Part shown: positions 1-64,000 of the stretch, piece after piece
How the letters are laid out: each line of letters starts with the position of its first letter
Numbering within the stretch: the stretch's first letter is position 1
Assembly: GCA_002269645.1 (NCBI GenBank)
Contig: NIVC01003988.1
Location: 1-64,000 of the forward strand
Source of the DNA: Macrostomum lignano
Taxonomy: Eukaryota
Reading direction: 5' to 3'
Length of the DNA stretch: 64,000 nucleotides
Notes under the pieces: model-generated
The model's database searches: none
The model's input: only the letters and a program-made list of their open reading frames with translations
What the model was told of the DNA's origin: nothing
Position numbers and translations under genes: made by a program

Positions 1-1004
1 TATGTTAACTTTAACACCATTAAAAACAGACAATGGAAACAAAAGTTATAAACTAAAATATAGTAGGACCTTGACAATAGACTTATAGTAATTCAAACAA
101 TTTATTGGAAAGTAGCAAAAGTACTTTTGATAGAATGCACCAGACTTTTGTTAGGCTGCTGTGATAAAGGGATATCTATGGAAAAACTTAGAGAAGCACA
201 TGGCTTTTAAATCATAAAATATTTCAAACTGGGCTTCAACTACTCGTATATTGCTGTTTATTCCCTCTTTTTTGCTACACTAAAATTCCTGGATGTGCAT
301 TCAAGTGCTGCTCAAAGGAGTGTGATATACACCCTTTGGGGGACAAGATAAAAGTTCAGCCACAATTTATGCTCAACTTTCATCGCTCATGGGTCTTAGC
401 AGTCAATTACCACAGCCTTTTGCAGCATTCATTGTGGCTAGTTACCTGTTTTTCAGCTACCACTTCAAAATTTAATTATAATATTATTAGTTTTTATAAA
501 AATATTAGTGCTAGTATTTAGTATTAGACTATCAGTAAAGCTTTAATTAATATGTAAGCTTCAATGAATTTTTTTCAATATATTGTATTAATGGACTCAA
601 AGGTCATAAAAAATAGTATTAACATTTTTGCATAAGCTGTTATCTTTAAATAGCTTTTTTGAGGTAGCCATACTAGTAGTTATTGGCTTTAAATTATCTA
701 GTTAACACAAAAAATTGATAAGTCTATTTTTCAGAAAATTGTTATTATAATGCTATTACATGTATTTCAGAATTCTTTACTGGTACCATTCAATACAATT
801 ATTATGTTATGTAAAAATGTTATATTTTATGTTGACATTACTATTGCACCTATAATAAAAAAGCACTATTTGTACTCAATGGTATATGCTTCAATTAAAT
901 CAAACTATTTCATGAATGTAGATTTACTTTTGTCATCAGACATTTTTGCTTTTAATTATGATTTTTAGGAAAAAAAATTTTAGAGTTAAAAAGCACATAG
1001 CTTG

Positions 1005-1835
1005 GGATTGACTGTCTCTAGGATCGGGATTTACTGTCTCTAGGATCGGGATTGGCTGTCTTTGGTATCGAGATTGGCTGTCTTTGGGATCGGGATTGGC
1101 TGTCTTGAGATCGGGATGGACTGTCTCTATGATCGGGATTGGCTGTCTTGAGATCGGGATTGACTGTCTCTAGGATCGGGATTTACTGTCTCTAGGATCG
1201 GGATTGGCTGTCTTTGGTATCGAGATTGGCTGTCTTTGGGATCGGGATTGGCTGTCTTGAGATCGGGATGGACTGTCTCTATGATCGGGATTGGCTGCCT
1301 TGAGATCGGATTGACTGTCTCTAGGATCGGGATTGGCTGTCTTGAGATCGGGATTAACTGTCTCTAGGATCGGGATTGGCTGTCTTTGGTATCGAGATTG
1401 GCTGTCTTTGGGATCAGGATTGGCTGTCTTGAGATCGGGATGGACTGTCTCTATGATCGGGATTGGCTGTCTTGAGATCGGGATTGACTGTCTCTATGAT
1501 CGGGATTGGCTGTCTTTGGTATCGAGATTGGCTGTCTTGGGATCGGGATTGACTGTCTCTAGGATCGGGATTGGCTGTCTTTGGTATCGAGATTGGCTGT
1601 CTTTGGTATCGGGATTGGCTGTCTTTGGTATCGAGATTGGCTGTCTTGGGATCGGATTGACTTCTCTAGGATCGGGAGTGGCTGTCTCTAGGATCGGGAT
1701 TGGCTGTCTTTGGTATCGGGATTGGCTGTCTTTGGTATCGAGATTGGCTGTCTTGGGATCGGGATTGACTGTCTCTAGGATCGGGATTGGCTGTCTCTAG
1801 GATCGGGATTGGCTGTCTTTGGGATCGGGATTGAC
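1005..1835. repeat. Minisatellite, ~21-bp unit (GGGATTGGCTGTCTCTAGGATC and variants)
   Basis: Dozens of degenerate tandem copies just downstream of the SLC22 stop; the ORFs at 1333-1800 are repeat translations. Boundaries approximate. Confidence 0.95.
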
Positions 1836-1921
1836 ATTCTAGATTAAGATACGAAAATCTGAAGTTCAGAGTGGATCCCATCAGCTTTAATCCTTCCAAG
1901 TTATCAGAAGAAACCGCTATA

Positions 1922-4707
1922 CTATGCAATCGTCATCTCCTCCATTGGCTTTTGCTTTATAATGCGCTGACTGTTAACAGCCTCCATGTCGTCGTCGTCA
2001 AGCAGACTCTGCGCTCGTTCCCTGCTGAACGTTTCAATTGCCCATTGTCGTTCCCGGCCACGGACAAGCCCCTCGGAGCTCGGCACAGTCTCCGGCAGCG
2101 GTAGGCCTTTTGTCTCTGGCAGGAGTAGCAACGACAAAGCGCTCACTATGCTAGTTATGCCGAATATTAATCCAGGAAGGAATGTGGCAACGTCCGATAG
2201 AGTATTAATAACCGGAGCCACTATATTGCTCAGCATAGCCAAGGTGGTCGCCAAAAACAGGCCATTGTTGCGCACCGATGTTGGAAATATTTCGGCGGCC
2301 CATACGTCGGCGATGCAATAGCCAGTTGTAAGAAGGCATTTGCCTGGTTTTAAAATTGAAAATTGCGATGGCGAATTAGTTCGAATATCTGACAGGGTAA
2401 TCATTTTTAAGGCTATTAAAAATAATTAGTTTTAAGAGGTTGAGACCAATCAGTAGTCACCATTGATTCGAAGCGTGCTGCGCTCGTATGCCGGCTCTTC
2501 AAAGTTTTCTACATATGAAACTTTCGCTTCCTAAATATTTCGTCTCCATGCCGTCACGTACTTTCGATCGTACTTGCATGAATTAAACATAATAATTGTT
2601 CAACAGTTCAAGGATTACTAAAAAGGTTCTACTTTGGTTAAGACCACAGATAATAAAATAGCTAGATGGGCCACTCAGGCATATATACTCGTAGTTAGTA
2701 AAATAGCTTTCTACTTTCAGTTCAGTAGCAATGAAGAATGTATAAGCTATTTTATAATTAAAATAAAGAAATGATTGGAATGCTTTAGGCTGGAATTCCA
2801 AGGCAAAAAGGAAAGGGGGGTTGTGTGGAAAGGCACTGTTGAAGTGTTTAAGCTAAGGGGTAAGAGCCGAAAAATGAGCCTTGGCTTTAAAAATACATTA
2901 AAATGCTTCTGTGTAACTTACTACTGATTTGCAAGTAGTTTGCACGCAAATGTGCTGAGTGGCCCATCTAGTTATTCTAGTTCTGTGGTTCAGACGGACG
3001 GAAGACGAAAAGAAAATTGAGACTAATCACCTTGTAGTAGACTATTATCTAACAGATTTTAGGCGAGCACAGAAAAAAAAGGTTGACAAAGTACATGCTA
3101 CAAAGTGCACTTTAAAATTCATTTCGTTTGTCGAATCCAGGCCTCGTAGAGTTTTCATCCCCAACACTCGAGTATCTGAGGTTTCCCCTAACATTGAAAT
3201 AACTCACCAACCATAGCCACGACCGCTTTAACAATATTATAAACGCCTCCAGTCGGCACTATTGGTACAGCAATCAGACAGAAGCCGCTTAGCACCGTGA
3301 TAATAACTGTGGTGTACTTTCTACCATATCGATCGCTGCCAAGCCAGCCAATAAATGAGCTTGGTATTTCTACGGCGCCATTGAGCAGCACGTTGAGCAC
3401 TATGTTGGTTGTGATGAAGGTCGTATCGGTGGACAAACCAAAGTAGCACATGGCAAACATTGCCAAATTGAAGAAGATAACAATGGACTTCATTCGCATC
3501 TCGGGGTAGGTTACGAGGTCCAGGATGTTTCCTGTTGGTTCTTCCTCCACATCTAGGGCCTGATAGTCGGATTGGTGATTAGTTGTCGATAAAGATCCAA
3601 ATCCAGACCTGAAAGAAATACTATAGAGAAGTGAAACTCACCTTGACTTTGGACACCTTGTGCTCCCACTTGATTCCGTTCCACTTGGCGATGCGCTTCA
3701 ATACGTCGACAGCCTCTTCGACGCGACCCTTCAGCACCAACCATCTGGGCGATTCTGGCACAACTATGAAGATAACTATGTAGTTAAGGCAGAATACAGT
3801 TGAAAATAGTTGAATCTTGTCCCACTCCTTGAAGATGTACACCACCACTCCGCTGAACATGTAGCCTACACACCAGAATAGCCAGTAAAGGTTACCCAAC
3901 ACGGCTCGATGTTTCTCTTCTGTCATCTCCTCCATGATAAGTAGGCCTTGATAATAGACGGCGGCTGGAAAGCCTTAAATCAATGGGTTGGTGGGAATTT
4001 TCTGACATGGTGCCTGAGCGTTGTACATGAGTTGGATTACATTTCAGAAGTTGCTCATTGACAGGTCAGAAAAGATAGCAACTGTGTGCTCTGTGTTAAG
4101 TTAGGGTGAGAGCTACATAGCTTATTCAAGGAAACGACGAGAATGTAAATCTTGAAAGTTGATCGCTACAAGAGTAGAACTCACCCTTTAGAAAGCGTGC
4201 AAATATCTGCGTCTCCGCTGTTGGCATAAAGGCTGGCAAAATTGTGGTTATTAAGTCTGTCACGCCGCACACGATCAAAATCTTCTTTCGGCCAATCTTG
4301 TCACCAAGCGTGCCAAACAGCATGCCGAGAGCGCAGCCGAGAAAGAACACCGACATCATGCCTGTGGCGTAGTGCTTCCTGTCGCAGACTAAATTGTACT
4401 CCTCTACCATCGATTTGCTGATTACATCGCCGTGTTGGTAGTCAAATTTAGTGCAAGTCTCGTTAATCAGCGTGAAGTTGGTGTCGTCTCCAACCAATCT
4501 TGATATTCTGCAGTGCTCGCTATAGTTTTGCGCCACATAATCGGAGCTATTTTGCTGGGCGCATCGAAACTTCGATTCGTGCAGAGTTAGCACCATCAGC
4601 TCTAGGTCCAGCACCGCTTTGAAGGAGGTAAACGACAATGCTAGAAATATTGCTTTCTGTACACGGCCGAAGCCGCCTATTTCTTTTAGGACGCTCTCGT
4701 ATTCCAT
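1922..4707 (-). CDS. SLC22-family organic cation/anion transporter (MFS), 4 exons, 542 aa
   Basis: Exons complement(4185-4707, 3642-3973, 3208-3559, 1922-2343) with GT-AG ends and matching phases, 1629 nt. Motifs: N-terminal EIGGFGRVQK, Cys-rich loop with YNLVCD, GDKIGRK, VPESPRWL, DRYGRK, AEIFPTSVRN, LPETKG. Subfamily member not assignable. Confidence 0.93.
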
Positions 4708-5329
4708 GCCCGCTTGTTCAAACGGATGAAACTGCAGGCACTCAAGTCTGCTTGTAGGATTCTCTCGGCCTCTTCTAAGTGGCTCGTTCTAGTTTTGCAT
4801 TTCTAGGCCAGCTCGCCGAACTTTGAGTTGTATTTATTATCTGCTCTCAGCTACCACTAGCGTGCGCGAGTCCAGTTCTGTTTTTTCAAGACTCGATTGG
4901 ACTGGCCTGATTGTTGACAGAAACCTGTGAACGACAACTGCTGGTGTGTACAATAAAGTAAATGTTGATCACGCCAGATAAAAATTATTCTACTAGCTAG
5001 TTAAATTTTGGCCACAATGCGCTTTGCTGATTAATTCGACAAGTTCAACCGTTACCATTGCAGATAGTGTGCTAGTGAAGTTTCTCTCCTCAGTTCGCCC
5101 TAAAGTATTGTCTCACTCATCTCTGTAGTTGAGTTTGAGCATTGTATTTGATCTTATCTAACTAGCTAACTTAAGCCTTTTATCTTGACTATCCACCACA
5201 TGTATATTGAGAGTAGCGACATTAGTAAGTTGTGTTCCTCTACCAACTTGGATACGGCAAAATACTTTTTAAAGTATTTCTATTTCCACTGCTTGATTAC
5301 AGTTTGTCTTGCTCTCTGAGTCGGTTTTT

Positions 5330-5451
<122 letters not shown>

Positions 5452-6185
5452 GGAAAAAGTAGCAGATGCAGATGTCTAACGACAAGGTGCTCTCTTACTT
5501 GCTTGCTCATATATATATATATATATATATATAATCCAGATAGTAGAAGTTGCTACCCAGTAATAAATTAATAAAAAATTCTCATTTTCGTACTGTGGCC
5601 TTGGAATGTACGTGTATGTTTATAGAAAAATTCAACTCGGCTTATCTACGAGTATACGTCATATTGCCGAGTTGTCAGTCATTTTTGATCTGGAAAAATG
5701 CAATCTCACTCTTAGAGTCTAAGGTCAATGAATAAAATATTTGTATTACATAAAGCAGTCAATTTTATTCTGTTTTTATTCGAAAGCTTAATTTCTGTCC
5801 GTAGATTATTTTAACTATTGAAGTGTTTTAGATTGGAAACAATAAGTCTCCAGTCCACGATATGTATGTTCACAAGTCCATATACAGACACTTCAAAAAT
5901 CCATTTGTACTTCAATAGTCTAATGTGTACTCGGAAGTCTATATATTTGTACTTAACACAAACAAGTATCCTGTGTACTTTTCTATGAGTTCACAATATA
6001 TCATTCTTTAAGTGTTGCCAAGTCCTAGTTTTATATCCCTAACCCCAATTCATGAGTTGAGTTCTTATACAGCGGTTGAAGAGCCATACTGAGCCGTGTA
6101 AATACACAAACATAGATATGGCTCTATCTGTGCAGCTTTTAAATTGTCAAAGAACTGTAGATTAAAACAGCAAGCACAATCAATC

Positions 6186-8009
6186 ATGTGCCTACCACAG
6201 TGGAGGCGATGGATCCGACCGCTTGTGTTCACGCTGTACATTGGCTTGGTGCTCACTGCACTGCCGCTCTGCGTTATTGAATTGAATAAAAAGGGCTCAC
6301 CAGCTAGTGTCAAGGCCTGGTTCATAGCCGGCTTGTTCGTAATGGTCACCTTGCCAGTGTCTCTATGGGCAATACTCGCGCACCTCATCAACTACACTAA
6401 TCCTGGCTTGCAGCGCTACATAATCAGAATATTATGGATGGTGCCGATTTATTCTTTAAACGCTTGGTTTGCTTTGAGATTCCCGAAACAGTCAATCTAT
6501 CTGGACACAATGAGAGAGTGCTACGAGGCTTATGTTATACACAATTTCATGATGTACTTGTTGTGCTACCTGCGATCCAGCTATCCGGATTTGGAGTTCA
6601 TGCTCGAGCAGAGAGATCCCGTTAAGCACCTGTTCCCTATCTGTTGTATGCCTCCCTGGCCTATGGGACGGTGAGAGCAGATGAGAAGCTTTGTGTTTGA
6701 ATTTTTGTATTTAAGTATATGAGAACTGTGCTCAATCTCCCCATGATAATCGGCCTCAGTCTCCCTATGAGATTCGGCCTCAATCTCCTTATGAGAATCG
6801 GCCTCAATCTCTCTATGAGAATCAGCCTCAATCTCCCTATGAGAATCGGCCTCAGTCTCCCTATGAGAATCAGCCTCAATCTCCCTATGAGAATCGCCCT
6901 CTATCTCCCTATGAGAATCAGCCGCAGTCTCCTTATGATAATCAGCCTCAATCTCCTTATGAGAATCGGCCTCAATCTCCCTTCGAGAATCAGCCTCAAT
7001 CTCCCTATGAGAATCAGCCTCAATCTCCCTATGAGAATCGGCCTCAGTCTCCCTATGAGAATCAGCCTCAATCTCCCTATGAGAATCGGCCTCAGTCTCC
7101 CTATGAGAATCGGCCTCAGTCTCCCTATGAGAATCAGCCTCAATCTCCCTATGAGAATCGGCCTCAGTCTCCCTATGAGAATCAGCCTCAATCTCCCTAT
7201 GAGAATCGCCCTCAGTCTCCCTATGAGAATCGACCTCAATCTCCCTATGAGAATCAGCCTCAATCTCCCTATGAGAATCGCCCTCTATCTCCCTATGAGA
7301 ATCGACCTCAATCTCCCTATGAGAATCGGCCTCAATCTCCCTATGAGAATCGACCTCAATCTCCCTGTGAGAATTCTGCTCAATCTCCCTATGAGAATCA
7401 GCCTCAGTCTATCTATGAGAATCGCCCTCAGTCTCCCTATAAAAATCTCCCCCCATTTCCCTATGAGAATTGCCCTAAATCTATAAAAACCTATTGTAGT
7501 ATTTAAATCGAAGTCAAATCCATGCCGGTATATTTTAGTAAAATGGACTGCAAGCATGTTGAGAATTGGCATTATTACAGACTGTAAGATCGAATGTATG
7601 TTTCTAAATAGTTACAAGTTTCGTTAAAATTAAAAGTTAAAATCTGCCTTTTTAAATCTGTTTTATCAGTTGTATTCTTTGCATGGTTTAGCTTATGCAA
7701 GTTACAAATTTAATTTTTTATCTGCGTTTTCATTGAAACATTTAAAACTATAATTTTGCAGGCCATTTTTAGACAGATGCAAGCATGGTGTTCTGCAGTA
7801 TTCTGTCATACGGCCTATCACTACAGTGATCACTTTGTGAGTAGTGTATTTTTTATAAACTTTTTCGTTACAGACCTACAGACAGATCTTGGTGAATACC
7901 TATTCAAATTAGTGTAAAAGTGCATTTTTATTCATTAATATTTTAGTGCTTTGTACTTTATGGTCCTTTGAATCTTCAATTAGTCTGAAAGATAGACAGA
8001 CAGACAGAC

Positions 8010-8044
<35 letters not shown>

Positions 8045-8074
8045 TAGACAGACAGACAGACACTAAGACAGACA

Positions 8075-8110
<36 letters not shown>

Positions 8111-9898
8111 GACAGACAGACACTGAGATAGACAGATAGACAGACAGACGGACACACACACAGACAGACAGACAGACAGACACTAAGACAGACAGACACA
8201 CAGACAAACACTAAGACAGACAGACACTAAGACAGACACTGAGATAGACAGATAGACAGACAGACAGACACACAGACAGACAGACAGACAGACGGACAGA
8301 CAGACACTGAGATAGACAGACAGACACACAGACAGACAGACAGACAGACAGACGGACAGACAGACACTGAGATAGACAGACAGACACACAGACAGACAGA
8401 CAGACAGACAGACAGACGGACAGACAGACACTGAGATAGACAGACAGACACACACACTCACACTCACACGCACACAGACAGACACAGTCAGCCTAACCCT
8501 ATTATTCCCGCACTGCCTTCCATTCACAACACTTCAGAATATGCGAATTACTCGGCGTCTATGGCGAAGGCGACTTTTTGAGGTTCGACTCGGCGTTTCC
8601 TTATATTCTGTTCGTGAACAACATGTCCCAAGTAGTAAGTTGTGCTTTTTGAAACTGGCTTTTATATTTTTCTTAATTAATCTATAATTTTGTAGAAGTT
8701 TACATTTAATGAAAAATAAATATTTAAATGATTCCAAGCCAAATCCCAGCTCTGGTAAGGGACACAAATGATCCCAAATCCCAGCTCTAGTAAAGGACAC
8801 AAATGATCCCAAATCCCAGCTCTGTGATAGGACACAAACGATCCCAAATCCCAGCTCTGTGATAGGACACAAACGATCCCAAATCCCAACTCTGTAATAG
8901 GACACAAACGATCCCAAATCCCAGCTCTGTGATAGGACACAAACGATCCCAAATCCCAACTCTGTAATAGGACACAAACGATCCCAAATCCCAACTCTGT
9001 GATAGGACACAAATGATCCCAAATCCCAGCTCTGTGATAGGACACAAATGATCCCAAATCCCAACTCTGTGATAGGACACAAATGATCCCAAATCCCAGC
9101 TCTGTGATAGGACACAAATGATCCCAAATCCCAACTCTGTGAAAGGACACAAATGATCCCAAATCTGGGATCCCAACTTGGGATAAATATCCCCTAACGC
9201 TTCCTCTAACCTTCTGCGCATCGCAGTGGGCTATGTACTGTCTAATCCTATTCTACAAGTGCTGCCGTCGGGAGCTCAGCCCGATGCGACCAGTTTCCAA
9301 ATTCCTGTGCGTGAAATTCGTGGTGTTCCTGTCATTCTGGCAGTCCATCGCCATCGCCATTCTGGCCGCCTCAGGCGTGATCGGCCGAGTGGAAGCCTGG
9401 AAACTTGAAGATCCAAAATCTGTGGCCAGAGCCTTGCAAGATTTCGCCATCTGCGTGGAGATGTTCCTAGCGGCATTGGCGCATTATTTTTCATTCTCGC
9501 ACAAACCGTATGTTGATCCTGGCGCTCCTAGTCAGAACTGCTGCAGATCATTCCTGAGCATGTGGGACGTGTCCGATGTTGGGCAGGACTTTGTTGAGCA
9601 CATTAATCATGTGTCTAATAGTGTGAGATCCACCTTGCCAAGTCGACGAAGTGGCGCCAGCGGCGGCGGCGATGGAGCGTCGCCAAGGAGGTCGGAACGG
9701 CGACCTCTGCTAGAAGCTGCTGGCGAAGACTTCGAGCCTGCAGGTGGCGCCTCCTCTGGCGCCTCCTCAGCTGAGGCTGGCATGCTTGCGGCAGTGCCAA
9801 TTGATCCCTGCGTTGAAGCTGCTGAAGCCGACTTTGATGCAGAGGCGTGCTCAGATGCTGGGACACACAGAGGAGGGAAATGGGTGGTTAATGCCTGA
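6186..9898 (+). CDS. TMEM184C: Transmembrane protein 184C-like (OSTalpha/TMEM184 family), 4 exons, 442 aa
   Basis: Exons 6186-6670, 7762-7836, 8538-8634, 9227-9898 (1329 nt, phases 2/2/0). Motifs [74 protein letters not shown] recalled as matching the TMEM184C subfamily. Confidence 0.92.
6730..7480. repeat. 24-bp minisatellite in TMEM184C intron 1 (CTCAATCTCCCTATGAGAATCGGC)
   Basis: About 30 tandem copies; the LNLPMRIG ORFs are repeat translations. Confidence 0.95.
7988..8490. repeat. (GACA)n microsatellite in TMEM184C intron 2
   Basis: GACA run with GATA, CA and CTAA interruptions. Confidence 0.97.
8740..9160. repeat. 35-bp minisatellite in TMEM184C intron 3
   Basis: Unit AAATCCCAGCTCTGTGATAGGACACAAATGATCCC, about 12 copies. 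Confidence 0.95.
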
Positions 9899-9984
9899 CT
9901 CATCGGCTGTTTCTTTTTGCTAAATATTGTCCAAGTCTTTAAATGCAGTATTTGCTTTTTAACTTTGCTTTTAGCTTTGTCTGG

Positions 9985-10950
9985 GGTCTGCAGTGAGATT
10001 CTAGAGCCTGCAGTGAGATTCTAGAGCCTGCAGTGAGATTCTAGAGCCTGCAGTGAGATTCTAGAGCCTGCAGTGAGATTCTAGAGCCTGCAGTGAAATT
10101 CTAGAGCCTGCAGTGAGATTCTAGGGTCTGCAGTGAGATTCTAGAGCCTGCAGTGAGATTCTAGGGTCTGCAGTAAGATTCTAGGGTCTGCGGTGAGATT
10201 CTAGGGTCTGCGGTGAGATTCTAGGGCCTGCAGTGAGATTCTAGGGTCTGCAGTGAGATTCTAGGGTCTGCAGTGAGATTCTAGGGTCTGCAGTGAGATT
10301 CTAGTGTCTCTCTTAAGTAAGGAGTGAGATTCTAGTGTCTCTCTCAAGTAAGGAGTGAGATTCTAGTGTCTCTCTTAAGTAAGGGGTGAGATTCTAGTGT
10401 CTCTCTCAAGTAAGGGGTGATATTCTAGTGTCTCTCAAGTAAGGGGTGATATTCTAGTGTCTCTCTAAAGTAAGGGGTGAGATTCTAGTGTCTCTCTTAA
10501 GTGAGGAGTGAGATTCTAGTGTCTCTCTCAAGTAAGGGGTGATATTCTAGTGTCTCTCTTAAGTAAGGGGTGATATTCTAGTGTCTCTCAAGTAAGGGGT
10601 GATATTCTAGTGTCTCTCAAGTAAGGGGTGATATTCTAGTGTCTCTCAAGTAAGGGGTGATATTCTAGTGTCTCTCAAGTAAGGGGTGATATTCTAGTGT
10701 CTCTCTCAAGTAAGGGATGATATTCTAGTGTCTCTCTCAAGTAAGGGATGATATTCTAGTGTCTCTCTCAAGTAAGGGGTGATATTCTAGTGTCTCTCTC
10801 AAGTAAGGGGTGATATTCTAGTGTCTCTCTCAAGTAAGGGATGATATTCTAGTGTCTCTCTCAAGTAAGGGGTGATATTCTAGTGTCTCTCTCAAGTAAG
10901 GGATGATATTCTAGTGTCTCTCAAATTTAGGGTGGGATTCTGGTGTCTCT
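9985..10950. repeat. Compound minisatellite: 20-bp unit grading into a 28-30-bp unit
   Basis: CTGCAGTGAGATTCTAGAGC copies followed by AAGTAAGGGGTGATATTCTAGTGTCTCTCTC copies; both share GATTCTAG/TATTCTAG. Confidence 0.93.
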
Positions 10951-11499
10951 GTGGAATGACTGAAAAAAGTTAATCAAAGGCTTTTACTTCCTATCTCATA
11001 GAATTGGTTCATTTTCGTGCATTGCTTATTTCATTCGTTTTGGTTAAATTCTGTGCGTGAATGAATATTTTGAAGCGTTATTGCACAATTGTAAATAGAT
11101 GAAGTTTAAGTTTTCTATGTTTTTTCACTTGACTAAAAAACTGTACGAACTGTTTTATGTAACAATTTTAATGCTAGGTTGCAGAAGCCTCTTTGTTTGC
11201 ATATAAAACTTTAACACCAATGCTTTATTGGAGTTAAATGTAGCAACTTCTTTTAAGTTAAATGTTAAAGAGAATCTCCTTTATCTGTATCCGTATTCAG
11301 AATGTTGGTTTCATAAGAAAATAGTAGCATGAGAGAAAACTGTAGCAATGGAAACCTTTGTGAGAGCTCGAACTCGGGACCTCATGTTATCTTTATTTCT
11401 CTTCTGTTCATTTGCTTTAGATTATGGATAATAGTTTTATGTTGAGTAGAGACAATGAGAAGTTGGGTAGAGAGAAGAGTAGGTTGATAGAAGGGTAGA

Positions 11500-11892
11500 G
11501 ACTATGGTAGGTTTGATGGAGAATGTAGTAGGTTGGGTACAGACAATGGAGTAGGTTAGGTAGAGACAATGGAGTAGGTTGGGTAGAGACAGTGGTAGAG
11601 TGGATAGAGACAGTGGTAGAGTAGATAGAGACAGTGGTAGAGTGGGTAGAGACAGTTGGGTAGAGACAGTGGTAGAGTGGGTAGAGACAGTGGTAGAGTG
11701 GATAGAGACAGTGGTAGAGTGGGTAGAGACAGTGGTAGAGTGGGTAGAGACAGTGGTAGAGTGGGTAGAGACAGTGGTAGAGTGGATAGAGACAGTGGTA
11801 GAGTGGGTAGAGACAGTGGTAGAGTGGGTAGAGACAGTGGTAGAGTGGGTAGAGACAGTGGTAGAGTGGGTAGAGACAGTGGTAGAGTGGGT
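11500..11892. repeat. 21-bp minisatellite (GAGACAGTGGTAGAGTGGGTA)
   Basis: Tandem copies; the WVETVVE and LYHCLYP ORFs are artefacts. Confidence 0.95.
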
Positions 11893-12419
11893 GAATTAAA
11901 AGGTAGCTTGGGCGGAGCAAAAGGATGCTGTGTAGCCTCTGTGCAGAGACAGTGTCTGCTGAGTCAGCAGAAAAATGTACATGCAAAGTAGAACCAGTGT
12001 TTTTAATAATACATAACATACAGACATAAATGCATAACCTTGGCAATTTTGATTTATTTCTATGCCAAAACGTTATCCAAGTCGCTATCACTTAAAAATA
12101 TATGTTTGACTATTGCGTTCTTTTGTTTAAACTATTGTTTAAAATAAATTTTGTTTAATAATTACATTAAATTGAAAGTGCTTCTTGAAATTTTACATGA
12201 AGTTTAATTTTGTCATTCCTCTACTACAATTTTCTAATGCACAATCGTTGTTATTGCGTTAAACTTGCCTGCACACACAGAAATTTAGTACCCGGATGTT
12301 TCTTGGAAAGGAATAAATAAATTTATTTTTGTTACAATACTGTATGGTTTGTTTCTTTTCTAGAGATAAGCGTCTTTTTTCGTCGACTTTGATAATTTTT
12401 ATGTTGAATTTTTAGGGTT

Positions 12420-13848
12420 TGGTCACCCCTGAATGTCCTGAAGTTTTTTAGGTTTTAGACACCCCTGAATGTCCTGAAGTTTTTAGGTTTTAGACACCCC
12501 TGAATGTCCTGAAGTTTTTAGGTTTTAGACACCCCTGAATGTCCTGAAGTTCTTAGGGTTTAGACACCCCTGAATGTCCTGAAGTTTTTAGGTTTTAGAC
12601 ACCCCTGAATGTCCTGAAGTTTTTAGGTTTTAGACACCCCTGAATATCCTGAAGTTCTTAGGGTTTAGACACCACTGAATGTCCTGAAGTTTTTCCGGTT
12701 TAGACACCACTGAATGTCCTGAAGTTTTTCCGGTTTAGACACCACTGAATGTTCTGAAGTTCTTAGGGTTTAGACACCACTGAATGTCCTGAAGTTTTTC
12801 CGGTTTAGACACCACTGAATGTCCTGAAGTTTTTCCGGTTTAGACACCACTGAATGTCCTGAAGTTTTTCCGGTTTAGACACCACTGAATGTTCTGAAGT
12901 TCTTAGGGTTTAGACACCACTGAATGTCCTGAAGTTTTTCCGGTTTAGACACCACTGAATGTCCTGCAGTTTTTCCGGTTTAGACACCACTGAATGTCCT
13001 GAAGTTCTTAGGGTTTAGACACCCCTGAATGTCCTGAAGTTTTTAGGTTTTAGACACCCCTGAATATCCTGAAGTTCTTAGGGTTTAGACACCACTGAAT
13101 GTCCTGAAGTTTTTCCGGTTTAGACACCACTGAATGTCCTGAAGTTTTTCCGGTTTAGACACCACTGAATGTTCTGAAGTTCTTAGGGTTTACACACCAC
13201 TGAATGTCCTGCAGTTTTTCCGGTTTAGACACCACTGAAGGTCCTGAAGTTTTTCCGGTTTAGACACCACTGAAGGTCCTGAAGTTTTTCCGGTTTAGAC
13301 ACCACTGAATGTTCTGAAGTTCTTAGGGTTTAGACACCACTGAATGTCCTGAAGTTTTTCCGGTTTAGACACCACTGAATGTCCTGCAGTTTTTCCGGTT
13401 TAGACACCACTGAATGTCCTGAAGTTCTTAGGGTTTAGACACCACTGAATGTCCTGAAGTTCTTAGGTTTTAGACACCACTGAATGTCCTGAAGTTCTTA
13501 GGGTTTAGACACCACTGAATGTCCTGAAGTTCTTAGGGTTTAGACACCACTGAATATCCTGAAGTTCTTAGGGTTTAGACACCACTGAATGTCCTGAAGT
13601 TTTTAGGCTTTAGACACCCCTGAATGTCCTGAAGTTTTTCCGGTTTAGACACCACTGAATGTCCTGAAGTTTTTAGGGTTTATAGACACCACTGAATGTC
13701 CTGAAGTTTTTCCGGTTTAGACACCACTGAATGTCCTGAAGTTTTTCCGGTTTAGACACCACTGAATGTCCTGAAGTTTTTAGGCTTTAGACACCCCTGA
13801 ATGTCCTGAAGTTTTTCCGGTTTAGACACCACTGAATGTCCTGAAGTA
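12420..13848. repeat. 35-bp minisatellite (GGTTTAGACACCACTGAATGTCCTGAAGTTTTTCC)
   Basis: About 40 copies ending ~70 bp upstream of the ATG at 13921. Confidence 0.95.
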
Positions 13849-13920
13849 GATACCTTAAGTCGTTATAAGTTACATAATATTTCTCATTGCTGATTCTCAA
13901 ATCAAAGCAGTCAGATCAAT

Positions 13921-16763
13921 ATGTCATCGGGCAATCAATTCTCAAATTCAATTGACGAGGTTGACGAACTTCAAGCCAACGAGGACCTCTCTAACGTTGG
14001 CAATCTGCCAAGGGCGCCTATATCGGCCCGTCAACAACAGAGAATCAATGATGAGCAATCTGACAGTATGAGAAATCTGCTTATAGTTGAGTATGCTGGC
14101 CGGCCTACGCTATTCATAATTCAGTCTATTGTAGCCCTGCTATGCGCCGCCTGCCTGCTCATACTGTCTATGGCCGTAGTCATCGTACTGCCTCTCATGT
14201 ACTCAGACCCAGACCAGAGTTATCCTATTAGTATTAATTTGCATAACTGCTGGGCTTATGGACTCTGGCTGCCCTTTCTAGTGGTTCCGTGGGCTGTGTT
14301 GATGCTCAAGGCTGCCAAGACTGGGTGGGCCAAATATGTGAGTTTTTTGCTGCCATTTAGTTTGCTTTTATTGTTGTTCTTAGACAGATTGTTGTAACTA
14401 GGATAAGATTTAGGTAGGTTTTGCTGTAATCAGGCCGAGATTTAGGTAGCTTTTGCTGTAATTAGAGTGAGATTTAGGTAGCTTTTGCTGTAATTAGAGT
14501 GAGATTTTGTTGGCTTTTGCTGTAATTATAGTGAGATTTAGGTAGCTTTTGCTGTAATTAGAGTGAGATTTAGGTAGCTTTTGCTGTAATTAGAGTGAGA
14601 TTTAGGTAGCTTTTGCTGTAATAAGGCCGAGATTTAGGTAGCTTTTGCTGTAATTAGAGTGAGATTTAGGTAGCTTTTGCTGTAATTAGAGTGAGATTTT
14701 GTTGGCTTTTGCTGTAATTATAGTGAGATTTAGGTAGCTTTTGCTGTAATTAGAGTGAGATTTAGGTAGCTTTTGCTGTAATTAGAGTGAGATTTAGGTA
14801 GCTTTTGCTGTAATCAGGCCGAGATTTAGGTAGCTTTTGCTGTAATTAGAGTGAGATTTAGGTAGCTTTTGCTGTAATTAGAGTGAGATTTAGGTAGCTT
14901 TTGCTGTAATTAGAGTGAGATTTAGGTAGCTTTTGCTGTAATTATAGTGAGATTTAGGTAGCTTTTGCTGTAATTAGAGTGAGATTTAGGTAGCTTTTGC
15001 TGTAATTAGAGTGAGATTTTGTTGGCTTTTGCTGTAATTAGAGTGAGATTTTGTTGGCTTTTGCTGTAATTAGAGTGAGATTTAGGTAGCTTTTGCTGTA
15101 ATTAGAGTGAGATTTAGGTAGCTTTTGCTGTAATTAGAGTGAGATTTAGGTAGCTTTTGCTGTAATCAGGCCGAGATTTAGGTAGCTTTTGCTGTAATTA
15201 GAGTGAGATTTAGGTAGCTTTTGCTGTAATCAGGCCGAGATTTAGGTAGCTTTTGCTGTAATTAGAGTGAGATTTAGGTAGCTTTTGCTGTAATTAGAGT
15301 GAGATTTAGGTAGCTTTTGCTGTAATTAGAGTGAGATTTAGGTAGCTTTTGCTGTAATTAGAGTGAGATTTAGGTAGCTTTTGCTGTAATTAGAGTGAGA
15401 TTTAGGTAGCTTTTGCTGTAATTAGAGTGAGATTTTGTTGGCTTTTGCTGTAATTAGAGTGAGATTTAGGTAGCTTTTGCTGTAATTAGAGTGAGATTTA
15501 GGTAGCTTTTGCTGTAATTAGAGTGAGATTTTGGTAGCTTTTGCTGTAATCAGGCCGAGATTTAGGTAGCTTTTGCTGTAATTAGAGTGAGATTTAGGTA
15601 GCTTTGTTGTAACTAGGATGAGATTTAGGTAGCTTTTGCTGTAATTAGGATGAGATTTAGGTAGCTTTGTTGTAACTAGGATGAGATTTAGGTAGCTTTG
15701 TTGTAACTAGGATGAGATTTAGGTAGGTTTTGCTGTAATCAGGCCGAGATTTAGGTAGCTTTTGCTGTAATTAGAGTGGGATTTAAGTCGGTTTTGTTGT
15801 AATCAAGCTGAGATTTAGGTAGGTTTGCTGTAATTAGGGTGAGATTTAGGTAGCTTCTGCTGTAATTAGGGTGAGATTTAGGTAGCTTCTGCTGTAATTA
15901 GGGTGAGATTTAGGTATCTTCTGCTGTAATTCTGATTACGGTGCTTTTGCTGTAATTAGGGTAAGATTTAGGTAGGTTTTGCTGTAGTTGGGTAGAGTTT
16001 TAGGTAGCTTAACTTTTTAAACAATTCATGACTAAATAAGCCAAAGATTCGGCAATCAAATTTCAGTTCATCACATTCTACTGTCTGTGCGTCCTCTCCA
16101 CTGTCTGCTGTACAGCTTTGGTGGTTTTGCGTTGTGTCTATTATGCTAGCAGCTGGTATCAGCCGCTTATTGACCAGGCAAACTTGGTGAGTTCTACTAA
16201 CAGACTCACTGACTCACTGACCCACTTACTGAATCAATGAGTTTGGTCTCTTTAGACTCACCGGCACTTCTGACCCACTGACTGACACACTGACACAGTG
16301 TGACTCACTATCATTGATTTACAGTGTGACTCACTATCATTGACCCACAGTGTGACTCACTATCATTGACCCACAGTGTGACTCACTATCATTGACCCAC
16401 AGTGTGACTCACTATCATTGACCCACAGTGTGACCCACTATCATTGACCCACAGTGTGACTCACTATCATTGACCCACAGTGTGTCTCACTATCATTGAC
16501 CCACAGTGTGACCCACTATCATTGACCGATGACTATCTCGCACACACCTCATCAACACTCAATCACCCATCCACCACAATTTGCAGACCTCAAGGCGACA
16601 ATTTGGCATCCAAATCGCTTGCGATGTCATCTGCTCAATCCTGCTATTAGAAGGCTCGACTCTGTTAATAATGTACTTTACCCTGTTCCTTCGCCTTTGT
16701 CGAGAACAGTCAACCAATAATGATGATAGTCTGAGCCGTGACAATCGAAATTGGTTTGTCTAA
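13921..16763 (+). CDS. Four-transmembrane protein, CD20/MS4A-like topology, 3 exons, 237 aa
   Basis: Exons 13921-14337, 16067-16186, 16587-16763 (714 nt, all phase 0, both donors GTGAGT). Four hydrophobic segments; WAYGLWLPF before TM2 resembles the MS4A aromatic/Gly motif. The family call is inference. Confidence 0.7.
14405..16010. repeat. 32-bp minisatellite in intron 1 of the 4-TM gene
   Basis: Unit GAGTGAGATTTAGGTAGCTTTTGCTGTAATTA, about 50 copies. Confidence 0.95.
16290..16530. repeat. 26-bp minisatellite in intron 2 of the 4-TM gene
   Basis: Unit TTGACCCACAGTGTGACTCACTATCA, about 9 copies. Confidence 0.93.
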
Positions 16764-18399
16764 ACAAATTCTTATATAACTGTTTGTAACAAAGCCTCTA
16801 TGATATTTTGCGTTGTTTATACATTGTCGTCCAAATTAATTTGTTTTGCAATAGAGCAATTTATGTATCCGATTTCTATTTTTTTTAAATTATATAGCGT
16901 TGCACTACTAACAGTAGATTGATTTTGTCTTGGCCGATTATTATAAATTGAAGATTTTTTCTGTTACAGAATTCTGAAGGCGTGTGTGTGTGTGTGTGTG
17001 TGTTTGTGCATTAGGCATTTCTTGGGACAAGCGTGTATAAACTGACCCGTGCTATTAGGACCAAAAATGTGTTGGGCCAGGCCCAATAAGTGCGTCCCGA
17101 CACTTCCAAAAATGAATTCTATTGAAATGAAAAAATATTCATTGGAACCGTCTTTCGATTCTCCTTTCAAAAATCAATGTCATTTTTTCATATTTTTAAT
17201 CAAACACGGGGAATCTAATGATTTGCAGTGTCCTAAGAAGTTTAAAAAATTATGCGAACTGATGGTCTGATCCAACAGAACAATTGGGTCTCAAATCGGT
17301 ATTCTCGTTTTATTACAATATTTCTTACAATATCAAGAAAGTCTACTACAAGTAACAGATAGAGGTTCTCCACAGGGCTGCCAATCGACACTTGAAAGGA
17401 TCCTGACATTTGGCATCGTGTTTACTATAAAATATGAAATAATTTAATAAGGATTTAGAATATTACAATCAAGCATACAAACCTTATAGATTTAGTATAT
17501 TTAGATTTTTGCATAGAAACAGCTAGCATCTAAATTCATTAGCTTCCAATTTCACTTATACACGAAACATGGCAAATTAAGGTTACATCCGCCTGTGCCC
17601 TCGGCCATTTTAACTGAAATTCTCGTTTTCAGTCAGCTGCATTAATCTATTTGTCATATGTGAATGGGTATTAACTGACTCAAGTTAGTGACTGGAGGCC
17701 ATTAACGTAAAGTGACACTTTGAGTGAGGTAGTTTTCCGGTGGAAATTCTCACAGTCTTATGAAGCGCTTTTAGAGCAAAGAAATAAAGGGCAAAGAAAA
17801 ACTTTGCATTTCCCGAGAAAACCGAGGACGAGTATTAGAGGGAAACGTTTAATCTCTAAGGCTTTAAATGACTTCCTTATTGGCCTGGGTTTGGGCAGCT
17901 ATACTATGTAGCAAAATTTTTCCTAGAATTATGATAATTATCGTCTGGTATACTGAAATGTACTGAGATACGAAGAAACTTAAGATGACTGCATGGACTG
18001 CTAGCACATGTTTGAGTGTCACTGTCACTGTAAAGTCGAAATCGATGACTAGTTGGCCCAAAACTAACTACTAGGCCTTCCTGGAAAACAATTCTGCTTA
18101 TCTTGGATCGTAAAGATAAACCCACGTACAGTGCAGAAGTGTTAGGACAAGCGTGTACAAGACCCAGGCAATCCCTTACCCAGGCCACGCGTACATTCCT
18201 ATCGCGGCGGGGGAAGCGGGGAGGAGAGGCGGGCGCAAGGGAGTCGGGATAAAGTTTACACTGAAGTTGAGGCCTACAAGAGGAAGAGCCAATTCTAACG
18301 GAAAGGTACATGTAGAAGTTCCCTTTGACAAAAGGCGTACTGGCGGTACTGCATATGTTCAAACGAATATAATTCATTTACGAGACCTGCACTACACAG

Positions 18400-19250
18400 A
18401 CAAAATGTGCCACGTCACAAGAGTTTCCATGCATGACCTGGCATGAAAAGACTTGGCTAGGAACCATTACACATATGTAAGTAGAATTTAAAATTCTTTT
18501 TAAAATTTTATGATTAAATAAAAACTTAACTGGAATTTACATATGTACTTTTCTAAAATTCCAGATACGTTGATATCGATAAGCTACCGTTTTCTTCTAT
18601 AACAAACAGATTTGCCTTCATTGTCAAGTAAGTCTTGTCTCGTACTCGTATATGTCGTATTTTTGTACGTTGAAAAAAATAATTAGCAGCCTAGTAATAC
18701 TCTGAGCTCAGTGAAATATAAGAGAGGCGGCACGATCACCTTATTTATCAATTAATTTACAACAGCACTACACAGCACTCATAAGTAGGCAAAATTTACA
18801 CTTCTAGGAAGAACAAATTTTACTAAAAGTTTCAATCAAAACATTTAGGAAAGAAATCTCGCATGACACATCGCCCACAGTACTAGAGACTTGGAGAAAT
18901 ACCATGTGAGTTTGCTGGGCAACTAATATAATATATTACTGTTATAATTCGATAGTCAAATTATTTTTCTACTCAAAGCAGTATTATTACATAACTAAAG
19001 AACAGTATAAAATGACAGCATTCTAGAACGAGAAACAAAGCTTACTGCAAAGGCAAACGCCGAAAGAAAAGCAGGGCAGAGTCAGCAACAAAAAAGAAGC
19101 TCATCTGATTGGGAAGATGGGCGGTCAGCAAAGAGATAGGATCTCAGAAAATTGCAACTCCCAGTAACTGAAACTTAATTGCAATATGTGTTTTGTTTTC
19201 TAGGGCATTATTAAAACAAGCAAGCCTGCCTGCAGTCAGCTAAGGGCAAA
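18400..19250 (+). other. Cluster of candidate small exons upstream of the tandem array (unknown gene, pseudogene or lncRNA)
   Basis: Consensus donors GTAAGT at 18477, 18628 and 19251, GTGAGT at 18906. Candidate exons 18400-18476, 18565-18627, 18808-18905, 19019-19163, 19204-19250. In-frame TAG at 19137; the frame cannot be joined end to end. Confidence 0.35.
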
Positions 19251-19468
19251 GTAAGTTGCTGCGGCACTATCGAGAAAGTGAAATTTGTACATACTCCATC
19301 TAACTGACACAAGCAGCACCGTTGGGACAAACTACGAGTATTTTAATTGTACAGTAAAATTTCATTGACAATGAAGCATTTATTAGAACAGCGACATTTA
19401 AATCTGTTTTCAAACAAATCAAACAGATTTCTCAATAAGTGATTTTTCTTTTGTGCGCTCACGCACAG

Positions 19469-20150
19469 GTTCGTCCGCATTCAAACTCGCCACTGCATCC
19501 GTCATTTATTTCACTTGCTGCTCACAAGCCGCAGCAGCAGCCGCTATCCGTGCAGGCAGTCAGTCTATTTGTGAATTTTCTGGTGGATCTGAAGAAAACC
19601 CGTCCGGCACAGGATTAAAGAGAAAGAGACGATCTGTTTTGGGTGAGTATTATCTGCTGTAGAAGTATTGTACACCAGAGTACTTGTGTTACTTGGTAGA
19701 GCACAATTCAAAAGCAATGCAACAATCTCAGTGGCATTGTTGGGACACAAGCTACAAACGCAATGAATAGTAAACACAGCCCAGCCTAGCTCAAGGCTAG
19801 TAATTTGTTGGGCATTTATTGGGACATTGCAGCCAGGCCTATTTTTTGAACAGCATTTGTTGGGTCGCACTTATTGGGACAATACTGATTCTAATCGCGA
19901 CTACTTCTGAGTTCTGACTTTTCAAAACAGACCCAGCATTAGTTGAACACGTTCTATTAAAGGGTTCCTTTATAGCCTATTAATGATTACTAAGGCAAGC
20001 CTATCTTAATTGATTTCTTTTCCTCGCAGATTCTGAAGTCAGCCACGCCAGCGACATGCCTAAGAGACAAGAATGCGCTTTAACGATCAGCAGCGAGCAT
20101 TCTGATCTCGCCGCTGCATCCGTCATTTGGTTCACTTGCTGCTCACAAGC

Positions 20151-20186
<36 letters not shown>

Positions 20187-20788
20187 GCTATCCGTGCAGG
20201 CAGTCAGTCTATTTGTGAATTTTCTGGTGGATCTGAAGAAAACCCGTCCGGCACAGGATTAAAGAGAAAGAGACGATCTGTTTTGGGTGAGTATTATCTG
20301 CTGTAGAAGTATTGTACACCAGAGTACTTGTGTTACTTGGTAGAGCACAATTCAAAAGCAATGCAACAATCTCAGTGGCATTGTTGGGACACAAGCTACA
20401 AACGCAATGAATAGTAAACACAGCCCAGCCTAGCTCAAGGCTAGTAATTTGTTGGGCATTTATTGGGACATTGCAGCCAGGCCTATTTTTTGAACAGCAT
20501 TTGTTGGGTCGCACTTATTGGGACAATACTGATTCTAATCGCGACTACTTCTGAGTTCTGACTTTTCAAAACAGACCCAGCATTAGTTGAACACGTTCTA
20601 TTAAAGGGTTCCTTTATAGCCTATTAATGATTACTAAAGGCAAGCCTATCTTAATTGATTTCTTTTCCTCGCAGATTCTGAAGTCAGCCACGCCAGCGAC
20701 ATGCCTAAGAGACAAGAATGCGCTTTAACGATCAGCAGCGAGCATTCTGATCTCGCCGCTGCATCCGTCATTTGGTTCACTTGCTGCT

Positions 20789-20855
<67 letters not shown>

Positions 20856-21457
20856 CTATCCGTGCAGGCAGTCAGTCTATTTGTGAATTTTCTGGTGGAT
20901 CTGAAGAAAACCCGTCCGGCACAGGATTAAAGAGAAAGAGACGATCTGTTTTGGGTGAGTATTATCTGCTGTAGAAGTATTGTACACCAGAGTACTTGTG
21001 TTACTTGGTAGAGCACAATTCAAAAGCAATGCAACAATCTCAGTGGCATTGTTGGGACACAAGCTACAAACGCAATGAATAGTAAACACAGCCCAGCCTA
21101 GCTCAAGGCTAGTAATTTGTTGGGCATTTATTGGGACATTGCAGCCAGGCCTATTTTTTGAACAGCATTTGTTGGGTCGCACTTATTGGGACAATACTGA
21201 TTCTAATCGCGACTACTTCTGAGTTCTGACTTTTCAAAACAGACCCAGCATTAGTTGAACACGTTCTATTAAAGGGTTCCTTTATAGCCTATTAATGATT
21301 ACTAAGCAAGCCTATCTTAATTGATTTCTTTTCCTCGCAGATTCTGAAGTCAGCCACGCCAGCGACATGCCTAAGAGACAAGAATGCGCTTTAACGATCA
21401 GCAGCGAGCATTCTGATCTCGCCGCTGCATCCGTCATTTGGTTCACTTGCTGCTCAC

Positions 21458-21498
<41 letters not shown>

Positions 21499-22108
21499 GC
21501 TATCCGTGCAGGCAGTCAGTCTATTTGTGAATTTTCTGGTGGATCTGAAGAAAACCCGTCCGGCACAGGATTAAAGAGAAAGAGACGATCTGTTTTGGGT
21601 GAGTATTATCTGCTGTAGAAGTATTGTACACCAGAGTACTTGTGTTACTTGGTAGAGCACAATTCAAAAGCAATGCAACAATCTCAGTGGCATTGTTGGG
21701 ACACAAGCTACAAACGCAATGAATAGTAAACACAGCCCAGCCTAGCTCAAGGCTAGTAATTTGTTGGGCATTTATTGGGACATTGCAGCCAGGCCTATTT
21801 TTTGAACAGCATTTGTTGGGTCGCACTTATTGGGACAATACTGATTCTAATCGCGACTACTTCTGAGTTCTGACTTTTCAAAACAGACCCAGCATTAGTT
21901 GAACACGTTCTATTAAAGGGTTCCTTTATAGCCTATTAATGATTACTAAAGGCAAGCCTATCTTAATTGATTTCTTTTCCTCGCAGATTCTGAAGTCAGC
22001 CACGCCAGCGACATGCCTAAGAGACAAGAATGCGCTTTAACGATCAGCAGCGAGCATTCTGATCTCGCCGCTGCATCCGTCATTTGGTTCACTTGCTGCT
22101 CACAAGCC

Positions 22109-22147
<39 letters not shown>

Positions 22148-22756
22148 GCTATCCGTGCAGGCAGTCAGTCTATTTGTGAATTTTCTGGTGGATCTGAAGA
22201 AAACCCGTCCGGCACAGGATTAAAGAGAAAGAGACGATCTGTTTTGGGTGAGTATTATCTGCTGTAGAAGTATTGTACACCAGAGTACTTGTGTTACTTG
22301 GTAGAGCACAATTCAAAAGCAATGCAACAATCTCAGTGGCATTGTTGGGACACAAGCTACAAACGCAATGAATAGTAAACACAGCCCAGCCTAGCTCAAG
22401 GCTAGTAATTTGTTGGGCATTTATTGGGACATTGCAGCCAGGCCTATTTTTTGAACAGCATTTGTTGGGTCGCACTTATTGGGACAATACTGATTCTAAT
22501 CGCGACTACTTCTGAGTTCTGACTTTTCAAAACAGACCCAGCATTAGTTGAACACGTTCTATTAAAGGGTTCCTTTATAGCCTATTAATGATTACTAAGG
22601 CAAGCCTATCTTAATTGATTTCTTTTCCTCGCAGATTCTGAAGTCAGCCACGCCAGCGACATGCCTAAGAGACAAGAATGCGCTTTAACGATCAGCAGCG
22701 AGCATTCTGATCTCGCCGCTGCATCCGTCATTTGGTTCACTTGCTGCTCACAAGCC

Positions 22757-22801
<45 letters not shown>

Positions 22802-23408
22802 GCTATCCGTGCAGGCAGTCAGTCTATTTGTGAATTTTCTGGTGGATCTGAAGAAAACCCGTCCGGCACAGGATTAAAGAGAAAGAGACGATCTGTTTTG
22901 GGTGAGTATTATCTGCTGTAGAAGTATTGTACACCAGAGTACTTGTGTTACTTGGTAGAGCACAATTCAAAAGCAATGCAACAATCTCAGTGGCATTGTT
23001 GGGACACAAGCTACAAACGCAATGAATAGTAAACACAGCCCAGCCTAGCTCAAGGCTAGTAATTTGTTGGGCATTTATTGGGACATTGCAGCCAGGCCTA
23101 TTTTTTGAACAGCATTTGTTGGGTCGCACTTATTGGGACAATACTGATTCTAATCGCGACTACTTCTGAGTTCTGACTTTTCAAAACAGACCCAGCATTA
23201 GTTGAACACGTTCTATTAAAGGGTTCCTTTATAGCCTATTAATGATTACTAAGGCAAGCCTATCTTAATTGATTTCTTTTCCTCGCAGATTCTGAAGTCA
23301 GCCACGCCAGCGACATGCCTAAGAGACAAGAATGCGCTTTAACGATCAGCAGCGAGCATTCTGATCTCGCCGCTGCATCCGTCATTTGGTTCACTTGCTG
23401 CTCACAAG

Positions 23409-23453
<45 letters not shown>

Positions 23454-24070
23454 GCTATCCGTGCAGGCAGTCAGTCTATTTGTGAATTTTCTGGTGGATC
23501 TGAAGAAAACCCGTCCGGCACAGGATTAAAGAGAAAGAGACGATCTGTTTTGGGTGAGTATTATCTGCTGTAGAAGTATTGTACACCAGAGTACTTGTGT
23601 TACTTGGTAGAGCACAATTCAAAAGCAATGCAACAATCTCAGTGGCATTGTTGGGACACAAGCTACAAACGCAATGAATAGTAAACACAGCCCAGCCTAG
23701 CTCAAGGCTAGTAATTTGTTGGGCATTTATTGGGACATTGCAGCCAGGCCTATTTTTTGAACAGCATTTGTTGGGTCGCACTTATTGGGACAATACTGAT
23801 TCTAATCGCGACTACTTCTGAGTTCTGACTTTTCAAAACAGACCCAGCATTAGTTGAACACGTTCTATTAAAGGGTTCCTTTATAGCCTATTAATGATTA
23901 CTAAAGCAAGCCTATCTTAATTGATTTCTTTTCCTCGCAGATTCTGAAGTCAGCCACGCCAGCGACATGCCTAAGAGACAAGAATGCGCTTTAACGATCA
24001 GCAGCGAGCATTCTGATCTCGCCGCTGCATCCGTCATTTGGTTCACTTGCTGCTCACAAGCCGCAGCAGC

Positions 24071-24103
<33 letters not shown>

Positions 24104-24706
24104 GCTATCCGTGCAGGCAGTCAGTCTATTTGTGAATTTTCTGGTGGATCTGAAGAAAACCCGTCCGGCACAGGATTAAAGAGAAAGAGACGATCTGTTT
24201 TGGGTGAGTATTATCTGCTGTAGAAGTATTGTACACCAGAGTACTTGTGTTACTTGGTAGAGCACAATTCAAAAGCAATGCAACAATCTCAGTGGCATTG
24301 TTGGGACACAAGCTACAAACGCAATGAATAGTAAACACAGCCCAGCCTAGCTCAAGGCTAGTAATTTGTTGGGCATTTATTGGGACATTGCAGCCAGGCC
24401 TATTTTTTGAACAGCATTTGTTGGGTCGCACTTATTGGGACAATACTGATTCTAATCGCGACTACTTCTGAGTTCTGACTTTTCAAAACAGACCCAGCAT
24501 TAGTTGAACACGTTCTATTAAAGGGTTCCTTTATAGCCTATTAATGATTACTAAAGCAAGCCTATCTTAATTGATTTCTTTTCCTCGCAGATTCTGAAGT
24601 CAGCCACGCCAGCGACATGCCTAAGAGACAAGAATGCGCTTTAACGATCAGCAGCGAGCATTCTGATCTCGCCGCTGCATCCGTCATTTGGTTCACTTGC
24701 TGCTCA

Positions 24707-24756
<50 letters not shown>

Positions 24757-25366
24757 GCTATCCGTGCAGGCAGTCAGTCTATTTGTGAATTTTCTGGTGG
24801 ATCTGAAGAAAACCCGTCCGGCACAGGATTAAAGAGAAAGAGACGATCTGTTTTGGGTGAGTATTATCTGCTGTAGAAGTATTGTACACCAGAGTACTTG
24901 TGTTACTTGGTAGAGCACAATTCAAAAGCAATGCAACAATCTCAGTGGCATTGTTGGGACACAAGCTACAAACGCAATGAATAGTAAACACAGCCCAGCC
25001 TAGCTCAAGGCTAGTAATTTGTTGGGCATTTATTGGGACATTGCAGCCAGGCCTATTTTTTGAACAGCATTTGTTGGGTCGCACTTATTGGGACAATACT
25101 GATTCTAATCGCGACTACTTCTGAGTTCTGACTTTTCAAAACAGACCCAGCATTAGTTGAACACGTTCTATTAAAGGGTTCCTTTATAGCCTATTAATGA
25201 TTACTAAAGCAAGCCTATCTTAATTGATTTCTTTTCCTCGCAGATTCTGAAGTCAGCCACGCCAGCGACATGCCTAAGAGACAAGAATGCGCTTTAACGA
25301 TCAGCAGCGAGCATTCTGATCTCGCCGCTGCATCCGTCATTTGGTTCACTTGCTGCTCAGCAAGCC

Positions 25367-25399
<33 letters not shown>

Positions 25400-26002
25400 G
25401 CTATCCGTGCAGGCAGTCAGTCTATTTGTGAATTTTCTGGTGGATCTGAAGAAAACCCGTCCGGCACAGGATTAAAGAGAAAGAGACGATCTGTTTTGGG
25501 TGAGTATTATCTGCTGTAGAAGTATTGTACACCAGAGTACTTGTGTTACTTGGTAGAGCACAATTCAAAAGCAATGCAACAATCTCAGTGGCATTGTTGG
25601 GACACAAGCTACAAACGCAATGAATAGTAAACACAGCCCAGCCTAGCTCAAGGCTAGTAATTTGTTGGGCATTTATTGGGACATTGCAGCCAGGCCTATT
25701 TTTTGAACAGCATTTGTTGGGTCGCACTTATTGGGACAATACTGATTCTAATCGCGACTACTTCTGAGTTCTGACTTTTCAAAACAGACCCAGCATTAGT
25801 TGAACACGTTCTATTAAAGGGTTCCTTTATAGCCTATTAATGATTACTAAAGCAAGCCTATCTTAATTGATTTCTTTTCCTCGCAGATTCTGAAGTCAGC
25901 ACGCCAGCGACATGCCTAAGAGACAAGAATGCGCTTTAACGATCAGCAGCGAGCATTCTGATCTCGCCGCTGCATCCGTCATTTGGTTCACTTGCTGCTC
26001 AC

Positions 26003-26049
<47 letters not shown>

Positions 26050-26657
26050 CTATCCGTGCAGGCAGTCAGTCTATTTGTGAATTTTCTGGTGGATCTGAAG
26101 AAAACCCGTCCGGCACAGGATTAAAGAGAAAGAGACGATCTGTTTTGGGTGAGTATTATCTGCTGTAGAAGTATTGTACACCAGAGTACTTGTGTTACTT
26201 GGTAGAGCACAATTCAAAAGCAATGCAACAATCTCAGTGGCATTGTTGGGACACAAGCTACAAACGCAATGAATAGTAAACACAGCCCAGCCTAGCTCAA
26301 GGCTAGTAATTTGTTGGGCATTTATTGGGACATTGCAGCCAGGCCTATTTTTTGAACAGCATTTGTTGGGTCGCACTTATTGGGACAATACTGATTCTAA
26401 TCGCGACTACTTCTGAGTTCTGACTTTTCAAAACAGACCCAGCATTAGTTGAACACGTTCTATTAAAGGGTTCCTTTATAGCCTATTAATGATTACTAAA
26501 GCAAGCCTATCTTAATTGATTTCTTTTCCTCGCAGATTCTGAAGTCAGCCACGCCAGCGACATGCCTAAGAGACAAGAATGCGCTTTAACGATCAGCAGC
26601 GAGCATTCTGATCTCGCCGCTGCATCCGTCATTTGGTTCACTTGCTGCTCACAACAG

Positions 26658-26699
<42 letters not shown>

Positions 26700-27301
26700 G
26701 CTATCCGTGCAGGCAGTCAGTCTATTTGTGAATTTTCTGGTGGATCTGAAGAAAACCCGTCCGGCACAGGATTAAAGAGAAAGAGACGATCTGTTTTGGG
26801 TGAGTATTATCTGCTGTAGAAGTATTGTACACCAGAGTACTTGTGTTACTTGGTAGAGCACAATTCAAAAGCAATGCAACAATCTCAGTGGCATTGTTGG
26901 GACACAAGCTACAAACGCAATGAATAGTAAACACAGCCCAGCCTAGCTCAAGGCTAGTAATTTGTTGGGCATTTATTGGGACATTGCAGCCAGGCCTATT
27001 TTTTGAACAGCATTTGTTGGGTCGCACTTATTGGGACAATACTGATTCTAATCGCGACTACTTCTGAGTTCTGACTTTTCAAAACAGACCCAGCATTAGT
27101 TGAACACGTTCTATTAAAGGGTTCCTTTATAGCCTATTAATGATTACTAAAGCAAGCCTATCTTAATTGATTTCTTTTCCTCGCAGATTCTGAAGTCAGC
27201 CACGCCAGCGACATGCCTAAGAGACAAGAATGCGCTTTAACGATCAGCAGCGAGCATTCTGATCTCGCCGCTGCATCCGTCATTTGGTTCACTTGCTGCT
27301 C

Positions 27302-27342
<41 letters not shown>

Positions 27343-27943
27343 GCTATCCGTGCAGGCAGTCAGTCTATTTGTGAATTTTCTGGTGGATCTGAAGAAAACC
27401 CGTCCGGCACAGGATTAAAGAGAAAGAGACGATCTGTTTTGGGTGAGTATTATCTGCTGTAGAAGTATTGTACACCAGAGTACTTGTGTTACTTGGTAGA
27501 GCACAATTCAAAAGCAATGCAACAATCTCAGTGGCATTGTTGGGACACAAGCTACAAACGCAATGAATAGTAAACACAGCCCAGCCTAGCTCAAGGCTAG
27601 TAATTTGTTGGGCATTTATTGGGACATTGCAGCCAGGCCTATTTTTTGAACAGCATTTGTTGGGTCGCACTTATTGGGACAATACTGATTCTAATCGCGA
27701 CTACTTCTGAGTTCTGACTTTTCAAAACAGACCCAGCATTAGTTGAACACGTTCTATTAAAGGGTTCCTTTATAGCCTATTAATGATTACTAAAGCAAGC
27801 CTATCTTAATTGATTTCTTTTCCTCGCAGATTCTGAAGTCAGCCACGCCAGCGACATGCCTAAGAGACAAGAATGCGCTTTAACGATCAGCAGCGAGCAT
27901 TCTGATCTCGCCGCTGCATCCGTCATTTGGTTCACTTGCTGCT

Positions 27944-27987
<44 letters not shown>

Positions 27988-28587
27988 GCTATCCGTGCAG
28001 GCAGTCAGTCTATTTGTGAATTTTCTGGTGGATCTGAAGAAAACCCGTCCGGCACAGGATTAAAGAGAAAGAGACGATCTGTTTTGGGTGAGTATTATCT
28101 GCTGTAGAAGTATTGTACACCAGAGTACTTGTGTTACTTGGTAGAGCACAATTCAAAAGCAATGCAACAATCTCAGTGGCATTGTTGGACACAAGCTACA
28201 AACGCAATGAATAGTAAACACAGCCCAGCCTAGCTCAAGGCTAGTAATTTGTTGGGCATTTATTGGGACATTGCAGCCAGGCCTATTTTTTGAACAGCAT
28301 TTGTTGGGTCGCACTTATTGGGACAATACTGATTCTAATCGCGACTACTTCTGAGTTCTGACTTTTCAAAACAGACCCAGCATTAGTTGAACACGTTCTA
28401 TTAAAGGGTTCCTTTATAGCCTATTAATGATTACTAAAGCAAGCCTATCTTAATTGATTTCTTTTCCTCGCAGATTCTGAAGTCAGCCACGCCAGCGACA
28501 TGCCTAAGAGACAAGAATGCGCTTTAACGATCAGCAGCGAGCATTCTGATCTCGCCGCTGCATCCGTCATTTGGTTCACTTGCTGCT

Positions 28588-28629
<42 letters not shown>

Positions 28630-29236
28630 GCTATCCGTGCAGGCAGTCAGTCTATTTGTGAATTTTCTGGTGGATCTGAAGAAAACCCGTCCGGCACAGG
28701 ATTAAAGAGAAAGAGACGATCTGTTTTGGGTGAGTATTATCTGCTGTAGAAGTATTGTACACCAGAGTACTTGTGTTACTTGGTAGAGCACAATTCAAAA
28801 GCAATGCAACAATCTCAGTGGCATTGTTGGGACACAAGCTACAAACGCAATGAATAGTAAACACAGCCCAGCCTAGCTCAAGGCTAGTAATTTGTTGGGC
28901 ATTTATTGGGACATTGCAGCCAGGCCTATTTTTTGAACAGCATTTGTTGGGTCGCACTTATTGGGACAATACTGATTCTAATCGCGACTACTTCTGAGTT
29001 CTGACTTTTCAAAACAGACCCAGCATTAGTTGAACACGTTCTATTAAAGGGTTCCTTTATAGCCTATTAATGATTACTAAAGCAAGCCTATCTTAATTGA
29101 TTTCTTTTCCTCGCAGATTCTGAAGTCAGCACGCCAGCGACATGCCTAAGAGACAAGAATGCGCTTTAACGATCAGCAGCGAGCATTCTGATCTCGCCGC
29201 TGCATCCGTCATTTGGTTCACTTGCTGCTCAGCAGC

Positions 29237-29269
<33 letters not shown>

Positions 29270-29872
29270 GCTATCCGTGCAGGCAGTCAGTCTATTTGTG
29301 AATTTTCTGGTGGATCTGAAGAAAACCCGTCCGGCACAGGATTAAAGAGAAAGAGACGATCTGTTTTGGGTGAGTATTATCTGCTGTAGAAGTATTGTAC
29401 ACCAGAGTACTTGTGTTACTTGGTAGAGCACAATTCAAAAGCAATGCAACAATCTCAGTGGCATTGTTGGGACACAAGCTACAAACGCAATGAATAGTAA
29501 ACACAGCCCAGCCTAGCTCAAGGCTAGTAATTTGTTGGGCATTTATTGGGACATTGCAGCCAGGCCTATTTTTTGAACAGCATTTGTTGGGTCGCACTTA
29601 TTGGGACAATACTGATTCTAATCGCGACTACTTCTGAGTTCTGACTTTTCAAAACAGACCCAGCATTAGTTGAACACGTTCTATTAAAGGGTTCCTTTAT
29701 AGCCTATTAATGATTACTAAAGCAAGCCTATCTTAATTGATTTCTTTTCCTCGCAGATTCTGAAGTCAGCACGCCAGCGACATGCCTAAGAGACAAGAAT
29801 GCGCTTTAACGATCAGCAGCGAGCATTCTGATCTCGCCGCTGCATCCGTCATTTGGTTCACTTGCTGCTCAC

Positions 29873-29910
<38 letters not shown>

Positions 29911-30517
29911 GCTATCCGTGCAGGCAGTCAGTCTATTTGTGAATTTTCTGGTGGATCTGAAGAAAACCCGTCCGGCACAGGATTAAAGAGAAAGAGACGA
30001 TCTGTTTTGGGTGAGTATTATCTGCTGTAGAAGTATTGTACACCAGAGTACTTGTGTTACTGGTAGAGCACAATTCAAAAGCAATGCAACAATCTCAGTG
30101 GCATTGTTGGGACACAAGCTACAAACGCATGAATAGTAAACACAGCCCAGCCTAGCTCAAGGCTAGTAATTTGTTGGGCATTTATTGGGACATTGCAGCC
30201 AGGCCTATTTTTTGAACAGCATTTGTTGGGTCGCACTTATTGGGACAATACTGATTCTAATCGCGACTACTTCTGAGTTCTGACTTTTCAAAACAGACCC
30301 AGCATTAGTTGAACACGTTCTATTAAAGGGTTCCTTTATAGCCTATTAATGATTACTAAAGCAAGCCTATCTTAATTGATTTCTTTTCCTCGCAGATTCT
30401 GAAGTCAGCCACGCCAGCGACATGCCTAAGAGACAAGAATGCGCTTTAACGATCAGCAGCGAGCATTCTGATCTCGCCGCTGCATCCGTCATTTGGTTCA
30501 CTTGCTGCTCACAAGCC

Positions 30518-30553
<36 letters not shown>

Positions 30554-31152
30554 GCTATCCGTGCAGGCAGTCAGTCTATTTGTGAATTTTCTGGTGGATC
30601 TGAAGAAAACCCGTCCGGCACAGGATTAAAGAGAAAGAGACGATCTGTTTTGGGTGAGTATTATCTGCTGTAGAAGTATTGTACACCAGAGTACTTGTGT
30701 TACTGGGTAGAGCACAATTCAAAAGCAATGCAACAATCTCAGTGGCATTGTTGGGACACAAGCTACAAACGCAATGAATAGTAAACACAGCCCAGCCTAG
30801 CTCAAGGCTAGTAATTTGTTGGGCATTTATTGGGACATTGCAGCCAGGCCTATTTTTTGAACAGCATTTGTTGGGTCGCACTTATTGGGACAATACTGAT
30901 TCTAATCGCGACTACTTCTGAGTTCTGACTTTTCAAAACAGACCCAGCATTAGTTGAACACGTTCTATTAAAGGGTTCCTTTATAGCCTATTAATGATTA
31001 CTAAAGCAAGCCTATCTTAATTGATTTCTTTTCCTCGCAGATTCTGAAGTCAGCACGCCAGCGACATGCCTAAGAGACAAGAATGCGCTTTAACGATCAG
31101 CAGCGAGCATTCTGATCTCGCCGCTGCATCCGTCATTTGTTCACTTGCTGCT

Positions 31153-31193
<41 letters not shown>

Positions 31194-31215
31194 GCTATCC
31201 GTGCAGCAGTCAGTT
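19469..31215 (+). repeat. Tandem array of a ~650-bp exon+intron unit (1 divergent + 18 near-identical copies, last truncated by the gap), each with a variable CAG tract
   Basis: Unit starts (first base after the acceptor AG): 19469 (variant), 20030, 20675, 21341, 21987, 22635, 23289, 23941, 24591, 25244, 25887, 26536, 27187, 27830, 28474, 29117, 29757, 30396, 31041. The 18 near-identical copies start with TTGATTTCTTTTCCTCGCAG|ATTCTG; every complete unit ends with TTTTGG|GTGAGT. Confidence 0.97.
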
Positions 31216-31792
31216 NNNNNNNNNNNNNNNNNNNNNNNNNNNNNNNNNNNNNNNNNNNNNNNNNNNNNNNNNNNNNNNNNNNNNNNNNNNNNNNNNNNNN
31301 NNNNNNNNNNNNNNNNNNNNNNNNNNNNNNNNNNNNNNNNNNNNNNNNNNNNNNNNNNNNNNNNNNNNNNNNNNNNNNNNNNNNNNNNNNNNNNNNNNNN
31401 NNNNNNNNNNNNNNNNNNNNNNNNNNNNNNNNNNNNNNNNNNNNNNNNNNNNNNNNNNNNNNNNNNNNNNNNNNNNNNNNNNNNNNNNNNNNNNNNNNNN
31501 NNNNNNNNNNNNNNNNNNNNNNNNNNNNNNNNNNNNNNNNNNNNNNNNNNNNNNNNNNNNNNNNNNNNNNNNNNNNNNNNNNNNNNNNNNNNNNNNNNNN
31601 NNNNNNNNNNNNNNNNNNNNNNNNNNNNNNNNNNNNNNNNNNNNNNNNNNNNNNNNNNNNNNNNNNNNNNNNNNNNNNNNNNNNNNNNNNNNNNNNNNNN
31701 NNNNNNNNNNNNNNNNNNNNNNNNNNNNNNNNNNNNNNNNNNNNNNNNNNNNNNNNNNNNNNNNNNNNNNNNNNNNNNNNNNNNNNNNNNNN
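31216..31792. other. Assembly gap (577 N)
   Basis: Run of N at the end of the array; true copy number is unknown. Confidence 0.99.
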
Positions 31793-32974
31793 GTCCGGAA
31801 ACATGCAGAATTCACTTCCGTTCTTCAAACGGTTTCTTTCTAAAAAAATTGCGCTTATCATAACCTTCCTTCTATAGAAAGAGCCGTTCAGGGACTGGTA
31901 CAATTTGAAGAACATCGGTAAGTTGAGATAAACCAGATAAACTTTAAACTGTGTGCAAAAATTTCAACGATTTGAACCTACAGGAAATTTCAACGGGTTA
32001 GCGAGATACGGAAGGACATTAAAAATACTTGGAAACAGCTGAACATAACAAAATTGCGTGGCAAACCCCGTATTTCTTTCCCAGACTTATAGCTTGACAT
32101 CCCGTTTTATTGCTTTGGCGGAGGAAAATACTAGACTTTGAGGGACCAGTCAGAGAGCCACCTGCTTTCTTTACAGTAAATTCGTAATGGTTAAAGATTG
32201 AGGCCGGTTCTTGTTATCTCTAGCCTCAAGGACGTGCCTGTTCTAATATTAGAAGTTGCTCGAATATTACTCTGCATCTAATTTTATAGCTGGTCACGTG
32301 ACGGGCCAAGCTCGCGCACCCCAGATCACGTGATTTCCTCTCCCGTCGCGGATAATAGCTGTATTTAGCTTAGCTTATTACCCCAAAACGCAACTTGGCC
32401 AAACTTCCTTCAATCGTGTCTGAGCTACCTATTTTTAGGAGTTCTGAGGTCGAAAATATTTTCCTAGGCAGAGCTAATAAAAACCTGTTGCAAATGCGAA
32501 GATCTTAGACAGAGATTCCAGACTGTTTACGAAGCCAATTGTAGTCAGCTGTGCTACTCCGAGTTGTAAACAGACTTCCACTTACCGCAAGCGCTACTCT
32601 AAAAAAAATGAGAAGAAAAAGCAATGAATAGACAACACATGGAGAGGGCAGCTCAGGTCAAAATGTGCTGTCTCGGGGCCACAATGGGGCCACAAGCTGA
32701 ATTTAGACGAAAAATGTGGAAAGACGCAAAAGAAAGCGGAGGGGGGGGTATAAATTTGGCGAGAGACTGGCTGGCTTTTTCACTCACAAAAGCTGCGAGT
32801 AATGCCTAAAGAATTTCTGCCGGCTTTTGCCGGTCTTCGAGCTGCGTGAGCTCTGCGAGTCACACTCAATTTGAGCTGCAGACTCAACTCGTATTTTCAA
32901 TGAACAAGAAAACAAATTTTTACTGCTCCCACGCATTCGGATCTTTTGCTGGTTTTGGTATTTAAATTTGTCAT

Positions 32975-33390
32975 TCTAGCCTGCATTTCTGTCACACTCT
33001 CGCCTGCATTTCTGTCACACTCTCGCCTGCATTTCTGTCACACTCTCGCCTGCATCTCTGTCACACTCTCGCCTGCATTTCTGTCACACTCTCGCCTGCA
33101 TCTCTGTCACACTCTCGCCTGCATTTCTGTCACACTCTCGCATCACTCTCGCCTGCATTTCTGTCACACTCTCGCCTGCATTTCTGTCACACTCTCGCCT
33201 GCATTTCTGTCACACTCTCGCCTGCATTTCTGTCACACTCTCGTCACACTGCCTGCATTTCTGTCACACTCTCGCCTGCATTTCTGTCACACTCTCGTCA
33301 TTTCTGTCACACTCTCGCCTGCATGTCACACTCTCGCCTCTGTCAGCATTTCTGTCACACTCTCGCATTTCTGTCGCCTGCGTTCTGTCA
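32975..33390. repeat. 23-bp minisatellite (CTCGCCTGCATTTCTGTCACACT)
   Basis: About 16 copies, degenerating toward the 3' end. Confidence 0.93.
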
Positions 33391-34074
33391 CACATTTCAA
33401 TTTTAGACTTGCTCACAACTCTTCCATTATTGCAATCGTCTGTCACTACTGTCAGTTTCAAGTAAGCTGTCTTAAAAAAGTGAAGTTTTAAAAGATTTGT
33501 TTAGCAAGCATCGCAGCTGCAGCAGAGTTGCAGGCACGGCGAGAGCCCAGTAATACAAGCTATTTTAGTTTAATCACGTGTTTTAGTGCGATTACCAGAG
33601 AGTATCGAGGTGAAGCCGAACTGGTGCATTTTGCTGAAGAATTCCAGCCTTTCAGCTGCACGGCAATAGAATGCAGTAGTAGCGCTGGTCACTTTGATAC
33701 TATAGCCTAGTAACAGAAAACCATCGGAATGCTTAATGCACTCACGAATAGATAGTTGCATTTTGGGGGCACATGACCTCGTAGGGTTCTCTAAGGCTCT
33801 CGCATACTCTCACTGACTGTGAAAGTTGCATGTAGGCAAAGACACAAAATTCTTGAGGTCTAAAATATCCAATAATACGCGTTCAAACTACTGAACTCAG
33901 CGGCCACACTGCTTCAGTTGCAAAGTGCCAAACAGATTCTTAAGTCTATGGTACGAATCGCGTGCATTAAATTAGCCAGACACGTGCAAGGTGGCTGCTG
34001 ACACAGAGATTGTGCACTTCGCAAGTGCATTTTGTTCAGCAAAAACACGCGGAAGTCTCGTCAAAGCATCAGCC

Positions 34075-37000
34075 ATGCGTCCTGCATACGGCAGCAGCCG
34101 AGGCTGGGCAGCAGCGGATGACTCGGCTTCTTCGGCGACGGGCGGCCGCCAGCGAGTCCGGGTCACCGCTGCCAGTCGGCGGGCCGACAGCCCCGCGCCC
34201 GCCGCCGTCCCTGGCATCATCTTCGGCCGGCTGAACCTGGCCAAGGCTTTCCGGCCGCAGGCGGCCCAGCTGCAGCAGCGGCCGGGGACAGTGTCGGGGA
34301 CAGTTGCAGGTCGACGGCCGAGCGCTGCACCGAGCGGCGACATCAGCGGCGGCTGCCCATTCAAAGAGCGGGCGGCAGCGACCCACAGCCGACCGACTCC
34401 GATGCCTGAAACGCCGCAACCTTCTTCAGCCCCACCGCCGCCTCGGCCGCAGGGCCCGCCAGCGACTGCCTGCGTTGTGCAGCTGGAGACGCCGCTGACT
34501 TCCGTCAGCCCGCCCAGTTCGGCGCAGAAGCGGCGCCCGCCCGCAGCCACGCGCAGCTGCGCCGCTGGCCGCGCCTTCCCGTTTGCAGGGCAGCCGCCCC
34601 GCCGGAGATTCGCTGCTGCCCGGGCGGAGACGCTGCCGACGGTGCCACCGGCGCCACCCTGGGCAGCCGAGAGAGCGCTGGCAGCCGACCGTTCCGCTTC
34701 TTCCGCAGCTTCCTCAAGCGGGTCGGCCGCCGCTCCCGGTCTCGGGGCCGCTGCGCCGGCGACAGCAAGCGAGGCCGCAGCCGCAGCCTGCCGCCAACCC
34801 CGGCGTCGTCGAGGCCGATGCTGCGGTCGCAAACTCCGACACCGCCGCCGACACCGCCGATGCCGACGCCGGCGACCTCTGCAATGTCGATGGATGGAGA
34901 CTCCCCGTCTGCTGAGTCCTCCGCCGGTGAAGCCGAGGAGGAGGAGGCGGCGGAGCAGCGGCAACCCCGGCCAGGTCAGCAGAGGCAGTCGGAGGTCGTG
35001 GTGGCGACTTTCAGCGGCTGGTTCAGGCAGGCCACGCCATCGGAGCCGAACCGGCTGGCGTTCTTGGCCAGCCTGCTTGACTCTCAGGACGCCTCTTCGG
35101 CGACCTCGTCAGTCTCCGCCGCCGCGCCACCCCAGCTGCCATCTCCGCCGCCGCAGCACCCGCGCCAAACCCCACCCATCTCGGCCAATCCAAGGCGGAC
35201 CGCAGCTGAGCAGCCGAACCAAAAAAGACTCCCTGCTGCCCCGCCGATGCCGGCGCCGCAGCCGCCGCCTCCTCGGCCTGCGGGTTCAAAGCCAAAGCGC
35301 TGCCCGCCGAAGCAGCAGCCACAGCAGCAGCGGCAGAAGCGCTCGCAGCGGCAACCAGTCGCTCCCAGGACGCAGCCACCGCCCAGCCGAGCAACGCGCC
35401 TCGCAACCGAGCGAAGGCCGCAGACGCTGGCGGTGGGGGCGGCCGCTCCGCAGCGTCGGTGGGTTCTGCCGCCGGAACCTGCGGCCCCCAAGCCGGCCCG
35501 CGGCCCGCAGCAGAAGCCGGTCTCCAGAGCGGAGGCGAGGCGCCGAAAGCAGCTGGCCGAGCTGCTGCAGCTCGAGGAGGCGGTCAGGAACATGATCGTT
35601 GATGGCCCGGACGATCAGCTGGCGTCCGAGTCTCAGCTACTGTTCGATGACGACAGTGATTCCCTGACGACGCTTGATGACAACCTGCGGCCAGACTGCA
35701 AAGACCTGCAATCAGACGAGGGAGATGACGACGGCTCCATTGTGTCGTTTCCGGCTTTCACTGAGCTGCCTGTGCGGCCACCTCCGCCGCTGAAGACTGT
35801 CGCAGCTGCGGTCTCACCGCTGGCAGCGCGGCTGCCCCAAATAGCAGCTCCACCTCCGCCTCCGCCTCCGCCCCCTCCTCCACCCCCGCTTCCGTATCTT
35901 CCCCCGCCTCCGCCCCCATCTCCGCCCCCGCCTCCGCCCCTATCTTCGCCCCCGCCTCCGCCTCCTCCTCCGCCCCCTCCTCTGCCTCCGCCTACGCATC
36001 AGCCTCTCCAGAATTCCCCAGGCATGACGTCACTTTCCGTAGCAGTAGCGGGCAGCGACTCAAACAGCTTCAGCAGCGACTCATCCTGCGACACTGAAAG
36101 CAGCAGAAGCTGCAAAAGCAGCAAAAGTAGCAGAAGCAACAGAACCAATAGAAGCAGCAGCAGCAGCGACAAAACCAGCTGCGCAAGTCACAGAGAAGAC
36201 GAAGCGCCCAGCACTCCAACCGAGCGACCCGAAGCCATCCGCTTGACCGTCTCGTGGAGCATGGCAGTCGAGATGTCTTCATCTGATGATGAGTCAGGCA
36301 CCACCGGCGCAAATACAGAGGAGCTCTCAGAAGCCCAGCCTCAGCCGCCAGCTCCGCCGTCCACAGCGCCGGCAGCGGCGCCAGAAGCTCCTGTGCCAGA
36401 AGTCCAGCAGCTGCCACGCGAACCCGCGGCCGCAGCTGCAGCGGAGCTCCTGGCCCGGCTGCGCAGCCTGAAGGCGCCGGCCGGCATGGAGGCGATGCTG
36501 AGGGCCGAGCTGGACGCACTGGCTCGCTGCGTCGGCTGCCGCTTGTCGCCGTCGAGATCATCAACGCCTGACGATGCTTCAACGCTGAGCAGCGACAGAG
36601 GCGACTCCGACAGCAAGCAGCTGGAGGACGCGTGGAGCGCCGGCGAACTGTCCGACGAGCCCTGCTGCCCGTGGCACCTGCGCCAGATGATGGAGCTGTA
36701 CCGCCACACTGAGGACAGGCGGCGAGGCATTCAGGCCTATCACCAGAGCCTGCGACAGCTGGTCGACCTTCGGCCATCGCTGGAAAGCATACCGGAGCTG
36801 CCAAATGAAGAGGAGGCTGCGGAGGCGGCGACTGTCTGGGAAGAGTCAGGAGACGAGCAGCGCAGCAGCGACGCAACAGACGCCGACAGCGGGCCCGGGA
36901 CTGCATCGTCATCGACTCGGCAGCTCCTAACAAGCCGCCTCGGCGAGGAGATTCGCCAGCTGCAGCAGCGACTGGCGCAGGCGTCCGTGACTTCGCAATC

Positions 37001-37142
37001 GGGATTTTCTTCCTCAGCTTCGTCGGCCTCGTCCGGTTCGTCCCGGCGAAGACTAGACCTTCTTGACAGCGGCGGCAGCAGCTTCGGTCTGACTTCGGAC
37101 GATGCGACCAGCAGCGGCAGCGATCGAACCACGGACTTTTGA
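34075..37142 (+). CDS. Large Pro/Ser/Ala-rich disordered orphan protein with poly-Pro tract and C-terminal helical segment; 5' part frame-broken
   Basis: The frame of ORF 34818-37142 is open back to 34410. An ATG-initiated frame starts at 34075 in a different frame, so an indel or intron is needed near 34400-34620. No family recognised. Confidence 0.5.
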
Positions 37143-37254
37143 GCGCAGTCTGTTTTCATTGAAGACATTCCCTGGATGTAGAGCTTGACTTAATAAAGGT
37201 CCGCCAACCCTATTTCTTTACCCTTGACTGGGTTCCCCCGGTTTTTCTATCCCA

Positions 37255-37440
37255 TGATAGCCTCTGATTGGCTTCCAAGTTTTTCTACCCCTGGCTAGCC
37301 TCTGATTGGCTCCCAAGTTTTTCTACCCCTGGCTAGACTCTGATTGGCTCCCAAGTTTTTCTACCCCTGGCTAGACTCTGATTGGCTCCCAAGTTTTTCT
37401 ACCCCTGGCTAGCCTCTGATTGGCTCCCTGGTTTTCTAGC
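37255..37440. repeat. 38-bp minisatellite containing CTCTGATTGGCT
   Basis: About 5 copies just after the stop at 37142. Confidence 0.9.
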
Positions 37441-37799
37441 CCTCTCTAGTTTCGGTCAGACGCACAAATATGGCAGCAATAAAAATATTTGGCTCAATAG
37501 TATCAACCCAAATTCTTGGCGAAATTGCACATCTTGAATCCAATGAATGTCAGGACTTTATGCATCAATTTAATTATAGTCGAAAAAGAGGTTTAAATGT
37601 GTAAAATAAGTGAAACAGTCGAATACGAAAAATTCTGTCGATTCTACGACCGTATTTTCCTCTGAGTTTTTATACCATAATTAGCTGGCTCAAAAATCAT
37701 AATGCCGACAGATGTTATTTTAATAAGTTTTCTTTGCTTACCGTACTACTGAAAGTAGTATGGTGAAAAATATTTAAATCCGAAGCAATTGAAAGTGAG

Positions 37800-38200
<401 letters not shown>

Positions 38201-38376
38201 TAGACAAGGTAGGCTTCTCTTACACTACTTGCGTATATACTACTAATGAGAGCTTTTTCCATAGAGCAGTCTATTCTCGGCAACACCAAACCGGGATGCA
38301 AACAGCATGCTGAGATCGAAGCGAAGTCTTCATGAACTTTTATTTACAATAAATTATCAATTGACGCGGAGGAGGC

Positions 38377-39570
38377 ATGGCCGGTCCAGGCACTCTCTCG
38401 TGGAGGCTGGCTGGCATGATGAGGAACTTCTATTGGTACTGCATGAGCATGTGGTTCGGCGGCAGCAGTGGTGGCAGCCGCCGCAGTCCTTCAGGCCGGC
38501 GGCGTCGCCAGCCGCATTCGATTTGCGACGTGACGATCCGCTCCATCGGCGGCTACGAGGTGATCAGCTTCCGGGACCAGCCGCCGGCGCCGCTCCTCAC
38601 CAGCGGCGCAAACTCGGCGGCTGCCCGGACTCGGCGGAGGCGCCGGACAGTCGAGGACGCGCGGCCGACGGCTAGTTTCCGGCTGTTGAACCGGCTGTCT
38701 AAGGAGTTCCTGGAGTGCTCGGATGGCCGGTTGCGCGCTGGCCGCTTGGGTGTTGGGCGAGAGGGCCGCCGACAGCAGAACAAAGACCGCCGGCTCACTG
38801 CGGACCCAAAACCAAGCGGAGAGGCCGGCAGGCAGAATAAAGACAAGGGCAGTTTGGACAAAGACAAGGGCAGGCTGGACAAAGACAAGGGCAGGCTGGA
38901 CAAAGACAAGGGCAGGCTGGACAAAGACAAGGGCAGGCTGGACAAAGACAAGGGCAGGCTGGACAAAGACAAGGGCAGGCTGGACAAAGACAAGGGCAGG
39001 CTGGACAAAGACAAGGGCAGGCTGGAAAAAGACAATGGCTGGCTGGACAAAGACAAGGGCAGGCTGAACAAAGACAACGGCAGGCTGAACAAAGACAACG
39101 GCTGGCTGGACAAAGACAAGGGCAGGCTGGACAAAGACAACGGCTGGCTGGACAAAGACAATGGCTGGCTGGACAAAGACAAGGGCAGGCTGGACAAAGA
39201 CTCAGTCTCCACATCAGACTCGGGCTCGGAGTCGGACAGCAGAGGAGAGGAACAAAGAGTCAAAGCCGGAAGCAATCGAAGCAGAAAAAGCAACAACAGA
39301 AGCAGAGAAGGCGGCAGAAACAGAGACAACGGGAATGAGACGGAAGACAGCGGCGGCCTGAGCTCAGTGAGGATGCAGCGCAGCAGAAGCGAGAGGCTGG
39401 ACAGCAGCGGAGGGCCGGCGCGGTGCCAGCAGGAGCTCAAAGACTCGGTGAAGAGTGTCGGCCGGCAGCTCAGGATGGTCCGCCAGGAGGAGTGGATGCT
39501 GCAGCGGTCGGCAAAATCAGCCAAGAAGAGGGCGGCGTTCCAGAAGCAGCAGCAGCAGCAGAGAGCATAG
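38377..39570 (+). CDS. Orphan 397-aa charged protein with internal (DKDKGRL)n repeat from a 21-bp minisatellite
   Basis: Single ATG-to-TAG ORF with good start context (GGCATGG); ~16 repeat units at ~38860-39200; no strong splice sites flank the repeat. No homology recognised. Confidence 0.55.
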   Translation: MAGPGTLSWRLAGMMRNFYWYCMSMWFGGSSGGSRRSPSGRRRRQPHSICDVTIRSIGGYEVISFRDQPPAPLLTSGANSAAARTRRRRRTVEDARPTASFRLLNRLSKEFLECSDGRLRAGRLGVGREGRRQQNKDRRLTADPKPSGEAGRQNKDKGSLDKDKGRLDKDKGRLDKDKGRLDKDKGRLDKDKGRLDKDKGRLDKDKGRLDKDKGRLEKDNGWLDKDKGRLNKDNGRLNKDNGWLDKDKGRLDKDNGWLDKDNGWLDKDKGRLDKDSVSTSDSGSESDSRGEEQRVKAGSNRSRKSNNRSREGGRNRDNGNETEDSGGLSSVRMQRSRSERLDSSGGPARCQQELKDSVKSVGRQLRMVRQEEWMLQRSAKSAKKRAAFQKQQQQQRA

Positions 39571-40000
39571 TTCCTGCCGAGCTCCGATACTGAAGCATCA
39601 TTTTTTATTTTATTCGAAGTTTCTTGACTTGACTCGGCTGAACTAAAATATGTACAACCATTGCGCTAGGCAGATGGTAATGCCGCTTTTTTTCCAACAG
39701 TAGCACATCAAGACTTTGTTGGGAATTTTGGTTTTATTTCTTTTGTGGAAAATTTAGTGGGGAGAAAAGTCAGTTTTGCTAGTGGATTTATTGTTGACTT
39801 AGAAAGCAAGGTAGAGCTGTAGCTCGCAAAGTGGAGAAACTTACAAAAGAAAGATTAACACAATTATGAGCTAAATTTGGTTGCCTAGTTGCTAAGCAAG
39901 AGAGATTATCAGTGAGTGCTGCATTTATGGTTTTTTAATGAAAATTCTGAAAGACAGTGCTTTATAGAGTTTCTGAAGCTTGAAGACAAACAAAGTCAAT

Positions 40001-40462
40001 GTCACAGCCAATATGGTGCTATTGGACGCAAAAGCTGTCACGTGACTTGCCACAGCCAATTTGCTGCTATTGGACGCAAAAGCTGTCACGTGACTTGCCA
40101 CAGCCAATATGCTGCTATTGGATGATGCAACAGCTGTCACGTGACTTGCCACAGCCAATATGCTGCTATTGGATGACGCAACACCTGTCACGTGACTTGC
40201 CACAGCCATATGCTGCTATTGGATGACGCAACAACTGTCACTGTCACGTGACTTGCCATAGCCAATATTCTGCTACGAGTATTGGATGATGCAACAGCTG
40301 TCACGTGACTTGCCACAGCCAATATGCTGCTATTGGATGATGCAACAGCTGTCACGTGACTTGCCACAGCCAATATGCTGCTTTTGGATGATGCAACAGC
40401 TGTCACGTGACTTGCCACAGCCAATATGCTGCTATTTGATGATGCAACTGTTGTCACGTGAC
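40001..40462. repeat. ~51-bp minisatellite with GTCACGTGAC palindrome and CCAAT/ATTGG inverted pair
   Basis: Nine copies of GTCACGTGAC; unit CACAGCCAATATGCTGCTATTGGATGATGCAACAGCTGTCACGTGACTTGC. Confidence 0.93.
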
Positions 40463-40716
40463 TAGTATGAGGCCCACAAGAAACAATACGCTGTAGCATG
40501 GTAATAGCAGTAGTATACAAAGCTGACATACTTGATAGAAGTTTACATGTGTCAATATGAAAGGTTAGCCTGCCATGGAATGAATCTTCCTCACTATAGA
40601 TGAACAGAGACGATAAGCTCGTAGGAGAAATACACGAGCTATGGGAAGAACAGTGGCTTTGCTCGAGTTTTAGCTCTGAATTTTAAACAGTTTTTTAATC
40701 TTCACGCACTCTGCCG

Positions 40717-41127
40717 TCACCGCGACTGCGGCCTCCGTGTGGGCGACTTCCACCAATCCCAGGTGGCAATGGCCGAGTCCGACGCCGCATCCCCCTCAGC
40801 ATCTTGAGCGCCGGCGCAAGAGAGCTCCACGGTGAGCAGGTCGCAGTCTTGCGACAGGCTGACTGTCAGGCTCTGGCCCAGCCTGTTGATGGCCCGGCTG
40901 GACCGGAACTGCTGCGAGCCGTGCGGCAGGTAGGGAAAGTCCGAGATGGGCAGCGGAGGTGGAGGCGTTGACGGCGGCGGCGGCGGCTGCGAAGGCTGCG
41001 GAGGCGGCGTCGGGACAGGCCGTTCGGCTTCTGCCGGACCTTCGGGCGCGACTTTGGCGGCGTGCCGACGACTGCGCTGAGCTTGTCGGCAGCACCGGCG
41101 GCAAAGGCTGGCCAGGCAGCAACCCAT
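40717..41127 (-). CDS. Small orphan protein (136 aa from MGCC) with possible N-myristoylation/palmitoylation start
   Basis: MGCCLASLCRRCC start, Pro-rich middle, stop at 40717. An upstream acceptor-like CCCTCAG suggests a 5' exon or trans-splice site. Confidence 0.45.
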   Translation of the reverse strand: MGCCLASLCRRCCRQAQRSRRHAAKVAPEGPAEAERPVPTPPPQPSQPPPPPSTPPPPLPISDFPYLPHGSQQFRSSRAINRLGQSLTVSLSQDCDLLTVELSCAGAQDAEGDAASDSAIATWDWWKSPTRRPQSR

Positions 41128-41194
41128 GCCGCCTGTCATGCCCGCTGCGGCCGCCCGTGCGGTGGCCCCGGCCTGAGGGTTGGCAGGTGTCCTC

Positions 41195-41765
41195 ACGTCA
41201 CCCTCTGTGTCACCCTCTGGCCTCCTATGTGTCACCCTCTGGTCCCCTCTGTGTCACCCTCTGGTCCCCTCTGTGTCACTCTCCGTGTCCCCTCTGGTCC
41301 CCTCTGTGTCACTCTCCGTGTCCCCTCTGTGTCACCCTCTGGCTTCCTATGTGTCACCCTCTGGTCCCCTCTGTGTCACCCTCTGGTCCCCTCTGTGTCA
41401 CTCTCACTGTCCCCCCTGTGTCACTCTCCCTGTCTCCTCTGTGTCACCCTCTGGTCCCCTCTGTGTCACTCTCCCTGTCTCCTCTGTGTCACTCTCCCTG
41501 TCCCCTCTGTGTCACTCTCCCTGTCCCCTCTGTGTCACTCTCCCTGTCCCTCTGTGTCACTCTCCCTGTCCCCTCTGTGTCACTCTCCCTGTCCCCTCTG
41601 TGTCACTCTCCCTGTCCCCTCTGTGTCACTCTCCCTGTCCCCTCTGTGTCACTCTCCCTGTCCCCTCTGTGTTACCCTTTGGTCCCCTTTGTGTCACTCT
41701 CTTGGCTTTTATGTGACACTCGTCCTGTTCCTTGTCTCTTGTCTCCGTTGTTCACCACTGTGTCA
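41195..41765. repeat. 21-24-bp C/T-rich minisatellite (CCCTCTGTGTCACTCTCCCTGTC)
   Basis: Tandem copies upstream of the MGCC ORF. Confidence 0.93.
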
Positions 41766-42089
41766 CTCTTCCCTAATGTGACTCTCTAATCTCCATTTCC
41801 ATGTTTTGTCTCTTGTCTTTAATCTTTTGTAAGGATGCTCTTTGATAATTGCAAGGACGGTCTTTTTGTCAGCTTAATATGCGTTACTAAGGAACCGATT
41901 CTTTAAAGTCTATTTTTAGACGGCCTGCAGAAAAAAATCCCGGCCGCCTCATCAAGGCTCTGTGAGGCCGCTGCAGCGCTCAATGTTAGAGAGAACAGCA
42001 GAGGGTCGGACCCGGGGAGCTGACTGCGGCCCTCAGCTGCTCTTAGAGAAACTAGTTTTAGGAATCATAAGATTCACAATATGCAAACT

Positions 42090-42395
42090 CTACAACCCTA
42101 CACCACAGCTCCACAACCTTACACCACAGCTTCACAACCTTACACCCCAATCTTCACAACTCTACACCCCAATCTTCACAACCCTACACCGAAGCTCCAC
42201 AACCTTACACCACAGCTTCACAACCCTACACCCCAAGCTCCACAACCTTACACTCAAGCTCCACAACCCTACACCCAAGCTCCACAACCCTACACTCAAG
42301 CTCCACAACCTTACACCCAAGCTCCACAACCCTACACCCAAGCTCCACAACCCTACACCCAAGCTCCACAACCTTACACCACAGCTCCACAACCC
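42090..42395. repeat. 21-bp minisatellite (CTACACCCAAGCTCCACAACC)
   Basis: About 14 copies abutting the 5' end of the LINE fragment. Confidence 0.93.
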
Positions 42396-42396
42396 T

Positions 42397-43258
42397 CCGC
42401 GCTGTGGTGCTCCGCGCGTACAACGTGCCTGAGCAGCTGATCTCCGCCATCATGGCGATGTACCGTGATACGACAGCTGCTGTAACAACACCGGACGGCC
42501 TATCGGAATCCTTTGAGACATCCTCCGGAGTACTTCAGGGAGATACGCTGGCGCCGTTCCTGTTCGTCCTGGTGCTTGACTGGGTGCTGCGGACTGCTCT
42601 TCCTACCGACGACGACGGTTTTCTGCTGCGGCGACGCGTGGGTCGACGTCAACCGGAGAAGCGGCTCAGCGTGCTTGGCTACGCCGACGACTCGCCCTGC
42701 TGTCCTCGACCGTCGAGGGCGCCCAACGGCAGCTGGACAGGCTAGTTGCCGTTGCGGCGAGTGTCGGCGTGGTGGTCAACACGCAGAAGACCGTTGTGCT
42801 CTGCCTGCCGGACGACATCGAGGCTGCAATATTCTGCCGAGGCGCTGACGGGCAGGCGACCGAACTCCCGCGATGTCAGAAGTTCGTCTACCTCGGCGGT
42901 CTGGTTCCAGACGCTCGCGAGGACCTGCGACGCCGCCGCGGGCTTGCCTGGGCTGCCTTTCGTTCTGTGAGGGCAGTCCGAGGCCCTACCGGACCGCCAG
43001 AGGGCGGCACTGTTCCAGGCGGTAATCGAGAGCGTCCTGTTGTACAACGCCGAGGCCTGGACGCTGATGGACTCACTCGAACAGCAAGTCGATGCGGCGC
43101 ACGCTGGCCTGCTGCGCGCCGCCTTCAACATCGGCGTCGAGCGAGTCACCAACGCGGCACTCTATCGCCGCGCTGGCCTGCCACGTCCAAGTGATCTACT
43201 GCGCCGTCGGCGACTCCAGCTCGCAGGCCATCTCATCCGCGCCGAGTCGTACTGCGCA
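42397..43258 (+). mobile_element. Truncated, frameshifted non-LTR retrotransposon RT fragment (RTE-like)
   Basis: RT motifs GVLQGDTLAPFLF, GYADD, VNTQKT, FVYLG and the downstream LLYNAEAWTL...RRRRLQLAGHLIR segment typical of RTE-clade elements, spread over several frames. Confidence 0.9.
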
Positions 43259-44720
43259 CTAAACCCCAAGCTTCACAAACCCAAGAAAGGTTTTCAAGTT
43301 TACCTTCAAAGCTCACCTCATGTTCACCTCAAGTTACCAGGAGCTGCAGTCAGTCTGAGCTGCTCGGTTAAACTGGACTTGAAATAATTAAATCAACTCG
43401 ACAGAACTAATTGACGAAGCCCCAACCGCGAAGCGAAGGTCCCGCCACAGAGGCAGAGTTGAGTTGCTTGGGACTTGCTTGAGCTGCAGGTGACGGGGGA
43501 GGCAACGCGCGAGCCAGCCGGAGAGAGAACTCACAAGTCGGATTTATTATTAGCGAGATCGGCAGGCCGGCTGAGGGAAGCGCGAGGGGAAGTGCTGGGT
43601 GGTGGGAGCGGAGAAAGAGAGACTGGATGTCGGGGCCGGGCAAGGGAGAAATGCTTGGTTGGGGGGATGAGGGAGAGCTGTGAAGGCAGAGTACAGCTGC
43701 TCAGTCAGGACTCAGGACTCTCAGTGTGTGTGTGCTCAGGGTGGTTTGCGCGTCAACAAAGCCATGGAAACCGGGTGGGGCGGGGCGACAAACAGAGTAG
43801 AGATGGGGGGACAGAGCCCGACAATTTAGTAAATAATTCGTACGAAAAGGCAGTAAAGAAAAAGTTCATAATTTTCTATTGATGCTTCGGTGACTGGAAT
43901 GAATAAACAGGTCGCTCCGCAGGTGCTGGCGTACTCAATAAGCATACAATTTGTCAGGAAGCACGGGAGACTCCTCAGGTTTTGAGTCACTCTTCCGCAA
44001 TCAGGCTAATCTGCCCTAAAGCCAGAAAGTAATTGATTGAGCGATCGACGGTCTCATGGGCCTTGACAAGGTCAACATCGGTCTTTAAGCGGAAATGGAC
44101 GCTGGTTCGAGTCTGCACTCCTTCCAAAAGCTTTTCTTCGATATGGTAAAAAGTATAATACGCAACATATCGTTTATTTGGAGTGCTGTCTCTGTCTCAT
44201 GAGTCTCGCAACTTAGAGATAAGTCCAGAGGCCTTACGTGCTTAGCCAAGGGCAGGAAAAGGCATTCGTCAAGTGGCCCGAGGCGCGGTTCATTCCCGAC
44301 TTGAGCTGTCACTCAACTTTCCCTTCTTTCAGGACGGAGTGGCTGAGTTTCTAAGAAAAAAGGCGAGCATCATCGATGCATCGATTCAGAGAGGCTGTTG
44401 CTTCCCGTCAGTCTCTCAACCGGGCCAAACACCCAGACTGCTCTACTCATAGTAGAATGGCTAGTTTTTGACGCTGGCATGGCGGCTTGGATTAAAAATG
44501 AGACAAGTTAGAAAACCAGGGTCTGGCCCTCATGCGCGTGGGAGCAAACGCGTTTCTATTCACCGACTCCCGCAATAGTCTATGGCCCGAACCCCCACTT
44601 GCCGCTTTTACAAAGAAGCGCTACGCAATCAAACTACAAATTCCATGCCCCTGGGTGTTCACAAGCGGAACTGGCTGACGGCATCGGAACTCTACCTTCG
44701 ATTCATTCGACCCTTGCGGC

Positions 44721-47043
44721 ATGTGGGCGCGGTACGGCGACCCGGACAGGTCCGACACCACCGTCGGTATCCGGATGCAGCTCAGCAGCAGCGACGAGCT
44801 CCGCCAGCAGCAGCAGCAGCACAGCAGCGGGGCCGCGGGAGGCGACACCGACAGCGAGTCACCGCTGCAGGTGGCGCCGCTCCGCCGGCTGCACTACCGG
44901 CACCCGCGCCCGGCCAATCCTGACGACAGCGTGGCGGCCATCCTTGACCGCGCCTCCGTGCTGCTCAGCCAGCACCCGCACACCTTCAGCTTCATGGACA
45001 GCAGCGAGCGCGGAAGCGACGAGACGACGGCCAGGCCGACTCCAACGGGACGAGGCGACCGGGACTTCTACAGGATCCGGGCGGCCGTCTGCCACGGCCA
45101 CATGCAGGCTGGGCGGGCGGGCAGGTCGCAGCCTCCGCAACCGCCACCGCCGCCACCACCACCGCCGCCGCCGCCGCCGCCGCCGCCCCGCCGCCACCAC
45201 AGGAACCCGGCCTGGCGACCCCCTACGACGCTCGGTCGGCAGCCAGCACTCGGACGCGGTACTTCTTTGAGAGCACCTTTCTGAGCAGCCTGCCCGTAGC
45301 CGCGGCCAAGGAGGCCTCGGAGAGCTCGCCGACTGAGGTCTGCACGCCGTTGCAGCCGCCGCCAGTCGCCGACTCGGCGACAGTTGGCACCGCGGAGCGG
45401 TCGCTGTGCGCCGTCTTCCGCTGCTCCGGCCCGGATAGGCCACTCCGGCCGCCGCCCGTCGTGCAGCTGCGGACACCGCGCGGCCGGCCGGAGGCCCGCG
45501 ACAGCCGCACGGCCGCCTGCCAGACCGACACGGCCGACCTGCCGCAGCCGGGCTCGGCGCCGATTCGCTCCGACGACACCGACAACGTGGCGCCGGACTT
45601 TGAATCCCTGGAGCCTCTGCCGCCGCCTCCGCAGAAGCCACCGGAGCCTCGAGAGGAGCCGCCACCGAGGAATTCGGGGGGGCTTCGACGCCGATCGGCC
45701 AGTCACCTGGGCTGCCGGAGGGACGAGAGACCCCAAGAGACGACCACGAGAGAGCAGCAGCGGTGGCCGCCAAGGCAGCTCCGGCTTATTGGAGACGAAC
45801 TGACCAGCGAGGATGAGCCGATAGGGCAGCGGGATGAGCAGCCTCAGCGGCAGATGGAGCTGCTGCAGCATCAACGGCCCGAGCGCCAGCAGCTCATAGA
45901 AAGCCGCCTTAGAAATGCCGAGTCCGCAGAGGAGGCCGCCGGAGTTCTTCGGGTTGTCGGCCGACGGCTGAACGCATTTTTCTGCCCGGGCCGCGGCTGC
46001 TGCGGTGCTTCTTCCGCCAAGACGGCGGCTGGGGAGGCGGCAGCGGCGGCGGCTGCGGCTGCAACTGCGGGGACATCGGCAGAGTCGTCTTCGTCAGCAG
46101 CTCGAATCACGGAGGAGTCCGCGAACGACTGGCAGCAGGCGATGCCATTGGAGCCGCGAGCTGACGCCGGCGTCGGCCGAAGGGCGGCTGCCACGGCGAC
46201 GGCGCCGTACCCGGCGCAGCAGTGGGCGCGGCAGTCGGAGACGGCCCGCTCGCTGGTCGCCGAGTCGACGAGCGCCAATGAAATTCTGGCTGACGAGGCC
46301 AGCAGCGACAGCGACTCAACCAGGCGACCGCAGAGGCTGCCAAGCTGGCGGGGCCAGCAGCCCGAGAGGCGGCGCGGCTCGGCAGACACGAACATGAACA
46401 GCCGACAATCCAGCCGGAGAGACTCGCCGAAGTCACCGACGGCGACGGCTACTCCGGCGAAGGCGGACGGCGGCGGTCTGGACAGCCTCGTGCAGACTCT
46501 GGACCGGGCGGCTCGAAGGCGGCGGCGGCAGCAGAGGCGGCACCCGTTCGCCGATGCCTCGGCGGTTTCCTCGCGTACAGCGACACCGTCGAGTCGAAGA
46601 AGCTGCCAGCGCCGGCCGCAGCAACTTGAGCGGCGGCAGCCGCAGCGACCCTGCGTGGAGCACTGCCGATTTCAAATCTGCGAGGTCACCTGCGAGTTGG
46701 GCAGCCCGGGGCTCGCCGGGACCGACGCTGATGACGAAGACGAGCGCTGCTGACGGAGGGCGGGGCCGAGGCGCGGGCGGACGGCAACCAGTCCAACGCA
46801 GTCAGTAGGCGCAGCTGCAGAAACCGAACGATCGGCAGCGGAGCTTCCGCGACTCGGTGCAGCTCGCTGTCGAAGCGGCAGGGGCGGCGGCGGCGGCGGC
46901 GGCCGCAGCAGGGCAGCGAGGAGGCCCTGATCGGGTCCGTGGCGGAGTCGCTGGTGGCGCTGTCCAGGGACCTGCAGCTGTGCGTGCACACCATCCGGGA
47001 CACAGTGACGGAGCTGCAGCGGTGCAGCGACGACAGTGACTGA
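44721..47043 (+). CDS. Orphan disordered Pro/Arg/Ser-rich protein (~770 aa) with two apparent 1-nt frameshifts
   Basis: Frame 44721 reaches a poly-Pro CCG tract and continues as PPPQEPGLATPYDARS...YFFESTF in the 45350-46753 frame (shift ~45188). After ~46745 it continues as LLTEGG...ESLVALSRDLQLCVHTIRDTVTELQRCSDDSD* ending at 47043. Confidence 0.55.
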
Positions 47044-48237
47044 CTGCGGAGACTTTGCCGACTCTCGCCTTGCGCTCAATATAGTTCGCTCGTAGATATA
47101 TTTAAGTTTGCCACTTCTCTGTCTAAATAATACATTACTATTGGGTAATATTTCATATCAAAACTGGAGGGACATTCAAAGCTGAGCAGGCGTTGCCGCT
47201 GCGCATTTCGAGCCGGTAGAGTGTAAGCTTTGGCTATGTAGCATTTTTTAGTCAATAAGCCATCACTTACAGTGCTGTTCCTGACTTTTCTTTACACAGA
47301 ATTGCCGAACCTGGGCAGGGAGTCTCTATACTCGGGTTCGTAGAAAAGAAGAATTAATCAAGGTGATGTAACCACGCTCTGGTCGCGGGATAGGGCAGGG
47401 GAACTTTTTCGAAAGTGCCTCCTATCGCCGTGCACCCCCTGCACAGAGCTGTTGAGACTCGGCCAGGTCTTCGACCAGGCCTGGAGACTCCCGCTCTGCT
47501 GCACCCCCTGCTGCCTGGCTCCGTCTCCCCTGCCGCCACACTTGCCTTTCCGGAGCTCCCCCTCCCTCTTTGTACCTCCCCCTCTACCTTATCTCCCCTG
47601 CGCGCCTCCCTATTCTCTATGCACTCTTCCTGTCTCCCCTCTTTTTGCCCCTCTTCGCCCTATTTTCCTGCGCTGTCCTCCCTTTCTCTGCGTCTACTTA
47701 CAGTATTCTGTGCGCTCACCGCCACCCCATCCCTTCTCAAACTCCCAAACGGTGACGCAAGTCGTGTGACCCCTTCTTCCCCTCGATGACTCATCGATGA
47801 CTCATCCCCCTCTCTTGCGCAACCTTTTCTCACGCTATTGTTCTCCTCCCCAAATATCTCATGCGGCACCCACCCCACAGCTTCTATAGTTCTCGTTTTT
47901 GATTCTATTGTTCTCTTTACCCCCACCAATTATCACATTTTCTCCGATTTTCTCTCTCTATTGTTCTCGTTTTCGCACCTAATTATCACCTTTTCTCCAA
48001 TGTTTGCTTTTCTATTGTTCTCGATTCTCCCCAATTATCCCCGATTTCCAATTCCTTTGTTCTCGACCCCAGCCCCATTGTTCTCAATGTTTGCTTGCGC
48101 AACACTCCCGCGACCTCCCGCTGCGCCAATTATCCCCCCACCCCACCTCCGGATTGCGCAATTCTCCCATTTCTCATGTTGCTATGCCGGTCTCATGCTT
48201 CTCATCATGACTCATTCTGACGTCATTCTGCCGCCAG

Positions 48238-48298
48238 CCAATCAGAGAGAGGGAGTCATGGAAACGACCTTGGAGCGGCGGCTGGGAAGGCTATATAA
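48238..48298 (+). promoter_or_regulatory. CCAAT + TATA promoter-like module 1 inside the LTR-like element
   Basis: AGCCAATCAG (CCAAT 48238-48242), TATATAA 48292-48298, downstream donor GTAAGT at 48656. Confidence 0.5.
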
Positions 48299-49251
48299 GG
48301 AAGCGGTTTTCGGCATGAGAATCCTCAACCTTGGGACACCCGGTTCCGACCCGGTTCGACCTTCGGGCTCCTCGTCTTTCTTTGGACTTGCTGTCAGACG
48401 TAGCTCTGACCTATTCGTCTATAGGACGAACCTCTGCCGGTCCGCGGTCTGTTACCGCCAAGTTATCTCCAGCTCCCCGAGTGAGCTCGCCTATCGGCCA
48501 GCGGTCTGATCCCGCCCAGCATCATCAGCATCGCCTGATCTACATCAGCGCCTCGTCGCTCTAGCGCATCGCCGCTTCACTGTCCGCCTGACTGCAGCCT
48601 ACAGCCGCCCTCGGTCACTCCGTCTCTCTCTCTCTCTCTCTCTGTGCAGCTGCCGGTAAGTTCCTATTACTAATTTGTGCTCTAATCGCCTTGCTTATCC
48701 GGGGTTTGCCTATTTGCCATTGTCTGATTAGAGAGCTGAGCCAATTGTGATACCGTAACTTTTGCTGTATTTTACTCAATAGTGAAGCCGCCTAATTGCC
48801 TGACTATTTGCCTAAGGGCCTAATTATTAAGTATTAACTAACCTCATCATTATTCACTCTCTCACCATCATTTCACTCATGGCTTGCTAAGCCGTTCTCC
48901 CGGGGTGGCGAAGCATAAGGAAGTTTGGGTAAGCTAATGGCCTCTCCCCGTGCAAAGCTCGCCTGCGAGTGCGTGCTGCGGGGCCGTGTGTGCGTGCAAT
49001 AGAGGGATTAGCGAGTCTTGGCACAGAATGGCAGTAGGAAGGTTGCAACCCCATGCTGACGCGTCCCTTCGCCCTGAGCAATCTAAACTATAGACAGTAC
49101 ATGTTCGCCTCATACTACTCTTAGTAATCCAATGTAGAGTATTATATCTCCCAGAAAAGTTATTTAAAATTGTTAACGTACTACTTAAATAGTTGTAATT
49201 TGAGGAGCATGTATAAGGATATGCGCTGAACCATACATATATTCGAATTAA

Positions 49252-49546
49252 CCAATAGAAAGAGAGAAATCTCGAGCATGCTAATTTTAGAAATCACCCA
49301 ATCACGTGCGACCAACAACTGTCAATTCAAACCCCACCTTCAAGTCATCATTTGGTTTGCACTCGGGTTGCACCCGGATGAACCAATCAAAGTCTACCAG
49401 CTACGGTAACCAATCATGCGCTTTTACAGTAGACTAGTTGCGCAACTTTCTACCCTGTCATGCTTGACAGCCACCGAATCGTGACCCTTTGACATTTGCA
49501 AAGACAGTGATGTACGACCTCGAGAGAGGTCTGAACGCCTATAAAT
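49252..49546 (+). promoter_or_regulatory. CCAAT cluster + TATA promoter-like module 2 inside the LTR-like element
   Basis: CCAAT at 49252, 49298, 49383 and 49410; TATAAAT 49540-49546; downstream donor GTAAGC at 49655. Confidence 0.55.
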
Positions 49547-50780
49547 ACAAGTGGTCCGGAACGGACCCGGAGCCACAATTCCTCCGGAAGGAGAAGAGCT
49601 CCGAAGAGGAAGCCACTACAGGACTTCCTACAGAAGACTCGTCGAGTTCTTGCGGTAAGCCTTACTCATTTGCGCCTGTGTTTTGAGACGTCTCGTTGGA
49701 GTTTAGTTTGAGTCTGTTGAGACTCCTGAGTCTGTCTAGACTCTACTGGTTGCAGTCTCCAGAAGGACTGCCCCTGATAGATCTTAGAAGACTATCAGTG
49801 GTTTCCGGAGCTATACCTAGAGTGCATAGAGGCACTGCTAGAAGGAGTAGGCTTATATTAAACCGCAGTTTGGCGCAGGGTACCCATTGTTAATTTGGAA
49901 GCTTCTTATTGGTCCGAACGACAGATACCGGCCGGCAAAAGAAGAAAAGAGAAACTCGGACCAGGACTACAAGTCGAGTCGAATTCAGGCCTGAACTACA
50001 GATCGAGATCTACACGAGATCTACGAAGGACTAAAAGAAGGAGAGATATCTCATAAGAAGTCAAGGTAATTGAATACTTTCGTTTGAATTACTGGGTTGC
50101 CTAGCTAAAGAGCTAGAAGTGATTGTTCTTTGATTACCGAAGTCGGGTAATAAGGAACACATCACCAAGTCGCAAGTCAGCCTCGCTCACAGCCACAAAG
50201 GATCCCCTGCTGAGAAATCCTCCAGATTGAGCCCAGAGTTCCCGATCATGCCCCAAGCAGAGTCCCTGTACTCGGCTGCATGTGTCTCCCCTGTTGGCCT
50301 AAATCTCCTGGTAACCATCCCAGGCGGGGCTCTAGCCTCGAGAGGTCTGGTAGAAAGATCTAGGTGCGCCAGGTCACATAGAGTGGTGGCAGCCACTCGG
50401 TCATACTATGACCGAGTGACCAACTATTGCACCTTGGCTACAGGTGGGGTCCATGTGGGTCCTTAGCCCTCTGGTCACAAAGCGCTACCAAAGCTATCAA
50501 TCATGTGGGCGGGACAGTCTGGTGCTGGAGGTCCGTCAGGTCATTGCCCGGTCATAGGCAGCCTACGGTCATTGCCCCCTCTAGTCATGCGTTCGTCTCT
50601 CTACGGAGCGGACAGGCGACAAGGGCGGTTACATCAAAGGACTAAAAAATGATTGCCAAGAGTTACAGACTTCCAGTTCCTTTGCTTGGAAGTTTTACGG
50701 TGTTGTATTTTAACTCTCAAAAACTTTACCAGTGTGTGAGACGAAATTTTGATGCAATTCTTCATCATATCTGTGCAGCT

Positions 50781-52016
50781 TCACACCTGCAGCATCATCC
50801 GCATCGAACGGAGGGCCTTCCAGCTTCTAATGCAATAAGAGGCCATGTGGGAGTAACCGGTCGTCTGCTTGGCTGAGTACACACCGTTCGGGTTGGACGT
50901 CATGCAGTGACCCCACCAGTAGCCGCCGCTTCCATATTTGGTGCTGCAGCTGTAAGAATAAGCGTCGTTGTCCCTGTCGAAGGTGGAGAACTGCTGGCCT
51001 CGATGGTGAGACAAAAAGTCGCAGTTGATGGTGGATCTGCCGCTCCCGAAGCTGCCATAGTTCATCCTGTAGTTCTTGCTGGAGTCTCCAACGTTAAAGC
51101 CGAGCCACTCGAACACGTAGAACTCTCCATTGAAAGTCTGGGCCTCGACTCTCAAGTTGCTGGTGTGGTTCAGTGTGAACTCGTGGATTCTATTCAGTCC
51201 TGAGTACAGATGGAGCATATTGCACATTGCTTTTTATTCTTTTTGCACTTGCATTTAAGTGAAAACTTTAATAGACTCACCGATCCAGAACTCGACGGCA
51301 TTCCCGAAGCCGCTGACATACTCGCCCCAGGTCCTGTTGAAGGCCACCTCTCCGGTCTGTCTCTGCTGGAACACCCAGAAGGTCCTGTCCCCGATCTGCT
51401 GCTGGTATCCGGGATGCGAAACCGGCAGGAGAGTCTCAGAGGCGGACGTGTGAGTGGGGGATGCTGAGGTGCTCTCGGTTTTAGTCGGACCTGCAAACAA
51501 TGCAAATCTGTGTAGGCCAATGAGTGACTGCTAGCTACCTGGCTATTTGCACGAGTTTGTGCCTGCAGACTTCGCAACTCACCGCTGCCCGACAGCCTCA
51601 GCCGCTCGACCGTCTGCCAGAAGTCCTCGGCCAGCCACACCTCATCGCCGGCCTCGGATCCCAGCTCACCAAGTCTCGCCGATTCAGGCGAAGCTTCAAC
51701 CAGCCGCAGAGTCCTGCAGAGGCGGCTGCCGCTATTGAAGGTGGTGAGCGCGCAGTCGCTGGACGCGATGACGCACTTGAGCGCGCAGTCCTGTGAGCTG
51801 GCTGCGGGTTCGGCAGCGATGACGGAGCTGCCGACGCCGGCGTCCAAAGCGACCGGGCCGGGCGACTTAACGAGTCTACGGCAGCTGGGAGTCCCGGCGG
51901 CTGCAACTGATGGCATAATCGTTGGCATGATGGCATAAATAATTTTGACATAATCGGCGAGACTCACCAGCAATGCAGAGGCTCAGAAGCGTGAACAGCT
52001 GAGGGCTCATCCGCAT
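50781..52016 (-). CDS. Secreted PAN/Apple + fibrinogen-related domain (FReD) protein, 4 exons, 333 aa
   Basis: Exons complement(51968-52016, 51583-51906, 51281-51490, 50781-51199), all junctions phase 1, 1002 nt. Signal peptide MRMSPQLFTLLSLCIAVAAA; PAN-like CALKC...C...C; FReD motifs WVFQQR, FNRTWGEYVSGFG, EFWIGLNRIH, FSTFDRDND, GGYWW, SNPNG. Confidence 0.88.
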
Positions 52017-52465
52017 CCTGATGAAGGTTTTCCAAGACGTGGGTGTCTAAACTGCCAGGCTCCCCGTTTCTGCGAGCGCATGCCTCGTTGTTTGGATTTT
52101 TATCTCCAAAAATCTTGAAGCAGCTTGTCAGAAAGAAACCTGCCTCCAGGAAGTGATGCAGGAGAGCTGCTTGAGTGGCAATCAACTCTGCGTGCTCTTC
52201 GGGACACCTGGACACCAAGTATTTTAGTGCGATGAGAATGCTGACAGAATCCCAGAAGACTGTCCTCTGCATTGCACCAGATGTGCTGAATTGTCAATTC
52301 CATCTGTCGTGCAGTGGCAGTTGTGGCGGTGAAATCGGTACCCTCGAATAAATGCAGAAAAATGCTGGCATCACTCATACCCGTATCCAATTTGATTGCC
52401 AGTGAGAATTGCTTTTGTGTCGAGTCGGGAGCACGAGAATTTCCCGCAGGTCGTTTTCCAGTGGG

Positions 52466-52730
52466 CAGGCGCGTCGCCACCGGGGGGACAGAGGGGACAT
52501 GCCCCCCACGGTAAAAGCTATGGGGGACATGCCAATGCTTTTTCCCCCACCCCACCTTGTGACCCGTTGTGGTAATCAATAATAAATGGAGTGCCTGCGG
52601 CGCCAAAATGAGTGCTGACAACACGATTCTTTAAATAATGGATATGTAGGAATTTAGTCATATACATGCATGTATACGTTGAATTCTTGGCTTTGTCCCC
52701 CCCACCATAAAATCCATGGCGACGCCATTG
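52466..52730. mobile_element. hAT-type MITE, 265 bp
   Basis: Imperfect 14-bp TIR (CAGGCGCGTCGCCA vs reverse complement CAATGGCGTCGCCA, 11/14), subterminal GGGGGGACA / TGTCCCCCC, 8-bp TSD CCAGTGGG / CCAGTAGG (7/8). Confidence 0.78.
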
Positions 52731-53134
52731 CCAGTAGGAATTTCAAGTCAAATCCAGTCGGATTTGATCGCTAGTCTAGTCTTGCTCTAATCTAGTCTAG
52801 TGTAGTATAGTCGACTCTATAGACTGGATTAACTATAAACGGGAAAAGCTCCCGCGGGAAAACCACCTGCGGAAAAAATCTCATAGACCCCTTCTCGGCG
52901 ACAGGTTTTTTTGACGAGCTGTCATCCAGCTGTCGATATTCTGTCAAACTTGCTTTTTGGCGTTTTTATCGTGACATGTGGAAAATTACTACGGCAACAA
53001 GGTTGATTGATTGACAGGTGTGTGAAGACTGGTTTGAGGTTTGAATGGAATTCCGTATTTATACTCCGTGTCTGCTACTTGTGAGTAGAGTTTTAAAAGT
53101 TAGTCCAATTTTTTAATCAAATATTTGTTTGACG

Positions 53135-53410
53135 AGGGGGTTGCAGCCTAGTGGTTAGAGCGTCGGACTCACGAATGAAAGGTCGGGGTTTCGATTCTCG
53201 ACCCACTTGGAGCAGTTTGTGTCCTTGAGCAAGATACTTAACTCTGCATTGCTTCAGTTCACCCAGCTGTAAATTGGGGTGCCAGCATTAGCTGGGGTAA
53301 TTGAGGAGGTGTGGCGAACCAACAGTCCTTGGACTGAACAGCCGTACGCAGCCTTCAGGCTGAGATGTCTGGCCCAATTGGGGCAGGTGTACTCAATTAT
53401 TATTATTATT
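53135..53410 (+). mobile_element. tRNA-derived SINE
   Basis: A-box-like GCCTAGTGGTTAGAGCG, B-box-like GGTTTCGATTC, a central GTGTCCTTGAGCAAGATACTTAAC...CACCCAGCTGTAAAT segment resembling SINE conserved domains, and a (TTA)n tail. Confidence 0.8.
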
Positions 53411-53755
53411 GATCTCTACACGTTCTCGACTAGTTCAAGCCTGATGAGACACAAAATACCATTTGCATTAATAAGAATCTTTCTTCCCATTCCGCCGACT
53501 AATCAATAAAAAATCAATAGAAAATCAAAAGCTAAAATTTATGGCTCACAGAGCAGAAATGCCTGGCCAAAGAAGCACACTCTCAAGCTCCGTCACCCTA
53601 GTGAGGGCTGTATTTGACTCGCTCGCATCATAGGCAGTCAAAATGCTAAAAGCATCAACAGGTGATAAATATGAATGCGAATTCAGCTAACAAGAACAAC
53701 AGGTAGGACCAATTATAATTATAATGGCTTCAGTTGCTGCAATCTGGCACCGAAT

Positions 53756-55620
53756 TCACGCTGTGCCAGTCAGTTTGCTGATCACTTCGGATTTTTTTGA
53801 GGACTGCTGCTGCTGCTGCTGGTGCTGGAGCAGCTCCTGGTGCTGAATGAAGATGTCCTTGAAGGCGTAGTCAGCATCGGGCACGGGCACCCTGTTGAGG
53901 TACTGGTCCAACAGGTCGTACCTCTTGTAGGCCTTTGAGAATTCGATTGCTTTGGCAACGTCTTTGTCGCTCAGGTAGCTGTACAGGTGCTCCAGGTCTA
54001 TGCCCTGGTAGCCGTGCAGGTGCCACTTGCACATCCAGGGTGGAGGGTTCAGCCGCACCTGGAGGGCAGAATTCCGGATGCTTGCATGTAACTTAGGTAG
54101 TATTAGACCTACACGTATGTTGACAAGACTTGTTTGTGTCACCCAGGATTCGAGCTAAGGACTTAGATCGACCGCCCGGCAGATTAGAACTCTCAAACTC
54201 AGGACTGATGGTGAGCACTGGGATTCGAACTCGGGACTGATGGTGAGCACTAGGATTCGAACTCGGGACTGATGGTGAGCACTAGGATTCGAATTCGGGA
54301 CTGATGATAATCTCTGGAATTCAAATTCAGGACTGATGCACTGGGATTCGAACTCGGTACTGATGGTGATTCGAATCCCACTCACCCGCTCCCTATTGAC
54401 GGGCACCGGGTCGTTGCGCGAATACGGTTCCGGCACCATGTCGAAGGGGATCGTGCAGTGACTATGCGGCGCGTCCATCAGGTACAGCAGGTTGTCGTCA
54501 AGGCGACGCTCGAGCTTCAGCAGCTGGATGGACACGATGCTGGGGCTGTAGAGCTCGTATTCGATCTGCACGCACACCTGGTCGACCATATTGCGCAGGG
54601 TGAATGTGGTGAAGAGGCCGGTGTGCCTGCGCAGGATGCACAGGCCAACAAAACGGTTCACCTGGCGGAGGGTTGGAACGAGCAATGAGATTCGCTACTC
54701 AGTGTAGTGAGTAGTATATTGCATGTTAGATGTCAGATCTTAGCATGTGCAATGGGAGCCCAGCAGATAGAGAATGACCGTTGAAAAGGCCATTCCTTGT
54801 GATTTAAAGGGCGATTCTTTGAGATTTAGGGGCAATTCTTTGAGATTGAAGGGGCGATTCTTTGAGATTGAAAGGGCGATTCTTTGAGATTGAAGGGGCG
54901 ATTCTTTGAGATTGAAAGGGCGATTCTTTGAGATTGAAGGGGCGATTCTTTGAGATTGAAAGGGCGATTCTTTGAGATTGAAGGGGCGATTCTTTGAGAT
55001 TGAAAGGGCGATTCCTTGGGATTGAAGGGGCGATTCCTTGGGATTGAAGGGGCGATTCTTTGGAATTGAAGGGGCGATTAAGGAGTTAAGTCAGCAGATT
55101 GATCGAAGCGAAAGGAAGGCCCGCCAACCTTGTTAGGCGCGTGCTTGTCCATCACGCTGACGGCAAGAATGGAGCCGACGTGGAACTCCGGAATGTTGAT
55201 GACCCGCCGTCGCCGCATCATCTCGGCCCGGTGCAGCGACTCCACAATGGGGTCGCGGTAGTCCTGGCTCACTATGGGTGGCAGCGCCTCCTGGTACAGC
55301 CGCTTGATCTCCGGCGGCACCTCGGCCTGCTGGTCGGCTGCCTTGGCCCGGCTGTGGTCCGGCCCGATGCCCGACAGGCGCCAGAACTCCTTCATGGCCT
55401 CCGGCGACAGGCGCGGCTTGTACACCCCGCGCAATTCCGGCCGGAGCCAGCGGCGGCCCTGGCGGCACGGCTGGAGATGCGGCTGCTGATGCAGCGGCGA
55501 TGGAGGCTGGACAGGCGAAGCGGCGAACCGGTGGGCGGCGGTCACTCGGCAGCCGAAGAGGAACCTGGAGCCCAGGGACAGGGCGCAGCTGCCAGCTGCT
55601 GCTGATGGCGCTGGTGGCAT
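53756..55620 (-). CDS. MRPL19: Mitochondrial ribosomal protein L19 (bL19m), 3 exons, 356 aa
   Basis: Exons complement(55129-55620, 54386-54661, 53756-54058), phase 0, 1071 nt. Motifs RRRVINIPEFHVGSILAV, FVGLCI, FTLRN, ELYSP, KLERRLDDNLLYL, VPVN. Start codon uncertain. Confidence 0.92.
54180..54378. repeat. ~32-bp minisatellite in MRPL19 intron 2
   Basis: Unit GGACTGATGGTGAGCACTAGGATTCGAACTCG, about 6 degenerate copies. Confidence 0.85.
54815..55078. repeat. 22-bp minisatellite in MRPL19 intron 1
   Basis: Unit GGGGCGATTCTTTGAGATTGAA. Confidence 0.93.
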
Positions 55621-55654
55621 CTCTAGCTGGATGCTGGCAGCATGAACAGGAGTT

Positions 55655-56140
55655 TGGCCCTGTGATCTGTGCTGTGACTGGCACTGTGATCTGTGCATGC
55701 TGTGACTGGCACTGTGATCTGTGCATGCTGTGACTGGCACTGTGATCTGTGCATGCTGTGACTGGCACTGTGATCTGTGCTGTGACTGGCACTGTGATCT
55801 GTGCTGTGACTGGCACTGTGATCTGTGCTGTGACTGGCACTGATCTGTGCTGTGACTGGAACTGTGATCTGTGCTGTGACTGGCACTGTGATCTGTGCTG
55901 TGACTGGCACTGATCTGTGCTGTGACTGGAACTGTGATCTGTGCTGTGACTGGCACTGTGATCTGTGCTGTGACTGGCACTGATCTGTGCTGTGACTGGC
56001 ACTGTGATCTGTGCTGTGACTGGCACTGATCTGTGCTGTGACTGGCACTGATCTGTGCTGTGACTGGCACTGTGATCTGTGCATGCTGTGACTGGCACTG
56101 TGATCTGTGCATGCTGTGACTGGCACTGTGATCTGTGCAT
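55655..56140. repeat. ~22-27-bp minisatellite upstream of MRPL19
   Basis: Unit TGTGACTGGCACTGTGATCTGTGC. Confidence 0.93.
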
Positions 56141-57175
56141 GCCTAGGTTATTATACTCTAAATTTGAAGAACATTGATCATGAAAGTATTTAGTAAGTCA
56201 CAGAATAATATTTAGGTTAAAGAACATATTTTAAACACATTTATTTACAATTCAAACTTAAATATTAATTTGTTATCTGCACACACACACAGAATAACAA
56301 ATCAAAGAAGGCTCTTAAGCAAGATAAAATAAGCAGAGTTAACTCAAACACAATCTAATAGCAATCAGCTGCAAATGTACTTTAAATGATACTTTTAGTA
56401 AGTAAATTTCAGATCTGAATAAAGTACAGTGGCAATCAATAGCAAATTGGGTACCTGGAAACTATTTATATTTATAAGTCGAGCACCAGAGGCAAAAATA
56501 AAATTCAATTCACAAGTCGCGCACAATGCGCAGCTCCAGCATAACTCTCTGTTTGCGAGTTAATATAAGCCCGGAAGAAAGCATCACAGAACTCATAGGT
56601 TGGTTGATGCTAATGACTTATTATTACAATACTTCGAAGTTAACAAGGCAAATTACTGAGTTGCCAAAAGTGTCCTCATAGTGTCCTATATGATCCTCAA
56701 ACCAATAAAAATTTTAAATAAACTTAAAAACAGGAGGTTAAGTACATAGTCAACAGCAGTAACACTTTTATTCTAAGTAATTCAAACGGGCCTCACTATT
56801 GATATGTTGCAAATTAACTTTGAAAAACTACTGCAAAGCCTTTATTTGAAGATCAAAGCTCAGGGTCTTAAATTTATGTCAGATCAACTTGTCACTTTGT
56901 TTACGGTATATAAGAGTCAACCTAATTTTCTAAACTACCGATATGTAGCGCAATCAACTTTAAACTAAGCAATTTGTTAAGTGCTGTGATGAACCCCAAA
57001 TTTGCAGGTGGGAAAATTTGTTATTATATGCTTTTAAGTAGATTGAATTTAGAAACAATTTTAGTATATAGAATTCTGAAACTACCGATATGTAGCGTAA
57101 CCAACTTATCAGCCAAGAAGAAATATGAATTTTCTGAGAAACATGAAATTTTTACTCAGGTGACGGTCCGGCCCG

Positions 57176-62288
<5,113 letters not shown>

Positions 62289-62394
62289 GCTCTATAACAG
62301 TGCGGCCGCGGGCCCGCTGCGACAGGCAGGAGGGGTCCGCGTGTGCACTTTTACACTGCTGAGCATTCTCTAGCTTTCAGGTTGTCTCTGAGCA

Positions 62395-62970
62395 CACTTC
62401 TCAGCTTAATCTCCTCTCCTCTCAGCCTAATCTCCTCTTCTCTCAGCCAAAGTTTCTCTCCTATCAGCCTAATCTCCTCTCCTCTCAGCCTAATCTCCTC
62501 TTCTCTCAGCCCAATCTCCTTTTCTCTCAGCCTAATCTCCTCTTCTCTCAGCCAAAGTTTCTCTCCTATCAGCCTAATCTCCTCTCCTCTCAGCCTAATC
62601 TCCTCTTCTCTCAGCCCAATCTCCTCTCCTCTCAGCCCAAGCTTCTCTCCTCTCAGCCTAACCCTCACTCCTCTCAGCCTAATCTCCTCTCCTCTCAGCC
62701 TAATCTCCTCTCCTCTCAGCCTAAGCTTCTCTCCTCTCAGCCTAATCTCATTTCCTCTCAGCCTAATCTCTCCTCTCAGCCTAATCTCCTCTCCTCTCAG
62801 CCTAAGCTTCTCTCCTCTCAGCCTATATCCTCTCAGCCTAACCTTCACTTCTCTCAGCCTAATCTCCTTTCCTCTCAGCCTAATCTCTCCTCTCAGTTTA
62901 ATCTCCTCCTATTAGCCTAATCTCCTCCTATTAGCCTAATCTCCTCCTATTAGCCTAATCTCCTCCTATC
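62395..62970. repeat. ~21-bp C/T-rich minisatellite between TRAPPC5 and CAPN7
   Basis: Unit CTCAGCCTAATCTCCTCTCCT and variants. Confidence 0.93.
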
Positions 62971-63296
62971 CTCTCCTAAACGTACCTTATCTCTGAGGCC
63001 TCTCTACTTCACCGCCTCTCAGCAGTCTGCTTATCAGAATTCTTTTAACAATTATACTGAATCCTTTTTTAACTCTACTACTTCTTGTAAGTAGCAAAGA
63101 AGCGAAAACAAACGCCAAACTCGCTTAGAGTATTTTGGCTCACAAGTACAGAATTTATTGCCATAATTGTACACGTATTTCATATCACAAACAAGCAGAG
63201 ACGCTCAACAATGCCAATGGAATACTGCATACAATATAATATTGAGACAGGGTCGCAATTTTAGTTTTAACAATCATGGGTTTATTGACTAATCAA

Positions 63297-63857
63297 TCAA
63301 CGAGAGTCCAGCGACCGGTCCCTGGTGAGCACTGAGGGCTCAAACTTCACCTCATAATAGGTGACATCGTTGGAGAAGAACGTGGCCACCTGGCACTGGA
63401 AGCCGGCGGAGCACAGGGCCCCCTCCAGCACGCCGCCGATGAAAGCGGCGCAGTTCACGTTGGTGTCGGCCTTCTGGCTGAAGGACACGAACCTGTTGGT
63501 GACGGGCTCCCGCTCAACAAAGTAGAAGGTTCGCTCGTCGTCGGTGCTCTGCTCAAGGTCGTCGCAGTCCTTGCCGAACAGCATCCGCCACAGACTGGAT
63601 TTCACCAGGAACAGTGCGTTCTTCAGCCGGAGCTCGCGGCGGCCATTGCGCTCGCGGAAGAACAGCAGATCCAGCGACCGACTGCCGATGTGGCGTCCGA
63701 AGTCCGCCAGCTTGGACTGCAGCTCCTGCACCGTGCGAGAGCGGCCGTTCGAGTACTTGATCATCTCGGACAGCAGCAGGCTGAAGGTGGCCAGCGGCAG
63801 GTCCGTCTTGGGGCGGAGCAGCGACCGGTCTAGCGGAGATCGGGACAGCTGCGACAT
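63297..63857 (-). CDS. TRAPPC5: Trafficking protein particle complex subunit 5 (Trs31), intronless, 186 aa
   Basis: LDRSLLRPK, FSLLLSEMIKY, LQSKLADFGRHIG, RRELR, LWRMLFGKDCDDLE, EREPVTNRFVS, NCAAFIGGVLE, YEVKFEPSVLTRD recalled as matching TRAPPC5. Confidence 0.93.
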   Translation of the reverse strand: MSQLSRSPLDRSLLRPKTDLPLATFSLLLSEMIKYSNGRSRTVQELQSKLADFGRHIGSRSLDLLFFRERNGRRELRLKNALFLVKSSLWRMLFGKDCDDLEQSTDDERTFYFVEREPVTNRFVSFSQKADTNVNCAAFIGGVLEGALCSAGFQCQVATFFSNDVTYYEVKFEPSVLTRDRSLDSR

Positions 63858-63874
63858 GCTTAGCGAGGCATCGG

Positions 63875-64000
63875 TAGATTGCGGAGTGAATCGGTAGATT
63901 GTTGATTGAATCGGTAGATTGTGGAGTGAATCGGTAGATTGAGGAGTGAATCGGTAGATTGTGGAGTGAATCGGTAGATTGTGGAGTGAATCGGTAGATT
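63875..64000. repeat. 20-bp minisatellite upstream of TRAPPC5
   Basis: Unit TGAATCGGTAGATTGTGGAG, running off the window end. Confidence 0.9.

Follow-up and report, generated by a model that had tools for sequence, protein, structure and literature searches.

The window, a 64,000-nt stretch of Macrostomum lignano DNA (contig NIVC01003988.1 of assembly GCA_002269645.1), contains 19 exon-plus-intron units in tandem, each 639-668 bp in length (unit of about 645 bp; Table 1). Exact-string anchors placed 18 acceptors (TTCCTCGCAG|ATTCTGAAG) and 18 donors (TTTTGG|GTGAGT) between 19637 and 31031, 639-668 bp apart. Acceptor (TTCCTCGCAG|AT) and donor were present in all full units, as stated in an initial annotation of the same DNA, and one (GCA)n tract per unit was detected with TRF. 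When every exon was translated, only the poly-Ala frame was open, the poly-Gln frame stopping after ..AQD and the poly-Ser frame after ..YL; the same translation returned exactly the seven copies (of 19) previously listed as intact and divisible by three, with identical lengths. The sole open frame, its entry and exit in phase 1 and hence the behaviour of the units as phase 1-1 exon cassettes had all been anticipated correctly.

The 18 introns are near-identical (387-388 nt, GTGAGT...polypyrimidine-CAG), each with three exact copies of TTGGGAC and two near-copies (TTGGGC, TTGGGT). The length of ~388 nt given for them earlier was accurate; the AT-richness also ascribed to them is only mild (40% GC vs 52% in the exons). 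In addition, the start of the repeat had to be corrected to a point inside the first exon (~19478-19485). Of 3000 shuffled versions of the unit, 2 contained a strong acceptor and a GTRAGT donor around an open exon of 150-400 nt with a length divisible by three; in the real unit, exactly one donor and one acceptor of this kind occur, each on the plus strand. ORF length alone is weak evidence, since the minus strand of the unit has an equally long stop-free stretch (101 codons).

The last copy before the assembly gap (..GTGCAGCAGTCAGTT) has both diagnostic characters of the terminal exon known from sister loci, which makes the array complete at 19 exons. The earlier count of "at least 19" units thus stood as 19 and lost its "at least".

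Table 1. Positions of the array, its left arm and the adjoining gap in the window.
Feature	Position	Strand	Remarks
Left arm of dispersed element	16982..19468	+	(GT)n, then GTTTGTGCATTAGGCATTTCTTGGGAC; ends at first acceptor ..TTTTCTTTTGTGCGCTCACGCACAG|
Exon 1, truncated cassette	19469..19642	+	174 nt, in frame, own acceptor; SSAFKLATASVIYFTCCSQAAAAAAIRAGSQSICEFSGGSEENPSGTGLKRKRRSVL
First of 18 introns	19643..20029	+	GTGAGT...polypyrimidine-CAG
Cassette exon 2	20030..20286	+	257 nt, frameshifted in assembly
Cassette exon 3	20675..20954	+	280 nt, frameshifted; longest tract, (GCA)22
Cassette exon 4	21341..21598	+	258 nt, intact: (D)SEVSHASDMPKRQECALTISSEHSDLAAASVIWFTCCSQ(A)14IRAGSQSICEFSGGSEENPSGTGLKRKRRSVL
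Cassette exon 5	21987..22247	+	261 nt, intact
Cassette exon 6	22635..22901	+	267 nt, intact
Cassette exon 7	23289..23553	+	265 nt, frameshift at tract edge
Cassette exon 8	23941..24203	+	263 nt, frameshift at tract edge
Cassette exon 9	24591..24856	+	266 nt, frameshift at tract edge
Cassette exon 10	25244..25499	+	256 nt, frameshift at tract edge
Cassette exon 11	25887..26148	+	262 nt, frameshifted: CC->C in CAGCCACGCC and tract edge
Cassette exon 12	26536..26799	+	264 nt, intact
Cassette exon 13	27187..27442	+	256 nt, frameshift at tract edge
Cassette exon 14	27830..28087	+	258 nt, intact
Cassette exon 15	28474..28729	+	256 nt, frameshift at tract edge
Cassette exon 16	29117..29369	+	253 nt, frameshifted: CC->C and tract edge
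Cassette exon 17	29757..30010	+	254 nt, frameshifted: CC->C
Cassette exon 18	30396..30653	+	258 nt, intact
Exon 19, terminal-exon type	31041..31215	+	cut off by gap; ..GTGCAG-CAGTCAGTT
Assembly gap	31216..31792		577 N; hides terminal-exon end, poly(A) signal and ~0.95-kb right arm

Dispersal of the element and its sister loci

The array forms the core of a larger element, whose arms measure 2.5 kb (left) and 0.95 kb (right) and whose ends are sharp and (GT)n-flanked; this element has spread to at least six unrelated genomic contexts of M. lignano. The left arm in the window matches the sequence left of the array in L001, L002, L003, L007, L009, L010 and L013 at 95-99% identity; in all loci this homology ends at the same base, the DNA further upstream being unrelated. 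The arms are shared across loci, and six loci have flanks without relation to one another. The L003 copy lies in sense orientation inside a myosin heavy-chain intron, whereas the L001 copy lies in a TIR-gene model, in antisense and downstream of the first coding exon of that gene. Arrays of 7-19 units were seen across copies, and sister copies have 8-20 exons. The idea of a single private gene was rejected, the array being an internal repeat of this element.

Within the left arm, searches gave no ORF with a family match, no Pfam hit and no phase-1 ATG exon, and neither a promoter nor a transcription start or trans-splice site could be located for the element. Because no TSD, TIR, LTR, transposase or Helitron hallmark was found in the element, the term mobile refers solely to its identical ends in unrelated contexts. 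Exon 1 contains no ATG and is in frame in 7/8 loci, and the stop of the terminal exon is followed by AATAAA after 80-120 nt in 6/6 loci. Cassettes were intact in 25/26 cases in well-assembled sister arrays (contig interiors). Spliced in silico, L003 yielded one uninterrupted ORF of 726 codons, running into a terminal exon with stop and AATAAA, and L001 and L002 had one frameshift apiece.

Splicing in published gene models

The M. lignano annotation was built from RNA-seq with StringTie/TACO and mapped de novo transcripts (PMC5730564). The BOX15 gene models appear to come from this RNA-seq-guided transcriptome assembly of Mlig_3_7, a link made through the shared Mlig0xxxxx.gN naming. PAA82201.1, PAA69956.1, PAA86953.1 and the BOX15_Mlig029855 g10-g39 series contain the junction KRKRRSVL|DSEVSHASD or |ASEVSNASD; they sit on sister copies of the element, not on the window copy. 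KRKRRSVL|D/A-SEVS junctions occur in the NCBI models P0002, P0004, P0008 and P0031-P0042, among which P0002 has two canonical introns and ends in the terminal exon (..GSQLIDEFSGRAGYFLSF), and P0047 is an intron-retaining model (..SVLGEY). Some long-span models, which would bear on the free skipping of cassettes proposed earlier, cover near-identical units.

The joining of each donor to the next acceptor, postulated in the initial annotation, was thus seen second-hand, in RNA-based models of sister copies, and these junctions together with the 726-codon ORF largely support the exon-cassette reading. The splicing evidence could stem from one or a few copies, for instance the one within the highly expressed myosin gene. 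The spliced RNA is expected to carry the junction TCTGTTTTGG^(A/C)TTCTGAAGT; its first AUG lies in the first full cassette (start of MPKRQ..), in the ORF frame and with G at -3. A product of at least 1600 aa had been proposed, a figure better read as an upper bound for the window copy only, given the 8-20 exons of sister copies and the end of the window array at the gap.

Sequence constraint and a second family

Variable columns numbered 21/387 in the intron and 13/214 in the exon. Exon changes comprised 12 nonsynonymous and 3 synonymous ones, with a neutral expectation of 22% synonymous, and within L013 a nonsense variant (TGG->TAG) has spread to 11 units. GC3 is 0.44 (vs 0.53-0.87 in neighbouring genes), the Ala tract is pure GCA, and the AF2 model reached a pLDDT of 42. 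No Pfam family match and no relative outside M. lignano were found, in keeping with the earlier failure to recognise a family. Protein-level constraint is currently not detected, and the ORF seems to evolve as if unconstrained; the selection tests have low power because divergence within family 1 is <1%.

A second family (P0061/P0058), which came to light only through its prediction as protein, shows 56% amino-acid identity and keeps frame, junction and module length, which hints at some maintenance of the ORF. Conservation between families 1 and 2 is highest at the RKRR and KR sites and in the stretch of 14 residues that separates them. This stretch lies across the splice junction, and its conservation could therefore reflect splicing signals. 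A peptide that translation of the modules would be expected to yield is AGSQSICEFSGGSEENPSGTGLK.

Proposed explanation and its alternatives

We assign a probability of roughly 0.6 to the reading that the region forms the core of a gene-like dispersed element, specific to Macrostomum lignano, that is spliced and whose ORF is unconstrained. Its layout would run from (GT)n through the 2.5-kb left arm, an acceptor-only first exon, N identical cassettes and a terminal exon to the right arm and (TG)n. Each cassette would consist of an 85-codon exon, divisible by three and in phase 1 on both sides, and a 388-nt intron; the terminal exon would provide the stop, with AATAAA ~100 nt further on, before the 0.95-kb right arm. 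The array would be transcribed and the spliceosome would link every GTGAGT donor with the polypyrimidine-CAG acceptor that follows it, as the gene models indirectly show, giving a mature RNA in which successive cassettes form one modular ORF. Unequal exchange among the 645-bp units may shift cassette number and slippage may alter (GCA)n, both leaving the frame unbroken because the cassette is divisible by three and phase-symmetric, and concerted evolution would keep the exon as homogeneous as the intron.

A collapsed or expanded repeat, with copy number and frames meaningless, is very improbable. Frameshifts affect 12/19 copies in the window assembly, every one at a low-complexity site (a (GCA)n tract edge or CC->C in CAGCCACGCC), and the array adjoins an N gap beyond which the sequence bears no relation to the right arm of the element. 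However, the same array with the same arms is found on at least nine other contigs of GCA_002269645.1, and several sister arrays lie in contig interiors with clean frames, by which an artefactual origin of the array itself is largely refuted; the frameshifts look like assembly errors, and exact copy number and indels in the window remain doubtful, the existence of the array not. A non-coding satellite on a repeat element, with splice sites as relics of an ancestral exon and intron, is unlikely as well. The spliced models, with no product of their own, would then reflect host pre-mRNA read-through (exonisation, a natural gene-trap effect) or ambiguous mapping. This is consistent with copies inside introns of other genes, a first exon that has an acceptor, the failure to find a promoter or ATG, the neutral variation, the partial nature of all NCBI models, the naming of some UniProt fragments for host-type domains (UCH, Rho-GAP, BAF250_C, DRIM, Dymeclin) and the invented poly-Gln-frame junctions of many WormBase-derived models. 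Yet ORF, length divisible by three, terminal stop and poly(A) signal are retained in almost all copies, P0002 reaches the terminal exon via its two introns, and the antisense L001 copy is inexplicable by host read-through, although mapping there may be ambiguous.

Somewhat better placed, but still tentative, is a genuine protein-coding family whose product, translated from MPKRQ.., would be a secreted protein or polyprotein of modular build (600-1600 aa); proprotein convertases would cut each module at its KRKRR and PKR sites to release repeated ~85-aa units or the short peptide SVL(A/D)SEVS(N/H)ASDMP. It agrees with an ORF that is open and divisible by three in nearly all well-assembled cassettes and complete in L003, with the context of the first AUG, with the label "Secreted protein" on several MPKRQ-initiated models in UniProt, with a hydrophobic stretch (Kyte-Doolittle 1.6 in family 1) and with the frame and basic sites kept in each family. 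Against it stand the neutral nonsynonymous:synonymous ratio, exon variation as high as that of the intron, the nonsense codon homogenised through L013, the atypical codon usage, the lack of a confident fold or of a relative beyond M. lignano and the position of the conserved stretch across the splice junction; moreover, family 2 (Kyte-Doolittle maximum 0.57) conserves neither the hydrophobic segment nor the cysteines. That a functional protein is made is considered rather doubtful.

Among known systems, kringle IV type 2 of human LPA is a tandem unit of whole exon(s) plus intron, in frame and homogenised, whose copy number sets protein length. The array in M. lignano resembles it as a highly homogenised in-frame exon-plus-intron unit of variable number without frame break; the LPA unit measures 5.5 kb and contains two exons encoding a folded kringle domain under selection at one locus, whereas the M. 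lignano unit has 645 bp, one exon, no recognisable domain or detectable constraint and a dispersed array. Spider flagelliform silk comes from a single structural gene (Flag) whose expression is high and whose product is known. According to Hayashi and Lewis in 2000, its iterated exon-intron modules reportedly evolve in concert, with introns at least as homogeneous as exons; the latter is also true of M. lignano, but with an unproven protein and an array inside a repeat element. Modules ending in a polybasic convertase site (KRKRR, PKR), with the stretch between sites best conserved, recall multi-copy neuropeptide or prohormone precursors, yet the predicted 85-aa, one-exon modules have no conserved N-terminal signal peptide or amidation glycine. 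Satellite-like arrays inside mobile elements are represented by Helentron-borne satDNA of the oyster (PMC7492417) and retrotransposon-derived arrays of plants (PMC7004042). They share units of a few hundred bp between conserved arms, dispersal in gene-rich DNA and a copy number that differs per insertion, but are non-coding and unspliced, whereas in M. lignano each monomer combines an intron with an open, phase-symmetric exon competent for splicing, in an element without detectable Helitron, LTR or TIR hallmarks.

The gene-like element is thus regarded as real, spliced and young, with the function of a protein unproven, and our reading favours a young proto-gene, or a transcript borne by the element, over an established protein gene. 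If the modules were nevertheless coding, the dose or size of the product would depend on the length of the array.

Splice signals, reading frame and ends of the array

The array was composed of head-to-tail monomers of high identity (about 18.3 units), as in a satellite, and TRF placed the (GCA)n tract once in each unit. Exact-string anchors identified 18 acceptors (TTCCTCGCAG|ATTCTGAAG) and 18 donors (TTTTGG|GTGAGT) spaced 639-668 bp apart, so that the repeat array with an acceptor and a donor per unit described in the initial annotation was borne out. A polypyrimidine-CAG and GTGAGT were present in 18/18 full units, in agreement with the M. lignano consensus splice motifs GT[G/A]AG and CAG (PMC8629364). 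The unit contained a single GTRAGT and a single strong polypyrimidine-YAG; they share the + strand and bound its only long open stretch, an arrangement recovered in 2/3000 shuffles. The minus strand of the unit held a stop-free stretch of 101 codons, compared with 97 codons on the plus strand; because both strands are equally open, ORF length alone is weak evidence and was discarded as an indicator of coding. The antisense stretch extends across the intron and the exon's 3' part (window 21599-21986 and all other units), is GTG-initiated (MRPNKCCSKNRPGC..) in the sister locus L001, and is probably a chance feature that serves as a control for ORF length.

Translation of the 19 exons confirmed that the length is a multiple of 3 in seven copies and that the poly-Ala frame is the sole open one, with the poly-Gln frame stopping at AQD* and the poly-Ser frame at YL*. 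Introns are of phase 1-1, and the junction codon is G|AT (Asp). The predicted cassette junction is of the D/H type (TCTGTTTTGG^ATTCTGAAGT) in the window and L001, the A/N type being TCTGTTTTGG^CTTCTGAAGT. The other 12 of the 19 copies are frameshifted, and every shift either coincides with one of the edges of the (GCA)n tract or consists of CC->C in CAGCCACGCC. These positions, together with the state of contig-interior sister arrays (25/26 cassettes intact; contig-end arrays were worse), suggest consensus errors of long reads as the source of most of the window's frameshifts. In silico splicing of the sister locus L003 yielded a single uninterrupted frame of 726 codons from exon 1 to the terminal stop, while one frameshift each was encountered in L001 and L002 and many in the window.

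Exon 1, which begins GTTCGTCCGC at 19469, has the form of a truncated cassette, possesses an acceptor of its own (CACGCACAG|GTTCGTCC) and is in frame in 7/8 loci. It lacks an ATG, and the spliced RNA has its first AUG at the MPKRQ codon, in the ORF frame. A scan of the left arm for an upstream exon delivering an ATG in phase 1 to the poly-Ala frame gave none. The M. lignano spliced leader has ATG as its 3' end (PMC8629364), and were it joined at 19469, the frame opened would be the poly-Gln one (VRPHSNS..AQD*). This base is the exact start of three UniProt models, and putative trans-splicing at 19469 is a lead, not a result.

At the other end, the last cassette diverges past the Ala tract and terminates at a stop (..IRAGSQLIDEFSG(R/G)AGYFLSF*, or ..ICAAVS* where 1 nt is deleted), followed in 6/6 loci by AATAAA 80-120 nt past the stop. 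The last copy in the window ends ..GTGCAG-CAGTCAGTT and so shows both diagnostic characters of the terminal exon. Therefore, the 'at least 19' exons initially proposed are present, but the array is complete at this number, and the gap that follows it conceals the right arm as well as the stop and the poly(A) signal. Past the gap, the sequence had no match to the right arm of any sister locus (window 31216-33000). The 577 Ns are fewer than the at least 1 kb expected for the rest of the terminal exon and the right arm; the gap must then be larger than its stated size, or the scaffold was joined wrongly.

Distribution and surroundings of the element

Look-ups of four retrieved protein models (P0008, P0002, P0031 and P0004) led to 13 loci on ten contigs of GCA_002269645.1. 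An array of 7-19 units was present at each sister locus. The left arm was 95-99% identical in every locus, and the right arm (about 0.95 kb), absent from the window itself, was 98-99% identical among the sister loci that include it, whereas the DNA outside both arms was unrelated between loci. The boundaries are sharp, with (GT)n-GTTTGTGCATTAGGCATTTCTTGGGAC on the left and ..GGCCAATAAGTGCCTCGTGCACGTTTGTG-(TG)n on the right, and were common at base level to six different left and five right contexts, as in a transposable element. Given identical arms and sharp ends in unrelated contexts, the array is the core of a dispersed, gene-like element. The proposal of one repeat gene accordingly stands as far as the phase-symmetric spliced cassettes in gene models are concerned, but not as a private gene. 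The L003 copy occupies, in sense orientation, an intron of a myosin II heavy-chain gene, and that in L001 lies antisense in a TIR-domain gene model, 3' of that gene's first coding exon.

Both ends of the element adjoin (GT)n/(TG)n and carry short subterminal TTGGGAC motifs that are inverted relative to each other. A TIR/LTR search between the two arms gave nothing beyond 9-12-mers, and a clear TSD was not found at the element ends. Neither arm contained a long ORF that matched a family, and Rfam returned only (GCA)n noise on window 16900-22300. In the sister locus L002, TTGGGAC occurred in 28 copies in 4459-12402 (corresponding to window 17021-31215), as compared with 1.9 expected: the introns of most units have three exact copies each, a 38-bp minisatellite in the right arm has five, and single copies lie about 25 nt inside the left end and, inverted, about 60 nt from the right end. 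The heptamer could be a protein-binding or subterminal repeat motif of the element.

The neighbouring genes of the window are ordinary, with a coding GC3 of 0.53-0.87. Minisatellites of 20-51-bp units crowd introns and intergenic DNA (window 1004-16527, 32975-42396 and 54196-64000). The reverse-transcriptase fragment is a dispersed retroelement relic; a 627-bp piece that is 96% identical to it lies in opposite orientation at L002:18553-19179, near another copy of the element. The 774-codon ORF may represent a low-complexity exon belonging to a large gene.

Features of the window, with coordinates on the forward strand
Feature	Position	Strand	Details
Sugar/MFS transporter	1922-4707	-	
OST-alpha/TMEM184-type transporter	6144-9898	+	
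Long (AGAC)n/(GTCT)n and (TCTA)n tracts	7990-8454, 37798-38194, 57590-57919, 59110-59737		
Minisatellite	12405-13847		35 bp, 41 copies
Minisatellite	14406-16010		32 bp, 50 copies
Left arm of element	16982-19484		2.5 kb
Exon 1	19469-19642		
Exon 19	31041-31215		
Gap	31216-31792		577 N, immediately 3' of array
ORF	34818-37142	+	774 codons, roughly 70% GC, Pro/Ser/Ala-rich, no Pfam match
Reverse-transcriptase fragment	42404-43387		RVT_1, E = 1.6e-4
Fibrinogen C domain protein	50781-51227	-	
Calpain with MIT domain	58512-62288	-	
TRAPP subunit	63297-63857	-	

Gene models and protein-level constraint

A two-module query matched exclusively Macrostomum lignano proteins (30/30). The junction KRKRRSVL|DSEVSHASD or |ASEVSNASD was present exactly as predicted in P0002 (PAA82201.1), P0004, P0008 and the annotation entries BOX15_Mlig029855 g10-g39. 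The P0002 model terminates in the distinct terminal exon, and the P0047 model keeps an intron (..SVLGEY). The assembly annotation is a genome-guided transcriptome that draws on RNA-seq (StringTie and TACO), on de novo transcripts mapped with BLAT, and on evidence of trans-splicing and poly(A) sites (PMC5730564), to which the BOX15 tags were tied through the common Mlig0xxxxx.gN naming. Since this annotation is RNA-seq-built and its models contain the cassette junctions, the serial joining of donor to next acceptor appears to be already in the public record, via gene models at sister loci. On this second-hand basis, the exon-cassette reading of the array is largely right at the RNA level (probability roughly 0.85), while a protein function is unproven. 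None of the papers and supplements searched for Mlig029855, Mlig026960, Mlig003618, Mlig020682 and Mlig033615 mention these identifiers, and nothing specific was found in the literature on M. lignano satellites.

Despite its satellite-like monomers, the array differs from long, non-coding, untranscribed or unspliced heterochromatic arrays in that the copies measure 4.6-12 kb, lie in gene introns and have spliced models. Mutually exclusive exons of the Dscam type would not be near-identical as these cassettes are, nor joined consecutively within models. Many WormBase-derived UniProt models switch to the poly-Gln frame via junctions such as LKKT|HSEVSH and IRAG|NSEVSH, which are regarded as invented, that is, as prediction artefacts. 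Models with long spans (1.8, 2.4 and 7.6 kb) were rejected as evidence of cassette skipping: one 130-aa product was placed on many near-identical units, among which mapping is ambiguous. Several UniProt entries (P0015, P0024-P0030) are cassette-only fragments named Dymeclin or UCH-, Rho-GAP-, BAF250_C- or DRIM-domain proteins, which suggests further copies of the element inside these host genes, modelled as host isoforms.

For selection tests, 122 units from ten loci were aligned. Variable columns numbered 21/387 in the intron and 13/214 in the exon (tract excluded), and exon changes comprised 12 nonsynonymous and 3 synonymous ones, against a neutral expectation of 22% synonymous. A TGG->TAG nonsense change had spread to 11 units of the sister locus L013. 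Array consensuses of different loci differed at 0-3/387 intron positions (0-0.8%) and 0-3/214 exon positions (0-1.4%); this low divergence was rejected as evidence of selection, as introns are at least as conserved as exons and a consensus conceals unit-private mutations. The GC3 of the cassette was 0.44 (0.38 including the tract), as opposed to 0.53-0.87 in eight neighbouring coding ORFs, among which GCA, the only codon of the Ala run, is the rarest Ala codon. The selection pattern thus looks neutral and speaks against protein constraint.

The initial annotation had recognised no family, and this held: there was no meaningful Pfam match, and an exhaustive HMMER search against 1.84 billion representatives yielded no relative outside M. 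lignano. The best Pfam match of the window two-module query, FTR_C (24 bits), was under the cut-off of 25; Bd3614_N (25.9 bits on P0001) nominally passes, although no single stretch does so alone, and the module, P0001, P0005 and the left-arm ORF gave marginal matches only. These weak matches are taken to be due to the poly-Ala tract. The HMMER candidates P0057, P0059 and P0060 were dismissed as unrelated repeat proteins. AF2 modelled P0003 with a pLDDT of 42, too low for a fold search to be of use; like the family searches, this counts against protein constraint. A prohormone or neuropeptide polyprotein would have a signal peptide at its N-terminus and repeated peptides between dibasic sites; KRKRR and PKR recur in every module of this window-type family (family 1), and its hydrophobic stretch is borderline (Kyte-Doolittle 1.6). 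Predicted tryptic peptides of the cassette are AGSQSICEFSGGSEENPSGTGLK and QECALTISSEHSDLAAASVIWFTCCSQAAA...

The HMMER search also revealed a second, diverged M. lignano cassette family (family 2: P0058 and P0061, UniProt A0A1I8FV09 and A0A1I8HX90), for which there was no DNA on record and no NCBI model. It shares 56% amino-acid identity with family 1, together with the junction, the frame and the KRKRR motif, and its terminal exon is similar. Conservation between the families peaks near KRKRRSVL|AS.VSNASDMPKR, SEHSD and SQSI and does not extend to the hydrophobic, Cys-rich centre (Kyte-Doolittle maximum 1.6 in family 1 versus 0.57 in family 2), a non-hydrophobic stretch (LLAAQEQQQTLL) replacing the poly-Ala tract in family 2. 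Contrary to the evidence against constraint, the kept frame hints at some ORF maintenance, with the reservations that family 2 came to light solely through protein prediction and that the conserved stretch spans the splice junction. Overall, a putative functional protein made from the array is a tentative idea that we rather doubt.

A possible mobile exon-array cassette, and implications of the element

An unlikely scenario is that the element acts as a mobile 'exon-array cassette', a non-autonomous element whose cargo would run from a splice acceptor through a self-expanding series of open, phase-symmetric exons to a stop codon followed by a poly(A) signal. Inserted in sense into an intron, it would be a natural gene trap or add 85-aa repeats to host proteins; alone, it would encode a fast-evolving, convertase-processed secreted polyprotein, with satellite dynamics setting its length. 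Among known systems, the array as observed comes nearest to homogenised exon-intron VNTR genes, such as LPA KIV-2 and Flag silk, and to tandem repeats carried in mobile elements. In the literature, the combination of an exon-intron VNTR array within a dispersed element was not found described.

Interest is limited by the prior existence of gene models and by the lack of any sign of a function at the protein level. For M. lignano genomics, the element accounts for at least 39 'hypothetical protein' models (BOX15_Mlig029855 series), together with about 50 fragments in UniProt and several breaks in contigs, and it calls for caution with ab initio poly-Gln-frame models, which are artefacts. If confirmed, it would be a clear case of satellite-type dynamics (unequal exchange, concerted evolution and microsatellite slippage) acting on a splice-competent, frame-neutral exon, and of an exon array copied around the genome as one block. 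It would connect three usually separate topics: how satellites originate, how repeat proteins or orphan genes are born, and how repeat elements cause exonisation.
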